The position numbers were made by a program, and so were the translations under genes. Under the pieces are notes generated by a model, which worked only from the letters and a program-made list of their open reading frames with translations, had not been told where the DNA came from and searched no databases. Positions 1 to 64,000 of a stretch of 64,000 bases of DNA are shown one piece after another. Each line of letters opens with the position of its first letter. Position 1 is the first letter of the stretch. Origin of the DNA: Nitrosopumilaceae archaeon (GTDB lineage Archaea; Thermoproteota; Nitrososphaeria; Nitrososphaerales; Nitrosopumilaceae); the NCBI GenBank assembly GCA_965209085.1, contig OZ242376.1:1088001-1152000 (forward strand), in the 5' to 3' direction.

Positions 1-669
1 AATGGCCGGATATGCCCCATTTTTCTTTTATCCAGGGTTCCAAGTTTTGATAGTTTCAGTCCGCCAGAATCAATAGAGATGAGCATCACAAGCTGTCCGT
101 TCGTGCACCTTGTCGGGTCAAGTGTTTTTAAGGACAGGCCACACATTCGGGCCATCTTTTCCAATCCGTTATCGGAAATGTCCAATCTCTGTATGCACTT
201 GTATATCATACTGCCAGATGGAGGGCTGCATCATCCATTACTTTTCCAACCATCCATTCAATGGTGCCAGCTTGAGTAACTTGTGCACGCTTGGATTGCC
301 AATAATGCCCAAAAAAAGCTTGTCCGGATACATGTAACGTCTGCCGTTCTTACATTTGTTCATGCATTTGAGTTCTTTTTTGTATTCTTTTGGGACTGCA
401 AACTGGCTCAGATGGCCAAACAATATGGATGCAGCACGGCTTTTCAGGTTTTCTTGGCAATCCTTTTTTTATCCGCCTCTTTGGTCTCTGCATTTGATAT
501 TTTTATTACAGTGTTTTTTACTCATAGTGGATCATCTCCGTGGGTGTTTGTCATAATTCGTCCACTTTGTGGGATGATCTAAATCTATGGAATCAAAATT
601 GTCGCCAAATTAGATATTTTAATATCGTTTTAGACAAAATGTCAGAATTAGGCAGGTTGTGACATGACC
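1..669 (-). mobile_element. Degenerate IS5-family (IS903-like) element, left portion with frameshifted transposase; runs off the window start
   Basis: Minus-strand fragments read KELKCMNKCKNGRRYMYPD ... IQRLDIS ... ISIDSGGLKLS..W IKEKW, resembling the IDSTGLK..GEW motif of IS903-group transposases. Probable terminal IR caggttgtgacatgacc at 653-669 recurs inverted at 21936-21952. Confidence 0.6.
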
Positions 670-703
670 TACAATCCAAGGCTGTGGAATCAGAATTATG
701 CGT

Positions 704-1102
704 TCATTCTATGTCAAGTTTCACGCGCTCTCCTGCGCTAGACCAAGCATAAATGTTCTCTTTTTTGTACGGATACTGCACTATTATGGAGACAAGTCCA
801 AAGAAATTGTGCAGATCTTCCACGGAGGGTTGTGCTGTACCGCTTGGATGCGTGTGAACCATTCCAACATAGCTTGAATCAAAGGGAAGAAACGAGTGCG
901 GAAATCCAGCAAACGTCGGGCCGCTGTGTGAAAAAGGAGGCACCACGAGCCCATCCACACGTATAATCCCGTTCTTTGATTTGCCTTTTAGAATCAAAAT
1001 GGCCTCGTTTGGATGGCGTATCTTTGCATATGATAGGATGCTCTCGCAAACATCTCCAATTAGGGTTACATTGCGCTTTATCGGTTTTTTCTTGCCAAAC
1101 AA
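704..1102 (-). CDS. JAB/MPN (Mov34) domain metalloprotease
   Basis: HPNE ... HTHPSG...PS..D JAMM motif. Likely true start is TTG at 1102 (MFGKKKP...); the longer listed ORF (to 1339) reads into an IS remnant. Confidence 0.85.
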   Translation of the reverse strand: MFGKKKPIKRNVTLIGDVCESILSYAKIRHPNEAILILKGKSKNGIIRVDGLVVPPFSHSGPTFAGFPHSFLPFDSSYVGMVHTHPSGTAQPSVEDLHNFFGLVSIIVQYPYKKENIYAWSSAGERVKLDIE

Positions 1103-1139
1103 TACTGGACAATTATTGTACAAAATTAATAATGTTTGT

Positions 1140-1500
1140 GGTAGGCCGTTGCTGTCAACTGTCAGCATGGCGCAATCGTTGTAGGTTCTGTACGCATGTC
1201 CATCATAATTTAGCATTACATCAAGTGCGTTTATCCTCATGCATATTTGGGTGTGATCCAGTGCATATCTCCTAGAATGCCGCGTACTATTCTCTCGCAT
1301 ATCTCGTAAGAGATGTACAAATGGAAAAAAAGAGTACATTACGGACAGAGATGGATATCATAGGTAGTCTTTTCAGTGTTTAAGAAAATCTTTGGCGATT
1401 CGGCATACTCTAAGAGATTGGACAACGTTGTCTAGGAGATTCGAATAAAAGTGTCCGCGTACGACACGTTCTGCAATATCACCTAACATCCGCACAAGCT
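1140..1500 (-). pseudogene. Second IS5 (IS903-like) transposase remnant
   Basis: Fragments DHTQICMRINALDV...LTVDSNGL and, in another frame, HLYISYEICERIVRGIL resemble IS903-group PDHTTI.RR / IDSTGL motifs. Boundaries approximate. Confidence 0.5.
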
Positions 1501-1935
1501 TGGATTGAATTCAATGGAAATTTCTACCAAATACTACATTTTGTGTATATAAAGTACGTATTTTAAAATGTCCAATCAAGAGTCATGCAACTGTGTAGAA
1601 ATAATCCAAATGTGGTTTTGCCTCGTACTCGGTCTAATAATGATTATGATGTGGATTTATATTCAATTTTTATGAACTGCTTGTATGAAATTAGTAGAAG
1701 TTTTTGGAGTGATTAATGATAAAATTATCGACATATGTAACAAGAAAGGAAATAGAGGATTGTTTTAAGAAAGCGTTTGAACAAAAAAGACACTTGTAAT
1801 ATATGGTTCATCTAAACAAGGAAAAACAACACTTCTAAATGCTAACATAAAAAAAGAAAATAGGATTATAGTTCAGTGTTATCCTGCAATGGATTTACAT
1901 GACATTTACAAAACTGTCCTTAAAAAATTAGATGC

Positions 1936-3055
1936 TATACTGACACGCAAAAGTAACTGCAATTTATGACTCTAGGCACAATGTAACCTCAAGATATTTG
2001 GATCACCTCGGGTATGAATCAATCATGAACAAAGAACATCAGGAACTGTATAATGCAAGCAGGCATGTCAAAAACAGAAAAGAGATATCAAAAATATATC
2101 TTGTAAGCATGGTCAAATACCAAAACATCTCCATAGCTAAAGCTTCGGAATTACTGATGAAAAGCTACAACTGGGGCAAAGAATGCATGCAACGATATGA
2201 CGAGCTTGGATTAGACGGTCTTAAAACCCTGCCCAAATCGGGCAGGCCTTTATTATTATCAAATATACGATTTAAAAAAATTATTGACACGACAAGACGA
2301 GAGAACGGTTCAGTTGATCCAAAACAGGTAATGCACAACATTAAACGCAAAACCGGAGTAAAATATCACATATCAAACATCAGAAAAAGACTCCACAAAT
2401 TCTCATTTGTCAGCAAGGCTCCAAAAAGAATTCATGTCAATGCAGCGCCGGCATCAGTCTGCTACAACTGGTCGCAAAACACTAGGCGTCAAATACGCCT
2501 ACTTGAAGAGCGTGGATTTGCAGTAGGCGTTCAGGATGAATGTATAATAAAATACGATTCATTATCCGGCAAGAAACTCTGGATTGAAATAAGCAAAAAT
2601 TGTTACGTAAAATCCACAGGTTCTCACAAAAAAGTTGTTGTCTTTGGAGTACTCTTATCGGATAGCAGGCAGATGTTTGCAAGCTATGATTTGTTTGATG
2701 CAAAATCATTTCTCAAGTTTTTAAAAATGGCTCATCAAAAATTTGGAAAAATTTGCATGATTACGGATAGAGCTGCACAACACAGAAAATCCAAAATTAT
2801 TAAAAAATATATATCTGAGAATAAAGATGAGGTAAAGCTTTTGTTTTTCCCTACAAGTTCACCGTTTCTGAGTGCCGTTGAAGAATGCGGGCATCAAGCC
2901 AAACGTGCGTTGGTCGTCTCTGAATATTATGAAACATTTGAGAATATGAAATATACAATTTCAGAATATTTTAGAACTGTACGATTCAAAGTATCAATAA
3001 TGGATTTTGTTATGAGAAAAGCTGTAGATTGCAGTTACTTTTGATCCGCAGTATA
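1936..3055 (+). mobile_element. IS630-family insertion sequence, apparently intact
   Basis: Imperfect terminal IRs tatactgacacgcaaaagtaactgcaat (1936) and tatactgcggatcaaaagtaactgcaat (reverse complement ending 3055); TA ends typical of IS630. Confidence 0.85.
1998..3044 (+). CDS. IS630-family transposase
   Basis: N-terminal HTH with GLDGL...SGRP; DDE triad QDE / TDRA / SAVEE. Start may be ATG at 2025. Confidence 0.9.
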   Translation: MDHLGYESIMNKEHQELYNASRHVKNRKEISKIYLVSMVKYQNISIAKASELLMKSYNWGKECMQRYDELGLDGLKTLPKSGRPLLLSNIRFKKIIDTTRRENGSVDPKQVMHNIKRKTGVKYHISNIRKRLHKFSFVSKAPKRIHVNAAPASVCYNWSQNTRRQIRLLEERGFAVGVQDECIIKYDSLSGKKLWIEISKNCYVKSTGSHKKVVVFGVLLSDSRQMFASYDLFDAKSFLKFLKMAHQKFGKICMITDRAAQHRKSKIIKKYISENKDEVKLLFFPTSSPFLSAVEECGHQAKRALVVSEYYETFENMKYTISEYFRTVRFKVSIMDFVMRKAVDCSYF

Positions 3056-3083
3056 CTATTCAATCCAGTACATCGTGTGAAAA

Positions 3084-4198
3084 TATACCCGCAAGCATAA
3101 ATTCGTTTAAAAATCCACCATTACACAATAGCAACGTTTTTTGATCACGACATCGGAACCAATTCATGCAAGTTAGCAATGAGGATCTCCTCCAGGCCTA
3201 TAATGACTGCAAAGATTCTCGCGTAAAAACGACTGCATGCGATGTGTCTGGTGCAGATACGCATCTACGACATAAAAGAAACTGCGGATCTCGTATTCTG
3301 AACATACCAGTTTGTGCACAAATGGCATAATCGATACAAAAAATACGGACTCAAAGGTCTGGAGGAAGGGTTCAGATATGGACGGTCGCCAAAAATTCCA
3401 CCATACACCATGATACAAATAAAAAAAGAATTTACAAAAATATGAACCGTTACACTTCCAAAGCTGGTTCGAGATTATATCAAAACTATGACAGGTGTAG
3501 TATATAATATCACATTACACACGTATGCAAGCTGATGCGGAAATGGAAACTAAAATCAAAGGTACCCCAAAAGATGCACGTCAACGCTGCATCATATGAT
3601 GAATGTTACACATGATATAGACGCACAATGCGTATTATTACGCACGAAATGGCAATGGGGCCAAAGATCTTTGTCCAAGATGAGACCATAGTGAGCAGTG
3701 ATGGTAAACTGGTCAAAAAATATTGGTGCAACGAGGATGAGCACCCAATCTATACGTGGAAATGGGATCATGGAAAATTCATAGCATATGGAATGATTTC
3801 AATTTCAGGAGAACGATTCTTTAGATCGCATGACAAGTTTGATGGTCCGACGTTTTTAAGATACGTCAAAGACGCAGTAGCAAAATATGGCAGAATACTG
3901 ATAATCGTAGATAGAGCCCGGCAGCACAGAACGATAAAGATTGAAGAATGCATCAAAGAGAACAAGGATAAGATTAGAATAGAATATCTTCCAAAAGCGT
4001 CGCCGCAACACAACATCCTGGAGATAATCTGCTTGTCGCCAAGCGTAATGTGGATCATTCGGAATATCACCATCAACTTGAAGATAAAAGGGTGGATTTT
4101 ATGGAATATCCGAGGACAAAAAAACTACCGAGTAATGTCATGGATTATTTTAAGCCAAAATTGGTAAATTTTTAAATGAATTTATGATCTGGAGTATG
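3084..4198 (+). mobile_element. IS630-family element with pseudogenised transposase (ATG 3166, several stops and frameshifts; 3628-4167 is the C-terminal fragment)
   Basis: IRs tatacccgcaagcataaattcgtttaaaaat and catactccagatcataaattcatttaaaaat (rc). Fragments include KYGLKGL..GRSPK, HVNAAS, VQDE, VDRARQH, YLPKASPQHN. Confidence 0.8.
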
Positions 4199-4303
4199 AA
4201 TCTAAATGCTTTTATTATGATAGTTATGTGCTAGACACATGAGCAGAACAACAGAATTCATACAACATGAAGGTTCTCTTGATAAAGATGCACGCAAATA
4301 TTC

Positions 4304-4657
4304 ATGTTCATACAAAAATGTGAAAGAAGCAAAGAGAGCCATTTTAGAGGATTTGAAAAAATAGATAATGTGGGATACATAATGTCCGATCTCATATTAT
4401 CAAAACTTTTTCGTAGACAAATTAAAATTATAGCAGCTAACGATCAACAAAAATTTTTAGACATTTGTGATAATTGGGATAAAGCACACAAAATAGTTGA
4501 TAGTAAAAATTTTCCGTTTAGCAAAATTACGTTTAAATCTCAAGTAAAGAGTAGGCAATTATATTTAACTTATGATTTTGATAAGCGTAAAAAAAAATTT
4601 TGGGTGTTGGAGATCTTTATAAAAACGTCTAAGGGATTTAGACCCTATAAACCATAA
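4304..4657 (+). CDS. Hypothetical protein; possibly the 3' part of a frameshifted gene starting at 4239
   Basis: 117-aa AT-rich ORF. An overlapping 41-codon ORF (4239-4364) ends right after an A6 run. Confidence 0.35.
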   Translation: MFIQKCERSKESHFRGFEKIDNVGYIMSDLILSKLFRRQIKIIAANDQQKFLDICDNWDKAHKIVDSKNFPFSKITFKSQVKSRQLYLTYDFDKRKKKFWVLEIFIKTSKGFRPYKP

Positions 4658-4740
4658 ACCATAATTCCTAATTACGAGAGATAAAATTATTGTAGATTCA
4701 GGTGATGATGAATAGACTTTATCCATAGGAATGCTTTTTA

Positions 4741-6088
4741 AGTATGAGGTCATCTCATACCTAACAAATTAGTCAATAACATACGATCATCTAGATCCAA
4801 ATACAATCAGTAAATAATTCATCTCATGAGCAATCGACATCCCACATATCGTGAATTGGAGGAATTTGTACGAGATTTTACAGAAAAGACGAATAAAACG
4901 ATCAGCAATCTCAAAGCAGAACATGCACATCAGGTGGATGAACAGAATAAGGAAATTATACTTCTCCGGAATCGACTTGCATATTACGAAAATTCCAATA
5001 CGCCAACCTCTTCACGATCACTTGAATACATGCAAGAAAAACGCAAAATACGCAAGGCAAGGGAAAACGGCGAATTACCGCCATCAAAAAACCAGGCGGC
5101 CGTCCAGACCACAAGGGAGTATCACGCAGACAATCCAACCAGTACTGTAAAACACACCATGAAAAATACCAAATGCAGCTGTGGCAGTACCATGGAATAC
5201 TAGTATACAAAAACGCGTGACATTATCGATTACATACCAGCAGTTGCAACAGAGATCAGACACATGATCGACGTACACACATGCTCAAACTGTAAACATG
5301 TCCGCGAGGCAGAAAACAATCTGCCAAAATCTGGCTCGTATGGTAAAAACGTGATTGCCCTAGTTCTCCAATACCGAGCAGTGAGAATCACGCATGATGC
5401 GATACAAGAACTGCTCAAAGCAACATGCGGTCTAGTCATTGCCAAATTCACTATAATCAACATGATCTCAAATGCCTCGGATCTAATGGATACGGAGGCA
5501 AAAACAATAACAAACACGGTTGTACAATCACCGTTTGTCAATATTGATGAGACATCATACATACTAAACTGACTGTTAATTTGGGCATGGACAATCGCAT
5601 ACGAGAAAAATATTGCGATAATTATGAACAAGAGTCGCGGTGCGTATGTTATGGACGCATATATGGACAAATTTACCGGCGTCGCAGTAACTGACGGATA
5701 TCCCGTATACCAGAGATTTGATCCAGGAGGAATGCACCAACGGTGCTGGGCACACGAGCTGCGGACTATTAAACACATGGCGATGAGATGCTGGACAGAT
5801 ACCGCAATACAGATCTGCTTGAACTGCAGAGTCTGATCAAACGATTGGAGAATGTAACTATGAATCTATTTGCGTTCATAGAGCATGAAAGCATCCTGCC
5901 TACAAATAATGTAACCGAGCGGGCATTACGGGATGTCGTGGTTCGTCGTAAGATAAGCGGTCAGATCAGAGGATCTGAATCTATGAGAAGAATGTCAAAC
6001 TTTCTAACATGCGTTTTGACATGGAGAGCGCAAAGTAAAAGTGTCTTTGAAGAGGTGCTGGGTATCGTTTAATAGATGACATCATACT
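4741..6088 (+). mobile_element. IS66-family element with fragmented TnpC transposase (pieces 4826-5203, 5264-5572, 5624-5836, 5788-6072)
   Basis: Motifs ENSNTPTSS, CSCG..CSNC zinc ribbon, IDET, VTDGYPVY, QRCWAH, PTNNVTERALR..VVRRKISG. Terminal IR agtatgaggtcatct (4741-4755) vs agatgacatcatact (6074-6088), 14/15 match. Confidence 0.85.
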
Positions 6089-6116
6089 ATTATAGCATTG
6101 TATTATTTAAAACCTC

Positions 6117-6207
6117 ATCGAGGTCGCCTAGTCAGGTAGGGCATCTGTATTCTAAACAGAAATGGTTCCGCAATCATACAGGGGTTCGAATCCAGTCTTT
6201 GGTGCCA
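6117..6207 (+). tRNA. Atypical or pseudo tRNA: Ser-like long-variable-arm body, anticodon TCT, encoded CCA
   Basis: Acceptor ATCGAGG/CTTTGGT (3 G-U pairs), D arm GCC..AGTCAGGTA..GGC, anticodon stem TCTGT/ACAGA with loop ATTCTAA, variable stem ATGGTT/AATCAT, GGTTCGAATCC T loop with two T-stem mismatches, G73 then CCA. Confidence 0.6.
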
Positions 6208-6352
6208 TAATGGACGTGTTAAATTTATTCCATCCACTTACACATGACACTATTTTTAGCATTCTAGAATCAGATCCCCCACCTGTCTGTAACCATCACA
6301 AATTGAGCAGTACTAGAAAAAAAGTTATAGTGGGTTTGGGTGCACAGTACAC

Positions 6353-7483
6353 ATGGAAAAGGCATCGGTGCTGCTAGGCGGCGCGTTTGGGGCAATTGCG
6401 GTAGTGGCAGTTTTTGCCGTATTTTTATTTCCTCCATCCGAAGTTCAGCCAGGATTTACTCAAAACGATCCGGTGCTTGAATCTGTCATGGCGTCTGGGA
6501 CGTACGAGTTGCTCAGCTTGGAGGAGATCTTTGAGAGATCCGAATCTAGCACTGTAAGCGTTGAATCAAAACGGAAAGGTAATGAACAGGGTTTTCGCGG
6601 AATCGGTTCAGGTTTTGTATATGATTTGCACGGGCATGTGATAACCAACCAGCACGTGGTTGAAAAATCAGATGAGATTATTGTAACGTTTCTTGATGGC
6701 AGATCATACAAGGCGGAAATAATCGGCACTGACGAGTATACGGACATTGCAGTACTGCATGTAAATGCCGCCGATGATGTGCTAACCCCACTTCAGATTG
6801 GAGACTCCTCGCAGCTAAAGGTTGGACAGGCAATTGCCGCAATTGGTAATCCGTTTGGGCTTTCAGGTTCAATGACTGCAGGAATTGTCAGCCAGCGCGG
6901 GAGACTGCTTCAGGCAGGAGATACGGCGTTTCAAATACCCGACATTATACAGACTGACGCTGTGGTAAATCCTGGAAATTCTGGCGGACCTTTGCTAAAC
7001 ATGCACGGACATGTTGTTGGAATGAATACTGCAATACAATCCAACACGGGATTTTTTACCGGAGTAGGATTTGCAGTTCCCTCGCAGACAATTGCAAAGA
7101 TTGTCCCGCATCTTATCAGGGACGGCGAGTATCACCATCCGTGGATTGGCGTGGTTGGCACGGACATTAGTCTGGATCTTGCAGAGGTTGCCGGACTTGA
7201 GGATACCAGAGGGTTTATGATAATCTCGGTTGCAAAAGACAGTCCGGCCCAAAAAGCTGGTCTGCGGGGCTCTGATCGGATAAAAACCCTCGACGGTGCA
7301 GATTATTCGCTTGGAGGGGACATTGTAGTTGCGATGGACGGCAAATCTGTCCGAAGCATAGATGACATACTAGTATATTTGCAGAGATCAAAATCAGTAG
7401 ACGATACGATTGTACTTGAAATACTCCGGGACGGACAGCAAACAGAGGTAACGCTTGTTTTAGAGCAGCGGCCGGATAAGTAG
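6353..7483 (+). CDS. HtrA/DegP-family serine protease with N-terminal membrane anchor and PDZ domain
   Basis: GSGF, TNQHVV, DIAVL and GNSGG catalytic motifs; C-terminal PDZ. Confidence 0.95.
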   Translation: MEKASVLLGGAFGAIAVVAVFAVFLFPPSEVQPGFTQNDPVLESVMASGTYELLSLEEIFERSESSTVSVESKRKGNEQGFRGIGSGFVYDLHGHVITNQHVVEKSDEIIVTFLDGRSYKAEIIGTDEYTDIAVLHVNAADDVLTPLQIGDSSQLKVGQAIAAIGNPFGLSGSMTAGIVSQRGRLLQAGDTAFQIPDIIQTDAVVNPGNSGGPLLNMHGHVVGMNTAIQSNTGFFTGVGFAVPSQTIAKIVPHLIRDGEYHHPWIGVVGTDISLDLAEVAGLEDTRGFMIISVAKDSPAQKAGLRGSDRIKTLDGADYSLGGDIVVAMDGKSVRSIDDILVYLQRSKSVDDTIVLEILRDGQQTEVTLVLEQRPDK

Positions 7484-7511
7484 ATTAAATATATGCACAT
7501 ACGTTATTCGT

Positions 7512-8687
7512 ATGTTGAGCGGGCTTGTTCTGCACTCTGATGTGTTAAGCGAAGCGGTTGCCGGGAAGAGTCCCAGTTTTGATCAGGCACTCTCGGTCAT
7601 GGAAGAATCCTGCAATGATTCATCAGATCTATTTGAGTCAGCATGTACCATACGCAGAAAATTCAAGGGAGATATTGTCACATTTTCAAGCAAAGTATTC
7701 ATAAACATTACAAATCTCTGCAGGGATACGTGTACGTATTGCACGTACAAAAAAGAGCCGGATTCAACTGTTGCATTCATGGAGCCAGAAAAGGTGCGCG
7801 CCCTAGCACGGCTGGGTAAAAAATACGGCTGCACCGAGGCACTTATTGTAACAGGCGAGAGACCCGAAGAGAAATACAGTGTTGCCCGCAGATGGCTTTA
7901 TGATAACGGGTTTTCAAGCACCCCAGAGTACGCGGCATTTTGCTCCCAGATTGCGCTAGAAGAGGGACTCTTTGCACATACAAATGCAGGCAATCTAGAA
8001 TACAAAGAGATGCTCAAATTAAAAGATACGAATCCAAGCATAGGATTGATGCTTGAAAATTCCAGTCCGCGTCTTGCCGAAAAAAACATGCCACACCATT
8101 TGGCAAAAAGCAAAGATCCAAAGGCTAGGATTGCAGTAATTGAAAATGCAGGGAGGGCAAAGATTCCCACCACAACAGGAATACTGGTTGGGATAGGGGA
8201 GAGTGAAGAGGAGACTGTAAGATCCCTTGAGAAAATCCGCGAGCTGCACAAACTATATGGGCACATACAGGAAGTAATCGTGCAAAACTTTGTTCCAAAA
8301 CCTCAGACGATAATGGGAAAAAATCCGGCACCTGATGGGACGTATTTTGCAAGAACTGTTGCGCTTGCAAGAATTATGATGCCAAATATGAACATACAGA
8401 TACCGCCGAATCTATCTCCGAATCTGTTTGGAGACTTTTTACGCATGGGGATAAACGACTGGGGAGGTATATCTCCTGTAACGCCAGATTGTGTAAATCC
8501 GGAGATGCCATGGCCATCCATACACATGGTTAAAAAAGTCTCAAAGGATGCCGGGTTTGATTTAAAGTGCAGGTTTGCAGCATATCCTGAATTTTTCAAA
8601 ATGGTGCCAGAAAAGCTTTTGGAGAAAATGTCAGTTATGGCAGACGAGTTTGGCCACGTAAGGGAGAAGATATGGCTCAAAGCATAG
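7512..8687 (+). CDS. cofG: FO synthase subunit 1 (F420 biosynthesis, radical SAM)
   Basis: TNLCRDTCTYC, HTNAG, TTGILVGIGE, QIPPNL, GINDWGGISPVTPD.VNPE.PWP. Confidence 0.93.
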   Translation: MLSGLVLHSDVLSEAVAGKSPSFDQALSVMEESCNDSSDLFESACTIRRKFKGDIVTFSSKVFINITNLCRDTCTYCTYKKEPDSTVAFMEPEKVRALARLGKKYGCTEALIVTGERPEEKYSVARRWLYDNGFSSTPEYAAFCSQIALEEGLFAHTNAGNLEYKEMLKLKDTNPSIGLMLENSSPRLAEKNMPHHLAKSKDPKARIAVIENAGRAKIPTTTGILVGIGESEEETVRSLEKIRELHKLYGHIQEVIVQNFVPKPQTIMGKNPAPDGTYFARTVALARIMMPNMNIQIPPNLSPNLFGDFLRMGINDWGGISPVTPDCVNPEMPWPSIHMVKKVSKDAGFDLKCRFAAYPEFFKMVPEKLLEKMSVMADEFGHVREKIWLKA

Positions 8688-9928
8688 AGTGCCTCCTAAA
8701 GGGAGCTGACCCACTTGTATCAGAAGCCCTAGATGATGCATTGTGTGGTAAAAAAATAAGTGTCGCGCAGGGGGAGATACTCTTTGGTGCCAAAGATTTT
8801 GATTTTCACATGGTTGGGATGGTAGCAGATTATCTTTGCAGAAAAAACACGGGCGATACTGTAACATATGTCGTGAATAGAAACGTGAATTTTACAAATG
8901 TATGTATAAAACAGTGCGGCTTTTGCGCGTTTAGCCGGGATTTTAGACAAGAGCAGGGATACATGCTACCCGTAGAGGAGATTGTACGCAGGGCAAAAGA
9001 GGCCCACAGCATGGGCGCCACCGAAGTGTGCATACAGGCAGGTCTGCCGCCGGACATGAAAGGCGACCTGTACGAGAGCATATGCTATGCAATTAAAGAT
9101 GAGATTCCCGGAATACACATACACGGTTTTTCCCCAGAAGAGGTGCTGTATGGAGCTCTCAAAAGCGAGATTGACGTGCGGGAATTTCTTGGCAGACTCA
9201 AAGAGGCCGGAGTTGGCACGCTTCCTGGTACCTCTGCTGAAATTTTGGATCAAAAAATGAGGGATGAGATCTCCCCAGGCCGCATTACCGTAAAGCAGTG
9301 GATTAACGTGATAAAAACAGCCCACAAACTTGGAATACGTACAACCTCCACTATGATGTTCGGGCACGGTGAAACTTTTGGGCACCGGGCACGGCACATA
9401 AAGCTGCTTCGCGACATACAGGATGAAACGGGCGGGTTTACAGAATTTGTTCCGCTGGGATTTGTGCACGAAGAGGCGCCAATGTACCTCAATGGCAAAT
9501 CCCAAAGTACAGGTGCCAGTGCCGCAGACGTCATGCTGACCCACGCAGTATCCCGCATCATGCTAAACGGCAGCATAAACAACATCCAAATGTCATGGGT
9601 AAAGGAGGGTCCCAGAATGGCACAGGTTCTGCTCTCATGGGGGGTAAACGACTTTGGCGGTACGCTCATCAACGAGAGCATTTCAACTTCTGCTGGTTCC
9701 CAGTACGGTCAGCTTTTGCGCCCGTCCCAGATACGCTCCCTTGTACGGCAGACTGGAAAAAAAGCAGCCGAGCGGAGCACACTATACAAGATACTGCGAA
9801 CCTTTGATGGCGGCGAATCGCACGAATTGTTGGATGAGGCAGATTCATCATCATTTGGATCGTATTTTGAGCTGGTAAAAGCCAGCGGATTCCGCTACAG
9901 TGACAGCGGCACCCTAAAACAGGATTAA
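8672..9928 (+). CDS. cofH: FO synthase subunit 2 (radical SAM)
   Basis: VTYVVNRNVNFTNVCIKQCGFCAF, PGTSAEIL, NIQMSWVKEG; overlaps cofG. Confidence 0.93.
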   Translation: MAQSIECLLKGADPLVSEALDDALCGKKISVAQGEILFGAKDFDFHMVGMVADYLCRKNTGDTVTYVVNRNVNFTNVCIKQCGFCAFSRDFRQEQGYMLPVEEIVRRAKEAHSMGATEVCIQAGLPPDMKGDLYESICYAIKDEIPGIHIHGFSPEEVLYGALKSEIDVREFLGRLKEAGVGTLPGTSAEILDQKMRDEISPGRITVKQWINVIKTAHKLGIRTTSTMMFGHGETFGHRARHIKLLRDIQDETGGFTEFVPLGFVHEEAPMYLNGKSQSTGASAADVMLTHAVSRIMLNGSINNIQMSWVKEGPRMAQVLLSWGVNDFGGTLINESISTSAGSQYGQLLRPSQIRSLVRQTGKKAAERSTLYKILRTFDGGESHELLDEADSSSFGSYFELVKASGFRYSDSGTLKQD

Positions 9929-10828
9929 AAATCCAATATATGCAGCATATGCTGCAACCAGTGTTATTCCCCAAAGGATACTGATTTTTCCCCGCAATGC
10001 AATCAGCATTGCAATTGCAAACGCCAGCATTATCACATAATCAAATTCGATTGATTTTGGAACGGTGATTCCTGAGACAATCGAGACTATTCCGACAATC
10101 ATCAGTATGTTGTAAATGCTGCTTCCAAGAATGATTCCAATTCCAATATTTGTCTCCCCGCGCCTTATTGCAGCAACCGATGTAATCAATTCAGGCAGCG
10201 AGGTGCCGATTGCAAGAACCGTGAGTCCAATAATTTTTTCAGAGACGCCGATGGTTTCTGCAATATCCAGGATATTATCCACGACAAGAATTGATCCCGC
10301 ATACAAAAGTGCCACGCCCAGTACAAGTTTTATCAGTGATTTTTTTCCAAGTTTTGTTTTTTCTTTTGTTTTACTTGCCTGCGAGCGGATGCTCTTATAC
10401 GTAAAGGCTGTAAAGGCCATGAGAAGTCCAATCAAGAGTATGCCATCATACGTGTCCAAATTCCCGTCAAGAGAGAGTATGATGAGCAAAAGTGAAAATC
10501 CAATCATCATTGGGACAAGCACACGAATCTGGCCTTTTTTGATTGCAATCGGGGTTAAAATCGCGGCGATTCCTATCACCATGCCGATGTTTGCAATGTT
10601 ACTTCCCACCACATTCCCCAATACTAGTGCCCCATGCCCGCCTGCTGCAAGACTAGCTGCCAGTTCCGGAGTAGAGGTGCCGTATGCGACCACGGTCATT
10701 CCTATTATCAGCGGGCTAATTTGAAATCTCTTGGCTATCGCAATTCCCCCATCCACTAGCCAGTTTCCCCCATAACACAGCAGTGCAAGTCCGGATGCGG
10801 CAAGTGCTATACTTACTAGTATCTCCAT
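9914..10828 (-). CDS. Ca2+/Na+ antiporter (YrbG/CaCA family)
   Basis: Two alpha repeats GTSTPEL...GSNIAN and GTSLPEL...GSSIYN; multiple TM helices. Confidence 0.92.
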   Translation of the reverse strand: MEILVSIALAASGLALLCYGGNWLVDGGIAIAKRFQISPLIIGMTVVAYGTSTPELAASLAAGGHGALVLGNVVGSNIANIGMVIGIAAILTPIAIKKGQIRVLVPMMIGFSLLLIILSLDGNLDTYDGILLIGLLMAFTAFTYKSIRSQASKTKEKTKLGKKSLIKLVLGVALLYAGSILVVDNILDIAETIGVSEKIIGLTVLAIGTSLPELITSVAAIRRGETNIGIGIILGSSIYNILMIVGIVSIVSGITVPKSIEFDYVIMLAFAIAMLIALRGKISILWGITLVAAYAAYIGFLILF

Positions 10829-11009
10829 ACAGTATTGCTCTCAAATTATGTGTTTAAGCAAATGGATTCGCCCATGCCTATATTTGTAAAACCATGCCCG
10901 ATGCGGTGCAGGTTGTGTACAATTTTCAATTGTACGAATATTTGATTCAGGGTTGTGCAAAAATCAATCACACCCCTAATAAGAGGAGTACCGTATTGTA
11001 CGGTATAAG

Positions 11010-11360
11010 ATGACTGGACGATTAATGTACATTCCAAAAGAGATCGCATCTGATTTTGGACATATTGAAACATCCACCGATCGGGATCTAAATACGGTCA
11101 AGAGCCGCATTGCAGATTTTAGTACAATCTCAGTCCTAAAGATACTCTCACAGTTGCGTGCCGGTCCAAAGACGTTTGGCAATTTATACACGGATTCGGG
11201 CATTAGGTACAAACGATCATACATTAGATACTTGCATCTTTGCGGCAAATACGGTTTTATCGACAGAAGAGAGCAGAGTCCAAGAGTCTATTACAGCATT
11301 ACCGACAAGGGACGCACCATGTTTTCCTTGTTCATAGAGGACTCAACAAGACATAATTAG
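11010..11360 (+). CDS. Winged-helix DNA-binding protein
   Basis: Helix-turn-helix followed by GFI...RVYYSITDKG wing signature. Confidence 0.7.
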   Translation: MTGRLMYIPKEIASDFGHIETSTDRDLNTVKSRIADFSTISVLKILSQLRAGPKTFGNLYTDSGIRYKRSYIRYLHLCGKYGFIDRREQSPRVYYSITDKGRTMFSLFIEDSTRHN

Positions 11361-11381
11361 ACATATCTTTATTCCATTATA

Positions 11382-12104
11382 GTGAACAGAGAATATCCAG
11401 CAGCTGAAATTGTAGAGATCAACGGTAAAATTCCAACAAAGCCGGTAATATTTGCAGGTTTTGTGGGTGCAGGTCTAGTAGGACCGTTATCCATAGGACA
11501 TATGATAGTAGAGATGGGCATGAAAGAGATTGCATATGTGCGCTCAAGGCACATGCCTCCGTCTACGGTTTTTACAAGTGGAAGACTGCGTTATCCTTTT
11601 CGAATATACGCAGATGAGGAGGGCAAAACATGCTGCATAATATGCGAGGTTACCTTGAAGATGGAGGGCATTTATGATATAATAGGGGCCATACTAGAAT
11701 GGGCAAAAAAAGTTGGAGCTCAAGAACTTGTCATACTTGATGGATTCTCAGGGAAGCATGATGGCAGAACGTATTGTGCAGCAGAACAGGATCGAAACAA
11801 AGAGATGGAAAAAAACGGCATTGCCATAATAACGCAGGGATTTATTACAGGAGTTCCGGGCGGAGTTCTTGCAGAATGCCTGATGCACAAGATACAGGGC
11901 AGCGTACTGCTTGCAAAAGCTGAAAAGGCAAAACCGGATCCCATAGCGGCAGCATTGCTGTTAGAGTCAGTAAACAAGCTATACGGGACAAACGTGGATA
12001 CTGGAAAAATGCTCAAAAACAAAGAGAGGTTGGGGAATGATTTTAGCGACATGTCCAAAAAATATACAGAGCACAGCGAGAAATACTCTGGCATGTACAT
12101 GTAG
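11382..12104 (+). CDS. PAC2-family proteasome assembly chaperone
   Basis: FAGFVGAGLVG, PFRIY, GFITGVPG, PDPIAAA motifs. Confidence 0.88.
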   Translation: MNREYPAAEIVEINGKIPTKPVIFAGFVGAGLVGPLSIGHMIVEMGMKEIAYVRSRHMPPSTVFTSGRLRYPFRIYADEEGKTCCIICEVTLKMEGIYDIIGAILEWAKKVGAQELVILDGFSGKHDGRTYCAAEQDRNKEMEKNGIAIITQGFITGVPGGVLAECLMHKIQGSVLLAKAEKAKPDPIAAALLLESVNKLYGTNVDTGKMLKNKERLGNDFSDMSKKYTEHSEKYSGMYM

Positions 12105-12144
12105 GTGCGTGAGAATTGTTTTATTTTGATAAAAAACGGCGTGT

Positions 12145-13149
12145 ATGATGGCACTCACGTATAAAAAAACCGGTGTGGATATTTCAGGGATAAAATCCAC
12201 CCACCGCAGTATCGGGCGCATAATATCTAGTACGCATGATAAAAGCGTCAGACACGGGTTTGGCCATTATGCCGGAATTGTCAGGGCGCACGGTACGGAT
12301 GTGGCAGTGCATACGGATGGTGTCGGCACAAAAGTGCTCGTTGCATGCATGATGAAAAAATACGATACTGTCGGGATAGACTGCATAGGTATGAACGTAA
12401 ATGACATGATATGCACAGGGGCCGCACCTGTTGCCATTGTGGATTACATTGCAGCAAACCGCAATGATTCGAAAATATTTTTACAGATTGTCAAAGGACT
12501 TGCAAGAGGTGCAAAAATGAGCGGCACGCCAATAGTTGGCGGAGAGACTGCAATAATGCCAGACATGTTTGCAGGTAGGGGTTTTTCATTTGATCTTGCA
12601 GGTACCGTTGTCGGAGTGCTGAAAACAAAACCGCTTTTGGGGAATGCAATAAAACCAAAGGATGTGATAATCGGCGTGCACAGCTCAGGACTGCATTCAA
12701 ACGGATACACGCTTGCAAGAAAAGCACTGCTCTCAAAATTTTCATTAAAGGATAAAATTCAAGGAGCAGGAACCATTGGCGATGCCCTGCTAGAGCCCAC
12801 ATGCATATACACAAAACCGGCCTTGGAGGCTTTGCAAAAATGCAACCTGCACGGAATCGGACACATTACTGGCGGCGCATTCTCAAAGCTGACGCGCCTG
12901 AAAAACCTCCGCTATGAGATAGAATCGCTGCCAAAGATTCCTCCAATCATGGCACTCATAGAGGAATCAGGCGTTGCTAGAAAAGAAATGTACCGTACAT
13001 TCAACATGGGCGTGGGCCTGTGCATAATGGCGCCGCAAAGCGAGGAATCAGGCATACGGGCAATCTTCAAAAAACATAAAATTAATTCTGATGTGATAGG
13101 CACTGTTACATCAGGCAAAGGCGTGCGTGTAAAATCCATACGGGTCTAG
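12145..13149 (+). CDS. purM: Phosphoribosylformylglycinamidine cyclo-ligase (AIR synthase)
   Basis: TY..TGVDI, TDGVGTK, GGETA, SSGLHSNG, HITGG, TFNMGVG. Confidence 0.96.
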   Translation: MMALTYKKTGVDISGIKSTHRSIGRIISSTHDKSVRHGFGHYAGIVRAHGTDVAVHTDGVGTKVLVACMMKKYDTVGIDCIGMNVNDMICTGAAPVAIVDYIAANRNDSKIFLQIVKGLARGAKMSGTPIVGGETAIMPDMFAGRGFSFDLAGTVVGVLKTKPLLGNAIKPKDVIIGVHSSGLHSNGYTLARKALLSKFSLKDKIQGAGTIGDALLEPTCIYTKPALEALQKCNLHGIGHITGGAFSKLTRLKNLRYEIESLPKIPPIMALIEESGVARKEMYRTFNMGVGLCIMAPQSEESGIRAIFKKHKINSDVIGTVTSGKGVRVKSIRV

Positions 13150-13209
13150 GGTCAGCATACCGGATATTTTGGCAATCAAGTATAAAAAACCCGAATTGTA
13201 TGATAATGC

Positions 13210-14469
13210 ATGGTAGCTGAGATGAATTTCATACAGACCATTATCGGCGTCGGCATACTGCTAGCGGCTGCAAAGCTGATGGCAGAGCTCTTCTCACGCA
13301 TAAAGCTGCCCATAGTACTTGGCGAGCTGCTAGCAGGCATGATAGTGGGTCCGTTTGCCCTGGGCATGTTTTTCATATATGATGGCAGACCGCTTTTGCA
13401 GATTGATGCAAACTTGCGGCTGCTTGGCGAGATTGGAGCTATTGTAATTTTGTTTATGGCAGGTCTTGAGATGACCCCGAGGGAATTTCTAAGAGGGGGC
13501 AAAAGCTCGCTTACTGTAGGAACGCTTGGCGTTGTAATCCCGTTTGCCGCAGGATATTTTGTTTTTCAATTCTTTGGGTTTGATGCCCTCCAGTCCATGC
13601 TCATAGCCACAGCACTTACTGCGACAAGCATTGCAATTTCCATCCAGGTGTTAAACGAATTTGGTAAGATAAAAACTCCCGAAGCGCGAATGATTATAGG
13701 TGCAGCTGTAGTGGATGACATACTTGCCATAGCGATTTTATCCGTGGTATCATCCATTGCAGCTGATGGCGGCGACATTGACAATATCAACGTGATTGAT
13801 GTCGCACTTACAATACTAAAGGTTCTAGGTTTCTTTGCCATATTGCTAGTCGCTGCTGTATTTATAATACCAAAGGTAATGACGCCAAGACTCTGGAAGG
13901 CAAAGGGGAGCGTGGAGGCGATTGCAACTGCATCGTTTTTTGGAGCAGCAGCGATTGCCGGTTCCATCGGATTATCCCCTATTGTAGGCGCGTTTGCAGT
14001 CGGAATGGCACTATCCACCACCAAAGCCTTTGACAAAGTTGAGAATTTTATCGGGAAGATTGGTCTTATATTTGCCCCGTTGTTTTTTGCCATAATCGGA
14101 GCCCAAGTTGACTTTAGAACGGTAAATCTGGAGATACTCGGACTATCGGGCATAATCATAGTGATTGCAATAGTGACAAAATACTTTGGGTGCGGAATTC
14201 CAGCGTGGTTCTTTCTCAAAGACCGCGCACGCGGCATGCGCGTTGGAATCGGGATGATATCAAGAGGCGAGGTCGGACTCATCGTGGCAGGAGTGGGGGT
14301 ATCTTCGGGAATTTTAACCGGCGATGTATATTCCACAATTGTAATAATGGTGGCAGTTACCACAATTATTACGCCCATTTGGTTAAAGATGGAATACCGT
14401 AGAGAAGCTAGAAAAGATAATGCCGGCTCTGTTGTATCAGATGTGAGATCCCCCTCGCAATCCCAATAG
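13210..14469 (+). CDS. Cation:proton antiporter (CPA2/Kef type)
   Basis: LFMAGLE, ATSIAIS, AAVVDD, RGEVGLI motifs; polytopic membrane protein. Confidence 0.92.
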   Translation: MVAEMNFIQTIIGVGILLAAAKLMAELFSRIKLPIVLGELLAGMIVGPFALGMFFIYDGRPLLQIDANLRLLGEIGAIVILFMAGLEMTPREFLRGGKSSLTVGTLGVVIPFAAGYFVFQFFGFDALQSMLIATALTATSIAISIQVLNEFGKIKTPEARMIIGAAVVDDILAIAILSVVSSIAADGGDIDNINVIDVALTILKVLGFFAILLVAAVFIIPKVMTPRLWKAKGSVEAIATASFFGAAAIAGSIGLSPIVGAFAVGMALSTTKAFDKVENFIGKIGLIFAPLFFAIIGAQVDFRTVNLEILGLSGIIIVIAIVTKYFGCGIPAWFFLKDRARGMRVGIGMISRGEVGLIVAGVGVSSGILTGDVYSTIVIMVAVTTIITPIWLKMEYRREARKDNAGSVVSDVRSPSQSQ

Positions 14470-14504
14470 ATGATATGCAACAATTAGATTATATGTCTTG
14501 AATA

Positions 14505-15110
14505 GTGCGCAGCTGTGTGGCTGAAGATTATGTTGCAATGTGCACCGCATGTAAAAAGGCAGTTGATCGCAAAGATCTCCAGTATGTAAACGGTCTCTCA
14601 TATCATACAGCATGCAGTGCCCAAAGCGGCTCCAATTCAGGCATAATTAATGCAGACGAGACTAGACTCAAAGTGGACATTGTAACTTTGAAAAACCTCA
14701 GATCACAAATGTTCTCAAAGAAACATCCTGCATCCAAAAAGAAAACATCATCTGGGAGAAAAACGCTGAAAAAGAAAACCGTTCCCAGGAAAAAAACTGT
14801 TAAAAAACGCACTCTATCCAAAAGGAAAACTCTGGCCAAAAAAAAGACTCTGACCCGTAAAAAAACTGTAAAACGTCCAAGTTTGAAAAAGACAGGTACA
14901 AGATCGTCTAGAAAACCGGCAAAACGCACCGTACGTAAAAAACCAATCAGGCGTACTGTGAAAAAAACAACACTTGGAAAAACCGCAAAGCATAAAAAAA
15001 CTGTAAAACGTCCAAGTTTGAAAAAGACAGGTACAAGATCGTCTAGAAAACCGGCAAAACGCACCGTACGTAAAAAACCAATCAGGCGTACTGTGAAAAA
15101 AAGACGTTAG
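14505..15110 (+). CDS. Lys/Arg-rich histone H1-like protein with N-terminal CxxC...HxxC zinc motif
   Basis: CTAC...YHTAC followed by ~130 aa of KKT/KRT/RKK repeats. Start may be ATG at 14538. Confidence 0.7.
   Translation: MRSCVAEDYVAMCTACKKAVDRKDLQYVNGLSYHTACSAQSGSNSGIINADETRLKVDIVTLKNLRSQMFSKKHPASKKKTSSGRKTLKKKTVPRKKTVKKRTLSKRKTLAKKKTLTRKKTVKRPSLKKTGTRSSRKPAKRTVRKKPIRRTVKKTTLGKTAKHKKTVKRPSLKKTGTRSSRKPAKRTVRKKPIRRTVKKRR
14858..15102 (+). repeat. Exact 110-bp direct repeat (14858-14967 and 14993-15102; period 135 bp = 45 aa)
   Basis: Identical taaaaaaactgtaaaacgtcca...cgtactgtgaaaaaaa copies. Confidence 0.9.
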
Positions 15111-15153
15111 TACGGGGCGCATAAAATTTATTCAAGTGTAATTTACACAGTTT

Positions 15154-16734
15154 ATGCAGTCAGCGGTTACATTTGAGATGGCATGTCATGAGATATCTCA
15201 GGGCATTCTCGCAGGAGGCAAACTGACGGTAAAGGCTGCAAGAGATGAGACAATGCGCGTATGTGCAAAATATTCACTCAGTAAGATACCCCGCAACGAT
15301 GAGATACTTGCAACTGTAAACGGTGAAAATTACAAGTCTCTTCAGAAAATCCTCATACGCAAACCAGTAAAGACTGCATCAGGTGTGGCAGTAATAGCCC
15401 TCATGGCCCGCCCGTATGCGTGTCCGCACGGCAGATGCACATACTGTCCTGGCGGAGTAGAGTACAACAGTCCAAACAGCTATACTGGAAACGAGCCATC
15501 CACTGTCAGCGCAATAGAGAGCGGGTATGATCCAAAAAAACAGATACTCTCAAAGATTGCAAAGCTTGCAGCATACGGCCATGAAAGCTCAAAGATAGAA
15601 ATCATCATAGTCGGAGGAACGTTTCTGTTCATGCCCGAACAGTACAGATATGAATTTGTAAAATCATGCTACGAGGCGCTCAACGGATTTGAATCTGCAA
15701 CCCTGTTTGAGGCGCAAAATGCAAACGTTAGTGCAAAACACCGCAACGTGGGATTCACCATAGAGACAAAACCGGATTACTGTAGAAAAGAGCACATTGA
15801 TGCCATGCTCACATACGGGGCGACCCGCGTTGAAATCGGCGTGCAGAGTCTGCAGGAGAATGTTTTAAAAAGATCAAACAGAGGGCACGGATTTGAAGAG
15901 ATTACAAGATCGTTTCAAGAGGCAAAAGATGCAGGGTATAAAGTTGCCGCCCACATGATGCCTGGCCTTCCTGGTGCAACTTTGGAAAATGATCTTGCCG
16001 ATTTTGAATCGTTGTATTCGGATACGCGTCTAGTTCCAGACATGCTGAAAATTTACCCCACGCTTGTATTGCGCGGAACGCCCCTGTATGAGGAATACAA
16101 GGCAGGCAGATACGAGCCGTACGATGAGGAGAGCATGATCTCACTTGTCGCAAAGGCAAAATCAAAAATTCCAAAATGGGTGCGCATAATGAGGGTACAG
16201 CGCGAGATATCCGCAGGCGAGATTATAGCCGGTCCAAAATACGGCAATTTTAGGCAGACTGTACTGCAATATATGAGAGAGAACGGTATAAAGTGCTCGT
16301 GCATCAGATGCAGGGAGGCTGGATTGTCAGGTAAGAATTCAATCAGCGAGGATCTTGTACTGTACAGGAAAGATTATGATTCATCTGGCGGTCGCGAGGT
16401 GTTTTTATCATACGAGGATAAAGAGGAGTCAGTGTTCGGATATTTGAGACTGAGAATGCCAAGCAGTATTGCACACAGGTCAGAGATATCAGATGGTACT
16501 GGAATAATACGGGAAATTCACGTTACAGGTAAAACTGTCGGAGTGGGTATCAAAGATGGGAGCATACAGCATGCTGGAATTGGAACGGCTCTGCTGCGGC
16601 GGGCAGAATCTGTGGCAAAAGAAGAGTTTGGGTGCTCAAAGATGCTTGTAATCAGCGCCGTTGGGACGCGCGGGTATTATGCAAAATTTGGATATTGTAT
16701 GGACGGGCCATACATGGCCAAAAATATGGTGTAA
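15154..16734 (+). CDS. elp3: Elp3 tRNA U34 modification enzyme (radical SAM + KAT)
   Basis: KTASGVAV, CPHGRCTYCPGG, LKIYPT, CIRCRE, QHAGIG, ISAVG.R.YY. Confidence 0.95.
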   Translation: MQSAVTFEMACHEISQGILAGGKLTVKAARDETMRVCAKYSLSKIPRNDEILATVNGENYKSLQKILIRKPVKTASGVAVIALMARPYACPHGRCTYCPGGVEYNSPNSYTGNEPSTVSAIESGYDPKKQILSKIAKLAAYGHESSKIEIIIVGGTFLFMPEQYRYEFVKSCYEALNGFESATLFEAQNANVSAKHRNVGFTIETKPDYCRKEHIDAMLTYGATRVEIGVQSLQENVLKRSNRGHGFEEITRSFQEAKDAGYKVAAHMMPGLPGATLENDLADFESLYSDTRLVPDMLKIYPTLVLRGTPLYEEYKAGRYEPYDEESMISLVAKAKSKIPKWVRIMRVQREISAGEIIAGPKYGNFRQTVLQYMRENGIKCSCIRCREAGLSGKNSISEDLVLYRKDYDSSGGREVFLSYEDKEESVFGYLRLRMPSSIAHRSEISDGTGIIREIHVTGKTVGVGIKDGSIQHAGIGTALLRRAESVAKEEFGCSKMLVISAVGTRGYYAKFGYCMDGPYMAKNMV

Positions 16735-16739
16735 TATGC

Positions 16740-18314
16740 ATGGAGAAAAAAATAGGACGCGGTACGTGGATTGACAAACTTGCCTCAGAAATGCTAGAGC
16801 GTGAAAAAAAACTTTGCAGGGACACTAGCATTCTCAGAGTTGAGAGCGGTCTTGGCGCCTCGGGCATCCCGCATGTTGGAAGTCTTGGGGATGCTGTAAG
16901 GGCATACGGGGTAAAGCTTGCCCTGCAGGATTTGGGATACAAGTCTGAATTAATTGCATATTCAGATGATATGGACGGGCTGCGCAAAATACCTAAAGGG
17001 TTTCCAAAATCACTAAACGAGCATTTAGCAAAGCCGGTCTCTCTTATACCGGACCCTGACAGCTGCCATGGCTCTTACGGGGAGCATATGAGCAGTCTTT
17101 TGCTTGAAGGCTTGGATGATTTGGGCATAGAGTATGAGTTTAGGCGGGCGTATGATACGTACGGTAATGGTGATTTAAAAGAGCAGACGCATGCAATATT
17201 ATCCCAAAAGAATATCATCGGGGAGAAAATTTCAGACATGGTCGGACAGGAAAAATTTACAAAATATCTGCCGTATTTTGCAGTCTGTGCCAATTGCAAG
17301 AAACTGTACACTACAGAATCCCTAGAGTATGATGCAGAAAATCGTGCCATCTCATACGAGTGCAAAGATGCAAAAATCAGCGGAAATATAATCAAAGGGT
17401 GCGGACATGCGGGGATATCCCGCATCGGGATTGATTTGGGCAAGCTTGCATGGAAGGTGGAATTTGCCGCAAGATGGGCCGCATACGATATACGGTTTGA
17501 GGCGTACGGCAAGGACATTATGGATTCGGTGCACGTAAACGACTGGGTTGCAGAAAAGATACTAGGGTATGCACCCCCACACCATGTAAAATATGAAATG
17601 TTTTTGGACAGGGGCGGTAAAAAAATATCAAAGTCGCTTGGAAATGTGATAACGTCTCAAAGATGGCTCAAATACGGATCAAAGCAGTCGCTGCTATTGC
17701 TATTGTACAAACGAATCACCGGAGCGCGCGAGCTTGGATTTGAGGATATTCCATCCCTGATGGACGAATATCACGAATTGGAGAGCGCATATTTTGCAAA
17801 CAAAGGATCCGGAAACGCCGCAAAGGATGCAAAGATGCACGGTCTGTACGAGTATGTGAATTTGCTGCAGATCCCGTCTGCCCCCGCCCCCCACGCAAAA
17901 TACATGCTAGTGGTAGAACTTGCGCGCATATTTGTGGAAAATCGTGCAGAGTGTATCATCAAAAAACTCTTGGATTATGGAGCCATTAAAGAGTCATCTG
18001 TTGAGATTAAAGGTTTGGTGCAGATTGCCGGAAATTATGCAGATGATTTTGGCAGCAAGGATGCACAGCTAGTTGATGCACAAGATGAGGTGCGTGTGGC
18101 ACTTTTGTCCCTAGCTGATTCGCTGGAATCAAATTCTAGCGTGCAAAACGCCGCATATGAGGCTGCCAAATCTGCCGGTGCAAAACCTCGCGACGTATTC
18201 GTATGCATGTATCAGATACTTTTGGGTTCTTCTAGCGGACCGCGCCTTGATCCGTTCATTGCAGATATAGGAGCTGCAAAAGTGGCGCATAAAATAAGGG
18301 AGGCTTTGGCGTAA
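16740..18314 (+). CDS. lysS: Class I lysyl-tRNA synthetase
   Basis: GASGIPHVGS (HIGH-like), GKLAWKVEF, KISKSLGN (KMSKS-like). Start placed at ATG 16740 after the elp3 stop. Confidence 0.95.
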   Translation: MEKKIGRGTWIDKLASEMLEREKKLCRDTSILRVESGLGASGIPHVGSLGDAVRAYGVKLALQDLGYKSELIAYSDDMDGLRKIPKGFPKSLNEHLAKPVSLIPDPDSCHGSYGEHMSSLLLEGLDDLGIEYEFRRAYDTYGNGDLKEQTHAILSQKNIIGEKISDMVGQEKFTKYLPYFAVCANCKKLYTTESLEYDAENRAISYECKDAKISGNIIKGCGHAGISRIGIDLGKLAWKVEFAARWAAYDIRFEAYGKDIMDSVHVNDWVAEKILGYAPPHHVKYEMFLDRGGKKISKSLGNVITSQRWLKYGSKQSLLLLLYKRITGARELGFEDIPSLMDEYHELESAYFANKGSGNAAKDAKMHGLYEYVNLLQIPSAPAPHAKYMLVVELARIFVENRAECIIKKLLDYGAIKESSVEIKGLVQIAGNYADDFGSKDAQLVDAQDEVRVALLSLADSLESNSSVQNAAYEAAKSAGAKPRDVFVCMYQILLGSSSGPRLDPFIADIGAAKVAHKIREALA

Positions 18315-18315
18315 A

Positions 18316-18513
18316 ATGGTGCACGGTGAGCACAACAAAAACCGTAGCGGCGGATTTTTTCTCATAATATTTGGAGCACTCTTATTCATAACATCCCCCC
18401 TGTATCTTGCAGACTCACCAACATTAGGAGGGGTTGCAATTGTATTTGGATTCATCATAGGCGGATTGGGATTTTACATGAATTTTGTGCGCGGCAGGGG
18501 CAAAAAACAGTGA
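18316..18513 (+). CDS. Small two-TM membrane protein
   Basis: Two hydrophobic segments; starts 2 nt after the lysS stop. Confidence 0.7.
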   Translation: MVHGEHNKNRSGGFFLIIFGALLFITSPLYLADSPTLGGVAIVFGFIIGGLGFYMNFVRGRGKKQ

Positions 18514-18546
18514 ACCGTTTTAATGTAGAGAAGGGGTGTATGATAC

Positions 18547-19407
18547 ATGGGGTTTTTTAGAAAAAAATCAGCAGATGATGCACTAAAAAGTGCCGAATCA
18601 TCTGCTGCAAAACCGGCAGAGTCCTCACCCACTGATGAGCAGATACGGATGGAATCACAGCGTAAACAGATAGACTCACTAGATGTGGAGATTGGTCAAA
18701 AACGCAAAGAGGTCTCATCGCTTGAAGAACTAGTCAATACAAAGCAGGATCTGCGCAAATCCATAGAAGAAAAACTTGCCGACGTTAGAAAAGAATACGA
18801 TAGTGCCGTGGGTACTTTGATGTCGACAAAAAAAGAATTAAATGAGAAAAGACGCAATGCACGCTCTGCTACTGCAGAGCTTGAAAACGTCCAGGATAGA
18901 CTTACCGGCATAATTGCAGATACGGCATCAGCTGAGACCATTAGAAGGAAGAAAGATGACGAGTTAAAATCAATTGAAAGGCAGCACGGTAAGGTAAAAG
19001 CTCAGATTGCCGAAATGGAGAGGGCAAAGAGTTTGTTGGAGGAGATGAAAGGTGAGATTACATCGCAGCAGGATAAAAACGCCAATTTGAATACACGTAT
19101 TGCAGAATCTGAAAAGATTTTACAAAAATTGGAAAAAGAGAAAAAATCTGCATTAGAGGCGGTTTTAAATACTGAAAAATCACTCAAAGCGCCGCCTGTT
19201 GCATTGGCAGATAATGCAAAAAATCCACCCCTACCTGAGAGCAAGAGTGTTATCGAGGCTGCCAGTGCAGTGGTTGCATCCATGACGCAAAAATTGCGTT
19301 CTGCTGAAAACGAGCTGACCGTGGTAAAAAATCTGCTGCAAAAGGAGCGCAAAGCACATGATGTAACACGTGAAAACTTGCAGAAATTGAAAAATCCTAG
19401 CGCATAA
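18547..19407 (+). CDS. Coiled-coil protein of unknown function
   Basis: Heptad-like E/K/L-rich 286-aa ORF co-directional with the core genes. Confidence 0.75.
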   Translation: MGFFRKKSADDALKSAESSAAKPAESSPTDEQIRMESQRKQIDSLDVEIGQKRKEVSSLEELVNTKQDLRKSIEEKLADVRKEYDSAVGTLMSTKKELNEKRRNARSATAELENVQDRLTGIIADTASAETIRRKKDDELKSIERQHGKVKAQIAEMERAKSLLEEMKGEITSQQDKNANLNTRIAESEKILQKLEKEKKSALEAVLNTEKSLKAPPVALADNAKNPPLPESKSVIEAASAVVASMTQKLRSAENELTVVKNLLQKERKAHDVTRENLQKLKNPSA

Positions 19408-19685
19408 AATCTACGATAATTCCGTATAGAAAATAAAATCCTATTACTCCTCCAATTATTCCAATCCATGCGGCTATGGCCTGTCGTTTTTCCATATAAT
19501 CTACGGTTATTACGTATTAAATTAGTATAGCGGTATGCGGTACGCAGTGGACCGGACCCGTAGGTTGAAAAATACCGTTTGAATACTGCCAAACTGTATG
19601 GTCATAGTTTCAAAAAAACAACCCGTTATCTAGTGCAACTCTGCTGCAAACGCATGCGGCAAAAAGGGCTTGGTACAAATTCGTA

Positions 19686-19698
19686 GCGGGCCCGAAGG
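19686..19698 (-). repeat. att site: duplicated 3' end of tRNA-Arg
   Basis: 13-bp exact match to 40458-40470. Confidence 0.85.
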
Positions 19699-19868
19699 AG
19701 CCCCCTATTTGCAAATGGCGGGTACCTGCAACATGTCAAAAGTTGGCAGAAATAGTGTCAAAAATCTGATCGCGTGTGCTTATTTTTCAAGTACATTTTT
19801 GCCATTTGATAGTATGCCTACAAACTTCCAGCCGTTTTGTATGAGTTTTTCAGCCTCGTTAGAATATA

Positions 19869-21167
19869 CTACGCGCTGACTTGGAACATTTTACCGGCAT
19901 TCAGGTTCTGAAGTGCCTCTAGTACCGTTCCAAGTTTTTCTGGATTGATTTTTTGCAGTTCTGTATGAGCATTCTGCATCTGTTTTTCAGCGGTTTTATC
20001 TTCGCTAGTTTCGATGTCAAGATATTCTTCAGAGCGGTCAAACGAATCTTTCATAGCTTTTATGAGCTTTTCAGGGAGAATGCTCTTGTTTGTAGTGTAT
20101 GTAGCCTCTATACTTCCCCTGTGACCCATAAAGAACGCTCTAAAATCGTGTGCGATTTTACCTTCAGATTCTGCAATTAGTAGCTGTGTGTCAAAATACG
20201 CCCGCAGGACATATGGTCTCCAAGCAAATCTTGGTCGAAATACTTTGCGAACTCTGTTGCTGATCTGTTTTGTCATCAGAAACGAATTTACTTCTTTGCC
20301 ACGTCTGCGTATGAGATATTTTGACGAAGGTGCGACTAGTGGAGAATTGCCGTGCATTGGTTCCCCATTTGAGAGTCTCTCATTCAGATACGAAAGTATT
20401 ATCGATATTGCATTGGTTGTAGCATATGTGAAATACTGGTGCCTGGCTTTGGAGATCTCTGCTCTCACTACGATTCTCATAGGTCTGTTTACACATCTAG
20501 CAATGCCTTCCTGTATTATGATGTCAGGTAGATCTTTCATAGTCAGACCATCAGATCCGTTATCATTGCCCAATACTTCTGGTCTAAGTCCAGATTTTGC
20601 CATGAGTGACATTATGACAGCATCCCGTAGTTCTGACTTGTTGAATATTTCAGTCATTTCCTGTTCGTTTGGCACGCGCTCATCAGCTAAAGTAGGTGTC
20701 AGATGTGTGTTTGTGATACGTATCCGGCGCTGTATATAGACGTCAAAATGTCTGAGCCATGATTTTATTGATTTTAAATGACCTTCAATGTATGCTGGAG
20801 CGTATCCTTGCTGCTCCATCATACCAACATGATCTTCAAGCAGATCCGTGACGGTCTTTACATCCCTCATGCCAAGTTCTGCTAATTGCATTGCACTCAT
20901 CTGATGCATCTGACAAAATCTGATCAATTTCCTTAATCGCATTTCAGCAGTATTTCTGCTACCTCTTGCAGTGTTGTCATACCAGCGTTTTACATCTGGA
21001 TTTGCAAGCATACTTGATTTTTTTGTTTTTTTGATGATTTTTACGTTATCGGTTGTTGACTTTTGCATATTGTTTCCCACATCGGTCAACCTTGCGGCGA
21101 CTTCATTAGTTGTATTATGGCACCAGTGGGTTATTTTACCTTTGTTTAGATCGCTTATTTTGTTCAT
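19869..21167 (-). CDS. Tyrosine recombinase / integrase
   Basis: SGLRPE (R), ISKAR (K), PYVLRAYF (YxxR), FMGH and ATYT (catalytic Tyr). True start may be a downstream Met. Confidence 0.9.
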   Translation of the reverse strand: MNKISDLNKGKITHWCHNTTNEVAARLTDVGNNMQKSTTDNVKIIKKTKKSSMLANPDVKRWYDNTARGSRNTAEMRLRKLIRFCQMHQMSAMQLAELGMRDVKTVTDLLEDHVGMMEQQGYAPAYIEGHLKSIKSWLRHFDVYIQRRIRITNTHLTPTLADERVPNEQEMTEIFNKSELRDAVIMSLMAKSGLRPEVLGNDNGSDGLTMKDLPDIIIQEGIARCVNRPMRIVVRAEISKARHQYFTYATTNAISIILSYLNERLSNGEPMHGNSPLVAPSSKYLIRRRGKEVNSFLMTKQISNRVRKVFRPRFAWRPYVLRAYFDTQLLIAESEGKIAHDFRAFFMGHRGSIEATYTTNKSILPEKLIKAMKDSFDRSEEYLDIETSEDKTAEKQMQNAHTELQKINPEKLGTVLEALQNLNAGKMFQVSA

Positions 21168-21225
21168 TTGTGTAATCTATACAATACACAAACCTTATTT
21201 AACTATTCCCATCTATGGATTACAC

Positions 21226-21501
21226 ATGACTGTGCATATAAGAGAGAGGGATGGTACAGAATATATCTATTTTTTGGCCGGAAAACGTCAGTTTTATCTG
21301 GGTCGCAAGGACGATTTAGAAAACATAAACCAGGATACTTTATTGAAAGCGGCCTCCGAGCTTGATAAAACATTTGACAAACACATGAAACGTTATGTCA
21401 AGAGCCTTTTGGAATGTGTTGCATTAATGGATAAAAAATATGCTGCAACGTATCTTGCTAAAAGAAGAACAGCTATTAACCAAAATTTACCTAAAATATA
21501 A
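21226..21501 (+). CDS. Small basic protein divergent from the integrase; possible DNA-binding or excision factor
   Basis: ATG 21226, 91 aa; HIRERDGTEYIY...FYLG resembles the SSV1 integrase N-terminal motif as I recall it. Confidence 0.6.
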   Translation: MTVHIRERDGTEYIYFLAGKRQFYLGRKDDLENINQDTLLKAASELDKTFDKHMKRYVKSLLECVALMDKKYAATYLAKRRTAINQNLPKI

Positions 21502-21621
21502 TGATGTTATAATATTTGATCAAATTCGGTGGTACAAAATGTTTATTCGTGCTATCTAACAATGAAGTACCAAATCATGTATAAAAGTCATTTTTAGTTT
21601 TTTGACATATGGGGTTATGAA

Positions 21622-21891
21622 TTATTTAGAACGATTTTGTAATAATGCAATTATTGATGAGGATCCAAGAAACATTAAAGATAATACATATAGTGCGAAT
21701 GTGGGTACCCACAGTTTTGGAGTTTTATCACATTCATTAAATTCAGTCCTGTTCATGGTATCAAAAATTGCATTACCCATACAACTATGTAGATTCAATG
21801 AATTAGGTACGTTTGATATAAAAACTATAATACCAAATAATAATCCACATACAAGTAATAAAACACAGAGTGTTGTCATTTTATCGGACAT
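21622..21891 (-). CDS. Small two-TM membrane protein
   Basis: Two hydrophobic helices flanking a loop with two Cys. Confidence 0.5.
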   Translation of the reverse strand: MSDKMTTLCVLLLVCGLLFGIIVFISNVPNSLNLHSCMGNAIFDTMNRTEFNECDKTPKLWVPTFALYVLSLMFLGSSSIIALLQNRSK

Positions 21892-22059
21892 GTATATATT
21901 TTCTAATTTTTTACATATAAATACGTTTTTGCATGGGTCATGTCACAACCTGGGGTAAAATTTGTAACACTTGGAGTGTTCTCCTTTTATGGAGCCCAAT
22001 CCACTTTACTGTACTTTCGTGTGTCAACATATTGAAATTATGTTAACGTTCTAAATTTA

Positions 22060-22359
22060 TTAAAAACTACCTAGTTTTCCGAGATTGTCATCTTGTGTGT
22101 TATTTGGATTTGTTTTAACATATTTGTGGCCGTTAACTTCATGAACAGATATGTCCTCACCTTTTTTCCATGCTCCATTTTTGTATATTGTTACAAATGT
22201 TTTTCCTTGTTCTAAATAGTGTATCAAATTTTGTCTACTTATTATTGTAGTAGCACGTGCGACACTGTCACCATCATTATCTACACGTGTAAGAACTGCA
22301 TTTATAATATCGTCTTTATATCTTACTGCAGATATTAAATAATCAGCCCATTTTACCAT
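22060..22359 (-). CDS. DUF3892-family protein
   Basis: KWADYLISAVRY N-terminus, G..FVT, YVKT..N....DNL..L..F C-terminus. Confidence 0.8.
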   Translation of the reverse strand: MVKWADYLISAVRYKDDIINAVLTRVDNDGDSVARATTIISRQNLIHYLEQGKTFVTIYKNGAWKKGEDISVHEVNGHKYVKTNPNNTQDDNLGKLGSF

Positions 22360-22413
22360 ATTAATATTTACATGTTATAGTATATAAATATAAATATGAT
22401 TATGTATGGTTCG

Positions 22414-23589
22414 TATAGCGCCAATCAAAAGTTCATGAGTATTTTTGGAGATTTTCTAAATATATAATCCACAATATTCAGATTGAATTTTACGGTCCTT
22501 AAATATTCAGACACCACATTCTGCATAATGGTAAACGTTGGACAATATTCGGATACCACCAATGCATATTTGTTAATCTTCCAGCACTGTTTGATCATGT
22601 TCAAATATGGTGATCCCTTTGGCAACAAAATTAATTTGACATTGGGATTGTCTGTTAGAAACTCTCTGACTTTATTTGATGTGTACCGAAGCGCGATCCA
22701 ACATTATTGCGATTTTTCCATATCTGTATTGCAACTCTTTCAAATATTTTACAAATGTTACAGAATTGAATTTTTTGTAAATTCTAAACATTTGATTCCC
22801 ATTCTCCAACATGGTTCCGTATACTGCAAAATTTTCATGTTTTCCAACATGTGGTAAAAATATTCGTTTTGCAACAAGTGACCAATATTTACGTCCTGCT
22901 TTTATATCTCTGACAAAGAACGCCTCATCCAACATTGCAATGGTAAATCCATTCTTTTTTAGGCGTGAAATTCTCTTTTTCATATATTGTTGCCAGTTGC
23001 ATACTGATGCAGCACTTGCATGATTTATGTGGTATTTCTGTGTAGTCTTGGCAGACATGCCATACTGATGCATGATCTTTCTAACATATGTAATATGCAA
23101 TTTTTCTCCAGTAACGTCATCTATTCTTTATTGTACCTACACAGGCGTTGCTATGGCAGATGTTATTTTGAGCATTAGACTTCATGCATAATGGGTCAAA
23201 TTCACAATTTTTACGAATAAAAATGACCAATTTGAACGATTATGCATACGGTCTATTATGGAACCCATTTATTTCTTTGAGACAATTCTTACTCGTCCAT
23301 TTTATGGGCGATCGCGGAGGCCATCAAGACCATCCGCATCAAAACGATCCACCCACATACGTACCCAATTCGGGCAATGTCGCAGCATATTTGCAATTTC
23401 TTGTACTTGTTTGCCATCTTTGCAAACCATGAGTATTGCAAGCATTCGTGTTGATGCTATACTGGAACGTTCTTTCTTGTACGCTTTTTCAAGTTGTTCT
23501 AATTTGTTCATGTGTATTGTAATAATTTGGAGATCCAAATACTTTTCGGTTCGATAAATTTATCTTATGAACTTTGGCGTGTGGCTATA
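22414..23589 (-). mobile_element. IS630-family element with fragmented transposase (23302-23538, 22672-23100, 22425-22628)
   Basis: IRs tatagcgccaatcaaaagttcat and tatagccacacgccaaagttcat (rc). Motifs GLDGLRDRP, LDE, LDRAS.H, LPKGSPYLN. Confidence 0.85.
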
Positions 23590-24206
23590 ACATTACTTCC
23601 AAATTGAACGTAATTTTCGTAATTTTTTTCGATCATACACAGATGCATCTAATTCACAGAGTATATTTTTTTGATTAGAATATTTATTTAAAAGTGCTAA
23701 AATTCTTAATATCGCAATTTGAGAGTATTTTTGCAATTTGGCAGTTATTTTCTCAAGATCATCGTCTTTCAGTTGATTTCGATCTTTTTTCCGATGTTCC
23801 ACACCATGTACAATTGAATTTCTTATTTGGTAAACATTTTTAGAGAATTTCCAAATTTCTAACATTTGATCATCATTATTACTTAATAATGCAGACATTC
23901 TATGCGCAATTTTTGTTGTGGTATCACCAGCACCAGTAGTAAGAAGAGATTCCAATGCTATCACATAATCCAATATTTTTTCCTTCTCATTATTATGATC
24001 GTGTGCCAAACCAAAACGCCTTAATGTATATAATATTGTTAATCGGTCATTTTCGAGTAATTTATTATAGATGTTTTTATAAAATAATTCAAGTTTTTTA
24101 ATTATTACAGGATTTAATTGGACTATATTAGATGTGGATTGTTTAATTGGTTCCCAACCAAAATTTTTTAATGTTCCAATATCCCAGATATCTGACATTC
24201 TAGAAT

Positions 24207-25463
24207 AGATGTCTTGCGTAATAAAAAATTCGGCATAACAATATATTGTGCCTAATAATTAAAGTGTTATGTTAAAAAATCACATTCTGGAATATGATTT
24301 ACAGTTAATCTAAGACAATACGCCACATGTCAATTATGTGATCACCGTTTGCAGTAATTCATGTTGGAACAATGTAGGTTTGCAAACCCACGCGACAACA
24401 TGTACATCTGGTCAATATCGGGCGTGCAGTATGATGTTATAATGAGCGTGCCCACTCATTTTTGTAATTTATTAATCCGTTTACAACCTGCACGATTCCA
24501 TCATATTTATCAAATCGTGATCGGAATACATCTCGGCGTATGTTGAATTTCTTAATTCTGCTGTAAACATGTTCTATCCGTACACGTACGCTTGAGAGTA
24601 ATTTATTGTGAAATATTTGTTCGCGGGTTCTCTTTTTATTTTTATATTTTTTACAGGGTATGATCGAATTTGCTTGTGGAAACGCGTCATGTATTCCCTG
24701 ATATGCACTATCATAGAGATTTGAAACAGAATTCAACAGATCCTGCGTAATTTTGTTTTCACACTGCAGTGGGTGGTTCTCTTTTACAATGGCATAATCG
24801 TGTACACTGCCAGGATATGACATTGAGCTATACAAGATCATTCCGTTTCCGTTTATGACTTCTGTTGTTTTTCTGGTATGTGTTTTGTGCTTGCCAGAAT
24901 AGTTTTTCTTTTGTTCTTCCTTGTCACTTGGACGCCATACCCGTTGTTCGGTAGCATCTGTAACGCAATAATTGTCAGGAAAATTCTTTTCAAGATCTTT
25001 GGAAGATTTTATTTCTAAAACTTGTTTGTGTAGTTTATGTGGAGTTGGAAGAATATCTGCCAATATCTTTAGAATCATGCCTATGTTTCGTTGTACATTA
25101 CTTTGATCCAAGTCAAACATGTATCCTATTTTTTCATACGACTGGTATTCTCGTAAATAAACAAGCGTCATTATTAACCGATCTGGCAGTGACAAGTGAT
25201 GTTTCCTGCCTCCTCCTGGACTTCGTTGTCTTTCTGCTGCATCTGCAACATCCAGCTGGCATTCAAGATATTTTTTACGTATGCCAGGAATCAAGGAATC
25301 AAATTCTTCGACCGTAAGACCGGTAAACGCCTTGAATGCACGCGGTTTTTTGCGCATTGTCGTTTCTGAGAACACAAAACACAGTAAACATGCATGAAAA
25401 TAGATCGATGTGATCTAAAAGTTTGGACTGCATGATTGAATTTCTTTATTACGCAAGGCATCT
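24207..25463 (-). mobile_element. IS5-family (ISL2-like, DDE_Tnp_4) insertion sequence
   Basis: IRs agatgtcttgcgtaataaa and agatgccttgcgtaataaa (rc); 3-bp target duplication AAT at 24204-24206 and 25464-25466. Confidence 0.9.
24437..25375 (-). CDS. IS5-family transposase, intact ORF
   Basis: FTGLT..EF, GGRK..L, DATEQ, GSVHD, DSAYQG, RVRIEH. Confidence 0.9.
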   Translation of the reverse strand: MFSETTMRKKPRAFKAFTGLTVEEFDSLIPGIRKKYLECQLDVADAAERQRSPGGGRKHHLSLPDRLIMTLVYLREYQSYEKIGYMFDLDQSNVQRNIGMILKILADILPTPHKLHKQVLEIKSSKDLEKNFPDNYCVTDATEQRVWRPSDKEEQKKNYSGKHKTHTRKTTEVINGNGMILYSSMSYPGSVHDYAIVKENHPLQCENKITQDLLNSVSNLYDSAYQGIHDAFPQANSIIPCKKYKNKKRTREQIFHNKLLSSVRVRIEHVYSRIKKFNIRRDVFRSRFDKYDGIVQVVNGLINYKNEWARSL

Positions 25464-26183
25464 AATATAGACCGCCAAATATAGGATCACCAGAATTAAA
25501 TAATTTAAGAGCACCTAAGATATGTTCAGTGTCTGGAATTATTTTTTTTTCAGTTCCGGGTATTCGTTTATGTTTACAGATCAAAACGCATTTTAAATTT
25601 AATTGGTAAGGAGGGATAGTATCCTGAGGTGATTTTTGTATATTTAATATGTAAGAATATTCCGCGTCAGTGATTTTACGAATCCATAAATTATCAGTTA
25701 ATATAATTTTTGTGAAATTGCCATCAACATTGTATATTGGTATCAAATAATATAATAATTCTACATCATATGTTATATAATTTACAAAATTAGAAATTGT
25801 GTCATGTAATAATTGTTTTGTGTTATTTTCACTGTTTTTTATCGCATATGATATAGCATAATCCAAATATGATTTGGCAGGTGTGGGGTTAGTTTTATAG
25901 TTGTTTTGAATCAGTAATGATTTGAGAACATCGTGTAGAACATCGTAAGAATTATTATTATCACCATCATACTGATTTTTAAGATCAATTCTTACATCAT
26001 GGTTAAGTTTAATATGATCAATTTGAGTTATCATATCCATGTTTAATAATTTTCCATTCAAATCTCTTAATGGTTTTTTTACAGATTTTTGATAATTTTG
26101 AGGATTTTGTTCTAATCTATTTTTACATATGTCTAATGTGTTTTCTAAAAAAGGTCTCATATGTTTTTCCAATGTTTTAGTGT

Positions 26184-27239
26184 TCATCGTTGTTCCGGCA
26201 TCGATCTAGTTAGGATTCCTAATTTATCATGCAGATATGTTGCTAAGTTTGAACCATTGGGTGTTCTTTTATTATCAATGATCACAATTCGAGGGTTTGC
26301 GCGCTTTACATATTCTATAAGATCTGTAAACTCCGCATGTTCGTCAGAAGCAATCCAAAATTTTTCATTTTTGTTTTGTGCGGTAAAATTTCCAAAACCA
26401 CCAGTTATTGATATTCTTCTCATGATGCCTTCATTTTCTTCAGAAGTATGTTGCATGGTATCTCTAAATTCTATTCTAGGATATCTCTCTTCCATCAAGT
26501 TTTCTGCATCAGGTGATTTAATATCCAACAGCCTTTCTTGTTGTACGGTACAATCATCTCTATTATTGTATATGTTTGTCATTCTAATGTTTGTGTCACT
26601 AGCAAGGAATTTTATTGTATTAGGAATATTGCTATTATTGGCAAGGCTACACATGACGTGTTGTAATTTTCCTCTATAAGCGTGAATGCATACGGACATT
26701 CCTTTGTTTATCGCTTCAACTACCCAATCGTTTAATCTACGTTCAAGACTTTCGCCGTCAATTTGTTTGTCAAAACGTATGTTACCATGTGTAGAATCAA
26801 TTACTAGTACGTCACATTCTGGTGCTTTATCTTGTGGAGAGATGTCGCCAGAATATACTATTTTGACATTATCATCGGTTTGGAGAAAAACTTGACCAGA
26901 CCCAAACATATGTTTAGATTCAAATAATGTAAGATAATCAGCACTTCCATTATGACGGATCGGTACAGATTGTCCAAAATCTAGTTGGTGAAGTTGTGTT
27001 CTTAGTTCATACGTATCGTTATTTATCGCTTCCAATAGCTTTGCGGTTACATGAGACATGAATACAGGATATTGATGCATACATCGTTCAAAGCTATTTT
27101 TAGCATGATCAACGTGAGGATGAGTAAAAACCGCGGCTTTGACCCCAGGTATAAATCCATCACAAACCACAGATTTTCCAAGTCTGATAGAACCATCGTC
27201 AGTCACACTAGCATATGAAAACAGATCATGGTCAGTCAT
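26184..27239 (-). CDS. Metallo-beta-lactamase / beta-CASP family nuclease
   Basis: THPHVDH, HMFGS, YSGD, VIDSTHG, SDEHAEF motifs. Confidence 0.85.
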   Translation of the reverse strand: MTDHDLFSYASVTDDGSIRLGKSVVCDGFIPGVKAAVFTHPHVDHAKNSFERCMHQYPVFMSHVTAKLLEAINNDTYELRTQLHQLDFGQSVPIRHNGSADYLTLFESKHMFGSGQVFLQTDDNVKIVYSGDISPQDKAPECDVLVIDSTHGNIRFDKQIDGESLERRLNDWVVEAINKGMSVCIHAYRGKLQHVMCSLANNSNIPNTIKFLASDTNIRMTNIYNNRDDCTVQQERLLDIKSPDAENLMEERYPRIEFRDTMQHTSEENEGIMRRISITGGFGNFTAQNKNEKFWIASDEHAEFTDLIEYVKRANPRIVIIDNKRTPNGSNLATYLHDKLGILTRSMPEQR

Positions 27240-27998
27240 TTAATCAACTACAGATTCTAACATATGATTTATGACATTTTTACGCAGTATGTTATGATAT
27301 GAAGAATATTCATTTATAGATGCATGTCCAATTTTGGTAAGTGATAGTCGAATATAATCATCAAACATATGAGAATTTTTTAATGACGTTGGCGGAAATT
27401 TTTTAGAGAGTAAAAATTTTGTAAAATCATGTAGGTTTTGTTTTTTATCAATAGATAATTTTTGTATTATTTTTACTAGTTCAGGATCAATACCGCTAAT
27501 GAATATGAAATGTTCAATGATATCAGTTCTTTTTATGTCTAGTTCATTTGAAATACATTCTTCAATAGATTTGTTAGGATTTCTTTTTTTCCATTGAATG
27601 ATACCTTTAATTTCAGTTTTGGTAATCGGGTGAGGCATAATCATAATAGCATTCACTGTTTTTAGTATATCATCTTTATTTTTCAAATATGTCAATCGAG
27701 TGGCTACGCTAAATCCAATAGATTCATTTGTTTTTGATACACCCCACATGATCATATCTTGTATTTCATCAGGTAATTCGAGTAATCTTAGAAATTGGTT
27801 CAACATATCTATAGACAATCTGAGTCTTTTTATCACTTCGTTTTTATCATTATTCATATCGTGCAACAAATTTTGAAGTTCTTTTGCAACTTCAACAGGT
27901 CGCAATGGCCTGTCAATGTAATCAACCTTTATGCTAGAAAGCAATTTTGCCAAACGTTGAGGATTACGTAATAATATCAGATCAGACATTTGTAGCAA
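27240..27998 (-). CDS. ParB-like HTH protein lacking the N-terminal ParB/Srx catalytic domain
   Basis: LRPVEVAKEL...LS..MLNQFLRLLELPDEIQDMI..G...FSVA matches the ParB central HTH pattern; no GxRR motif. Confidence 0.65.
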   Translation of the reverse strand: MLQMSDLILLRNPQRLAKLLSSIKVDYIDRPLRPVEVAKELQNLLHDMNNDKNEVIKRLRLSIDMLNQFLRLLELPDEIQDMIMWGVSKTNESIGFSVATRLTYLKNKDDILKTVNAIMIMPHPITKTEIKGIIQWKKRNPNKSIEECISNELDIKRTDIIEHFIFISGIDPELVKIIQKLSIDKKQNLHDFTKFLLSKKFPPTSLKNSHMFDDYIRLSLTKIGHASINEYSSYHNILRKNVINHMLESVVD

Positions 27999-28803
27999 TC
28001 AAACCTATACCAATTAGTTCTGACACAGCATTTTCGTTGGTATCAATTCCTTTTACGGTTTTGAATATTTCGATTTTTTCTATTTGATCTTCTGTTACGT
28101 CTATGTGCAATATGTTCGATTGTGTTCGTTTTTTTGCCTTTTCTACTGCTGCTATAGGGGTTATGCCAGGATTGCTATGTATTATGCCGCCTACTTTATT
28201 CTTTGCTCCAGTAGAAAGAGGTTTCATGGCAATCGCTGTTTCTATAAGCATTTTTGTATCAACGTCAGATTCATCCCCTCCTAGTGCATTAAGAGCTTTG
28301 AATGCGTTATCTTGAGTAATTGTTTTGTCATTGATAGCTTCTTGGACATCTTCGGGTAAGCTGTTTACAGCAATATATTTTCGAATGGTGCTTTCAGATA
28401 ATCCTAATTCTTCAGCTACGGATTTAACTGTACGATATTTTCTCATATACATATCTACAATATCAACATAATCAGCACGTTTCATTTCTTTGCGTGCGGT
28501 ATTTTCTCCAAGAGAGATACGTTTAGCTTCAAATTCATCAATTTCACGGGTTACATAACGTGCAGATATGGTAGACATGTTCAATATCTTGTGTACTTGA
28601 AGTCGTCTTTGACCTGCTACTAGCTCAAATTTTCCATCAGATAGTTTTTTGACGATAACTGGGCTAGTCATGCCATCTTTTCTTATGCTGTGAACCAAAT
28701 CATCATCAGATTTAACTATGGTGTCTCTTTGTCGTGCTTGAGAATTACCAAGTGTGACATTTTCCAAGGATACTTCTATTATCTCGGGAGATAGTAAGCT
28801 CAT
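27982..28803 (-). CDS. ParB/Srx-domain protein (N-terminal ParB domain, HTH, RHH-like C-terminus)
   Basis: LVHSI..DGM.SPVIV, LVAGQRRL, SLGEN.AR, VAEELGLSESTIRKY. Confidence 0.88.
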   Translation of the reverse strand: MSLLSPEIIEVSLENVTLGNSQARQRDTIVKSDDDLVHSIRKDGMTSPVIVKKLSDGKFELVAGQRRLQVHKILNMSTISARYVTREIDEFEAKRISLGENTARKEMKRADYVDIVDMYMRKYRTVKSVAEELGLSESTIRKYIAVNSLPEDVQEAINDKTITQDNAFKALNALGGDESDVDTKMLIETAIAMKPLSTGAKNKVGGIIHSNPGITPIAAVEKAKKRTQSNILHIDVTEDQIEKIEIFKTVKGIDTNENAVSELIGIGLIATNV

Positions 28804-28879
28804 ATGTGATAATTAATGCCATCATTAAATAATATATCGAAATGTTGTTTTTAACTAGGCGTGAATTTACCTTCTTTTT

Positions 28880-30037
28880 TTAGTCAAAACGTATATTTGA
28901 CAAATTTTTTACAGCGTTTAAGACATGTTTTATGAGATAATCTATCTCATCATCAGTGTTAAATCGCCCCATTCCAATTCTGATCGCCAAATGAGAATCT
29001 TCCTCACCCATCCCCAATGCAAGGAGTACGTGGGAGGGTTCGACGGATTGTGTAGTGCATGCAGAGCCGGCAGAAATTGCAATTTTTTTGTTGATAGTAT
29101 TGATTATAGCTTTTCCGTCAATTCCAGGAAAAATAACGTTGATGTTATGCAAGAGTCTGTTATTAGGAGGTCCATTTAATTTTGCTCCAAATTTTTGAAA
29201 TGATTTCATAATATTTTTAAACCATTTTCCAAATCTAATGTTTTCTTCATGCATCTCATTAATAGCAATTTCGATCGCTTTGCCAAATCCTACGATAGCT
29301 GGAACGTTAAGAGTTCCAGAACGCATATTCCGTTCTTGACCACCTCCACGTAGAATTGGATCTGGTTTAACTCTAGGTTTTATACCCCGTACATACAAAG
29401 CTCCAATTCCTTTAGGACCATACATTTTATGAGCTGAAAACGACATTAAGTCAATATTCATTGCTTGTACGTCAATTGGAATATGGCCTACAGCTTGGGC
29501 TGCATCTGTATGGAAAATAATATTCTTTTCGTGTGCTATTTTTCCAATTTTTTCGACATCGGCAATTGTTCCAATTTCATTATTGGCTGCCATGATAGAT
29601 ATCATTACAGTTTTATCTGTAATTGAATTTGATAATTCATTCAGATCTATTTCCCCGTATTTATTTACAGGTAAATACGTAATTTTTTTACTCAAAGTTT
29701 CCAAATATTTGGCAACATCTAATATTGCATCATGTTCAGTAACACAAGTAATTAGATGATTTCCACGGTCGGCATATTTTTGCATGGTTCCTACTAATGC
29801 CAGATTATTTGATTCTGTTGCGCCACTGGTAAATATAATTTCATCATATTGTGCGCCAATTGATTTTGCAATTTTCTCTCGTGCAGATTTTACAGCTATA
29901 GATGCTTCATTTCCAAAAGAGTGATCTGTGCTAGACGCATTGCCAAATTTTGTTGTAAAATAAGGCATCATTTCTTCCAATACACGGTTATCCAAAGGTG
30001 TAGTTGCATGATGGTCAAGGTATATTGGAAACTTCAT
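28880..30037 (-). CDS. dndA: Cysteine desulfurase of the phosphorothioation cluster
   Basis: YLDHHATTP, FTSGATESNN, SAHKMYGPKG (PLP Lys), SAGSAC (catalytic Cys); overlaps the dndE stop. Confidence 0.88.
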   Translation of the reverse strand: MKFPIYLDHHATTPLDNRVLEEMMPYFTTKFGNASSTDHSFGNEASIAVKSAREKIAKSIGAQYDEIIFTSGATESNNLALVGTMQKYADRGNHLITCVTEHDAILDVAKYLETLSKKITYLPVNKYGEIDLNELSNSITDKTVMISIMAANNEIGTIADVEKIGKIAHEKNIIFHTDAAQAVGHIPIDVQAMNIDLMSFSAHKMYGPKGIGALYVRGIKPRVKPDPILRGGGQERNMRSGTLNVPAIVGFGKAIEIAINEMHEENIRFGKWFKNIMKSFQKFGAKLNGPPNNRLLHNINVIFPGIDGKAIINTINKKIAISAGSACTTQSVEPSHVLLALGMGEEDSHLAIRIGMGRFNTDDEIDYLIKHVLNAVKNLSNIRFD

Positions 30038-30429
30038 GTTTGTACTGCTCTTTCTTGCTGGATAACATAAGCAAAATCAGATATTTTATGTATTCTTGCA
30101 AATAATGCTATTGCTCCACGATTAAAATGAGCCCGGACCATTTTATTTAAATATTTTTGTGGATCTAACCCTTCACGTTTTAATCTTTGAACCATTAATG
30201 CCATAAATACATCTTCGTATTCTCCAAACATGACAGATGGATGTATTTCAGAACCTTTTTCATCAAATTCTTCTGGATTTGGAGGGGATGGATCATTAAG
30301 TGACATACATATTGCAAATCTACCAACAATATTTGGAGTAAGACCAGTTCTTGATTTAATCTGGGCAAGTAGGTTTTGTGAACGATAGCTCATTCGTAAT
30401 CTGTTAAACCGTAACAATTTTTTCTCCAT
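30034..30429 (-). CDS. dndE: DNA sulfur modification protein DndE
   Basis: RLRMS....L..IK.RTGL.PN...RFA.C.SL, H..RG pattern; position between dndD and dndA. Start set at ATG 30429. Confidence 0.85.
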   Translation of the reverse strand: MEKKLLRFNRLRMSYRSQNLLAQIKSRTGLTPNIVGRFAICMSLNDPSPPNPEEFDEKGSEIHPSVMFGEYEDVFMALMVQRLKREGLDPQKYLNKMVRAHFNRGAIALFARIHKISDFAYVIQQERAVQT

Positions 30430-32440
30430 CGTTATTCCAGAAATAGCCTTCATATCCTTTCGTAGAACCCTCATCTTCTGAATATTTTATGATGTAGGAT
30501 CTTGTCATGTATGGTTTTAATTTTTTATAATATTGATGTTTTATTTCTTCATCGGTTGAAAATATCAAAATTTGATGTGACACGATGGGAAAGAATGTTT
30601 CAACTAGATTATTTCGGTGATTGCTGTCTAGCCTAGCAAGAGGCGTGTCGATCATAAATGGTAAAGGTCTCCCAGAAGTTTTAGCGAGTGCCCAAAGTAC
30701 AGCAGTTGCAAGCATTTGTTTTTCTCCTTCTGATAAAAGATCCCTTGGAAAAGGTTCACCATTTTTTCGGAATAATTGAATTTCAAATGTTTGTGGATTG
30801 ATTTTTGTATTTATAAAATCGTTTTTGTGCATTAATGTTTGAAGTCCTTCTAATAGATATTCTTCAAGTAGATGAATTTTCCTTACAGTTATTTTTTCAA
30901 CAAATTCCTCTAAAACTTTTTGGACATTTTGTGTTAATTTTACACCATGCTTTGTTTTTTCTGTTTTGTAAATCTTAGAAACAATGTCTCTAAGTTTTGA
31001 ATCTAAATGTTGGCGTAAGGCTTTGTTAGTGGTAATTTGTTCTTCAATATGATCAATTTCAGATTGTAATGCTCCTTGTTCGGAACGTGTATTACCAAGT
31101 TTAGACATCAATGGACCGATTTCGTCGTCTGCAGGAGCACTGGCAATTGTCATCTGAAGTTTTTCAATGTCACCATCAACCTGAATTATTTTATCTGTAT
31201 CTTTGTTTAAAATCGAGTGAGTTACAGTATTAGCTTTTTTAGCAATATCCAAAATTCTCATCATTTGTTTTGTTGAAAATCCAAATATGAGTTTTTTAGA
31301 ATTAACAGAATGTTGTATATGATCTTTAAATATTTTATTCAATGTTGCCATCATGTTAGACGCTGATTTTGAGTCAATGCCAGCATCTCGCCATAATTTT
31401 TGTTCATTAATCTGATTTTTGAGTATATCAATTTTTGATTCCATTATTGTCCGGCCAAATTGTTCCTGTTGGATAGATTCATCAATTTCCAAATGTTTTA
31501 CCAATATTTTCATTTCGTTAGGAATTAAAGTAAATGGAAGTACGTCATCACATAAATTATGAATTCTTTGTCGTATGCTTTCACGGATAATTTCTTTTTT
31601 AGCTAATTTTGCTTTTAATTCATCCCTATTACTAACAAAGTCTCCACCAATTTTTGATATTTGTGTTTCAAGCATGTCTATGTCCATGTTTAATGAATCC
31701 ATGTTTGTTTGTTTTTGGGCAAGGCGTTCTTGTAATTTTATAGTTATCTGAATGCTGTCATCCTTTTCACTCTTGAATTTATCAAATTCTTGTTGCAAAT
31801 ATTTAGTACCTTTAATGAGATTACGCATTAGGTTTACTTGCAGATCTGTATTTAATTGTTCAATTATATCTATGCCCAAAAGAGATTTGAATGATTCTTT
31901 AATTGTGAGATTTTCTGAGCCTTCTTTAGCAATATTCACAATTTTTTCTCCATCAAAAAAGAATAGTTTGATTATTCCCTTTGGAATTAGATCTTCAATA
32001 AATGATTGCCGGTTTGATCTTTCAATAGTTTCAATTGGTACGAACTTATTATTTTGATCTTTTTTCTTTATGTCAAAATGTTCTTCAATGTCTCCATCTG
32101 TTTTTCTCCAAGATCGTTCGATGCTATATTCTGTTTCTTTTCCCATGTGGAAAAATTTGAATTTAACTGTAATTGATGCATGATCTGCGGATGTTGAACT
32201 TTTTAAATATCTGTGGATTTTACGTGCAAGGAATTTTTTGTATGTATTATTAGTGCAGTGTTTATCCATGATCAATATTCCATAAAGACACAGCGTAACG
32301 GATTCAAATAATGTTGTCTTCCCGGCACCATTTTCTCCCCCTATGATGATTATGGGTTTGTCTGGAGAACATGTGAAATCAAACGTGTTTTTACCTTTGT
32401 ATACACTATAATCTTGTAATGTTATTTCAGTTAACAACAA
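30404..32440 (-). CDS. dndD: DNA sulfur modification protein DndD (SMC-like ATPase)
   Basis: GENGAGKTT, LFFFDGEKI, long coiled coil, LSEGEKQ, IDTPLARLD, STD.EI. Likely TTG start near 32440. Confidence 0.92.
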   Translation of the reverse strand: MLLTEITLQDYSVYKGKNTFDFTCSPDKPIIIIGGENGAGKTTLFESVTLCLYGILIMDKHCTNNTYKKFLARKIHRYLKSSTSADHASITVKFKFFHMGKETEYSIERSWRKTDGDIEEHFDIKKKDQNNKFVPIETIERSNRQSFIEDLIPKGIIKLFFFDGEKIVNIAKEGSENLTIKESFKSLLGIDIIEQLNTDLQVNLMRNLIKGTKYLQQEFDKFKSEKDDSIQITIKLQERLAQKQTNMDSLNMDIDMLETQISKIGGDFVSNRDELKAKLAKKEIIRESIRQRIHNLCDDVLPFTLIPNEMKILVKHLEIDESIQQEQFGRTIMESKIDILKNQINEQKLWRDAGIDSKSASNMMATLNKIFKDHIQHSVNSKKLIFGFSTKQMMRILDIAKKANTVTHSILNKDTDKIIQVDGDIEKLQMTIASAPADDEIGPLMSKLGNTRSEQGALQSEIDHIEEQITTNKALRQHLDSKLRDIVSKIYKTEKTKHGVKLTQNVQKVLEEFVEKITVRKIHLLEEYLLEGLQTLMHKNDFINTKINPQTFEIQLFRKNGEPFPRDLLSEGEKQMLATAVLWALAKTSGRPLPFMIDTPLARLDSNHRNNLVETFFPIVSHQILIFSTDEEIKHQYYKKLKPYMTRSYIIKYSEDEGSTKGYEGYFWNNDGEKIVTV

Positions 32441-32441
32441 A

Positions 32442-33950
32442 TTATCCACCAAATTCCTTTTTTGATGTTTTTTGTTTCTCAAGATCGTTTACGATCTCGT
32501 CTAAATCATCTCGCCATTCTTCTCCGAGTATTTTATTTATCCTGGGATAAATTTTAGAGTGTTGAGTCATTCCTTGAGATTCACGGGCTACGTTTAGCAG
32601 TTTTGATACTAATAATTGGGGTACGTCGTTTTTAGCACAAATTTCTTCTAGTACATCTTGTTCAATTACACCAAATTCGCCTAGGTCTTCCTGAGGAAGG
32701 ATCAGTTTATCTCCAATTATTTTTCCATATATGGAATATGCGGAATTTTTCCAATCCCCTCGTTCCACTCGCCAGATCCTTTGAATTTCATGAATTTCAG
32801 ATTCCAGAATTAATGTTATGTGTGGGTCCGGACCAGTATTTTGTATTTCCTTTTGAACTCGCAGTAATTTTTCCAAGAATTCTTTACAAAATTCCATAGT
32901 ATATGGACCAGGAACTAACATAGAATAAGGATCATCTTTGTTGTTTTCGCCTCTTTTCTTTAATTCCATCTTGGATTCTTGGATTCTTTCGTCAAATGCT
33001 TTTTTACGGGCATCGTCAACAAGTTTCATTTGGCCGGTTCTGCGTTTGAGTGAACGTACTTGTTTTCGTTTTACTGGGTTTTGTGTTTCTTTGAGTTCTG
33101 CACGCAGTTCTAACAGTGGCTGCATCCAATCCTCACCATTATCAATCATGTTTTTCATAGAAGTGTCTTTTTCTACCACAGTACAGACCCAGCAGCCAAA
33201 TCTGCTGTTGCCACATGAGGGTGTACTAGAATCCACTACCAACGGACATTCAGATGAATTGGCATCCTGATACATGGATAACAAATCACGATTGTTGGTA
33301 CCCCATGGATTTTTGTTCTGTAGTAAATAGTCCCAGACATCACTTGTGATAAAATCTCTCAATGGAGTATATACATAAGTCTGAGAGAATTTAGAATGTC
33401 TTGACAGATAGCTATTTTCTATTTCATACAGATTCATCAGCTGGTTTCTTGATCCTGATTCATCCTTGCGTGTTCCAAGAACTACAATTGCTTCTCCGTA
33501 TTCAGATACTTTTTCTTGGATAAACCTATCTGCATTTCTTATCTTTAAACGATCTGTGCACCATCTAAACAGATTACTTGGAGCTGGAAATCCTTTGCCC
33601 AGCAAACATACCCAAAACGAGTCTTCGACTTTTGGACGGATCAAATTAGTAGATATTGGAAGATTTGATTTTTTCCCATATTTTTCCATTTGATCAAGAG
33701 AATTAGTAATAGCTTCGACTACTTTTGGTGATTCAACCAACGTATCAGAAGATATGATAAATATTTTTTTTTGTAGTTTTTTTGGAGGTAATTTTGACAG
33801 TGCATTCCAAATTAGCTGGGTCATACACGTAGAATCTTTACCGCCACTAAATCCCAATATCCATGGTCTGTTATCATTTAGGTAAACTTCTTGTATTTCA
33901 GCATAGATGTCTTTCAAACTATGGGATTTGAAGACAGAAGGTTCTGGCAT
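32442..33950 (-). CDS. dndC: DNA phosphorothioation sulfurtransferase DndC (PAPS-reductase fold, Fe-S)
   Basis: PWILGFSGGKDS, DTLVE, RWCTDRLKI, ECPLVVD..TPSCGNSRFGCWVC. Confidence 0.95.
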   Translation of the reverse strand: MPEPSVFKSHSLKDIYAEIQEVYLNDNRPWILGFSGGKDSTCMTQLIWNALSKLPPKKLQKKIFIISSDTLVESPKVVEAITNSLDQMEKYGKKSNLPISTNLIRPKVEDSFWVCLLGKGFPAPSNLFRWCTDRLKIRNADRFIQEKVSEYGEAIVVLGTRKDESGSRNQLMNLYEIENSYLSRHSKFSQTYVYTPLRDFITSDVWDYLLQNKNPWGTNNRDLLSMYQDANSSECPLVVDSSTPSCGNSRFGCWVCTVVEKDTSMKNMIDNGEDWMQPLLELRAELKETQNPVKRKQVRSLKRRTGQMKLVDDARKKAFDERIQESKMELKKRGENNKDDPYSMLVPGPYTMEFCKEFLEKLLRVQKEIQNTGPDPHITLILESEIHEIQRIWRVERGDWKNSAYSIYGKIIGDKLILPQEDLGEFGVIEQDVLEEICAKNDVPQLLVSKLLNVARESQGMTQHSKIYPRINKILGEEWRDDLDEIVNDLEKQKTSKKEFGG

Positions 33951-33952
33951 GA

Positions 33953-35002
33953 TCAGGCGCCACCATCCACAGTATCTGGGACACCTAGTTGTTTTAATAT
34001 CTCATTTGCGGCTCTTTTTATTCCTAGTCGATTTTTCAACATTTTTTTATCCATTACTACTTTATCCTGCCATCTTGGGCTAGTTTTTTTCCAATTTATG
34101 TTTTGCAATCCTTTGAGTTTTCTTCGCCAGTCATTATGTTGTAATAAAACGTATCCCACCAATCCAAGGGCATTTAGCACGTTCGTGTGCGCATGTACAT
34201 AATCTTTTCGTAATTCATATGGACTGATTTTTTTTGCCAGCAATAAATTCCATTCGGGTATGTTTTTGGACACATTGTCCCAATAATCTCTAGCAATTTT
34301 TTGTTTTTCAGCAGATACAGATTTTGTTTTTAGTCTCAAGAGATGTCTTGTGGCATCTGCGATACCGTTTAATGTAAAAAATGCTGTAGATCTATTTGAT
34401 ATGTTTGTTCTTTCTTTTTCAGTTCTGCCATAAAAAATTTCCAAATCATCTGCAAGGCTAACTATGAACTGAGCGTATTCATTACGATGATCATATAGCA
34501 ATCCAAGAGATTTTGTAGGTTTTATTGCATGTTTGTTCAAATCAGCAAACATTTGCTGACTTCGTTTTAATCCTCTATCTTCATAAACTACTACGGATAT
34601 ATTTTCACTATAAAAATCATCTTTTTCGCATACTGATCTAATTGCAGCACATCTGTGTTGACCATCATTTATCAAAATAGGAGCATCGTGAGGTATGATG
34701 AGGCTGCCACATTTTCCGTCAGAGCCACGTCCGGGTGCAGGGATAAATTGCATTTTTTTACCAACAGAGATAGTAATTGATGAGAAAATATAGTTTTTAG
34801 GATGATCTTTTATATAACATACAATTTTTGGAATACGGGAATTTCGGATTTTTCGCTGTGCTTTTAATTCAGGATCTATCCTTGGATCTTCTTCATATCG
34901 AAATTTATCCTTAACCGTAGCAAAGGGGCACATTATTATGTAGAATTCTCGTTTTGCTTGAACGCCTCTCACGGCATCAAATGTTAATCCCTCCATCCCC
35001 AT
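33953..35002 (-). CDS. dndB: DndB (DGQHR-domain regulator)
   Basis: RG.QA.REFY, AQR, INDGQHR, SQQMFADLN..A..P..SL..LYDHR. Confidence 0.92.
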   Translation of the reverse strand: MGMEGLTFDAVRGVQAKREFYIIMCPFATVKDKFRYEEDPRIDPELKAQRKIRNSRIPKIVCYIKDHPKNYIFSSITISVGKKMQFIPAPGRGSDGKCGSLIIPHDAPILINDGQHRCAAIRSVCEKDDFYSENISVVVYEDRGLKRSQQMFADLNKHAIKPTKSLGLLYDHRNEYAQFIVSLADDLEIFYGRTEKERTNISNRSTAFFTLNGIADATRHLLRLKTKSVSAEKQKIARDYWDNVSKNIPEWNLLLAKKISPYELRKDYVHAHTNVLNALGLVGYVLLQHNDWRRKLKGLQNINWKKTSPRWQDKVVMDKKMLKNRLGIKRAANEILKQLGVPDTVDGGA

Positions 35003-35209
35003 TTCTCGCTATCTCCTGTAATTTAGCGATCAATACATAATTTAAGTCTAGATTAAAACGTGCTTCCAATTACAATGGAAGCTTATTCTAAAATAATTAA
35101 AATAACTAGATTTTCTCACAATCTAATCTTTTGTGCATGATATTAGTTATAAATAATAATCCTAGGCATGCCCATAATCTCCCAAAAATTACTGTTTTTT
35201 ACTAGTAAA

Positions 35210-35377
35210 TCAGAGAGATTTTTCGAGTATTTTTAGATCAGATTTAGTGAGTTTGACCGTAAAGATATTTGCCTTTGGATGCTTTACTCCAGGAGTCAAT
35301 GGGTGAAATACTATTTTTATTCCATTTCCGTCCTTGGTAATATCTACCGGACGTCCACCAATCTTTGCTTCGACCAT
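35210..35377 (-). CDS. 55-aa small basic protein, below the ORF-track cut-off
   Basis: ATG 35377 to TGA 35210: MVEAKIGGRPVDITKDGNGIKIVFHPLTPGVKHPKANIFTVKLTKSDLKILEKSL; fills the gap between co-directional genes. Confidence 0.65.
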   Translation of the reverse strand: MVEAKIGGRPVDITKDGNGIKIVFHPLTPGVKHPKANIFTVKLTKSDLKILEKSL

Positions 35378-35543
35378 GCATAGTGGCAATATTCGTTGAA
35401 TATAGAGTTATTGTAATAACAGTGTTGAATTAACCATCATACAAATTATACCATATAAAGGACATGATGGAAAAATAGAAAAATCTAAAATGCGTAACAG
35501 TTGCAGCATATATGCCATGAAGACAATATTAGTTGAAATCACT

Positions 35544-37307
35544 TTAAATTTTGTCAATCAATTGTTTCGCGATTTCATTAATTCTATCATCGCCTACACA
35601 ATATTCAGAGTTTCTTATTAAACAATATTTGCTATCAAAAACAGGTACATCCTCATACGTTTTATCGGATATAGAATCCATAATTTTATCATTGTTGTAT
35701 TTTTTATAGTGAATGCTAACTAACCACATAATGTACGGATGTTTATTTTTAGCAAGAGGATAAAGCCCATCATCGGACAGTTTTTTTGAACAGGGAAAAT
35801 GTTTAGCGCGAACGTTAATGTCAGATGGCAATGGTGAGAGATTAACTATTTGATTCATTTCATCAATTATGTCTTGAGATTTACTTTTTTTAGGTATCAT
35901 GTGATCTAAGTTCCACATTGAGCTTTTGTTACCATACATAATTGGTTTAAAGTTAATTACATCAGCATTTCTGTCAGGTAATAAACACGCATTAAAAATT
36001 CTCCGAATGGCATCAGAATTAGACTTTTGTATATTTATTTTCAGCCATTCTTTATTTGGAGACGATTTTATATTATCTAGTTTTACATCGTTATTTATAG
36101 AATCTACCAAATCAGTAAGAATATTTCCAGATAAATTATTACACATGAATTTTTTAGCATGTTTGTCAAGTCGTGTAAGGCTATTATCTATAACCCGACG
36201 GTAAAATACACGTAATAATAGATGTAATTCTTTGGTACTGTCATAATCCCCATCCATGAAATCAGGAATTTTGTTATCAAGGTGGACATATTTATAATAA
36301 TACCAGAAAACTATTGTGATAGGTAATTCACCACATTGAAATATTTCATATAAATATGGATTGAGCAGGATATTATTTTCATCTTCTTTGGTTAATGCAG
36401 AATCAAAATCTTCAATAAATTTCAATAGATCATCAACGTCTTCACTTTTTAAATTATCCCAATTTTTAAACACCAACGTTGGTTTAGTTTTTATTGAATC
36501 ATAGAGATATTTTCCAAGTCTCTTGGACCATTTATTATCTTTGGATTGAAATACATTTGTGAATCTATTTTCAAACTCAGTGATATCATCATCATACCAT
36601 TTTTTTTTTTCAGCTTGTTGAATGATTAAAGAGCGTAATAAATCAACTTGTGATAGATCTAATCCTGTAGAATTCAGGTTGATGAATGTGTGGATAAGTT
36701 CAGATTCATCTTTAAAATCAAAATATGGATCAAGTGCAATTTGTTTTTTTACAAACATTTTAGAAATTTTTTCAGAGAATTCCAGGGCATTTTCATTAAA
36801 TTCCTTGTCAAATAATCTATTCACGCTATTTTTTAATCGAATGTAACTTTCTTGTATGCCCATCCTAGGATAGGATGAAAGTATTCTGTCATTATGCTGA
36901 AATATTGATCGTTTGGCCGCTACTTCAGCTTTTAGTATTGTAAATTTATGTTCAAGATCTTGCCTATCGGGTTCGTTACTTAATACAATCGGATATAGGT
37001 AATTCAACATTGCAGTTGCCAAAGCAAATCGCTGCAATCCATCTAATAGTATGGTAGCTTTATCATCTTTACTTGATGCAAGTATGACAGTACCGAATAA
37101 TATCGCATCGGATCCTATGAATTCTTTAATTTCGTTGTCTTTCCAGACGATATTTCTCTGATAGCTTGGAATTAATATCGGTTCAGGATCTAGTTCTTTG
37201 ACCAGGTCAGACCAATCTTTAATGGGATCATTTTTATTTTTGCATAGTGCGTATTTTACAGCATATTGCCAAAATGGAGGAAGCTCGCCCAATCGCTTTA
37301 TAGTCAT
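35544..37307 (-). CDS. DUF262 (DGQQR-type) + C-terminal HNH-like (DUF1524-like) protein; GmrSD/SspE-like nuclease
   Basis: IPSYQR..VW, LLDGLQR, F.NLN.TG..L...DL (DUF262); C-terminal LDHMIP...NL.PL...IN. Confidence 0.8.
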   Translation of the reverse strand: MTIKRLGELPPFWQYAVKYALCKNKNDPIKDWSDLVKELDPEPILIPSYQRNIVWKDNEIKEFIGSDAILFGTVILASSKDDKATILLDGLQRFALATAMLNYLYPIVLSNEPDRQDLEHKFTILKAEVAAKRSIFQHNDRILSSYPRMGIQESYIRLKNSVNRLFDKEFNENALEFSEKISKMFVKKQIALDPYFDFKDESELIHTFINLNSTGLDLSQVDLLRSLIIQQAEKKKWYDDDITEFENRFTNVFQSKDNKWSKRLGKYLYDSIKTKPTLVFKNWDNLKSEDVDDLLKFIEDFDSALTKEDENNILLNPYLYEIFQCGELPITIVFWYYYKYVHLDNKIPDFMDGDYDSTKELHLLLRVFYRRVIDNSLTRLDKHAKKFMCNNLSGNILTDLVDSINNDVKLDNIKSSPNKEWLKINIQKSNSDAIRRIFNACLLPDRNADVINFKPIMYGNKSSMWNLDHMIPKKSKSQDIIDEMNQIVNLSPLPSDINVRAKHFPCSKKLSDDGLYPLAKNKHPYIMWLVSIHYKKYNNDKIMDSISDKTYEDVPVFDSKYCLIRNSEYCVGDDRINEIAKQLIDKI

Positions 37308-37354
37308 GATTTATCATACATCAATTTGTTAAATAAGGTTATCATCTATTTTAT

Positions 37355-37437
37355 AGTATGAGGTCACGTCATGCCTAGAATTTATGCAATAAATGAAGAT
37401 GTAGGCACAAAATAGCACGAGGTGCTGACCTCATACT
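37355..37437. mobile_element. 83-bp MITE-like element with IS66-like ends
   Basis: Perfect 12-bp terminal IR agtatgaggtca/tgacctcatact, identical to the left end of the element at 4741. Confidence 0.65.
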
Positions 37438-37555
37438 GTTTTGGATTTTATTCACGGGTAGAGCCGCATCTAATGATAGATTTTTAAACGAATTGATGCT
37501 TACATGCATAATTTAATAATAAATATTATATAATAACAAAATTATAATACAATTA

Positions 37556-38809
37556 TTGACTAATAATGATTTAAGATTAACCAAAGAAAATAATTTTTAT
37601 GGGTTATGGTGGATACCTAATGAAAAAAATAAAGTATTTGGAATTTTAAAATATTCACCAAAAAAGATGATCCTAGAATTACATGAAGGATTTAATTTAG
37701 AAAAATATTATGCACCGATTATTTTTGGACTAGTTAAAGGTGTTAAATTTACATTACAAAATGCATATGAGATATCATCAGGAAATGGTATTTCAAAACC
37801 CGCAGAGGTTTATGATGTGACATATGCATATGTTGGCAAACATATGAACATAAAATCATTTAAATTCAAAAAATTTTTCCTCAATCTGTCATTATCCAAA
37901 TATTTTATAAATTTAACGGGATTCAAATTAAATTTAGATCCTAAAGATATCATGATAGGAAAATTCAAATTAAATTATAATGCCGTTCCTACTAAAAAAT
38001 ATAAAATAAATGATGATATCAAATTAACGTTAATTGTAGTTTACAAAATGATACGTGAAATATATAATCATCCAATTATTGATGAAGATTATGTGATAAT
38101 TGTGGAATGTAATGATGGTATGAATACAAATGATTTATTTGAATTTATTGATAGCATACGTGGATTTTTTTCATTGGGATTATGTCATGTCGTGCAACCT
38201 CTAAAAATTGAATTTGATTTATTAGAAGAAGAAAGCACTTTGCTGAAAGAAGGAATGATATTTACAACAATTTTCAATAATGAACAAAAAATAACTAATC
38301 CGGATATCAGAAATATCATATATACATATAGATCAATAGAACCAAATTTTGAATTATATTTAAAAAATTGGTTTGGTAAAAAATCAAAAATTGCGATCAT
38401 GTATAAATTATATTCTACAATTTTATATACGAAAGGAGGTTATTTTGATAATGATTTTTTATCATTAATAAGGGGTATTGAATCATATTATAGATCATTT
38501 GAAGAACACAAAAAGAAAAAATTATCTGAAATGCTATCACTTATAATGGTTAAATATTCATTTTTATTCGAAAATATTGATCAATCAAAATTCATAAAAT
38601 CTGTTGTGGATGAAAGAAATTATTTAGTGCATTATGATAAAAAAAAATATGATAATTTAAATTCACAATCATTATACAATATACAACATATATTGATGTT
38701 AATTATTGAATCATTATTGTTAACTGAAATTGGATTTACTCAGGATAAAATTAAAATTATAATGTTAAAGAAAATAAAATGGTATGAACCATCTAATTGG
38801 TCTTTTTAA
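37556..38809 (+). CDS. ApeA-like HEPN protein (putative anti-viral RNase)
   Basis: N-terminal G.WWIP.....GIL.Y pattern; C-terminal RGIESY and RNYLVH (Rx4H); very AT-rich. Confidence 0.75.
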   Translation: MTNNDLRLTKENNFYGLWWIPNEKNKVFGILKYSPKKMILELHEGFNLEKYYAPIIFGLVKGVKFTLQNAYEISSGNGISKPAEVYDVTYAYVGKHMNIKSFKFKKFFLNLSLSKYFINLTGFKLNLDPKDIMIGKFKLNYNAVPTKKYKINDDIKLTLIVVYKMIREIYNHPIIDEDYVIIVECNDGMNTNDLFEFIDSIRGFFSLGLCHVVQPLKIEFDLLEEESTLLKEGMIFTTIFNNEQKITNPDIRNIIYTYRSIEPNFELYLKNWFGKKSKIAIMYKLYSTILYTKGGYFDNDFLSLIRGIESYYRSFEEHKKKKLSEMLSLIMVKYSFLFENIDQSKFIKSVVDERNYLVHYDKKKYDNLNSQSLYNIQHILMLIIESLLLTEIGFTQDKIKIIMLKKIKWYEPSNWSF

Positions 38810-38972
38810 ATTATTGGTTTTAACGGCTCAATCTATGAATGAGTGTTTTTTGTAAAAACCTGATCAAAACCATTCAAAATTATGCAATATATTCACCAAT
38901 TCAACATCAAGCCCAGCAAGTCTTACCAGTACTGCCAATATTGGGTTTTAGCGTATAATAGATACCTCAGAT

Positions 38973-39058
38973 CATGAATTATTGTAATAACTGTGATCAA
39001 AAAACGTTGCTATTGTGCAATGATATATTTTTAAACGAATTTATGCTTGCGGACATAT
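38973..39058 (-). repeat. Solo left-end relic of the IS630 element at 3084
   Basis: The reverse complement of 38993-39052 closely matches 3089-3148, and aattcatg follows at the same spacing. Confidence 0.8.
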
Positions 39059-39266
39059 TAAAATTATATAGATTTCAAATATTAATTTGAGTTAAAATTG
39101 CCATCATCTCTAGCGTTAAAATATTTCTATCTGTAATACATTTTTTGAAAGTAATTTTCCATTTATAGACCAACGATCTCATATGCCATTTTCCTTTTGG
39201 ACTGACATTAACTAGAGTTCTAGTTATCAAGTATGCAGCTAAAACTAGCTCTGGAATTGCATCCAA

Positions 39267-40049
39267 TCATGTCACCGTCCATTTTGAAAGTGATTTTTGA
39301 CACAAGCGTGTAATATGCGATATAGACGAATCATCAATCATGCACATATTTTGTACGTTACGTATTGGAGCAGGATTACCTGTAAGATCTCCAGTATGCA
39401 GATGATCCAGGATTGATTTTATCATCATATCATCATGTCCGCTTCCAAACATCTCTATTTTCAGCATCAGGGTCCAATCCTCCAGACGGGCATACACGGT
39501 AGATATTACCAAGTCTGGACCATACAGGTCATCTTCGCAAACATGACCAAATCCAGACTGCCTGTTGGCAATTGCACACTGCCTAATACGGTCTATCCCA
39601 TACTCATCAGATAGGATTCCCAAAGGTGCCATAACTGAAACAAAGGCAGTGTTTTCTCCACGGTACAAAATCTTTAGAAATTCCAGACAATATTTTGGTT
39701 TGGAGAATACATCTTGTATTTTGGCCATTCTAGAACGAATAGACCCATCTATAATCAGGAGATCTGCGGCAGATGAATTCCGGCACAACTGCGATTCAGT
39801 ATTCATGGCCCACATCAATGCGTTATATGATGGAATATTCCTCATGCCACATTCAGAGTGCCCTTCCCGTATGCTGCATGATGCATTGGCAGATGCAGCA
39901 GTTCCAACCCATAAATCCAACTGTCCATATTGGAAAAATCGTATATTGCTTCCAACTGCAACAACCTCTGATTCAATTTTTTGTGGTTCATGTGCGGTCC
40001 ATTTTCTTACCCCTATTACTGTCGATCTGTCTTTTAATTCATCATACAA
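39267..40049 (-). CDS. NurA-like (RNase H fold) protein, degenerate active site
   Basis: LLIIDGSI retained; VAVGSN in place of A(I/V)DGS; GNPAPIRNVQ in place of GYP..L..AH. Confidence 0.55.
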   Translation of the reverse strand: MYDELKDRSTVIGVRKWTAHEPQKIESEVVAVGSNIRFFQYGQLDLWVGTAASANASCSIREGHSECGMRNIPSYNALMWAMNTESQLCRNSSAADLLIIDGSIRSRMAKIQDVFSKPKYCLEFLKILYRGENTAFVSVMAPLGILSDEYGIDRIRQCAIANRQSGFGHVCEDDLYGPDLVISTVYARLEDWTLMLKIEMFGSGHDDMMIKSILDHLHTGDLTGNPAPIRNVQNMCMIDDSSISHITRLCQKSLSKWTVT

Positions 40050-40118
40050 TATGTAATGTATAGATTACATTATTAATATAAGTTTATCTTTTTATGGGTT
40101 AGACACGTAAATGAAAAT

Positions 40119-40322
40119 ATGGAAATAATCAATTCCGAAGATGTGATGGTGTTTAAAATAAAAACAATAGCGTTGATTTTAATTCTAATCGTCATAATTG
40201 CAATAGCTGTCAAATTGCTCGGACGTAGATTTTTAATTGTTATAGGTGTTGTTTCTGTCATGTTTTTTTTATTAATTATGCACGGGATCTATAGTTTGAT
40301 ATCCGTGCTGGTATCAATATAA
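40119..40322 (+). CDS. Small hydrophobic membrane protein
   Basis: Two hydrophobic segments separated by KLLGRR. Confidence 0.45.
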   Translation: MEIINSEDVMVFKIKTIALILILIVIIAIAVKLLGRRFLIVIGVVSVMFFLLIMHGIYSLISVLVSI

Positions 40323-40458
40323 GAAAAAAAGAGATGTAGGGGCTTTGAAGGTGCCCCAATAACCCTCATCGTTGTTTACAAAGGCACGGATCTTATTCTG
40401 ATCGCATATTTCTGCCAAAATCATGCGACATGTACAGGGTTCTGCTATTTACAAAAGG

Positions 40459-40533
40459 CGGGCCCGAAGGGCTTCGATCCCTCGACCTAACACTCCGCAA
40501 GCGTTCGCACTATCCATGCTATGCAACGAGCCC
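40459..40533 (-). tRNA. tRNA-Arg (anticodon GCG)
   Basis: rc = GGGCTCG TT GCAT AGCATGGATAG TGC G AACGC TTGCGGA GTGTT AGGTC GAGGG ATCGAAG CCCTT CGGGCCC G; canonical cloverleaf, no intron. Confidence 0.92.
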
Positions 40534-40629
40534 ATGGTTGCGGAGATTTGCCCCTTAATGTTGATTGCGCGTCATCAAATCAGATCGCAGACATGGAAAT
40601 AGAATATTAAAGAATTAAAATTGGATATT

Positions 40630-40685
40630 CTCAGATCGAGTATCTTCCAAAAGCGTTACCGCCGTATAATTGTGTCAAACACCAT
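40630..40685 (+). pseudogene. Tiny IS630 transposase remnant
   Basis: Encodes IEYLPKALPPYNC, similar to IEYLPKASPQHN of the 3084-4198 element. Confidence 0.45.
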
Positions 40686-40851
40686 GTACACCAATATCAA
40701 TCTGCTACAACGTTGCAAAACACCAAACGTCAAATATGTATATACTTGAAGAGTACAGATTTACGGTAAGCGTTCAAGATAGATGCGTAATAAAATACGA
40801 TTTAGTATCAGATATAAAAAAAACTTGATTGTGAAAAAGCAGGTACTATCT

Positions 40852-43800
40852 TTAACCACGTTTAAAGACGTTCCGGTCTATCTCTCTTTCTGCGGTATTG
40901 CCAGAAAAGTCCTGTATGTTTGAGAGGAGGGTGATCTGGACTACTGTAGAAGTGAACTGGTTTATGGATATTAACACAGTATTTGAGCCGATCTTTGTAA
41001 CGTCCTGGATCTCTATTCCTATTATTGCATAGTTTATCGCATTATCAGATGGCGCAGTTATCGGTTCGCTAAACGTGAGGATTATTTCAGTTGTGGTTGT
41101 TGAAATGGCAGATACTAGTACAGGAGGTGCCAAATCCTGCGTACTAGTGCGAGTTAGATTTACACTATCACCAAGAATGTTAAGAATATCGCCGGATTGT
41201 TCTATAAATGGGGTTGTGCCGGTTCCAAATGGAGATGTCATTGTGAGTGTAACTGTAGTGTCGTCATTTGAGAGTGCAATCGAATCGATGGTTGCATCCA
41301 CGATCAAACCATATGATACTGTATAATCAGAAATGTCCAATGTTGCAGGATTTATGGTCATATTATACTGTATGACTATTGTCCTATCGTTGGAAATGTA
41401 CTGACCCATAGAGTGAGTATTGTTTGTCAAAATAGAGCTAGCTGTAAAGATGTTTCCGCTTGTATCTTCGATATTGGAGCTATATTCTGTAATACTAATA
41501 TTCAATACCGCATCAGGAAACGACGTTAGGAATGGGGATATGCTCAGGGTGTTTCCAGAGATGCTACTAGAGATGAAGGTTAAGGATCCGTCGATATCAA
41601 GTAATTGGAGAGGTGCTGTTCCGGGTATAAATTGAACATTCTCGTCAAAATACACCTCTATTAGATTAGAGGATACTACAGTGGCGCTTTTCATCGACGG
41701 TTTTATTCCATCAGATACGGTAATGGTTGTAAATGATAGACTGTTTCCTGCAAGATCTGTAAGCTCGCCAAAGTTTGAAGAGATGTCAAATTGGATCTCT
41801 GGCTGAGAATTTGATTCAAACGGGGTTGAAGGAGTAATTGTAATTTCAAGTATACTCTTTGGTATTGCAGACCCGTCTTTTACGTTAAATGATGTCAGGG
41901 AATATCCCGTAATTTTCAGAACAAAGTCTATATCCGCAGTAATTGCAATGGATTCATCAAATGCGACAGAAACCAGATACGGGGTGAGGGTTGTAGACGA
42001 GTTTATGGTAGGAGCTTTTGTATCCACCACGACGTTTGTAGAGGTAATCGCATCCTGGTTTATGGTTGATGGGATACCGTTTTTGTCCAGTATGATTGCA
42101 AACGTGGTGTTGCCGTTTGTATCGCCGCTTTGCACGGTAATGTTTGCATAAATTGTATTACCGGTTATTAAAGTGGCATCAGCACTCCTTCCAAGTATTG
42201 TTGCGCTTGTGAGAGTAGATCCGATGTATAGATCAGAGGTAATTTTAACGGTTATCAGATCTCCAGATTTTGCCAGATTGCTGCTGTATGCGCTGTCGCT
42301 GAATACATTCACGATAATTCCGGATACGGTAATGGTGCGTGTTGCATTATTTGGCACGTTTCCAGCATTATCTGCTGGTGCAGTATACGTTATGGTATTC
42401 TCTCCTATGATTGAGACGTTTAGGTTTGAAACGTTTGATGAGACAGTTCCAGTATACAGGAGATCATTGTCTGCAACGGTTGCGTTATAGTCAGTATAAT
42501 TTTGATTGATGGGTATCGTATAATTTAGCGGACCGGACAGGGTTATGAGCGGCTTTTCAGTATCAATGATAATGTTTGCTGAATCCAAATCAGAGGCGTT
42601 TACTGTAAGTGTAGGGCTTGAGATAAAGTATACTGTAATGTTAAATGCTACAGGTCCGTCTTGGCCATCCTGTACAGTATAGTTTGCATACAGGGTGTTG
42701 TTTTGTATGGTATTAATTGTAGTAATGTTTGCGATTTCAACTGTAACGTGTGAGATAATCTCGTTTGCAGTCAGGGTTATTGTTACAAGATCGCCTGCTT
42801 TTGCGTATGCAGGATTGCCGTTATTGCTAGTTATGTTAAGCGAGTCTAACATGGATGGAGTAGTGTCTGATACTGTAACGATGCGCGTTATGATTGGACC
42901 CAAGTTTCCTGCCGGATCATCAGGTGCCTTGTAGGATATCTTGTATGTATCCTGTGTGAACGTGTCCACAACAGTATCGCCGGTAATTGTCATATCACTT
43001 GCATACGAGGTATCAGTTGCAGTGGCACCTGGATCCGTATATGTCTGACCATACTCAGCATTGGTGTTGTTTGCGCCATTGAGGGTTATGTTTGGAGGTA
43101 TGGTATCTATGATAAGGTTCTCACCTGTAAGATCATTTTGTGTTACATGGATTACATTATTTGTGGAATTTTCCACGCGGATGCTAAATGTGAGGTTGCC
43201 GTTTGTATCACTTTGGGTTACAATCTTTGTTAATGATATGCTGCCGCCTGATGCAGATGCTGTAAAGTTGCCATCTTGTATGTTACCTGTTGCGTTTCCA
43301 ATATCAGATCCGTCAGTTACAAGCGTGATTGTTATCACATCGCCGGACTTTGCATAACTAGAGTTTGAATTGTCACTGTTCACGATCAGTGATGTGAAGA
43401 TAATTGGATCAAAATCGACCACCGTTACTGTACGGTTGATGCTATCTCCGAGATTTCCTGCATTATCATCATCTGCCTTGTACGTGTAAACAAAAACAGC
43501 GCCAAGTATGCTGGTATTAAGTGGGGGGTTTACTTGGACGGTGTAATTGTCCGAATAGTTTGGATCACCGTCTCTTGCAGTGGCACCTAGATCAGTATAT
43601 GCGCTGTCTAAAACTATGGTTGTGTTTGCAGGCCCTATCAGGGTTATGTTTGGAGGTATGGTATCGACAAATACGTTGGAACCGGTTAGATTGTTTTCTG
43701 TTACCGTAGTAGATACGCCATTAGAGTTTACAACTGTGATTACAAAAGTGATATTTTGTTCAAGGTTGGAAGAGGATGGAACTGTGTTTGCTATACTCAG

Positions 43801-46800
43801 ACTATTGTTGGAGATATATTGTGCAGATTTAGATATTTCAAATACGGTTGCCGTGGCTGCCGAGGCAGAGATGGTATCGTTTGCGGTTATCACTATGTCA
43901 AATGCATCTCCTGCTTTGAGATATCGATGAGAGGGTGTTGCAATATCAATGGTCAGTTGGGTAATCTCAAGTTTTGGTAAAGATTTCACTATAACCGTAC
44001 GCGTTATGGTAGGACCTGGATTGCCTGCATAATCATCAGGTGCAGTATAGGTGAGCGTATAGTTTCCCACACTAGTTGTGGTCACAGATCCTGTTGGCAG
44101 GATGGTTTTATTGCCGTATGAGAGATCATAGGCTGTTGCATTTTTATCCGCATACGTACGATTCAGTATTGATATGGTGTTGTTTGCATCGTTGAGTGTT
44201 ATGTTTGGCGCCGTTGTATCTATGATGATATTCTCACTAGTCAGGTCATCTTGTGTAACTCTGATTGCATAATCGCTGGAATTTGTCACATATATGTCAA
44301 ATGTGAGGTTGCCGTTTGTATCATCATTTGTAATGGTTTTCTCGAAGAGTGTGTTGCCGCCAAATGAATTTGACGTAAAGTTGCCTCCAAGTATGTTACC
44401 TGTTGCTCCTCCAATATCGGAACCGTCAGTTCGAAGCGTGATTCTTATCACATCGCCAGCCTTTGCATAATTGCCGCTGGCGTTTGAATTATCACTTGAT
44501 ACAGTCAGGGATGTAATGTTAATTGGATCATAGTCTATTACGCTTACTGTACGGTTGATGCTAGCTCCCAAGTTTCCTGCCGCATCAGCATCGGCTGTGT
44601 ATGTATATGTGACAGTATCTCCAATATTACTTGTATTAAGCGGGCCAAATGTTACAGTATAATTTGATACAGAATAACCTGGACTCTCATCTAGTGCCTT
44701 GGCACCTGGAATGGTTGGGTTTTGTGTGCCTACAAATACTGTATACTGTGCTGGTCCAATCAACTCTATTCCCGGAGGTATTGTATCAACAAACACGTTT
44801 TGGCCTATAATATCATCTTGTGTCAGATTGAGCGTTACTTTGAGAGAGTTTTCAAGTGAAACAGTATAGTTTGCATATCCTTGTATGCTTGCAGTTGGAA
44901 TTGTAATTGATGCGTTTATCGTGTTTAACCCAAAGGTTGTAGTGGCAGATACTGACGGGTTTACAAATTGCACCGCATATGAGAATATGGTATCGTTTAC
45001 GGCAAGTTGCATGGAAATTGTATCTCCGGCTTTGGCGTACATGTCATTGGCGTTGTTGCTAGCAATTGAAAATGCCGACGGTATTGATTCTATCGCATGT
45101 TCAAGTTTTATGATTTGCACGCCATCACTTGTACGTGAGGTTACAACAGCGTATGCATCGCCGTTTATCGTTACAGTTTCAATAGCATATGGATCGGCAA
45201 GATATGATGTATCCGTATTTGATCCTATGGCAGATACTGGTTGCGGCAATTGGGGATTTGTAATATCGATGATTTGTACTGCATTGGCAGGTTTGGATGG
45301 TGCAAGGGCATATGTTGAATTTTCCACCCGTATGGTTGCAATATCCTGCGCTGAGACAAGTGCCGGATATTCGTTTTCGTTTTGTACAGCTGAGACTGGG
45401 AATGGCAACTCCATATGCGTAATATCTATGATTTGCACTCCATTATCATCGCCTGTTGCCAGGGCGTATATGCGGCCATTTTGGTGGAGAATCTCAATTG
45501 CAACAACATTGGATAGCTCCAAATCCACACCATTACTATCACTTATGACATGCACCTGGACCGGGGATGCCGGATTGCTAATGTTGATTATTGCAATATT
45601 ATTTCCATTACGTGACGCAGCTAGGACATACGTTGAGCCATCAATGTTTACTGTTGTAACGTATTGTACGCCATTTAATGCATAGTCTGTGCCGTTTTTC
45701 ATGACTCCCACGTGTATGGGGGATGCAGGATTTGTAATATCTAAAATTGCAACCCAGTTGTTTGGAGACGAGGGTACCAAGGCATATGCGTTGTTATCTA
45801 TATGGACTGTGGAGACTGAATACGGTACATCAAGGAACGGGTAATTTGTGCCTTTTACAATGCTAGATGTTACAATAGGTGAGGCAGGGTTTGTAATATC
45901 CATCATTGTAACACTGTTGGAAAACAATGATGCTGTCACTGCATACGTTTTAGATTGTATTTGGATTACAGATATGCCAATTACGCCATTTAGGTTTTCA
46001 TAGTTTGCAGTGCTCGTATTTGCGCTAAATACCAGACTAGGTGATTGCGGGTCACTAATGTCCAAGATTGTAATGCTACTACCGCCATAACCTATTGCCA
46101 GTGCGTATGTAGTGCCGCCTATTTGGGCAATTTCAAGATTGCGCGGATCCTCTAGATGCGGATATGCTGCAGATTTTGTTACATTTGATGTAGGGGATGC
46201 TAGGAAACTGTATATCTGATTTGTCAGTGAGATCTCTGGCAGTATTTCCACGCTGATATCTCTTGTTATTTGCCTTTGGTTGCCTGCCCAATCCGATACG
46301 GCATATGTTACCACGTATTCGCCGACACTGTTTGCATTAACAGTGTCCGTACCTGATACATCCTGTTTGCCGTATGATGTATCATACGAATATGCTCCAT
46401 CATCTGCGTATGTGGCACCAAGGTGGGATACTGTATTGTTTGCACCATACAGGTATAACAGGGGCGGTATGGTATCTATGATAAGGTTCTCGCCTGTAAG
46501 ATTATCTTGTGTTATACGGATTGCATGGTCTGTGGAATTTGTCACATATATGTCAAATGTGAGGTTGCCGTTTGTATCATCATTTGTAATGGTTTTCTCG
46601 AAGAGTGTGTTGCCGCCAAATGGATTTGACGTAAAGTTGCCTCCAAGTATGCTACCTGTTGCTCCTCCAATATCGGAGCCATCAGTTCGAAGCGTGATTC
46701 TTATCTTATCGCCAGCCTTTGCATAATTGCCGCTGGCGTTTGAATTATCACTTGATACAGTCAGGGATGTAATGTTAATTGGATCAACGACAACCACTGT

Positions 46801-49800
46801 AACTGTACGGGATATGCTATCTCCGAGATTTCCTGCATTATCATCATCTGCCTTGTACGTGTAAACAAAAACAGCGCCAATTATGCTGGTATTAAGTGGG
46901 GGGTTTACTTGGGCGGTGTAATTGCCCGAATAGTTTGGATCACCGTCTCTTGCAGTGGCACCTGGATCAGTATATGCTCGATCTTGAGCTATGGTTGTGT
47001 TTGCAGGCCCTATCAGGGTTATGTTTGGAGGTATTGTATCGACAAATACGTTGGAACCGGTTAGATTGTTTTCTGTTACCGTGGTAGATACGCCATTAGA
47101 GTTTACAACTGTGATTACAAAAGTGATATTTTGTTCAAGGTTGGAAGAGGATGGAACTGTGTTTACTATACGCAGACTATTGTTGGAGATATATTGTGCA
47201 GATTTAGATATTTCAAATACTGTTGCCGTGGCTGCCGAGGCAGCGACGGTATCGTTTACGGTTATCACTATGTCAAATGCATCTCCTGCTTTGATATATC
47301 GATGAGAGGGTGTTGCAATATCAATGGTCAGCTGGGTAATCTCAAGTTTTGGGAAAGATTTCACTATAACCGTACGCGTTATGGTAGAACCGGGATTCCC
47401 TGCATAATCATCAGGTGCAGTATAGGTGAGCGTATAGTTTCCCACACTAGTTGTGGTCACAGATCCTGTTGGCAGGATGGTTTTATTGCCGTATGAGAGA
47501 TCATAGGCTGTTGCATTTTTATCCGCATACGTACGATTCAGTATTGATATGGTGTTGTTTGCACCGTTGAGTGTTATGTTTGGTGCCGTTGTATCTATGA
47601 TGATATTCTCACTAGTCAGGTCATCTTGTGTAACTCTGATTGCATAATCGCTGGAATTTGTCACATATATGTCAAATGTGAGGTTGCCGTTTGTATCATC
47701 ATTTGTAATGGTTTTCTCGAAGAGTGTGTTGCCGCCAAATGGATTTGACGTAAAGTTGCCTCCAAGTATGCTACCTGTCGCTCCTCCAATATCGGAGCCA
47801 TCAGTTCGAAGCGTGATTCTTATCTTATCGCCAGACTTTGCATAATTGCCGCTGGCGTTTGAATTATCACTTGATACAGTCAGGGATGTAATGTTAATTG
47901 GATCAACGACAACCACTGTAACTGTACGGGATATGCTATCTCCGAGATTTCCTGCATTATCATCATCTGCCTTGTACGTGTAAACAAAAACGCCAATTAT
48001 GCTGGTATTAAGTGGGGGGTTTACTTGGGCAGTGTAATTGCCCGAATAGTTTGGATCACCGTCTCTTGCAGTGGCACCTGGATCAGTATATGCACTGTCT
48101 AAAACTATGGTTCTGTTTGCAGGTCCTATCAGGGTTATGTTTGGAGGTATGGTATCGACAAATACGTTGGGACCGGTTAGATTGTTTTCTGTTACCGTGA
48201 TAGATACGCCATTAGAGTTTTTAACTGTGATATTAAAAGTGATATTTTGTTCAAGGTTAGAAGGGGATGGAACTGTGTTTACTATACGCAGCGTGTTGTT
48301 GGATTGAGATTGTACAAGGTTGGATATTTCAAATACGGTTGCCGTGGCTGCCGAGGCAGCGATGGTATCGTTTACGGTTATCACTATGTCAAATGCACCT
48401 CCTGCTTTGAGATATCGATGAGATGGTGTTGCAATATTAATGGTCAGCTGGGTAATCTCAAGTTTTGGGAAAGATTTCACTATAACCGTACGCGTTATGG
48501 TAGGACCGGGATTCCCTGCATAATCATCAGGTGCAGTATAGGTGAGCGTATAGTTTCCCACACTAGTTGTGGTCACAGATCCTGTTGGCAGGATGGTTTT
48601 ATTGCCGTATGAGGTATCATACGAATATGCTCCATCATCTGCGTATGGGACATCAAGGGGAGATGGTGTATTGTTTACACCATACAGGTATAACATGGGC
48701 GGTATGGTATCTATGATGAGGTTCTCACCTGTAAGATTATCTTGTGTTATACGGATTCCATGGTCTGTGGAATTTGTCACACGGATGCTAAATGTGAGCT
48801 CGCCGTTTGTATCATCATTTGTAATGATTTTCTCGAAGAGTATGTTACCGCCAAATGGATTTGACGTAAAGTTGCCTCCAAGTATGCTACCTGTTGCTTC
48901 TCCAATATCGGAGCCATCAGTTCGAAGCGTGATTCTTATCTTATCGCCGGCCTTTGCATAATTGCCGCTGGCGTTTGAATTATCACTTGATACAGTCAGG
49001 GATGTAATGTTAATTGGATCATAGCCTATTACACTTACTGTTCGAGTAAGGCTAATGCCCAAATTTCCTGCCGCATCAGCATTAGCTGTGTACGTATATG
49101 TGGCAGTATCTCCAATATTACTTGTATTAAGCGGGTCTGATGTTACAGTATAATTTGATATTGAATAACCCGGACTGTCATCTAGTGCCTTGGCACCTGG
49201 AATGGTTGGGTTTTGTGCGCCTACAAATACTGTATACTGTGCGGGTCCAATCAACTCTATTCCCGGAGGTATTGTATCAACAAACACGTTTTGGCCTATA
49301 ATATCATCTTGTGTCAGATTGAGCTCTACTCCAAAAGAGTTTTCAAGTGAAACAGTATAGTTTGCATATCCTTGTATGTTCATAACTGGAATTGTAATTG
49401 ATGCGTTTATCGTGTTTAACCCAAAGGTTGTAGTGGCAGATACTGACGGGTTTACAAATTGTACCGTATATGAGAATATGGTATCGTTTACGGCAAGTTG
49501 CATGGAAATTGTATCTCCGGCTTTGGCGTACATGTCATTGGCGTTGTTGCTAGCAATTGAAAATGCCGACGGTATTGATTCTATCGCATGTTCAAGTTTT
49601 ATGATTTGCACGCCATCACTTGTACGTGAGGTTACAACAGCGTATGCATCGCCGTTTATCGTTACAGTTTCAATAGCATATGGATCGGCAAGATATGATG
49701 TATCCGTATTTGATCCTATGGCAGATACTGGTTGCGGCAATTGGGGATTGGTAATATCGATGATTTGTACTGTATTGGTAGAGTCTGATGGTGCAAGGGC

Positions 49801-52800
49801 ATATGTTGAATTTTCCACCCGTATGGTTGCAATATCCCGCGCTAAGACAAGTGCCGGATATCCGTTTTCGTTTTGTACAGCTGAGACTGGGAATGGCAAC
49901 TCCATATGCGTAATGTCTATGATTTGCACTCCATTATCACCGCCTGTTGCCAGGGCGTATATGCGGCCATTTTGGTGGAGAATCTCAATTCTAATAACAT
50001 GATATAGCTCCAAATCATCATTATCATTTATGACTCCCACCTGGACCGGGGATGCCGGATTGCTAATGTTGATTATTGCAATATTATTTCCATTACGTGA
50101 CGCAGCTAGGACATACGTTGAGCCATCAATGTTTACTGTTGTAACGTATTGTACGCCATTTAATGCATAGTCTGTGCCGTTTTTCATGACTCCCACGTGT
50201 ATGGGGGATGCAGGATTTGTAATATCTAAAATTGCAACCCAGTTGTTTGGATACGAGGGTACCAGGGCATATGCGTTGTTATCTATATGGACTGTGGAGA
50301 CTGAATACGGTACATCAAGGAACGGGTAATTTGTGCCTTTTACAATGCTAGATGTTACAATAGGTGAGGCAGGGTTTGTAATATCCATCATTATAACACT
50401 GTTGGAAAACGCTGATGCTGTCACTGCATACGTTTTAGATTGTATTTGGATTACAGATATGCCAAGTACGCCATTTAGTTTTTCATAGTTTGCAGTGCTC
50501 GTATTTGCGCTAAATACCAGACTAGGTGATTGCGGGTCATTAATGTTCAAGATTGTAATGCTATTACCGCCAAAACCTATTGCCAGTGCGTATGTAGTGC
50601 CGCCTATTTGGGCAATTTCAAGATTGCGCGGATCCTTTAGATGCGGATATGCTGCAGATTTTGTTACATTTGATGTAGGGGATGCTAGGAAACTGTATAT
50701 CTGATTTGTCAGTGAAATCTCTGGCAGTATTTCCACGCTGATAGCTCTTGTTATTTGCCTTTGGTTGCCTGCCCAATCCGATACGGCATATGTTATCACA
50801 TATTCTGCAACACTGTTTGTATTAACTGCACCCGTACCTGATACATCCTGTTTGCCGTATGATGTATCATACGAGTATGCTCCATCATCTGCGTATGTGA
50901 CACCAAGGTGGGATACTGTATTGTTTGCACCATATAGGTATAACAGGGGCGGTATGGTATCTATGATAAGGTTCTCGCCTGTAAGATTATCTTGTGTTAT
51001 ACGGATTGCATGGCCTGTGGAATTTGTCACACGGATGCTAAATGTGAGGTTGCCGTTTGTATCATCATTTGTAATGGTTTTCTCGAAGAGTGTGTTGCCG
51101 CCAAATGGATTTGACGTAAAGTTGCCTCCAAGTATGTTACCTGTTGCTACTCCAATATCGGAGCCAACAGTTCGAAGCGTGATTCTTATCTTATCGCCGG
51201 ACTTTGCATAATTGCCGCTGGCGTTTGAATTATCACTTGATACAGTCAGGGATGTAATGTTAATTGGATCATAGTCTATTACACTTACTGTTCGAGTGAT
51301 GCTCATACCTGAGTTTCCTGCCGCATCAGAGTTTGCAGTATATGTATAGATTACAGTAGATCCCACAGTACTAGTATCCAAAGTGCCGCTTACACTTGAA
51401 GTATATTCTGCAACGTATCCAGGACTGCCGTCTGTTGCAACAGCACCCGGGATTGACGGATTTGCAGATCCCACCAGTACTGTCTGATATGATGGGTCAA
51501 CAAGGGATATTCTAGGCCGGATTGTGTCAACAAAAATGTTGCCGCCTGCCGATAGGTCACTTTCTGTTACAAACAAGGTTATACCTGCAGCGTTTGTAAC
51601 CCCCACTGCAAAGGTTGCATACGATTCTATCGGGGCAGATGGTACTGTCAGTGTGGCATGATAGTTTTCACCGTTTATCGTTACAGACGGAGTTGAGCTT
51701 TGTATTTGGCTTGTATGAGAGGAGATTGCATCAGTTATGGTAAAGTCCAAGGTGAGGGTATCACCTGTTTTTACAAATGCCGGATTTGAATTATCTCCAG
51801 TTAAGGTTAAGGTTGTAGGGGCATAGTCCATTTTTATGATTTGGAGTCCCTCTGTGCGCGAGATTACTAGGGCATATGTTAAACCATCAATGATTGCAAT
51901 AGAGATGTCTCTTGGATCATCCAAATTTTCATAACCGCCTGTATTATCAGCAATGGCAGATGCCGGAGAGGGATTGAATGGGTCTGTAATGTCTATTACC
52001 TGGATGCCATCATCAATGGATGCTGCCACTAGGGCAAAAACTGATGTGCCAAGTTTTACAGTGATGATTTTAAATGCGCCATCTAGTTCCGGATATGTTG
52101 CATTGTCTGTGATGTATGATGCAGATTTAGGGAGAAATGCGCTGTTAAGATTTAGGATTTGGACGCCATCATCCAAATAGGATGCCACTAGGGCAAAAGA
52201 TGTGGATCCTATTTTTACAACAGTAATATCAGCTGCGCCGTCTAGCTCGGGATAAGTTGTACTGTCTGAAGCGAATGATACAACAGATGCGCTGGATGGG
52301 TTAGGATTGTTGATGCGTATTATTTGGACACTATCATAATCATAGGCTGCTACTAGGGCAAAATGTGCGTCATTTATTGTTGCAGTAGTAATGCCTTGTG
52401 CGCCAAATACAGTAGCAGCACCGAATGAGGTATGACTAGACGGGGTTGTAATGCGTATGAATTGGACAGCATTACTGGCAGAGGATGCTACTGCAGCATA
52501 AATTTGGCCCCCTATTGTTGTAACTGCAATATCATGCGGGGCATCCAATTTTGGGTAAGATCCATTATTGTTGCTGATTGTTGTAGTAAGAGTAGGTGAT
52601 TCAGGGTCGCTTATGTCGATGATTGAAACAGAGTCACCGTTTGTATCAGATGATACAGCATATGTTGTGGAGCCGTCCTTGTATATGGTCGTATAATTTG
52701 CATTTACAAAAGAGTCATTGCTGTATGTTATGACAGGCAATATGGGATTTGTGATATCTGCAATAATGAGATATCCATCTCCGCTGCCCATCAAAACGTA

Positions 52801-55800
52801 TGGGGTGTTTGATATTTCAAAAAAGTTTACAGTGTTGAATGTTTTGCCGTTTGTACTGGTTATTTTTCCGGCAGGTGTGTCAACAAAATTGTGTTTAAAT
52901 CCAATGTGTGCTGCATTTTGCACGTTGACTGTTCTGGTAATTGTACTGCCAAGGTTTCCTGCCGCATCGTTTGCTGCAGTGTAAGAGAGCGTGTACGTGC
53001 CTACCGTACTGGTGCTTATTGTACTAGTGCTGTATACAATAGTATCTGCATATGAGGCATCAGTTGCAACAGCACCCGGATCCATAAAAGTGACCCCTTG
53101 GGCTATGGTTATATTTTGAGCACCGCGCAGCGATATGGCAGGTCTTATTGTATCAATTGTAACGTATGAATTGTCAGTTATTTCAGAGTTTGTCATGTAT
53201 AAGATATTCCCTCCGGCATTTTCCAATAAAATGGTAAACATTGCATCACCGTTTGGACTTTGATCAGATATTGTAGCAGAAAGGGTCACAGTGTTGCCAG
53301 ATATTGCAGATGTAGCATTTGTGCCAAACAGCGTACCGCTTACACTGGTCGGATCAAAGCCATCCAAAACAAGTGTGAGTGATACTGTATGTCCGGCGCG
53401 TGCAAAATTATCACTGCCAGTGCCTGATATGCCCAAAGATGTAACAAGTGTTTGCGAGCTATTTGATACGGTAACTGTTCGTGTTATACTAGGACCGGCA
53501 TTTCCTGCCCCATCTGTAGCTGCAGTATACGTGTACGTTACTGTAGAGTTTATCACGCCAGTATCCAAAGTGCCGATGATTGCAGTAGTAAATGTATAAG
53601 GATAGTTTGGGTCCCCATCAGTTATGATTACACCAGGGATGGACGGATCAATTGAATTCAAAGGTACCGTAAAAGATGAGTTACCGATGAGGGATATTTC
53701 AGGTGCGATTGTATCGATGAATGTGCGACTGTTCTGCGGTATGCCACTCTCTGTTACAGACAGGGTTGTACCCTCAGCGTTTGCAACCTGTATTGCAAAG
53801 GTTGCATACGATTCTGTTTGTACAGGAGGTACGGTTATTGTTGCACTAAAATCTGCGCCGCTTATGGATACGGCAGGGGTTAATCCCAGTATTTGGCTTG
53901 TATGAGATGAAATTGTGTCATTTACGGTAAATTGTAATGTGAGTGTATCGCCTGTTTTTGCATATGCCGGATTTGAATTATCTCCAGTTAAGGTTATAGA
54001 GGTATAGTCCAGTTTTATGATTTGGAGACCGTCATTATTTGAGGCTATAAATGCATATATTTTGCCATTTATGGTTGCAGTAATAATATCTCTTGGGTTA
54101 TCCAGATTTACATAACCGCCAGTATTATCCGTGAGAGAATATGTAGGTTGGGGGTTGTATGGGTCTGTAATGTCTATGATTTGGACGCCATCATCATTAA
54201 TGGATACTGTCAAAGCATAAACTGATGATCCTACAGTTACGGTGGTGATCCTATATGGACCATCTAGTTCATCATAGCCATCTATTCCATCTGTTACACT
54301 TGATGCATTTGATGGGTTGTATGGGTCTGTAATGTTTATGATTTGGATGCTATCATCATTAAAGGATGCCACCAAGGCATAAACTGATGATCCTACAGTT
54401 ACGGTGGTGATGCCATATGCACCATCTAGTTTATCATAGCCATGCATTCCATCTGTTACACTTGATGCATTTGATGGGTTGTATGGGTCTGTAATGTCTA
54501 TGATTTGGACGCCATCATCATTATTGGATGCCACCAAGGCATAAATTGATGCACCGATTGTTACAGTGGTAATGTCAAATGCGCCTCCTAGTTCCAAATA
54601 ACCATCCGTATCATCGGTAAGGTAGGATACATTTGAGGGGCTGAGGGGGTTTGTAACGTCTATGATTTGGACGCCGTTTGTAGGAGAGGCCGATGCAAAC
54701 AGTGCAAAAGTTGAGGCACCTATTGTTACGGTTGTAACGCTTTGTGCATTGTATAGTCGCGGATACTCTGTGCCGTTTACAAGTGTTGCAATAACAGAGG
54801 GGGATGCAGGTGAGCTGATGTCGAGTATACTAGTATTACCGATACCACCTGCAGCTATGGCATATTGGGTATTATCTATTGTAAAGATGGATGTTTTGTA
54901 TGCAGGTATGAAACCGGTATTATTAAATACTATACTAGGTAATGCAGGATTTGTAACGTCTGCAATAATCCATGCTGCGCTGGATCCTTCCGTTAACAAG
55001 GCATATGTTTTACCACTTGTTTCAAACAGATTGATGGTAGTAGGAGGTATATTGGTTGAAAAATCAGTACCTTTTGTTAGTATTCCACTCGGAGAGTGGA
55101 TAAATTTAGTTACAAATGCCAACGGCGCTGCATCCAAAACAATCACAGTACGGGATATGGTGTTTCCTTGATTTCCTGCAACATCTGCAGGAGCTGCATA
55201 GGTTAGCGTGTACGTACCTGCAACATTTGTATTTACAGTACCTGTGCCATTTACGATGGTATTCGAATATGAGGCATCAGTTGCAGTAGCACCCGGATCC
55301 GTAAAAATAGCCCCCTTTGCAACGTTTACATTGTCTGTACCGCGCAGCGATATGGCAGGTTTTATTGTATCAATTGTAACGTATGAATTGTCAGTTATTT
55401 CAGAGTTTGTCACGTATAAGATATTCCCTCCGGCATTTTCCAATAAAATGGTAAACATTGCATCACCGTTTGGACTTTGATCAGATATTGTAGCAGAAAG
55501 GGTCACAGTATTGCCAGATATTGCAGATGTAGCATTTATGCCAAACAGCGTACCGCTTACACTGGTCGGATCAAAGCTATCCAAAACAAGTGTGAGTGAT
55601 ACTGTCTGTCCGGCACGTGCAAAATTATCACTGCCGGTGCCTGATATGCCCAAAGATGTGACAAATGTTTGCGAGCTATTTGATACGGTAACTGTTCGTG
55701 TTATACTAGGACCGGCATTTCCTGCCCCATCAGTAGCTGCAGTATACGTGTACGTTACTGTAGAGTTTATCACGCTAGTATTCAAAGTGCCAATGATTGC

Positions 55801-58800
55801 AGTAGTAAAGGTATCAGGATAGTTTGGGTCCCCATCAGTTATGATTACACCAGGGATGGACGGATCAATTGAATTCAAAGGTACCGTAAAAGATGAGGGA
55901 CCGATGAGGGATATTTCAGGTGCGATTGTATCGATGAATATGCGACTGTTCTGCGGTATGGCACTCTCTGTTACAAACAGGGTCGTACCCTCAGCGTTTG
56001 CAACCTGTATTGCAAAGGTTGCATATGATTCTGTTTGTACAGGAGGTACGGTTATTGTTGCACTAAAATCTGCGCCGCTTATGGATACGGCAGGGGTTAA
56101 TCCCAGTATTTGGCTTGTATGAGATGAAATTGTGTCATTTACGGTAAATTGTAATGTGAGTGTATCGCCTGTTTTTGCATATGCCGGATTTGAATTATCT
56201 CCAGTTAAGGTTATAGAGGTATAGTCCAGTTTTATGATTTGGAGACCGTCATTATTTGAGGCTATAAATGCATATATTTTGCCATTTATGGTTGCAGTAA
56301 TGACATCTCTTGGGTTATCCAGATTTACATAACCGCCAGTATTATCCGTGAGAGAATATGTAGGTTGGGGGTTGTATGGGTCTGTAATGTCTATGATTTG
56401 GACGCCATCATCATTAATGGATACTGTCAAAGCATAAACTGATGATCCTACAGTTACGGTGGTGATCCTATATGGACCATCTAGTTCATCATAGCCATCT
56501 ATTCCATCTGTTACACTTGATGCATTTGATGGGTTGTATGGGTCTGTAATGTTTATGATTTGGATGCTATCATCATTAAAGGATGCCACCAAGGCATAAA
56601 CTGATGATCCTACAGTTACGGTGGTGATGCCATATGCACCATCTAGTTTATCATAGCCATGCATTCCATCTGTTACACTTGATGCATTTGATGGGTTGTA
56701 TGGGTCTGTAATGTCTATGATTTGGACGCCATCATCATTATTGGATGCCACCAAGGCATAAACTGATGCACCGATTGTTACAGTGGTAATGTCAAATGCG
56801 CCTCCTAGTTCCAAATAACCATCCGTATCATCGGTAAGGTAGGATACATTTGAGGGGCTGAGGGGGTTTGTAACGTCTATGATTTGGACGCCGTTTGTAG
56901 GAGAGGCCGATGCAAACAGTGCAAAAGTTGAGGCACCTATTGTTACGGTTGTAACGCTTTGTGCATTGTATAGTCGCGGATACTCTGTGCCGTTTACAAG
57001 TGTTGCAATAACAGAGGGGGATGCAGGTGAGCTGATGTCGAGTATACTAGTATTACCGATACCACCTGCAGCTATGGCATATTGGGTATTATCTATTGTA
57101 AAGATGGATGTTTTGTATGCAGGTATGAAACCGGTATTATTAAATACTATACTAGGTAATGCAGGATTTGTAACGTCTGCAATAATCCATGCTGCGCTGG
57201 ATCCTTCCGTTAACAAGGCATATGTTTTACCACTTGTTTCAAACAGATTGATGGTAGTAGGAGGTATATTGGTTGAAAAATCAGTACCTTTTGTTAGTAT
57301 TCCACTCGGAGAGTGGATAAATTTAGTTACAAATGCCAACGGCGCTGCATCCAAAACAATCACAGTACGGGATATGGTGTTTCCTTGATTTCCTGCACCG
57401 TCTGCAGGAGCTGCATAGGTTAGCGTGTACGTACCTGCAACATTTGTATTTACAGTACCTGTGCCATTTACGATGGTATTCGAATATGAGGCATCAGTTG
57501 CAGTAGCACCCGGATCCGTAAAAATAGCCCCCTTTGCAATGTTTACATTATCTGTACCGCGTAGCGATATGGCAGGTTTTATTGTATCAATTGTAACGTA
57601 TGAATTGTCAGTTATTTCAGAGTTTGTCATGTATAAGATATTCCCTCCGGCATTTTCCAATAAAATGGTAAACATTGCATCACCGTTTGGACTTTGATCA
57701 GATATTGTAGCAGAAAGGGTCACAGTGTTGCCAGATATTGCAGATGTAGCATTTGTGCCAAACAGCGTACCGCTTACACTAATCGGATCAAAGCTATCCA
57801 AAACAAGTGTGAGTGATACTGTATGTCCGGCGCGTGCAAAATTATCACTGCCAGCACCTGATATGCCCAAAGATGTAACAAGTGTTTGCGAGCTATTTGA
57901 TACGGTAACTGTTCGTGTTATACTAGGACCGGCATTTCCTGCCCCATCAGTAGCTGCAGTATACGTGTACGTTACTGTAGAGTTTATCACGCTAGTGTCC
58001 AAAGTGCCGATGATTGCAGTAGTAAATGTATAAGGATAGTTTGGGTCCCCATCAGTTATGATTACACCAGGAATGGACGGATCAATTGAATTCAAAGGTA
58101 CCGTAAAAGATGAGGGACCGATGAGGGATATTTCAGGTGCGATTGTATCGATGAATATGCGACTGTTCTGCGGTATGGCACTCTCTGTTACAAACAGGGT
58201 TGTACCCTCAGCGTTTGCAACCTGTATTGCAAAGGTTGCATATGATTCTGTTTGTACAGGAGGTACAGTTATTGTTGCACTAAAATCTGCGCCGCTTATG
58301 GATACGGCAGGGTTTAATCCCAACAGTTGGCTTGTATGAGATGAGATTGTATCATTTACGGTAAATTGTAATGTGAGTGTATCGGCTGTCTTTGCATATG
58401 CTGGATTTGAATTATCTCCAGTTAAGGTTATAGATGTATAGTCCAGTTTTATGATTTGGAGGCCATCATTATTTGAGGCTATAAATGCATATATTTTGCC
58501 ATTTATGGTTGCAGTAATAATATCTCTTGAGTTATCCAGATTTACATAACCGCCAGTATTATCCGTGAGAGAATATGCAGGTTGGGGGTTGTATGGGTCT
58601 GTAATGTCTATGATTTGGATGCCATCATCATTAAAGGATGCCACCAAGGCATAAACTGATGATCCTACAGTTACGGTGGTGATGTCATATGGATCATCTA
58701 GTGTATTATAGCCGCCTACTTCGTCTGTTACACTTGATGCAGGTAATGGGTTGTATGGGTTTGTAATGTTTATGATTTGGACGCCATCATCCACAGCGCC

Positions 58801-61800
58801 TGTCACCAAGGCATAAACTGATGATCCTACAGTTACGGTGGTGATGTCATATGGACCATCTAGTTCATCATAGCCGTCTATTCCATCTGTAATGTTTGAT
58901 GCAGGTAATGGGTTGTATGGGTCTGTAATGTTTATGATTTGGACGCCATCATCCAAAAAGCCTATCGCCAAGGCATAAACTGATGCACCGATTGTTACGG
59001 TGGTGATGCCAAATGCGTGCCCTAGTTCAAAATAACCATCCGTATCATCGGTAAGGTATGATACAGGTGATGGGTTGTGTGGGTTTGTAACGTCTATGAT
59101 TTGGACGCCGTTTGAAGGAGAGGCTGATGCAAACAGTGCAAAAGTTGAGGCACCTATTGTTACGGTTGTAACGCCTAGTGCATTGTATAGTCGCGGATAG
59201 TCTGTGCCGTTTACAAGTGTTGCAATAACAGAGGGGGATGCAGGTGAGCTAATGTCGATTATACGAGTAGCACCGTTACCACCTGCCGCTATGGCATATT
59301 GGTTATTATCTATTGTAAAGATGGATGTTTTGTATGTAGATGCGAAAGAGGTATTACTAAATACTACACTAGGTAATGCAGGATTTGTAACGTCTGCAAT
59401 AATCCATGCTCCGATAGATCCATGCGCTAACAAGACATATGTTTTACCACTTGTTTCAAACAGATTGATGCTATCAGCAGATATCACGGTTGGAAAATCA
59501 GTACCTCTTGTTAGTATTCCACTCGGAGAGTGGATAAATTTAGTTTCAAGTGCCAACTGCGCTACATTCAAAACATTCACAGTACGGGATACGGTGTTTC
59601 CTTGATTTCCTGCAACATCTGCCGGAGCTGCATAGTTTAGCGTGTACGTACCTGCAACATTTGTGTTTACAGTACCTGTGCCATTTACGATGGTATTTGC
59701 ATATGAGGCATCAGTTGCAATAGCACCCGGATCCGTAAAAATAGCCCCCTTTGCAACGTTTACATTGTCTGTACCGCGCAACGATATGGCAGGTTTTATT
59801 GTATCAATTGTAACGTATGAATTGTCAGTTATTTCAGAGTTTGTCATGTATAAGATATTCCCTCTAGCATTTTCCAATAAAATGGTAAACATTGCATCAC
59901 CGTTTGGACTTTGATCAGATATTGTAGCAGAAAGGGTCACAGTATTGCCAGATATAACAGGTGTAGCATTTGTGCCAAACAGCGTACCGCTTACACTAAT
60001 CGGATCAAAGCTATCCAAAACAAGTGTGAGTGATACTGTCTGCCCAGCACGTACAAAATTATCACTGCCGGTGCCTGATATGCCCAAAGATGTAACAAAT
60101 GTTTGCGAGCTATTTGATACGGTAACTGTTCGTGTTACACTAGGACCGGCATTTCCTGCCCCATCAGTAGCTGCAGTATACGTGTACGTTACTGTAGAGT
60201 TTATCATGCCAGTATCCAAAGTGCCAATGATTGCAGTAGTAAAGGTATCAGGATAGTTTGAGTCCCCATCAGTTATGATTACACCAGGGATGGGCGGATC
60301 AATTGAATTCAAAGGTACCGTAAAAGATGAGTTGCCGATGAGGGATATTTCAGGTGCGATTGTATCGATGAATATGCGACTGTTCTGCGGTATGGCACTC
60401 TCTGTTACAAACAGGGTTGTACCCTCAGCGTTTGCAACCTGTACTGCAAAGGTTGCATATGATTCTGTTTGTACGGAGGGTACGGTTATTGTTGCACTAA
60501 AATCTGCACCGCTTATGGATACTGCAGGGTTTAATCCCAGTATTTGGCTTGTATGAGATGAGATTGTGTCATTTATGGTAAATTGTACGGTGAGTGTATC
60601 GCCTGTTTTGGCATATGCTGGATTTGTATTGTTGCTAATTATGTTAACCGGTGGTGATTCCAGTTTTATTATTTGGAGACCATCATTTGAGGCTATAAAT
60701 GCATATATTTTGCCATTTATGGTTGCAGTAATAACAGCTCTTGAGTCATCTAGATTTTCATAACCATCAGTATTATCCATGAAAGAATATGCAGGTTTGG
60801 GGTTGTATGGGTTTGTAATGTCTATTGTTTGGATGCCTTCATCAAAAATGGATACCACCAAGGCATAAACGGATGATCCTACAGTTGCGGTGGTGATGCT
60901 ATATGGACCATCTAGTTCATCATAGCCGCCTATTCCTTCTGTTGTACTTGATGCATTTGATGGGTTGTATGGGTCTGTAATGTTTATGATTTGGACGCCA
61001 TCATCATTAATGGATGCCGCCAAGGCATAAACGGATGATCCTACAGTTACGGTGGTGATGCTATATGGACCATCTAGTTCATCATAGCCGTCCATCCCGT
61101 CTGTAATGCTTGATGCAGGTAATGGGTTGTATGGGTCTGTAATGTCTATGATTTGGATGCCATTATCATAGGATGCCACCAAGGCATAAACGGATGCGCC
61201 GATTGTTACAGTGGTGATGTCATTTGCGTCTCCTAGTTCCAAATAACCATCCGTATCATCGGTAAGGTATGATACAGGTGAGGGGCTGTGGGGATTTGTA
61301 ACGTCTATGATTTGGACGCCGTTTGAAGGATTACCTGATGCAAACAGTGCAAAAGTTGAGGCACCTATTGTTACGGTTGTAACGCTTTGTGCATTGTATA
61401 GTCGCGGATACTCTGTGCCGTTTACAAGTGTTGCAATAACAGAGGGGGATGCAGGTAAGCTAATGTCAATTATACGATTAGTACCGGTACTACCTGCAGT
61501 TATGGCATATTGGTTATTATCTATTGTAAAGATTGATGTTTTGTATGCAGATGCGTAAGAGGCATTAACATATACTAAACTAGGTGATGCAGGATTTGTA
61601 ACGTCTGCAATAATCCATGCCCCGCTAGATCCATGCGCTAACAAGGCATATGTTTTACCACTTGTTTCAAACAGATTGATGTTATTAGTAAATATCGGGT
61701 CTGGAAAATCAATACCTCTTATTAGACTTCCACTCGGAGAGTGGATAAATTTATTTTCAAATGCCAACTGCGCCACATTCAAAACATTCACAGTACGGGA

Positions 61801-64000
61801 TATAGTATCGCCGGCATTTCCTGCAGCATCTGCGGGGGCAGTGTATACAAGCGTGTACGTGGCTATTACATTTGTATTTACAGTACCTGTGCCATTTACA
61901 ACAATATCATCATATGAGGCATCAGTTGCAACAGCGCCCAGATCTATAAATACAGTACCCAATACGATAACTGAATTATTAATTCCGCGCAGTGTTATGC
62001 TAGGTGGTGTATTATCTACTGCAAGTGGCATACTTGAGTCATTTTGCGTAAGGCGTACAGTGAGGCTGTTGTCATTATTTGAAATGTAAATCTCAAATGC
62101 AAGGTTTTCAGTATCTGCAATGGATTCGGAAACTTGGAGTGTAAATTGGGCCTGCGTTTGCGTCTTTAACAGGGAGGTGGAAATTCCAGCAATTGTTGCA
62201 CTTGCATTTCCAATTATTCCATCCGTTATGACAGTTAAAGTGAGCGTATCGCCAATTCTCGCAAACGAGGTATTTTTTGCATTATTACTAGATAAACTCA
62301 GCGAGGTGGCAGCAATCGCAATGTCTGTTACGTAAAGACTTCGTTGTACCGAATCCGGGAAATTGCCTGCTGCATCAGGTGTGCCAGTATATGTTATGGT
62401 AAAAATTCCAGTCTGCAATGTCGATATACTTGAAACTGAGACTGAACCATTATACGAGGGATTTCCAAGATCAGATATGGCATATCCGGGATCAATGTAT
62501 GCGGTGTTTTGTATTACGCTCTGAGCGCCTTTCATTAATGATATGACAGGTTTCACAGTATCAATAGTAACATGCGAGTCATCGGTGAGTTGCCCATTTG
62601 ATAGTGATGTTTGGGAGCCGTCAGATTCAGTAACAGTTATTGAAAATAAAACATTTCCATTTGCCGTATCAGATGACACTATGGCAGTAAATACCGCCTG
62701 ACTGCCAGAAAATACAGATGTAAATGATTCTCCAAATATTGTACCTGTTGCACCGTTGGGACTTGATGTACCTGTATCAAGTGTAACTTTTACATTCTGA
62801 CCTGCGCGTGCAAAGTTGTTGCCAGATGTGCTTGTAATGGACAGCGAGGATACTGGGATTGAATCCACGTTTATTACCAGAACGGTTCTATCTATTGACG
62901 GACCCGGATTTCCTGCAGAATCATCATTTACAGTATATGTTCGGGTAAGAGAAGAGCCTACTGTGCCAGTATTTACATTTCCAACGTCAGTATAGGTGTA
63001 ACTTTGCACATAGTTTGGGTCCCCATCAGAGGCAATGACGCCGGGGATGAACAATGGGGCATTTCTTGGGATGGTATAGTCAGCATTACCAGTTAGTGTT
63101 ACTCTGGGGGGGATTGTATCTACAAATACGTTGGATGTGAAATCATCATGTATTATTCGTATGCTGTCCCCATGTATGTTTGCAACATTTGCCTCAAATG
63201 TAGCATACTCTTCGCTTTGAATGGATGGAACAGTTGTGGTGGCAATAAAATTTTTGCCGCTTACAGTTACAGTCGGGTTTAATCCCAACAGTTGGCTTGT
63301 ATGAGATGAGATTGTATCATTTATGGTAAATTGTACGGTGAGTGTATCGCCTGTTTTGGCATATGCTGGATTTGCATTGTTGCTAGTTATGTTAACCGGT
63401 TGTGTTGATTCCAGTTTTATGATTTGGATGCCGTCCTCAAATGATGTTGCCAAAATATATGTCAAGTCATCTATGGTTATAACAGAGATTTCTCTTGGAC
63501 TGTTCAAATTTGTATAACCATTCTCATTGTCTACAATGGCAGATGTCGGCAGAGGGTTGTATGGGTCTGTAATGTCTATGATTTGGACGCTGTCATCACT
63601 AATGGCTACCACTAGGGCAAAAACTGATGTGGCGATTGTTGTAGTGATTGTTGTAGTGGTGATGTAATATGCGTCGCTTAGTTTGTCATAACCGCCTATG
63701 CCATCGGTAATGGTTGGTGCCGGTTGTGGGTTGTATGGGTCTGTAATGTCTATGATTTGGACGCTATCATCATTAATGACTGCCGCTAGGGCAAAAGTTG
63801 ATGATCCGATTGTTACGGCAGTAATACTATATACGCCGTCTAGTTTATCATAACCGTCTTTGCCATTGGTAATGCTTGATGCCGGTTGTGGGTTGTATGG
63901 GTCTGTAATGTCTATGATTTGGATACCATCATCAACAAAAGCTGCCACTAGGGCATAGGTGGATGATCCGATTTTTATGGCAGTAATGCCTAGTGCGCCA
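40852..64000 (-). CDS. Giant surface protein/adhesin (>7,715 aa, 5' end beyond window): LVIVD-repeat beta-propellers alternating with DUF5011-like Ig domains
   Basis: Frame is open to the window edge. ~40-aa blades (YALVA..DDGVQIIDITDPYNP), Ig modules (DTI.P.I.L.G...DPGATA.D...AGN.G...RTV), many NxS/T sequons, no obvious C-terminal TM anchor. Confidence 0.9.
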   Translation of the reverse strand, partial: GALGITAIKIGSSTYALVAAFVDDGIQIIDITDPYNPQPASSITNGKDGYDKLDGVYSITAVTIGSSTFALAAVINDDSVQIIDITDPYNPQPAPTITDGIGGYDKLSDAYYITTTTITTTIATSVFALVVAISDDSVQIIDITDPYNPLPTSAIVDNENGYTNLNSPREISVITIDDLTYILATSFEDGIQIIKLESTQPVNITSNNANPAYAKTGDTLTVQFTINDTISSHTSQLLGLNPTVTVSGKNFIATTTVPSIQSEEYATFEANVANIHGDSIRIIHDDFTSNVFVDTIPPRVTLTGNADYTIPRNAPLFIPGVIASDGDPNYVQSYTYTDVGNVNTGTVGSSLTRTYTVNDDSAGNPGPSIDRTVLVINVDSIPVSSLSITSTSGNNFARAGQNVKVTLDTGTSSPNGATGTIFGESFTSVFSGSQAVFTAIVSSDTANGNVLFSITVTESDGSQTSLSNGQLTDDSHVTIDTVKPVISLMKGAQSVIQNTAYIDPGYAISDLGNPSYNGSVSVSSISTLQTGIFTITYTGTPDAAGNFPDSVQRSLYVTDIAIAATSLSLSSNNAKNTSFARIGDTLTLTVITDGIIGNASATIAGISTSLLKTQTQAQFTLQVSESIADTENLAFEIYISNNDNSLTVRLTQNDSSMPLAVDNTPPSITLRGINNSVIVLGTVFIDLGAVATDASYDDIVVNGTGTVNTNVIATYTLVYTAPADAAGNAGDTISRTVNVLNVAQLAFENKFIHSPSGSLIRGIDFPDPIFTNNINLFETSGKTYALLAHGSSGAWIIADVTNPASPSLVYVNASYASAYKTSIFTIDNNQYAITAGSTGTNRIIDISLPASPSVIATLVNGTEYPRLYNAQSVTTVTIGASTFALFASGNPSNGVQIIDVTNPHSPSPVSYLTDDTDGYLELGDANDITTVTIGASVYALVASYDNGIQIIDITDPYNPLPASSITDGMDGYDELDGPYSITTVTVGSSVYALAASINDDGVQIINITDPYNPSNASSTTEGIGGYDELDGPYSITTATVGSSVYALVVSIFDEGIQTIDITNPYNPKPAYSFMDNTDGYENLDDSRAVITATINGKIYAFIASNDGLQIIKLESPPVNIISNNTNPAYAKTGDTLTVQFTINDTISSHTSQILGLNPAVSISGADFSATITVPSVQTESYATFAVQVANAEGTTLFVTESAIPQNSRIFIDTIAPEISLIGNSSFTVPLNSIDPPIPGVIITDGDSNYPDTFTTAIIGTLDTGMINSTVTYTYTAATDGAGNAGPSVTRTVTVSNSSQTFVTSLGISGTGSDNFVRAGQTVSLTLVLDSFDPISVSGTLFGTNATPVISGNTVTLSATISDQSPNGDAMFTILLENARGNILYMTNSEITDNSYVTIDTIKPAISLRGTDNVNVAKGAIFTDPGAIATDASYANTIVNGTGTVNTNVAGTYTLNYAAPADVAGNQGNTVSRTVNVLNVAQLALETKFIHSPSGILTRGTDFPTVISADSINLFETSGKTYVLLAHGSIGAWIIADVTNPALPSVVFSNTSFASTYKTSIFTIDNNQYAIAAGGNGATRIIDISSPASPSVIATLVNGTDYPRLYNALGVTTVTIGASTFALFASASPSNGVQIIDVTNPHNPSPVSYLTDDTDGYFELGHAFGITTVTIGASVYALAIGFLDDGVQIINITDPYNPLPASNITDGIDGYDELDGPYDITTVTVGSSVYALVTGAVDDGVQIINITNPYNPLPASSVTDEVGGYNTLDDPYDITTVTVGSSVYALVASFNDDGIQIIDITDPYNPQPAYSLTDNTGGYVNLDNSRDIITATINGKIYAFIASNNDGLQIIKLDYTSITLTGDNSNPAYAKTADTLTLQFTVNDTISSHTSQLLGLNPAVSISGADFSATITVPPVQTESYATFAIQVANAEGTTLFVTESAIPQNSRIFIDTIAPEISLIGPSSFTVPLNSIDPSIPGVIITDGDPNYPYTFTTAIIGTLDTSVINSTVTYTYTAATDGAGNAGPSITRTVTVSNSSQTLVTSLGISGAGSDNFARAGHTVSLTLVLDSFDPISVSGTLFGTNATSAISGNTVTLSATISDQSPNGDAMFTILLENAGGNILYMTNSEITDNSYVTIDTIKPAISLRGTDNVNIAKGAIFTDPGATATDASYSNTIVNGTGTVNTNVAGTYTLTYAAPADGAGNQGNTISRTVIVLDAAPLAFVTKFIHSPSGILTKGTDFSTNIPPTTINLFETSGKTYALLTEGSSAAWIIADVTNPALPSIVFNNTGFIPAYKTSIFTIDNTQYAIAAGGIGNTSILDISSPASPSVIATLVNGTEYPRLYNAQSVTTVTIGASTFALFASASPTNGVQIIDVTNPLSPSNVSYLTDDTDGYLELGGAFDITTVTIGASVYALVASNNDDGVQIIDITDPYNPSNASSVTDGMHGYDKLDGAYGITTVTVGSSVYALVASFNDDSIQIINITDPYNPSNASSVTDGIDGYDELDGPYRITTVTVGSSVYALTVSINDDGVQIIDITDPYNPQPTYSLTDNTGGYVNLDNPRDVITATINGKIYAFIASNNDGLQIIKLDYTSITLTGDNSNPAYAKTGDTLTLQFTVNDTISSHTSQILGLTPAVSISGADFSATITVPPVQTESYATFAIQVANAEGTTLFVTESAIPQNSRIFIDTIAPEISLIGPSSFTVPLNSIDPSIPGVIITDGDPNYPDTFTTAIIGTLNTSVINSTVTYTYTAATDGAGNAGPSITRTVTVSNSSQTFVTSLGISGTGSDNFARAGQTVSLTLVLDSFDPTSVSGTLFGINATSAISGNTVTLSATISDQSPNGDAMFTILLENAGGNILYVTNSEITDNSYVTIDTIKPAISLRGTDNVNVAKGAIFTDPGATATDASYSNTIVNGTGTVNTNVAGTYTLTYAAPADVAGNQGNTISRTVIVLDAAPLAFVTKFIHSPSGILTKGTDFSTNIPPTTINLFETSGKTYALLTEGSSAAWIIADVTNPALPSIVFNNTGFIPAYKTSIFTIDNTQYAIAAGGIGNTSILDISSPASPSVIATLVNGTEYPRLYNAQSVTTVTIGASTFALFASASPTNGVQIIDVTNPLSPSNVSYLTDDTDGYLELGGAFDITTVTIGASIYALVASNNDDGVQIIDITDPYNPSNASSVTDGMHGYDKLDGAYGITTVTVGSSVYALVASFNDDSIQIINITDPYNPSNASSVTDGIDGYDELDGPYRITTVTVGSSVYALTVSINDDGVQIIDITDPYNPQPTYSLTDNTGGYVNLDNPRDIITATINGKIYAFIASNNDGLQIIKLDYTSITLTGDNSNPAYAKTGDTLTLQFTVNDTISSHTSQILGLTPAVSISGADFSATITVPPVQTESYATFAIQVANAEGTTLSVTESGIPQNSRTFIDTIAPEISLIGNSSFTVPLNSIDPSIPGVIITDGDPNYPYTFTTAIIGTLDTGVINSTVTYTYTAATDGAGNAGPSITRTVTVSNSSQTLVTSLGISGTGSDNFARAGHTVSLTLVLDGFDPTSVSGTLFGTNATSAISGNTVTLSATISDQSPNGDAMFTILLENAGGNILYMTNSEITDNSYVTIDTIRPAISLRGAQNITIAQGVTFMDPGAVATDASYADTIVYSTSTISTSTVGTYTLSYTAANDAAGNLGSTITRTVNVQNAAHIGFKHNFVDTPAGKITSTNGKTFNTVNFFEISNTPYVLMGSGDGYLIIADITNPILPVITYSNDSFVNANYTTIYKDGSTTYAVSSDTNGDSVSIIDISDPESPTLTTTISNNNGSYPKLDAPHDIAVTTIGGQIYAAVASSASNAVQFIRITTPSSHTSFGAATVFGAQGITTATINDAHFALVAAYDYDSVQIIRINNPNPSSASVVSFASDSTTYPELDGAADITVVKIGSTSFALVASYLDDGVQILNLNSAFLPKSASYITDNATYPELDGAFKIITVKLGTSVFALVAASIDDGIQVIDITDPFNPSPASAIADNTGGYENLDDPRDISIAIIDGLTYALVISRTEGLQIIKMDYAPTTLTLTGDNSNPAFVKTGDTLTLDFTITDAISSHTSQIQSSTPSVTINGENYHATLTVPSAPIESYATFAVGVTNAAGITLFVTESDLSAGGNIFVDTIRPRISLVDPSYQTVLVGSANPSIPGAVATDGSPGYVAEYTSSVSGTLDTSTVGSTVIYTYTANSDAAGNSGMSITRTVSVIDYDPINITSLTVSSDNSNASGNYAKSGDKIRITLRTVGSDIGVATGNILGGNFTSNPFGGNTLFEKTITNDDTNGNLTFSIRVTNSTGHAIRITQDNLTGENLIIDTIPPLLYLYGANNTVSHLGVTYADDGAYSYDTSYGKQDVSGTGAVNTNSVAEYVITYAVSDWAGNQRQITRAISVEILPEISLTNQIYSFLASPTSNVTKSAAYPHLKDPRNLEIAQIGGTTYALAIGFGGNSITILNINDPQSPSLVFSANTSTANYEKLNGVLGISVIQIQSKTYAVTASAFSNSVIMMDITNPASPIVTSSIVKGTNYPFLDVPYSVSTVHIDNNAYALVPSYPNNWVAILDITNPASPIHVGVMKNGTDYALNGVQYVTTVNIDGSTYVLAASRNGNNIAIINISNPASPVQVGVINDNDDLELYHVIRIEILHQNGRIYALATGGDNGVQIIDITHMELPFPVSAVQNENGYPALVLARDIATIRVENSTYALAPSDSTNTVQIIDITNPQLPQPVSAIGSNTDTSYLADPYAIETVTINGDAYAVVTSRTSDGVQIIKLEHAIESIPSAFSIASNNANDMYAKAGDTISMQLAVNDTIFSYTVQFVNPSVSATTTFGLNTINASITIPVMNIQGYANYTVSLENSFGVELNLTQDDIIGQNVFVDTIPPGIELIGPAQYTVFVGAQNPTIPGAKALDDSPGYSISNYTVTSDPLNTSNIGDTATYTYTANADAAGNLGISLTRTVSVIGYDPINITSLTVSSDNSNASGNYAKAGDKIRITLRTDGSDIGEATGSILGGNFTSNPFGGNILFEKIITNDDTNGELTFSIRVTNSTDHGIRITQDNLTGENLIIDTIPPMLYLYGVNNTPSPLDVPYADDGAYSYDTSYGNKTILPTGSVTTTSVGNYTLTYTAPDDYAGNPGPTITRTVIVKSFPKLEITQLTINIATPSHRYLKAGGAFDIVITVNDTIAASAATATVFEISNLVQSQSNNTLRIVNTVPSPSNLEQNITFNITVKNSNGVSITVTENNLTGPNVFVDTIPPNITLIGPANRTIVLDSAYTDPGATARDGDPNYSGNYTAQVNPPLNTSIIGVFVYTYKADDDNAGNLGDSISRTVTVVVVDPINITSLTVSSDNSNASGNYAKSGDKIRITLRTDGSDIGGATGSILGGNFTSNPFGGNTLFEKTITNDDTNGNLTFDIYVTNSSDYAIRVTQDDLTSENIIIDTTAPNITLNGANNTISILNRTYADKNATAYDLSYGNKTILPTGSVTTTSVGNYTLTYTAPDDYAGNPGSTITRTVIVKSFPKLEITQLTIDIATPSHRYIKAGDAFDIVITVNDTVAASAATATVFEISKSAQYISNNSLRIVNTVPSSSNLEQNITFVITVVNSNGVSTTVTENNLTGSNVFVDTIPPNITLIGPANTTIAQDRAYTDPGATARDGDPNYSGNYTAQVNPPLNTSIIGAVFVYTYKADDDNAGNLGDSISRTVTVVVVDPINITSLTVSSDNSNASGNYAKAGDKIRITLRTDGSDIGGATGSILGGNFTSNPFGGNTLFEKTITNDDTNGNLTFDIYVTNSTDHAIRITQDNLTGENLIIDTIPPLLYLYGANNTVSHLGATYADDGAYSYDTSYGKQDVSGTDTVNANSVGEYVVTYAVSDWAGNQRQITRDISVEILPEISLTNQIYSFLASPTSNVTKSAAYPHLEDPRNLEIAQIGGTTYALAIGYGGSSITILDISDPQSPSLVFSANTSTANYENLNGVIGISVIQIQSKTYAVTASLFSNSVTMMDITNPASPIVTSSIVKGTNYPFLDVPYSVSTVHIDNNAYALVPSSPNNWVAILDITNPASPIHVGVMKNGTDYALNGVQYVTTVNIDGSTYVLAASRNGNNIAIINISNPASPVQVHVISDSNGVDLELSNVVAIEILHQNGRIYALATGDDNGVQIIDITHMELPFPVSAVQNENEYPALVSAQDIATIRVENSTYALAPSKPANAVQIIDITNPQLPQPVSAIGSNTDTSYLADPYAIETVTINGDAYAVVTSRTSDGVQIIKLEHAIESIPSAFSIASNNANDMYAKAGDTISMQLAVNDTIFSYAVQFVNPSVSATTTFGLNTINASITIPTASIQGYANYTVSLENSLKVTLNLTQDDIIGQNVFVDTIPPGIELIGPAQYTVFVGTQNPTIPGAKALDESPGYSVSNYTVTFGPLNTSNIGDTVTYTYTADADAAGNLGASINRTVSVIDYDPINITSLTVSSDNSNASGNYAKAGDVIRITLRTDGSDIGGATGNILGGNFTSNSFGGNTLFEKTITNDDTNGNLTFDIYVTNSSDYAIRVTQDDLTSENIIIDTTAPNITLNDANNTISILNRTYADKNATAYDLSYGNKTILPTGSVTTTSVGNYTLTYTAPDDYAGNPGPTITRTVIVKSLPKLEITQLTIDIATPSHRYLKAGDAFDIVITANDTISASAATATVFEISKSAQYISNNSLSIANTVPSSSNLEQNITFVITVVNSNGVSTTVTENNLTGSNVFVDTIPPNITLIGPANTTIVLDSAYTDLGATARDGDPNYSDNYTVQVNPPLNTSILGAVFVYTYKADDDNAGNLGDSINRTVTVVDFDPIIFTSLIVNSDNSNSSYAKSGDVITITLVTDGSDIGNATGNIQDGNFTASASGGSISLTKIVTQSDTNGNLTFSIRVENSTNNVIHVTQNDLTGENLIIDTIPPNITLNGANNTNAEYGQTYTDPGATATDTSYASDMTITGDTVVDTFTQDTYKISYKAPDDPAGNLGPIITRIVTVSDTTPSMLDSLNITSNNGNPAYAKAGDLVTITLTANEIISHVTVEIANITTINTIQNNTLYANYTVQDGQDGPVAFNITVYFISSPTLTVNASDLDSANIIIDTEKPLITLSGPLNYTIPINQNYTDYNATVADNDLLYTGTVSSNVSNLNVSIIGENTITYTAPADNAGNVPNNATRTITVSGIIVNVFSDSAYSSNLAKSGDLITVKITSDLYIGSTLTSATILGRSADATLITGNTIYANITVQSGDTNGNTTFAIILDKNGIPSTINQDAITSTNVVVDTKAPTINSSTTLTPYLVSVAFDESIAITADIDFVLKITGYSLTSFNVKDGSAIPKSILEITITPSTPFESNSQPEIQFDISSNFGELTDLAGNSLSFTTITVSDGIKPSMKSATVVSSNLIEVYFDENVQFIPGTAPLQLLDIDGSLTFISSSISGNTLSISPFLTSFPDAVLNISITEYSSNIEDTSGNIFTASSILTNNTHSMGQYISNDRTIVIQYNMTINPATLDISDYTVSYGLIVDATIDSIALSNDDTTVTLTMTSPFGTGTTPFIEQSGDILNILGDSVNLTRTSTQDLAPPVLVSAISTTTTEIILTFSEPITAPSDNAINYAIIGIEIQDVTKIGSNTVLISINQFTSTVVQITLLSNIQDFSGNTAEREIDRNVFKRG
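44300..51300 (-). repeat. Duplicated propeller+Ig block (~2.5 kb copies offset by ~4.49 kb) plus ~1.1-kb Ig-module repeats
   Basis: Matching antisense ORFs at 44885/49376 and 46280/50765; the DPINITSLTVSSDNSNASGNYAK module occurs 5 times. Boundaries approximate. Confidence 0.85.
53050..61940 (-). repeat. About four tandem units of 2217 bp (739 aa)
   Basis: Matching antisense ORFs at 53624/55841/58058/60275 (spacing 2217). Boundaries approximate. Confidence 0.9.

Follow-up and report, generated by a model that had tools for sequence, protein, structure and literature searches.

Gene content of the locus

Positions 23593..35002 of the window (the whole 64,000-nucleotide stretch of Nitrosopumilaceae DNA analysed here) hold nine genes and one transposase, and the ninth of these genes, encoding a HEPN protein, is broken. 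The original prediction had read nine co-directional genes, and in the window's open reading frames all nine are indeed encoded on the minus strand, at the coordinates it gave, with identities backed by three protein libraries (Pfam, PADLOC and NCBIfam); what needed refining was the ninth, which is in two pieces around an IS5-family element.

33953..35002, minus strand: dndB, DGQHR ParB-superfamily regulator (Pfam DndB 1.8e-108; PADLOC DndB 4.6e-117; TIGR03233 343.9 bits, above the cut-off of 328)
32442..33950, minus strand: dndC, PAPS-reductase-fold sulfurtransferase (PADLOC DndC 1.2e-182; TIGR03183 1e-154)
30404..32482, minus strand: dndD, SMC-like ABC ATPase (PADLOC DndD 9.7e-179; TIGR03185 6.3e-139)
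30034..30474, minus strand: dndE (Pfam DndE 2.3e-23; PADLOC 1.6e-42)
28880..30037, minus strand: dndA, cysteine desulfurase (PADLOC DndA 1.3e-159, SspA 1.2e-157; Aminotran_5 3.5e-87)
28804..28879, minus strand: spacer between dndA and ParB1, 76 nt, with an A/T-rich TATA-like box
27982..28803, minus strand: ParB1, predicted ParB NTPase (CTPase-fold) domain, ParB HTH and short C-terminal RHH-like tail
27240..27998, minus strand: ParB2, ParB DNA-binding domain without an NTPase domain, and a C-terminal tandem ribbon-helix-helix (RHH), as modelled
26184..27239, minus strand: MBL, predicted beta-CASP metallo-beta-lactamase nuclease, 351 aa
25462..26187, minus strand: HEPN gene, 5' piece, 241 aa, N-terminal domain of no recognised fold
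24188..25482 (including inverted-repeat arms), minus strand: IS5-family insertion sequence, transposase at 24437-25375, splitting the HEPN gene
23593..24198, minus strand: HEPN gene, 3' piece, 201 aa, predicted HEPN domain with R-x4-H (IRNSIVHG)
35544..37307, minus strand: DUF262/GmrSD_N protein, 587 aa, just upstream of dndB and outside the ParB module

DndB, C, D and E score above the NCBIfam cut-offs, DndA falls below its own (403.9 against 480 for TIGR03235) and has an IscS/NifS-like look, and the PADLOC E-values of all five lie between 1e-42 and 1e-182. The locus has the complete DndABCDE set, its cysteine desulfurase being of DndA/IscS kind. Read off the coordinates, the junctions are as tight as had been claimed, with 2 nt between dndB and dndC, a 4-nt overlap of dndE and dndA, a 17-nt overlap of ParB1 and ParB2, abutting ParB2 and MBL genes and a 4-nt overlap of MBL and HEPN, the 76-nt gap after dndA being the exception.

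The same annotation that recognised the dnd genes matched none of the four downstream genes to any PADLOC model, those of DndFGH, Pbe and Ssp included, in keeping with the earlier view that neither DndFGH nor Pbe stands beside this dnd cluster. Across the 16 ORFs of window positions 19869-38809 there was no PADLOC match to DndF, DndG or DndH at E<=0.01; among ORFs of at least 60 aa, a limit near the size of PbeB, there was none to PbeA or PbeD, and the PbeC models drew a cross-match from DndD only. The SspE/GmrSD architecture (DUF262 plus DUF1524) was likewise unmatched on the four genes in Pfam and PADLOC. The locus sits in a low-GC island that also holds an integrase-like gene, short tRNA-Arg-derived repeats and an ApeA-like HEPN/PDC-S58 protein (6.3e-40). 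Two repeats, one at 23.2 kb and one at 37.4 kb, occur in multiple copies and are different elements.

Proteins encoded downstream of dndA

The TATA-like box of the spacer lies some 30-37 nt ahead of the ParB1 start, and in many related loci comparable T/A boxes precede ParB1 by about 30 nt. No terminator-like hairpin with a T-run occurs in the 76 nt, and a sigma-70 promoter scan, using a model ill-suited to archaea, gave nothing above shuffles. The segment 28804..28879 is probably the module's own promoter.

ParB1 matches Pfam ParB_N (6e-12) and HTH_ParB (6.3e-6) and exceeds the cut-off of TIGR00180, a generic partition-protein model (81.8 against 58.45 bits), while its family profile finds Noc as the best match in the PDB (2.9e-24), together with Spo0J, ParB and KorB. 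Its GQRR, the Box II GxxR as defined in the sections of PMC12704722 used here, does not vary among 22 aligned sequences and occurs in 38 of the 42 ParB1 ORFs from module loci. With a ParB_N fold bearing Box II and a ParB HTH, ParB1 appears to be of the ParB/Noc/KorB type; its putative C-terminal RHH-like tail is read from pattern only. No parS-like palindromes or 10-mers are shared across nine close loci, and the nucleotide specificity of ParB-type proteins, as the same sections state, cannot be predicted from sequence.

ParB2 has a single Pfam match, HTH_ParB (1.2e-7), and its AlphaFold model (pLDDT 92.2) divides in two when searched with VIA. Residues 2-143 resemble Spo0J (Z 10.6, rmsd 3.0, 110 aa) and ParB-parS (Z 10.3), and residues 162-252 resemble single-chain Arc (Z 7.3), chain E of the F relaxosome (Z 7.2) and AvtR (Z 6.9), with a weak match to DndE (Z 5.4). 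Metagenomes contain about 1,000 clusters of the ParB2 family at 50% identity; ten were sampled, and none of the ten had a name. The gene keeps close company with that of the nuclease: across 44 pairs, two duplicate loci counted, the ParB2-MBL spacing runs from -35 to +12 nt.

The MBL protein reaches 25.9 bits with Pfam Lactamase_B_2 (8.6e-6), just below the 27-bit cut-off, and its best NCBIfam match is TIGR04122, a ligase-associated DNA-damage-response exonuclease (1.3e-11, far below cut-off). Across 27 aligned homologues a D, HxHxDH, H110, D132, D148, H186 and H301 are conserved, and HxHxDH is intact in 41 of 43 MBL sequences. The profile finds aCPSF1 PH1404 (7.9e-15), FttA, Cas14 (1e-8), CPSF73 (7e-7) and SNM1A (6.5e-5). 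These residues would make the protein a beta-CASP nuclease with MBL motifs 1-4 and beta-CASP motifs A (D/E), B (H) and C (H or V), as assigned by order along the sequence from the definitions in the cited part of PMC7458816. Motif C is His, as in CPSF73, and a V-to-H change in SNM1A altered neither activity nor selectivity, according to the same part of that paper. Because the nearest solved relatives (aCPSF1, FttA, Cas14 and CPSF73) are RNases, DNA cleavage by MBL is only proposed.

The two pieces of the HEPN gene align end to end with intact homologues of about 450 aa, with about four residues missing between them: the 5' piece covers residues 1 to about 270 of homologues 436-459 aa long, and the 3' piece their C-terminal 175 aa or so, in which the R and H of R-x4-H are nearly invariant. 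Between them lies an insertion sequence bounded by 41-nt imperfect inverted repeats (24188-24228 and 25442-25482), whose transposase matches DDE_Tnp_4 (1.4e-21), HTH_Tnp_4 and the IS5-family model NF033581, and at whose end the 5' piece has its stop codon. The element has multi-copy read depth, its borders are where contigs from two runs break off, and none of the contigs from four DNA runs joins across it. With its HEPN gene broken, the window's copy of the system may be impaired.

In the model of a HEPN homologue (pLDDT 85.4), residues ~300-426 match HEPN structures by VIA (4nqf_B, Z 8.9, rmsd 3.4, 116 aa; 2hsb, Z 8.2; sacsin HEPN, Z 8.0), a match of moderate weight on its own, Z scores of 7-8.9 being common for helical bundles. 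The match comes from the VIA search only: Foldseek, run on the whole model against the PDB, returned nothing at E<=0.001, the family profile matched no PDB sequence, and Pfam HEPN models (HEPN_Apea included) matched none of four intact homologues. The 3' piece also scores weakly on PADLOC CARF_HEPN (4e-4). With R-x4-H set in a modelled four-helix HEPN fold, the ninth gene probably belongs to the HEPN superfamily. It is like ApeA-type proteins in being about 450 aa long and in having a sensor-like domain at the N-terminus and a HEPN domain with R-x4-H at the C-terminus, and its nearest named ESM-Atlas clusters are ApeA-like (scores 0.86-0.89, leads only). Aligned by hhalign with the window's own ApeA-like protein, the HEPN family gave no significant match (probability 0.1).

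Distribution and genomic company of the module

Among 401 Nitrosopumilaceae genomes the MBL family (E<=1e-30) occurs at 26 places in 23 genomes, and 20 of these places lie within 10 kb of dndC; dndC is present in 21 of the 23 module genomes and 63 of the 401 overall, counts that overstate independence, as the compared genomes are relatives and defence genes cluster in islands anyway. Metagenome contigs place the module beside dnd even at about 25% MBL identity (L038-L041), and the supposed linkage of these homologues to dnd is well borne out. Of the 63 dndC-positive genomes, 21 have the module and 42 lack it. Of 18 dnd loci from which it is missing, 9 have Pbe parts next to the dnd cluster and 6 have DUF262 HEC-06/Orf5 proteins there. 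That module-less clusters often adjoin PbeABCD or DUF262 nucleases suits the proposal of an alternative effector module, but the HEPN protein counted into it is not core.

The invariant core is ParB1-ParB2-MBL, about 2.6 kb long, in which ParB1 is always encoded with its HTH-only paralogue and the beta-CASP nuclease, the latter being present in every complete locus as obligate partner of the two ParB proteins. HEPN, SNF2 helicase, Mrr_N/DUF7669 proteins and an extra beta-CASP are variable add-ons, and the four-gene unit of the original prediction gives way to a three-gene one, with HEPN an exchangeable addition that is broken here.

Co-directional, convergent and divergent arrangements of module and dnd all occur. 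Given these three orientations and what is very likely its own promoter, the module is a separate operon, which corrects the original description of an extended dnd operon. Restriction and modification units are commonly separate, so this does not refute coupling to dnd. Four MBL clades and four DndC clades meet in nine combinations and their trees disagree, from which it follows that the pairing arose repeatedly; L002 and L028 have near-identical DndC, yet 100/99 and 100/100 branches separate the clades to which their MBLs belong, and MBL and DndC pairwise identities correlate at r = 0.33.

Other relatives keep different company, one inside an sspA-B-C...D cluster (L026), three beside Dam and Dcm methylases (L044, L046 and L048) and one beside a ParB_N-N6/N4 methylase fusion (L073), in a genome that lacks dndC. 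The module also lies away from dnd in L004 and L022, and in a 99%-complete genome (G523) it occurs without dndC, so it is able to function, or at any rate to persist, in the absence of phosphorothioate (PT) modification. Since its relatives accompany ssp genes or DNA methyltransferases and one copy sits in a dndC-less genome, the module is modification-linked, and describing it as PT-linked holds for its very frequent place beside dnd but not as a specificity.

The proposed modification-linked module and its rivals

DndFGH and the SspE/GmrSD-type DUF262 nucleases are restriction partners of PT that sense DNA through ParB-superfamily (DUF262) NTPase domains; ParB1 falls in the Noc/Spo0J/KorB clamp branch, as against the DUF262/DGQHR branch of those systems. 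With the CTP-dependent clamps ParB, Noc and KorB it shares the N-terminal NTPase fold, Box II GxxR, ParB HTH and, apparently, the C-terminal tail, but unlike them the module has no ParA partner and no recognisable parS. The SNF2 helicase of sister versions scores on DISARM DrmD, Dpd DpdE and Zorya ZorD (1e-57 to 1e-22), and like those systems such versions adjoin modification genes, but the helicase alone is shared, the window's clade has none, and the ParB1-ParB2-beta-CASP core is absent from the DISARM, Dpd and Zorya models in PADLOC. The closest parallel in layout is DndCDEA-PbeABCD, of which the sections of PMC6459918 drawn on here describe a four-gene cassette that stands beside dnd in archaea in place of DndFGH, adjoins methyltransferases where dnd is absent, and correlates weakly in evolution with DndCD (0.107; the MBL-DndC value given above is 0.33). 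The Pbe proteins are wholly different (a PLD-helicase, a 66-aa protein, an SMC-like ATPase and a 152-aa protein), and Pbe, in those sections, does not cleave viral DNA, whereas the module carries two predicted nucleases. We found no published description of the module, although the supplementary neighbourhood tables of PMC10853773 may list such neighbours.

We consider it likely, though well short of assured, that ParB1-ParB2-MBL is a self-contained operon forming an undescribed restriction-type defence module linked to DNA modification and partnered here with DndBCDEA. Its observed basis consists of the domains identified, catalytic and NTP motifs that are intact, a tightly packed operon and a pairing with modification genes that recurs. 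ParB1 would act as an NTP-gated ParB-type clamp that dimerises through its C-terminal tail, loads onto DNA and scans it; ParB2, with its DndE-like tandem RHH and no NTPase domain, would be a second DNA-reading head coupling clamp to nuclease. Host DNA bearing the Dnd mark would be spared and unmarked incoming DNA cut, with an SNF2 translocase assisting in sister versions and the HEPN RNase serving as a back-up, abortive-infection-type effector. A more specific version, which we offer tentatively and would not bet on, has the ParB1 clamp sliding until PT or base marks decide between release and a stalling that licenses the ParB2-bound beta-CASP nuclease, the SNF2 motor or HEPN RNase being an exchangeable second arm.

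The same islands could instead house an independent defence system that merely shares them with dnd and reads neither PT nor any other modification. The probable promoter, the free orientation, the solitary copies in L004 and L022, the copy in a dndC-less genome and the island's other stand-alone defence genes (the ApeA-like and DUF262 proteins) all fit such a system; yet the module mostly lies directly next to dnd, an arrangement that came about anew in nine clade combinations, three neighbours where dnd is missing are other modification sets (ssp, Dam with Dcm, and the ParB-methylase fusion), and dndC is far commoner in module genomes than overall, which together make independence unlikely. 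Less probable still is an accessory of PT metabolism that processes damaged or nicked PT sites or regulates where Dnd acts, a role in which the TIGR04122 match of MBL and the weak DndE likeness of the ParB2 tail would be at home, but which accords poorly with relatives linked to methylases, with HEPN, SNF2 and Mrr_N add-ons that are parts of conflict systems, and with the 42 dndC-positive genomes that do without the module.

Least probable, indeed very improbable in our estimation, is a maintenance cassette for a plasmid or integrated element, of partition or addiction type, riding on dnd's mobile island. ParB1 does score above the TIGR00180 threshold and has matches among phage ParB-like PHROGs (1.3e-23, generic ParB matches only), and the low-GC island has its integrase-like gene and tRNA-Arg-derived repeats; there is, however, no ParA, the nuclease is an obligate partner, the family MBL profile finds no relatives in viral contigs, and the distant L044 MBL, queried in place of the window's own, matches none of 72,556 plasmids or 50,697 phages. 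Archaea, moreover, are described in the cited sections of PMC12704722 as generally without chromosomal ParABS.

PT modification is widespread, and for many dnd clusters no restriction partner is known. All eight genes of DndABCDE plus DndFGH occur together in only 7% of taxa, by the figure quoted from PMC10853773. The module, probably a restriction partner of a new kind for DNA-marking genes, would account for roughly one in three dnd clusters of ammonia-oxidising archaea (21 of the 63 dndC-positive genomes). As nitrifiers these archaea matter worldwide, and little is known of how they defend themselves against viruses. One machine would unite a ParB clamp with a beta-CASP nuclease and a tandem-RHH reader, and the small core would offer a clean system for asking how a backbone mark is read. 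If the more specific, sliding-clamp version is true, this would be the first use of a ParB CTPase clamp to tell self from non-self DNA, and a fourth or fifth independent solution to PT restriction, working with PT, Ssp-type PT and methylation.

The gene set first proposed for the locus omitted the DUF262/GmrSD_N protein at 35544-37307, although such proteins are common dnd neighbours in Nitrosopumilaceae. It matches Pfam GmrSD_N (7e-18) and, weakly, PADLOC HEC-06 (1.4e-7) and Orf5 (3.5e-7), and its C-terminus contains a 'DH..P...N...N' stretch, seen by eye, which may be HNH-like. Homologues adjoin dndB in L028 (48% identical) and follow MBL in L010 (54% identical), and the protein is a possible second PT-associated nuclease.

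Gene layout and core proteins of the module

The genes lying downstream of dndBCDEA most likely form a new modification-linked restriction or defence module, acting by a mechanism that we infer would have at its core a ParB-type clamp, a reader combining a ParB helix-turn-helix (HTH) with a tandem ribbon-helix-helix, and a beta-CASP nuclease. The window derives from a 1.69-Mb single-contig genome, placed in the Nitrosopumilaceae by its relationship to named records, and at ~21-40 kb its G+C content drops from ~0.42-0.46 to 0.27-0.37. The gene set described in the original prediction is real and its junctions are as predicted, ParB1 and ParB2 overlapping by 17 nt, ParB2 and MBL directly abutting (0 nt), and MBL and HEPN overlapping by 4 nt.

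Genes of the locus
35544-37307, minus strand: DUF262/GmrSD_N gene
35002 down to 28880, minus strand: dndB, dndC, dndD, dndE and dndA, in that order
76 nt: spacer between dndA and ParB1
27982-28803, minus strand: ParB1
27240-27998, minus strand: ParB2
26184-27239, minus strand: metallo-beta-lactamase (MBL) gene
25462-26187 and 23593-24198, minus strand: HEPN gene, in two pieces

The spacer holds no hairpin followed by a T-run, and an A/T box stands ~30-37 nt before the ParB1 start codon, with such boxes at a like distance in many loci. Orientation of the module relative to dnd varies by genome between co-directional, convergent and divergent. Together, the A/T box and the variable orientation indicate a putative operon separate from dnd, with read-through from dndA possible in this genome.

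ParB1 combines an N-terminal NTPase domain of the ParB type with a ParB HTH, passes TIGR00180, and its family profile (22 members) finds Noc, Spo0J/ParB and KorB as best solved-structure matches (2.9e-24 to 1.6e-8). Its G64-Q-R-R67, invariant in the aligned family, fits the phosphate motif ‘GxxR’ (Box II) described in PMC12704722, according to which nucleotide specificity is not predictable from sequence. A putative single ribbon-helix-helix, assigned from the sequence pattern, makes up the final ~45 residues. ParB2 is without the NTPase domain; in its model (pLDDT 92.2) the ParB DNA-binding domain matches Spo0J (Z 10.6, rmsd 3.0, 110 aa) and ParB-parS (Z 10.3), and the C-terminus is a tandem ribbon-helix-helix resembling single-chain Arc (Z 7.3), F-relaxosome chain E (Z 7.2), AvtR (Z 6.9) and DndE (Z 5.4). 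The MBL keeps HxHxDH, H110, D132, D148, H186 and H301 across 27 homologues, and its profile matches the beta-CASP enzymes aCPSF1 (7.9e-15), FttA, Cas14, CPSF73 and SNM1A. It shares with CPSF73 a His at motif C, a residue that, according to PMC7458816, does not decide between DNA and RNA substrates.

PADLOC annotation, proposed with the original prediction, yielded no model matching the ParB1, ParB2, MBL or HEPN protein at a meaningful level, and literature searches returned no paper describing a module of ParB and beta-CASP proteins, whether beside dnd or acting in defence. The portion of PMC10853773 drawn on here lists HKD, HNH, REase, URI, HEPN and PIN nucleases near dnd and, supplements apart, names neither MBL nor non-DndB ParB proteins there; thaumarchaeal papers note the dnd genes alone. 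Run against 1.84 billion proteins, the ParB2 profile matched representatives of 1,039 clusters, 92 of them at E<=1e-30, and all ten sampled clusters were unnamed.

Linkage of the module to dnd

A pattern scan that took one genome for each species yielded 13 loci. ParB2 and MBL stood together in nine and ParB1 was also present in eight, the 2.9-kb contig L010 showing ParB2-MBL only. A full dnd cluster lay within 10 kb in five of the nine, and in a sixth (L008) the contig ends inside dndA. Two module-bearing short contigs, L006 and L010 (3.9 and 2.9 kb), are deposited under the MAG names Rubritalea sp. and Alphaproteobacteria bacterium, and could be mis-binned or real bacterial copies. Four distant MBLs from Jordarchaeia and Bathyarchaeia records, taken as the outgroup, are solitary among housekeeping genes.

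The family census covered 401 Nitrosopumilaceae genomes, four of them unpublished and counted in the tallies only. Strong MBL profile matches (E<=1e-30) occurred at 26 places in 23 genomes, while a further 146 genomes gave only a weak match to a housekeeping MBL of ~420-450 aa. In this set of related genomes, whose counts are therefore not independent observations, dndC was present in 63 genomes overall and in 21 of the 23 with a strong match, and lay within 10 kb at 20 of the 26 places. Comparative genomics supports well the dnd linkage originally proposed. The other six places comprise one on a contig starting in dndA, one within an ssp cluster, two solitary and two on contigs shorter than 4 kb.

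Trees of MBL and DndC were built for the 22 loci carrying both genes. The MBL tree contains three starred clades and one unresolved set, the DndC tree three starred clades and one weak pair, and these occur in nine combinations. In L002 and L028 the DndCs are nearly identical and the MBLs are separated by branches of 100/99 and 100/100 support. Between MBL and DndC, pairwise identities show a weak correlation (Pearson 0.33, Spearman 0.26), and in the Mantel test 1 of 5000 permutations reached as high a value. Given the nine combinations and the weak correlation, the pairing has therefore been established anew many times, and this repeated re-pairing with dnd is the strongest argument for functional pairing.

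Within the module, ParB1, ParB2 and MBL always occur together: 44 ParB2-MBL pairs, a count that takes L008/L032 and L035/L036 twice, have gaps of -35 to +12 nt, and ParB1 is adjacent in 42. HEPN follows MBL in 19 listed loci, counting those same duplicates and three fragments. In nine loci from two MBL clades, ParB1 is preceded by an SNF2 helicase of ~587 aa together with a conserved protein of ~265 aa; one of these clades is without HEPN, and several of its loci have instead proteins that combine a ParB HTH with DUF7669, some also with Mrr_N. Extra beta-CASP genes are found in L008, L017, L019 and L073. Decay is seen in L020 (HEPN gene in two pieces), L018 (ParB1 fragmented beside an IS) and L074 (a stop in ParB2, MBL missing). 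Genome G298 carries two dnd-plus-module sets in tandem: at L015/L016 (G298:C1:1648000-1683999) two complete dnd clusters lie inside ~30 kb, each with ParB1-ParB2-MBL-HEPN, and the sets differ in DndC clade and MBL clade.

Other partners of the module and other neighbours of dnd

In four metagenome contigs (L038-L041, ~25% MBL identity) ParB1-ParB2-MBL is kept, with an SNF2 helicase downstream, and the module converges on dndEDCB; one of these is probably bacterial, because AGGAGG precedes its ParB1. A nine-contig clade, where contigs were long enough to read (L044, L046, L048), has the order unknown gene, SNF2, ParB_N protein, ParB1, ParB2, MBL, S1-domain protein, Dam and Dcm methylases, with no dnd on its contigs. 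In G302 the module sits between sspA-sspB-sspC and sspD (L026, G302:C1:1842000-1861999), and downstream come genes for a MORC-like HATPase and a helicase, then one with weak DrmC likeness. In G523, a 99% complete genome from another family of the phylum in which dndC was not found, it adjoins a ParB_N-N6/N4 methylase fusion. With dnd, ssp, Dam/Dcm and a ParB-methylase fusion as partners, the linkage is thus to DNA modification generally and not to Dnd alone.

For comparison, 18 of the 42 module-less dndC-positive genomes, mostly on long contigs, were inspected, with PADLOC run on 45 of 199 neighbouring ORFs, drawn from 16 of the 18 loci. On that footing, Pbe components occurred in nine loci, DUF262 proteins (PADLOC families HEC-06/Orf5) in six, and a MORC-like ATPase and helicase pair in one; this pair is also found close to the module in L022 and L026. 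Made up of an HATPase_c_3 (MzaB-like) ATPase (~580-600 aa) with a ResIII helicase (~535-545 aa), the pair directly follows dndA in L056 and may be another dnd-associated candidate system. Of the dnd loci with the module, one (L005) probably encodes PbeA and PbeC as well, and the DUF262 protein of the window is a distant member of the HEC-06/Orf5 neighbour class.

The interrupted HEPN gene and the surrounding island

The HEPN gene, predicted as ninth and last in the operon, is present in that position but is broken in two by an IS5-family element with imperfect 41-nt terminal inverted repeats; the pieces together align end to end with intact homologues of 436-459 aa. The element is multi-copy, and contigs of two DNA runs end at its borders, none spanning it. 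Judged from the sequence, the HEPN add-on is inactivated by the element in this genome. R-x4-H is nearly invariant in the family alignment. When an intact homologue was modelled (pLDDT 85.4), the top structural matches of residues ~300-426 were HEPN proteins (Z 8.9, 8.2, 8.0, 7.9 and 7.8), the N-terminal ~300 residues giving no clear structural match. A separate candidate defence gene of the same island, at 37556-38809 on the plus strand, encodes an ApeA-like HEPN protein (Pfam HEPN_Apea 1.4e-13, PADLOC PDC-S58 6.3e-40), with no significant similarity to the module HEPN family.

Beside an integrase-like gene (19869-21167, minus strand), the 3' end of tRNA-Arg(GCG) (40457-40533) and its flank are duplicated as an exact repeat of 13 nt, GCGGGCCCGAAGG, with a 16-of-18 match adjoining it (19686-19725 and 40441-40470). 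These features together bracket the low-GC region and hint that it may be an integrated element of ~20.8 kb. Two short elements, at 23173-23255 and 37356-37437, are multi-copy and MITE-like, because in two DNA runs their depth is 10-18x that of their surroundings; compared as possible copies of each other, they are not the same, and the former is a palindrome with 38-nt arms. A tRNA-Arg(TCT) at 6117-6207 (plus strand) was called at 91 nt, long for a tRNA, and may contain an intron. One open reading frame (40852-63948, minus strand), 7,698 aa long, takes up the final 23 kb of the window.
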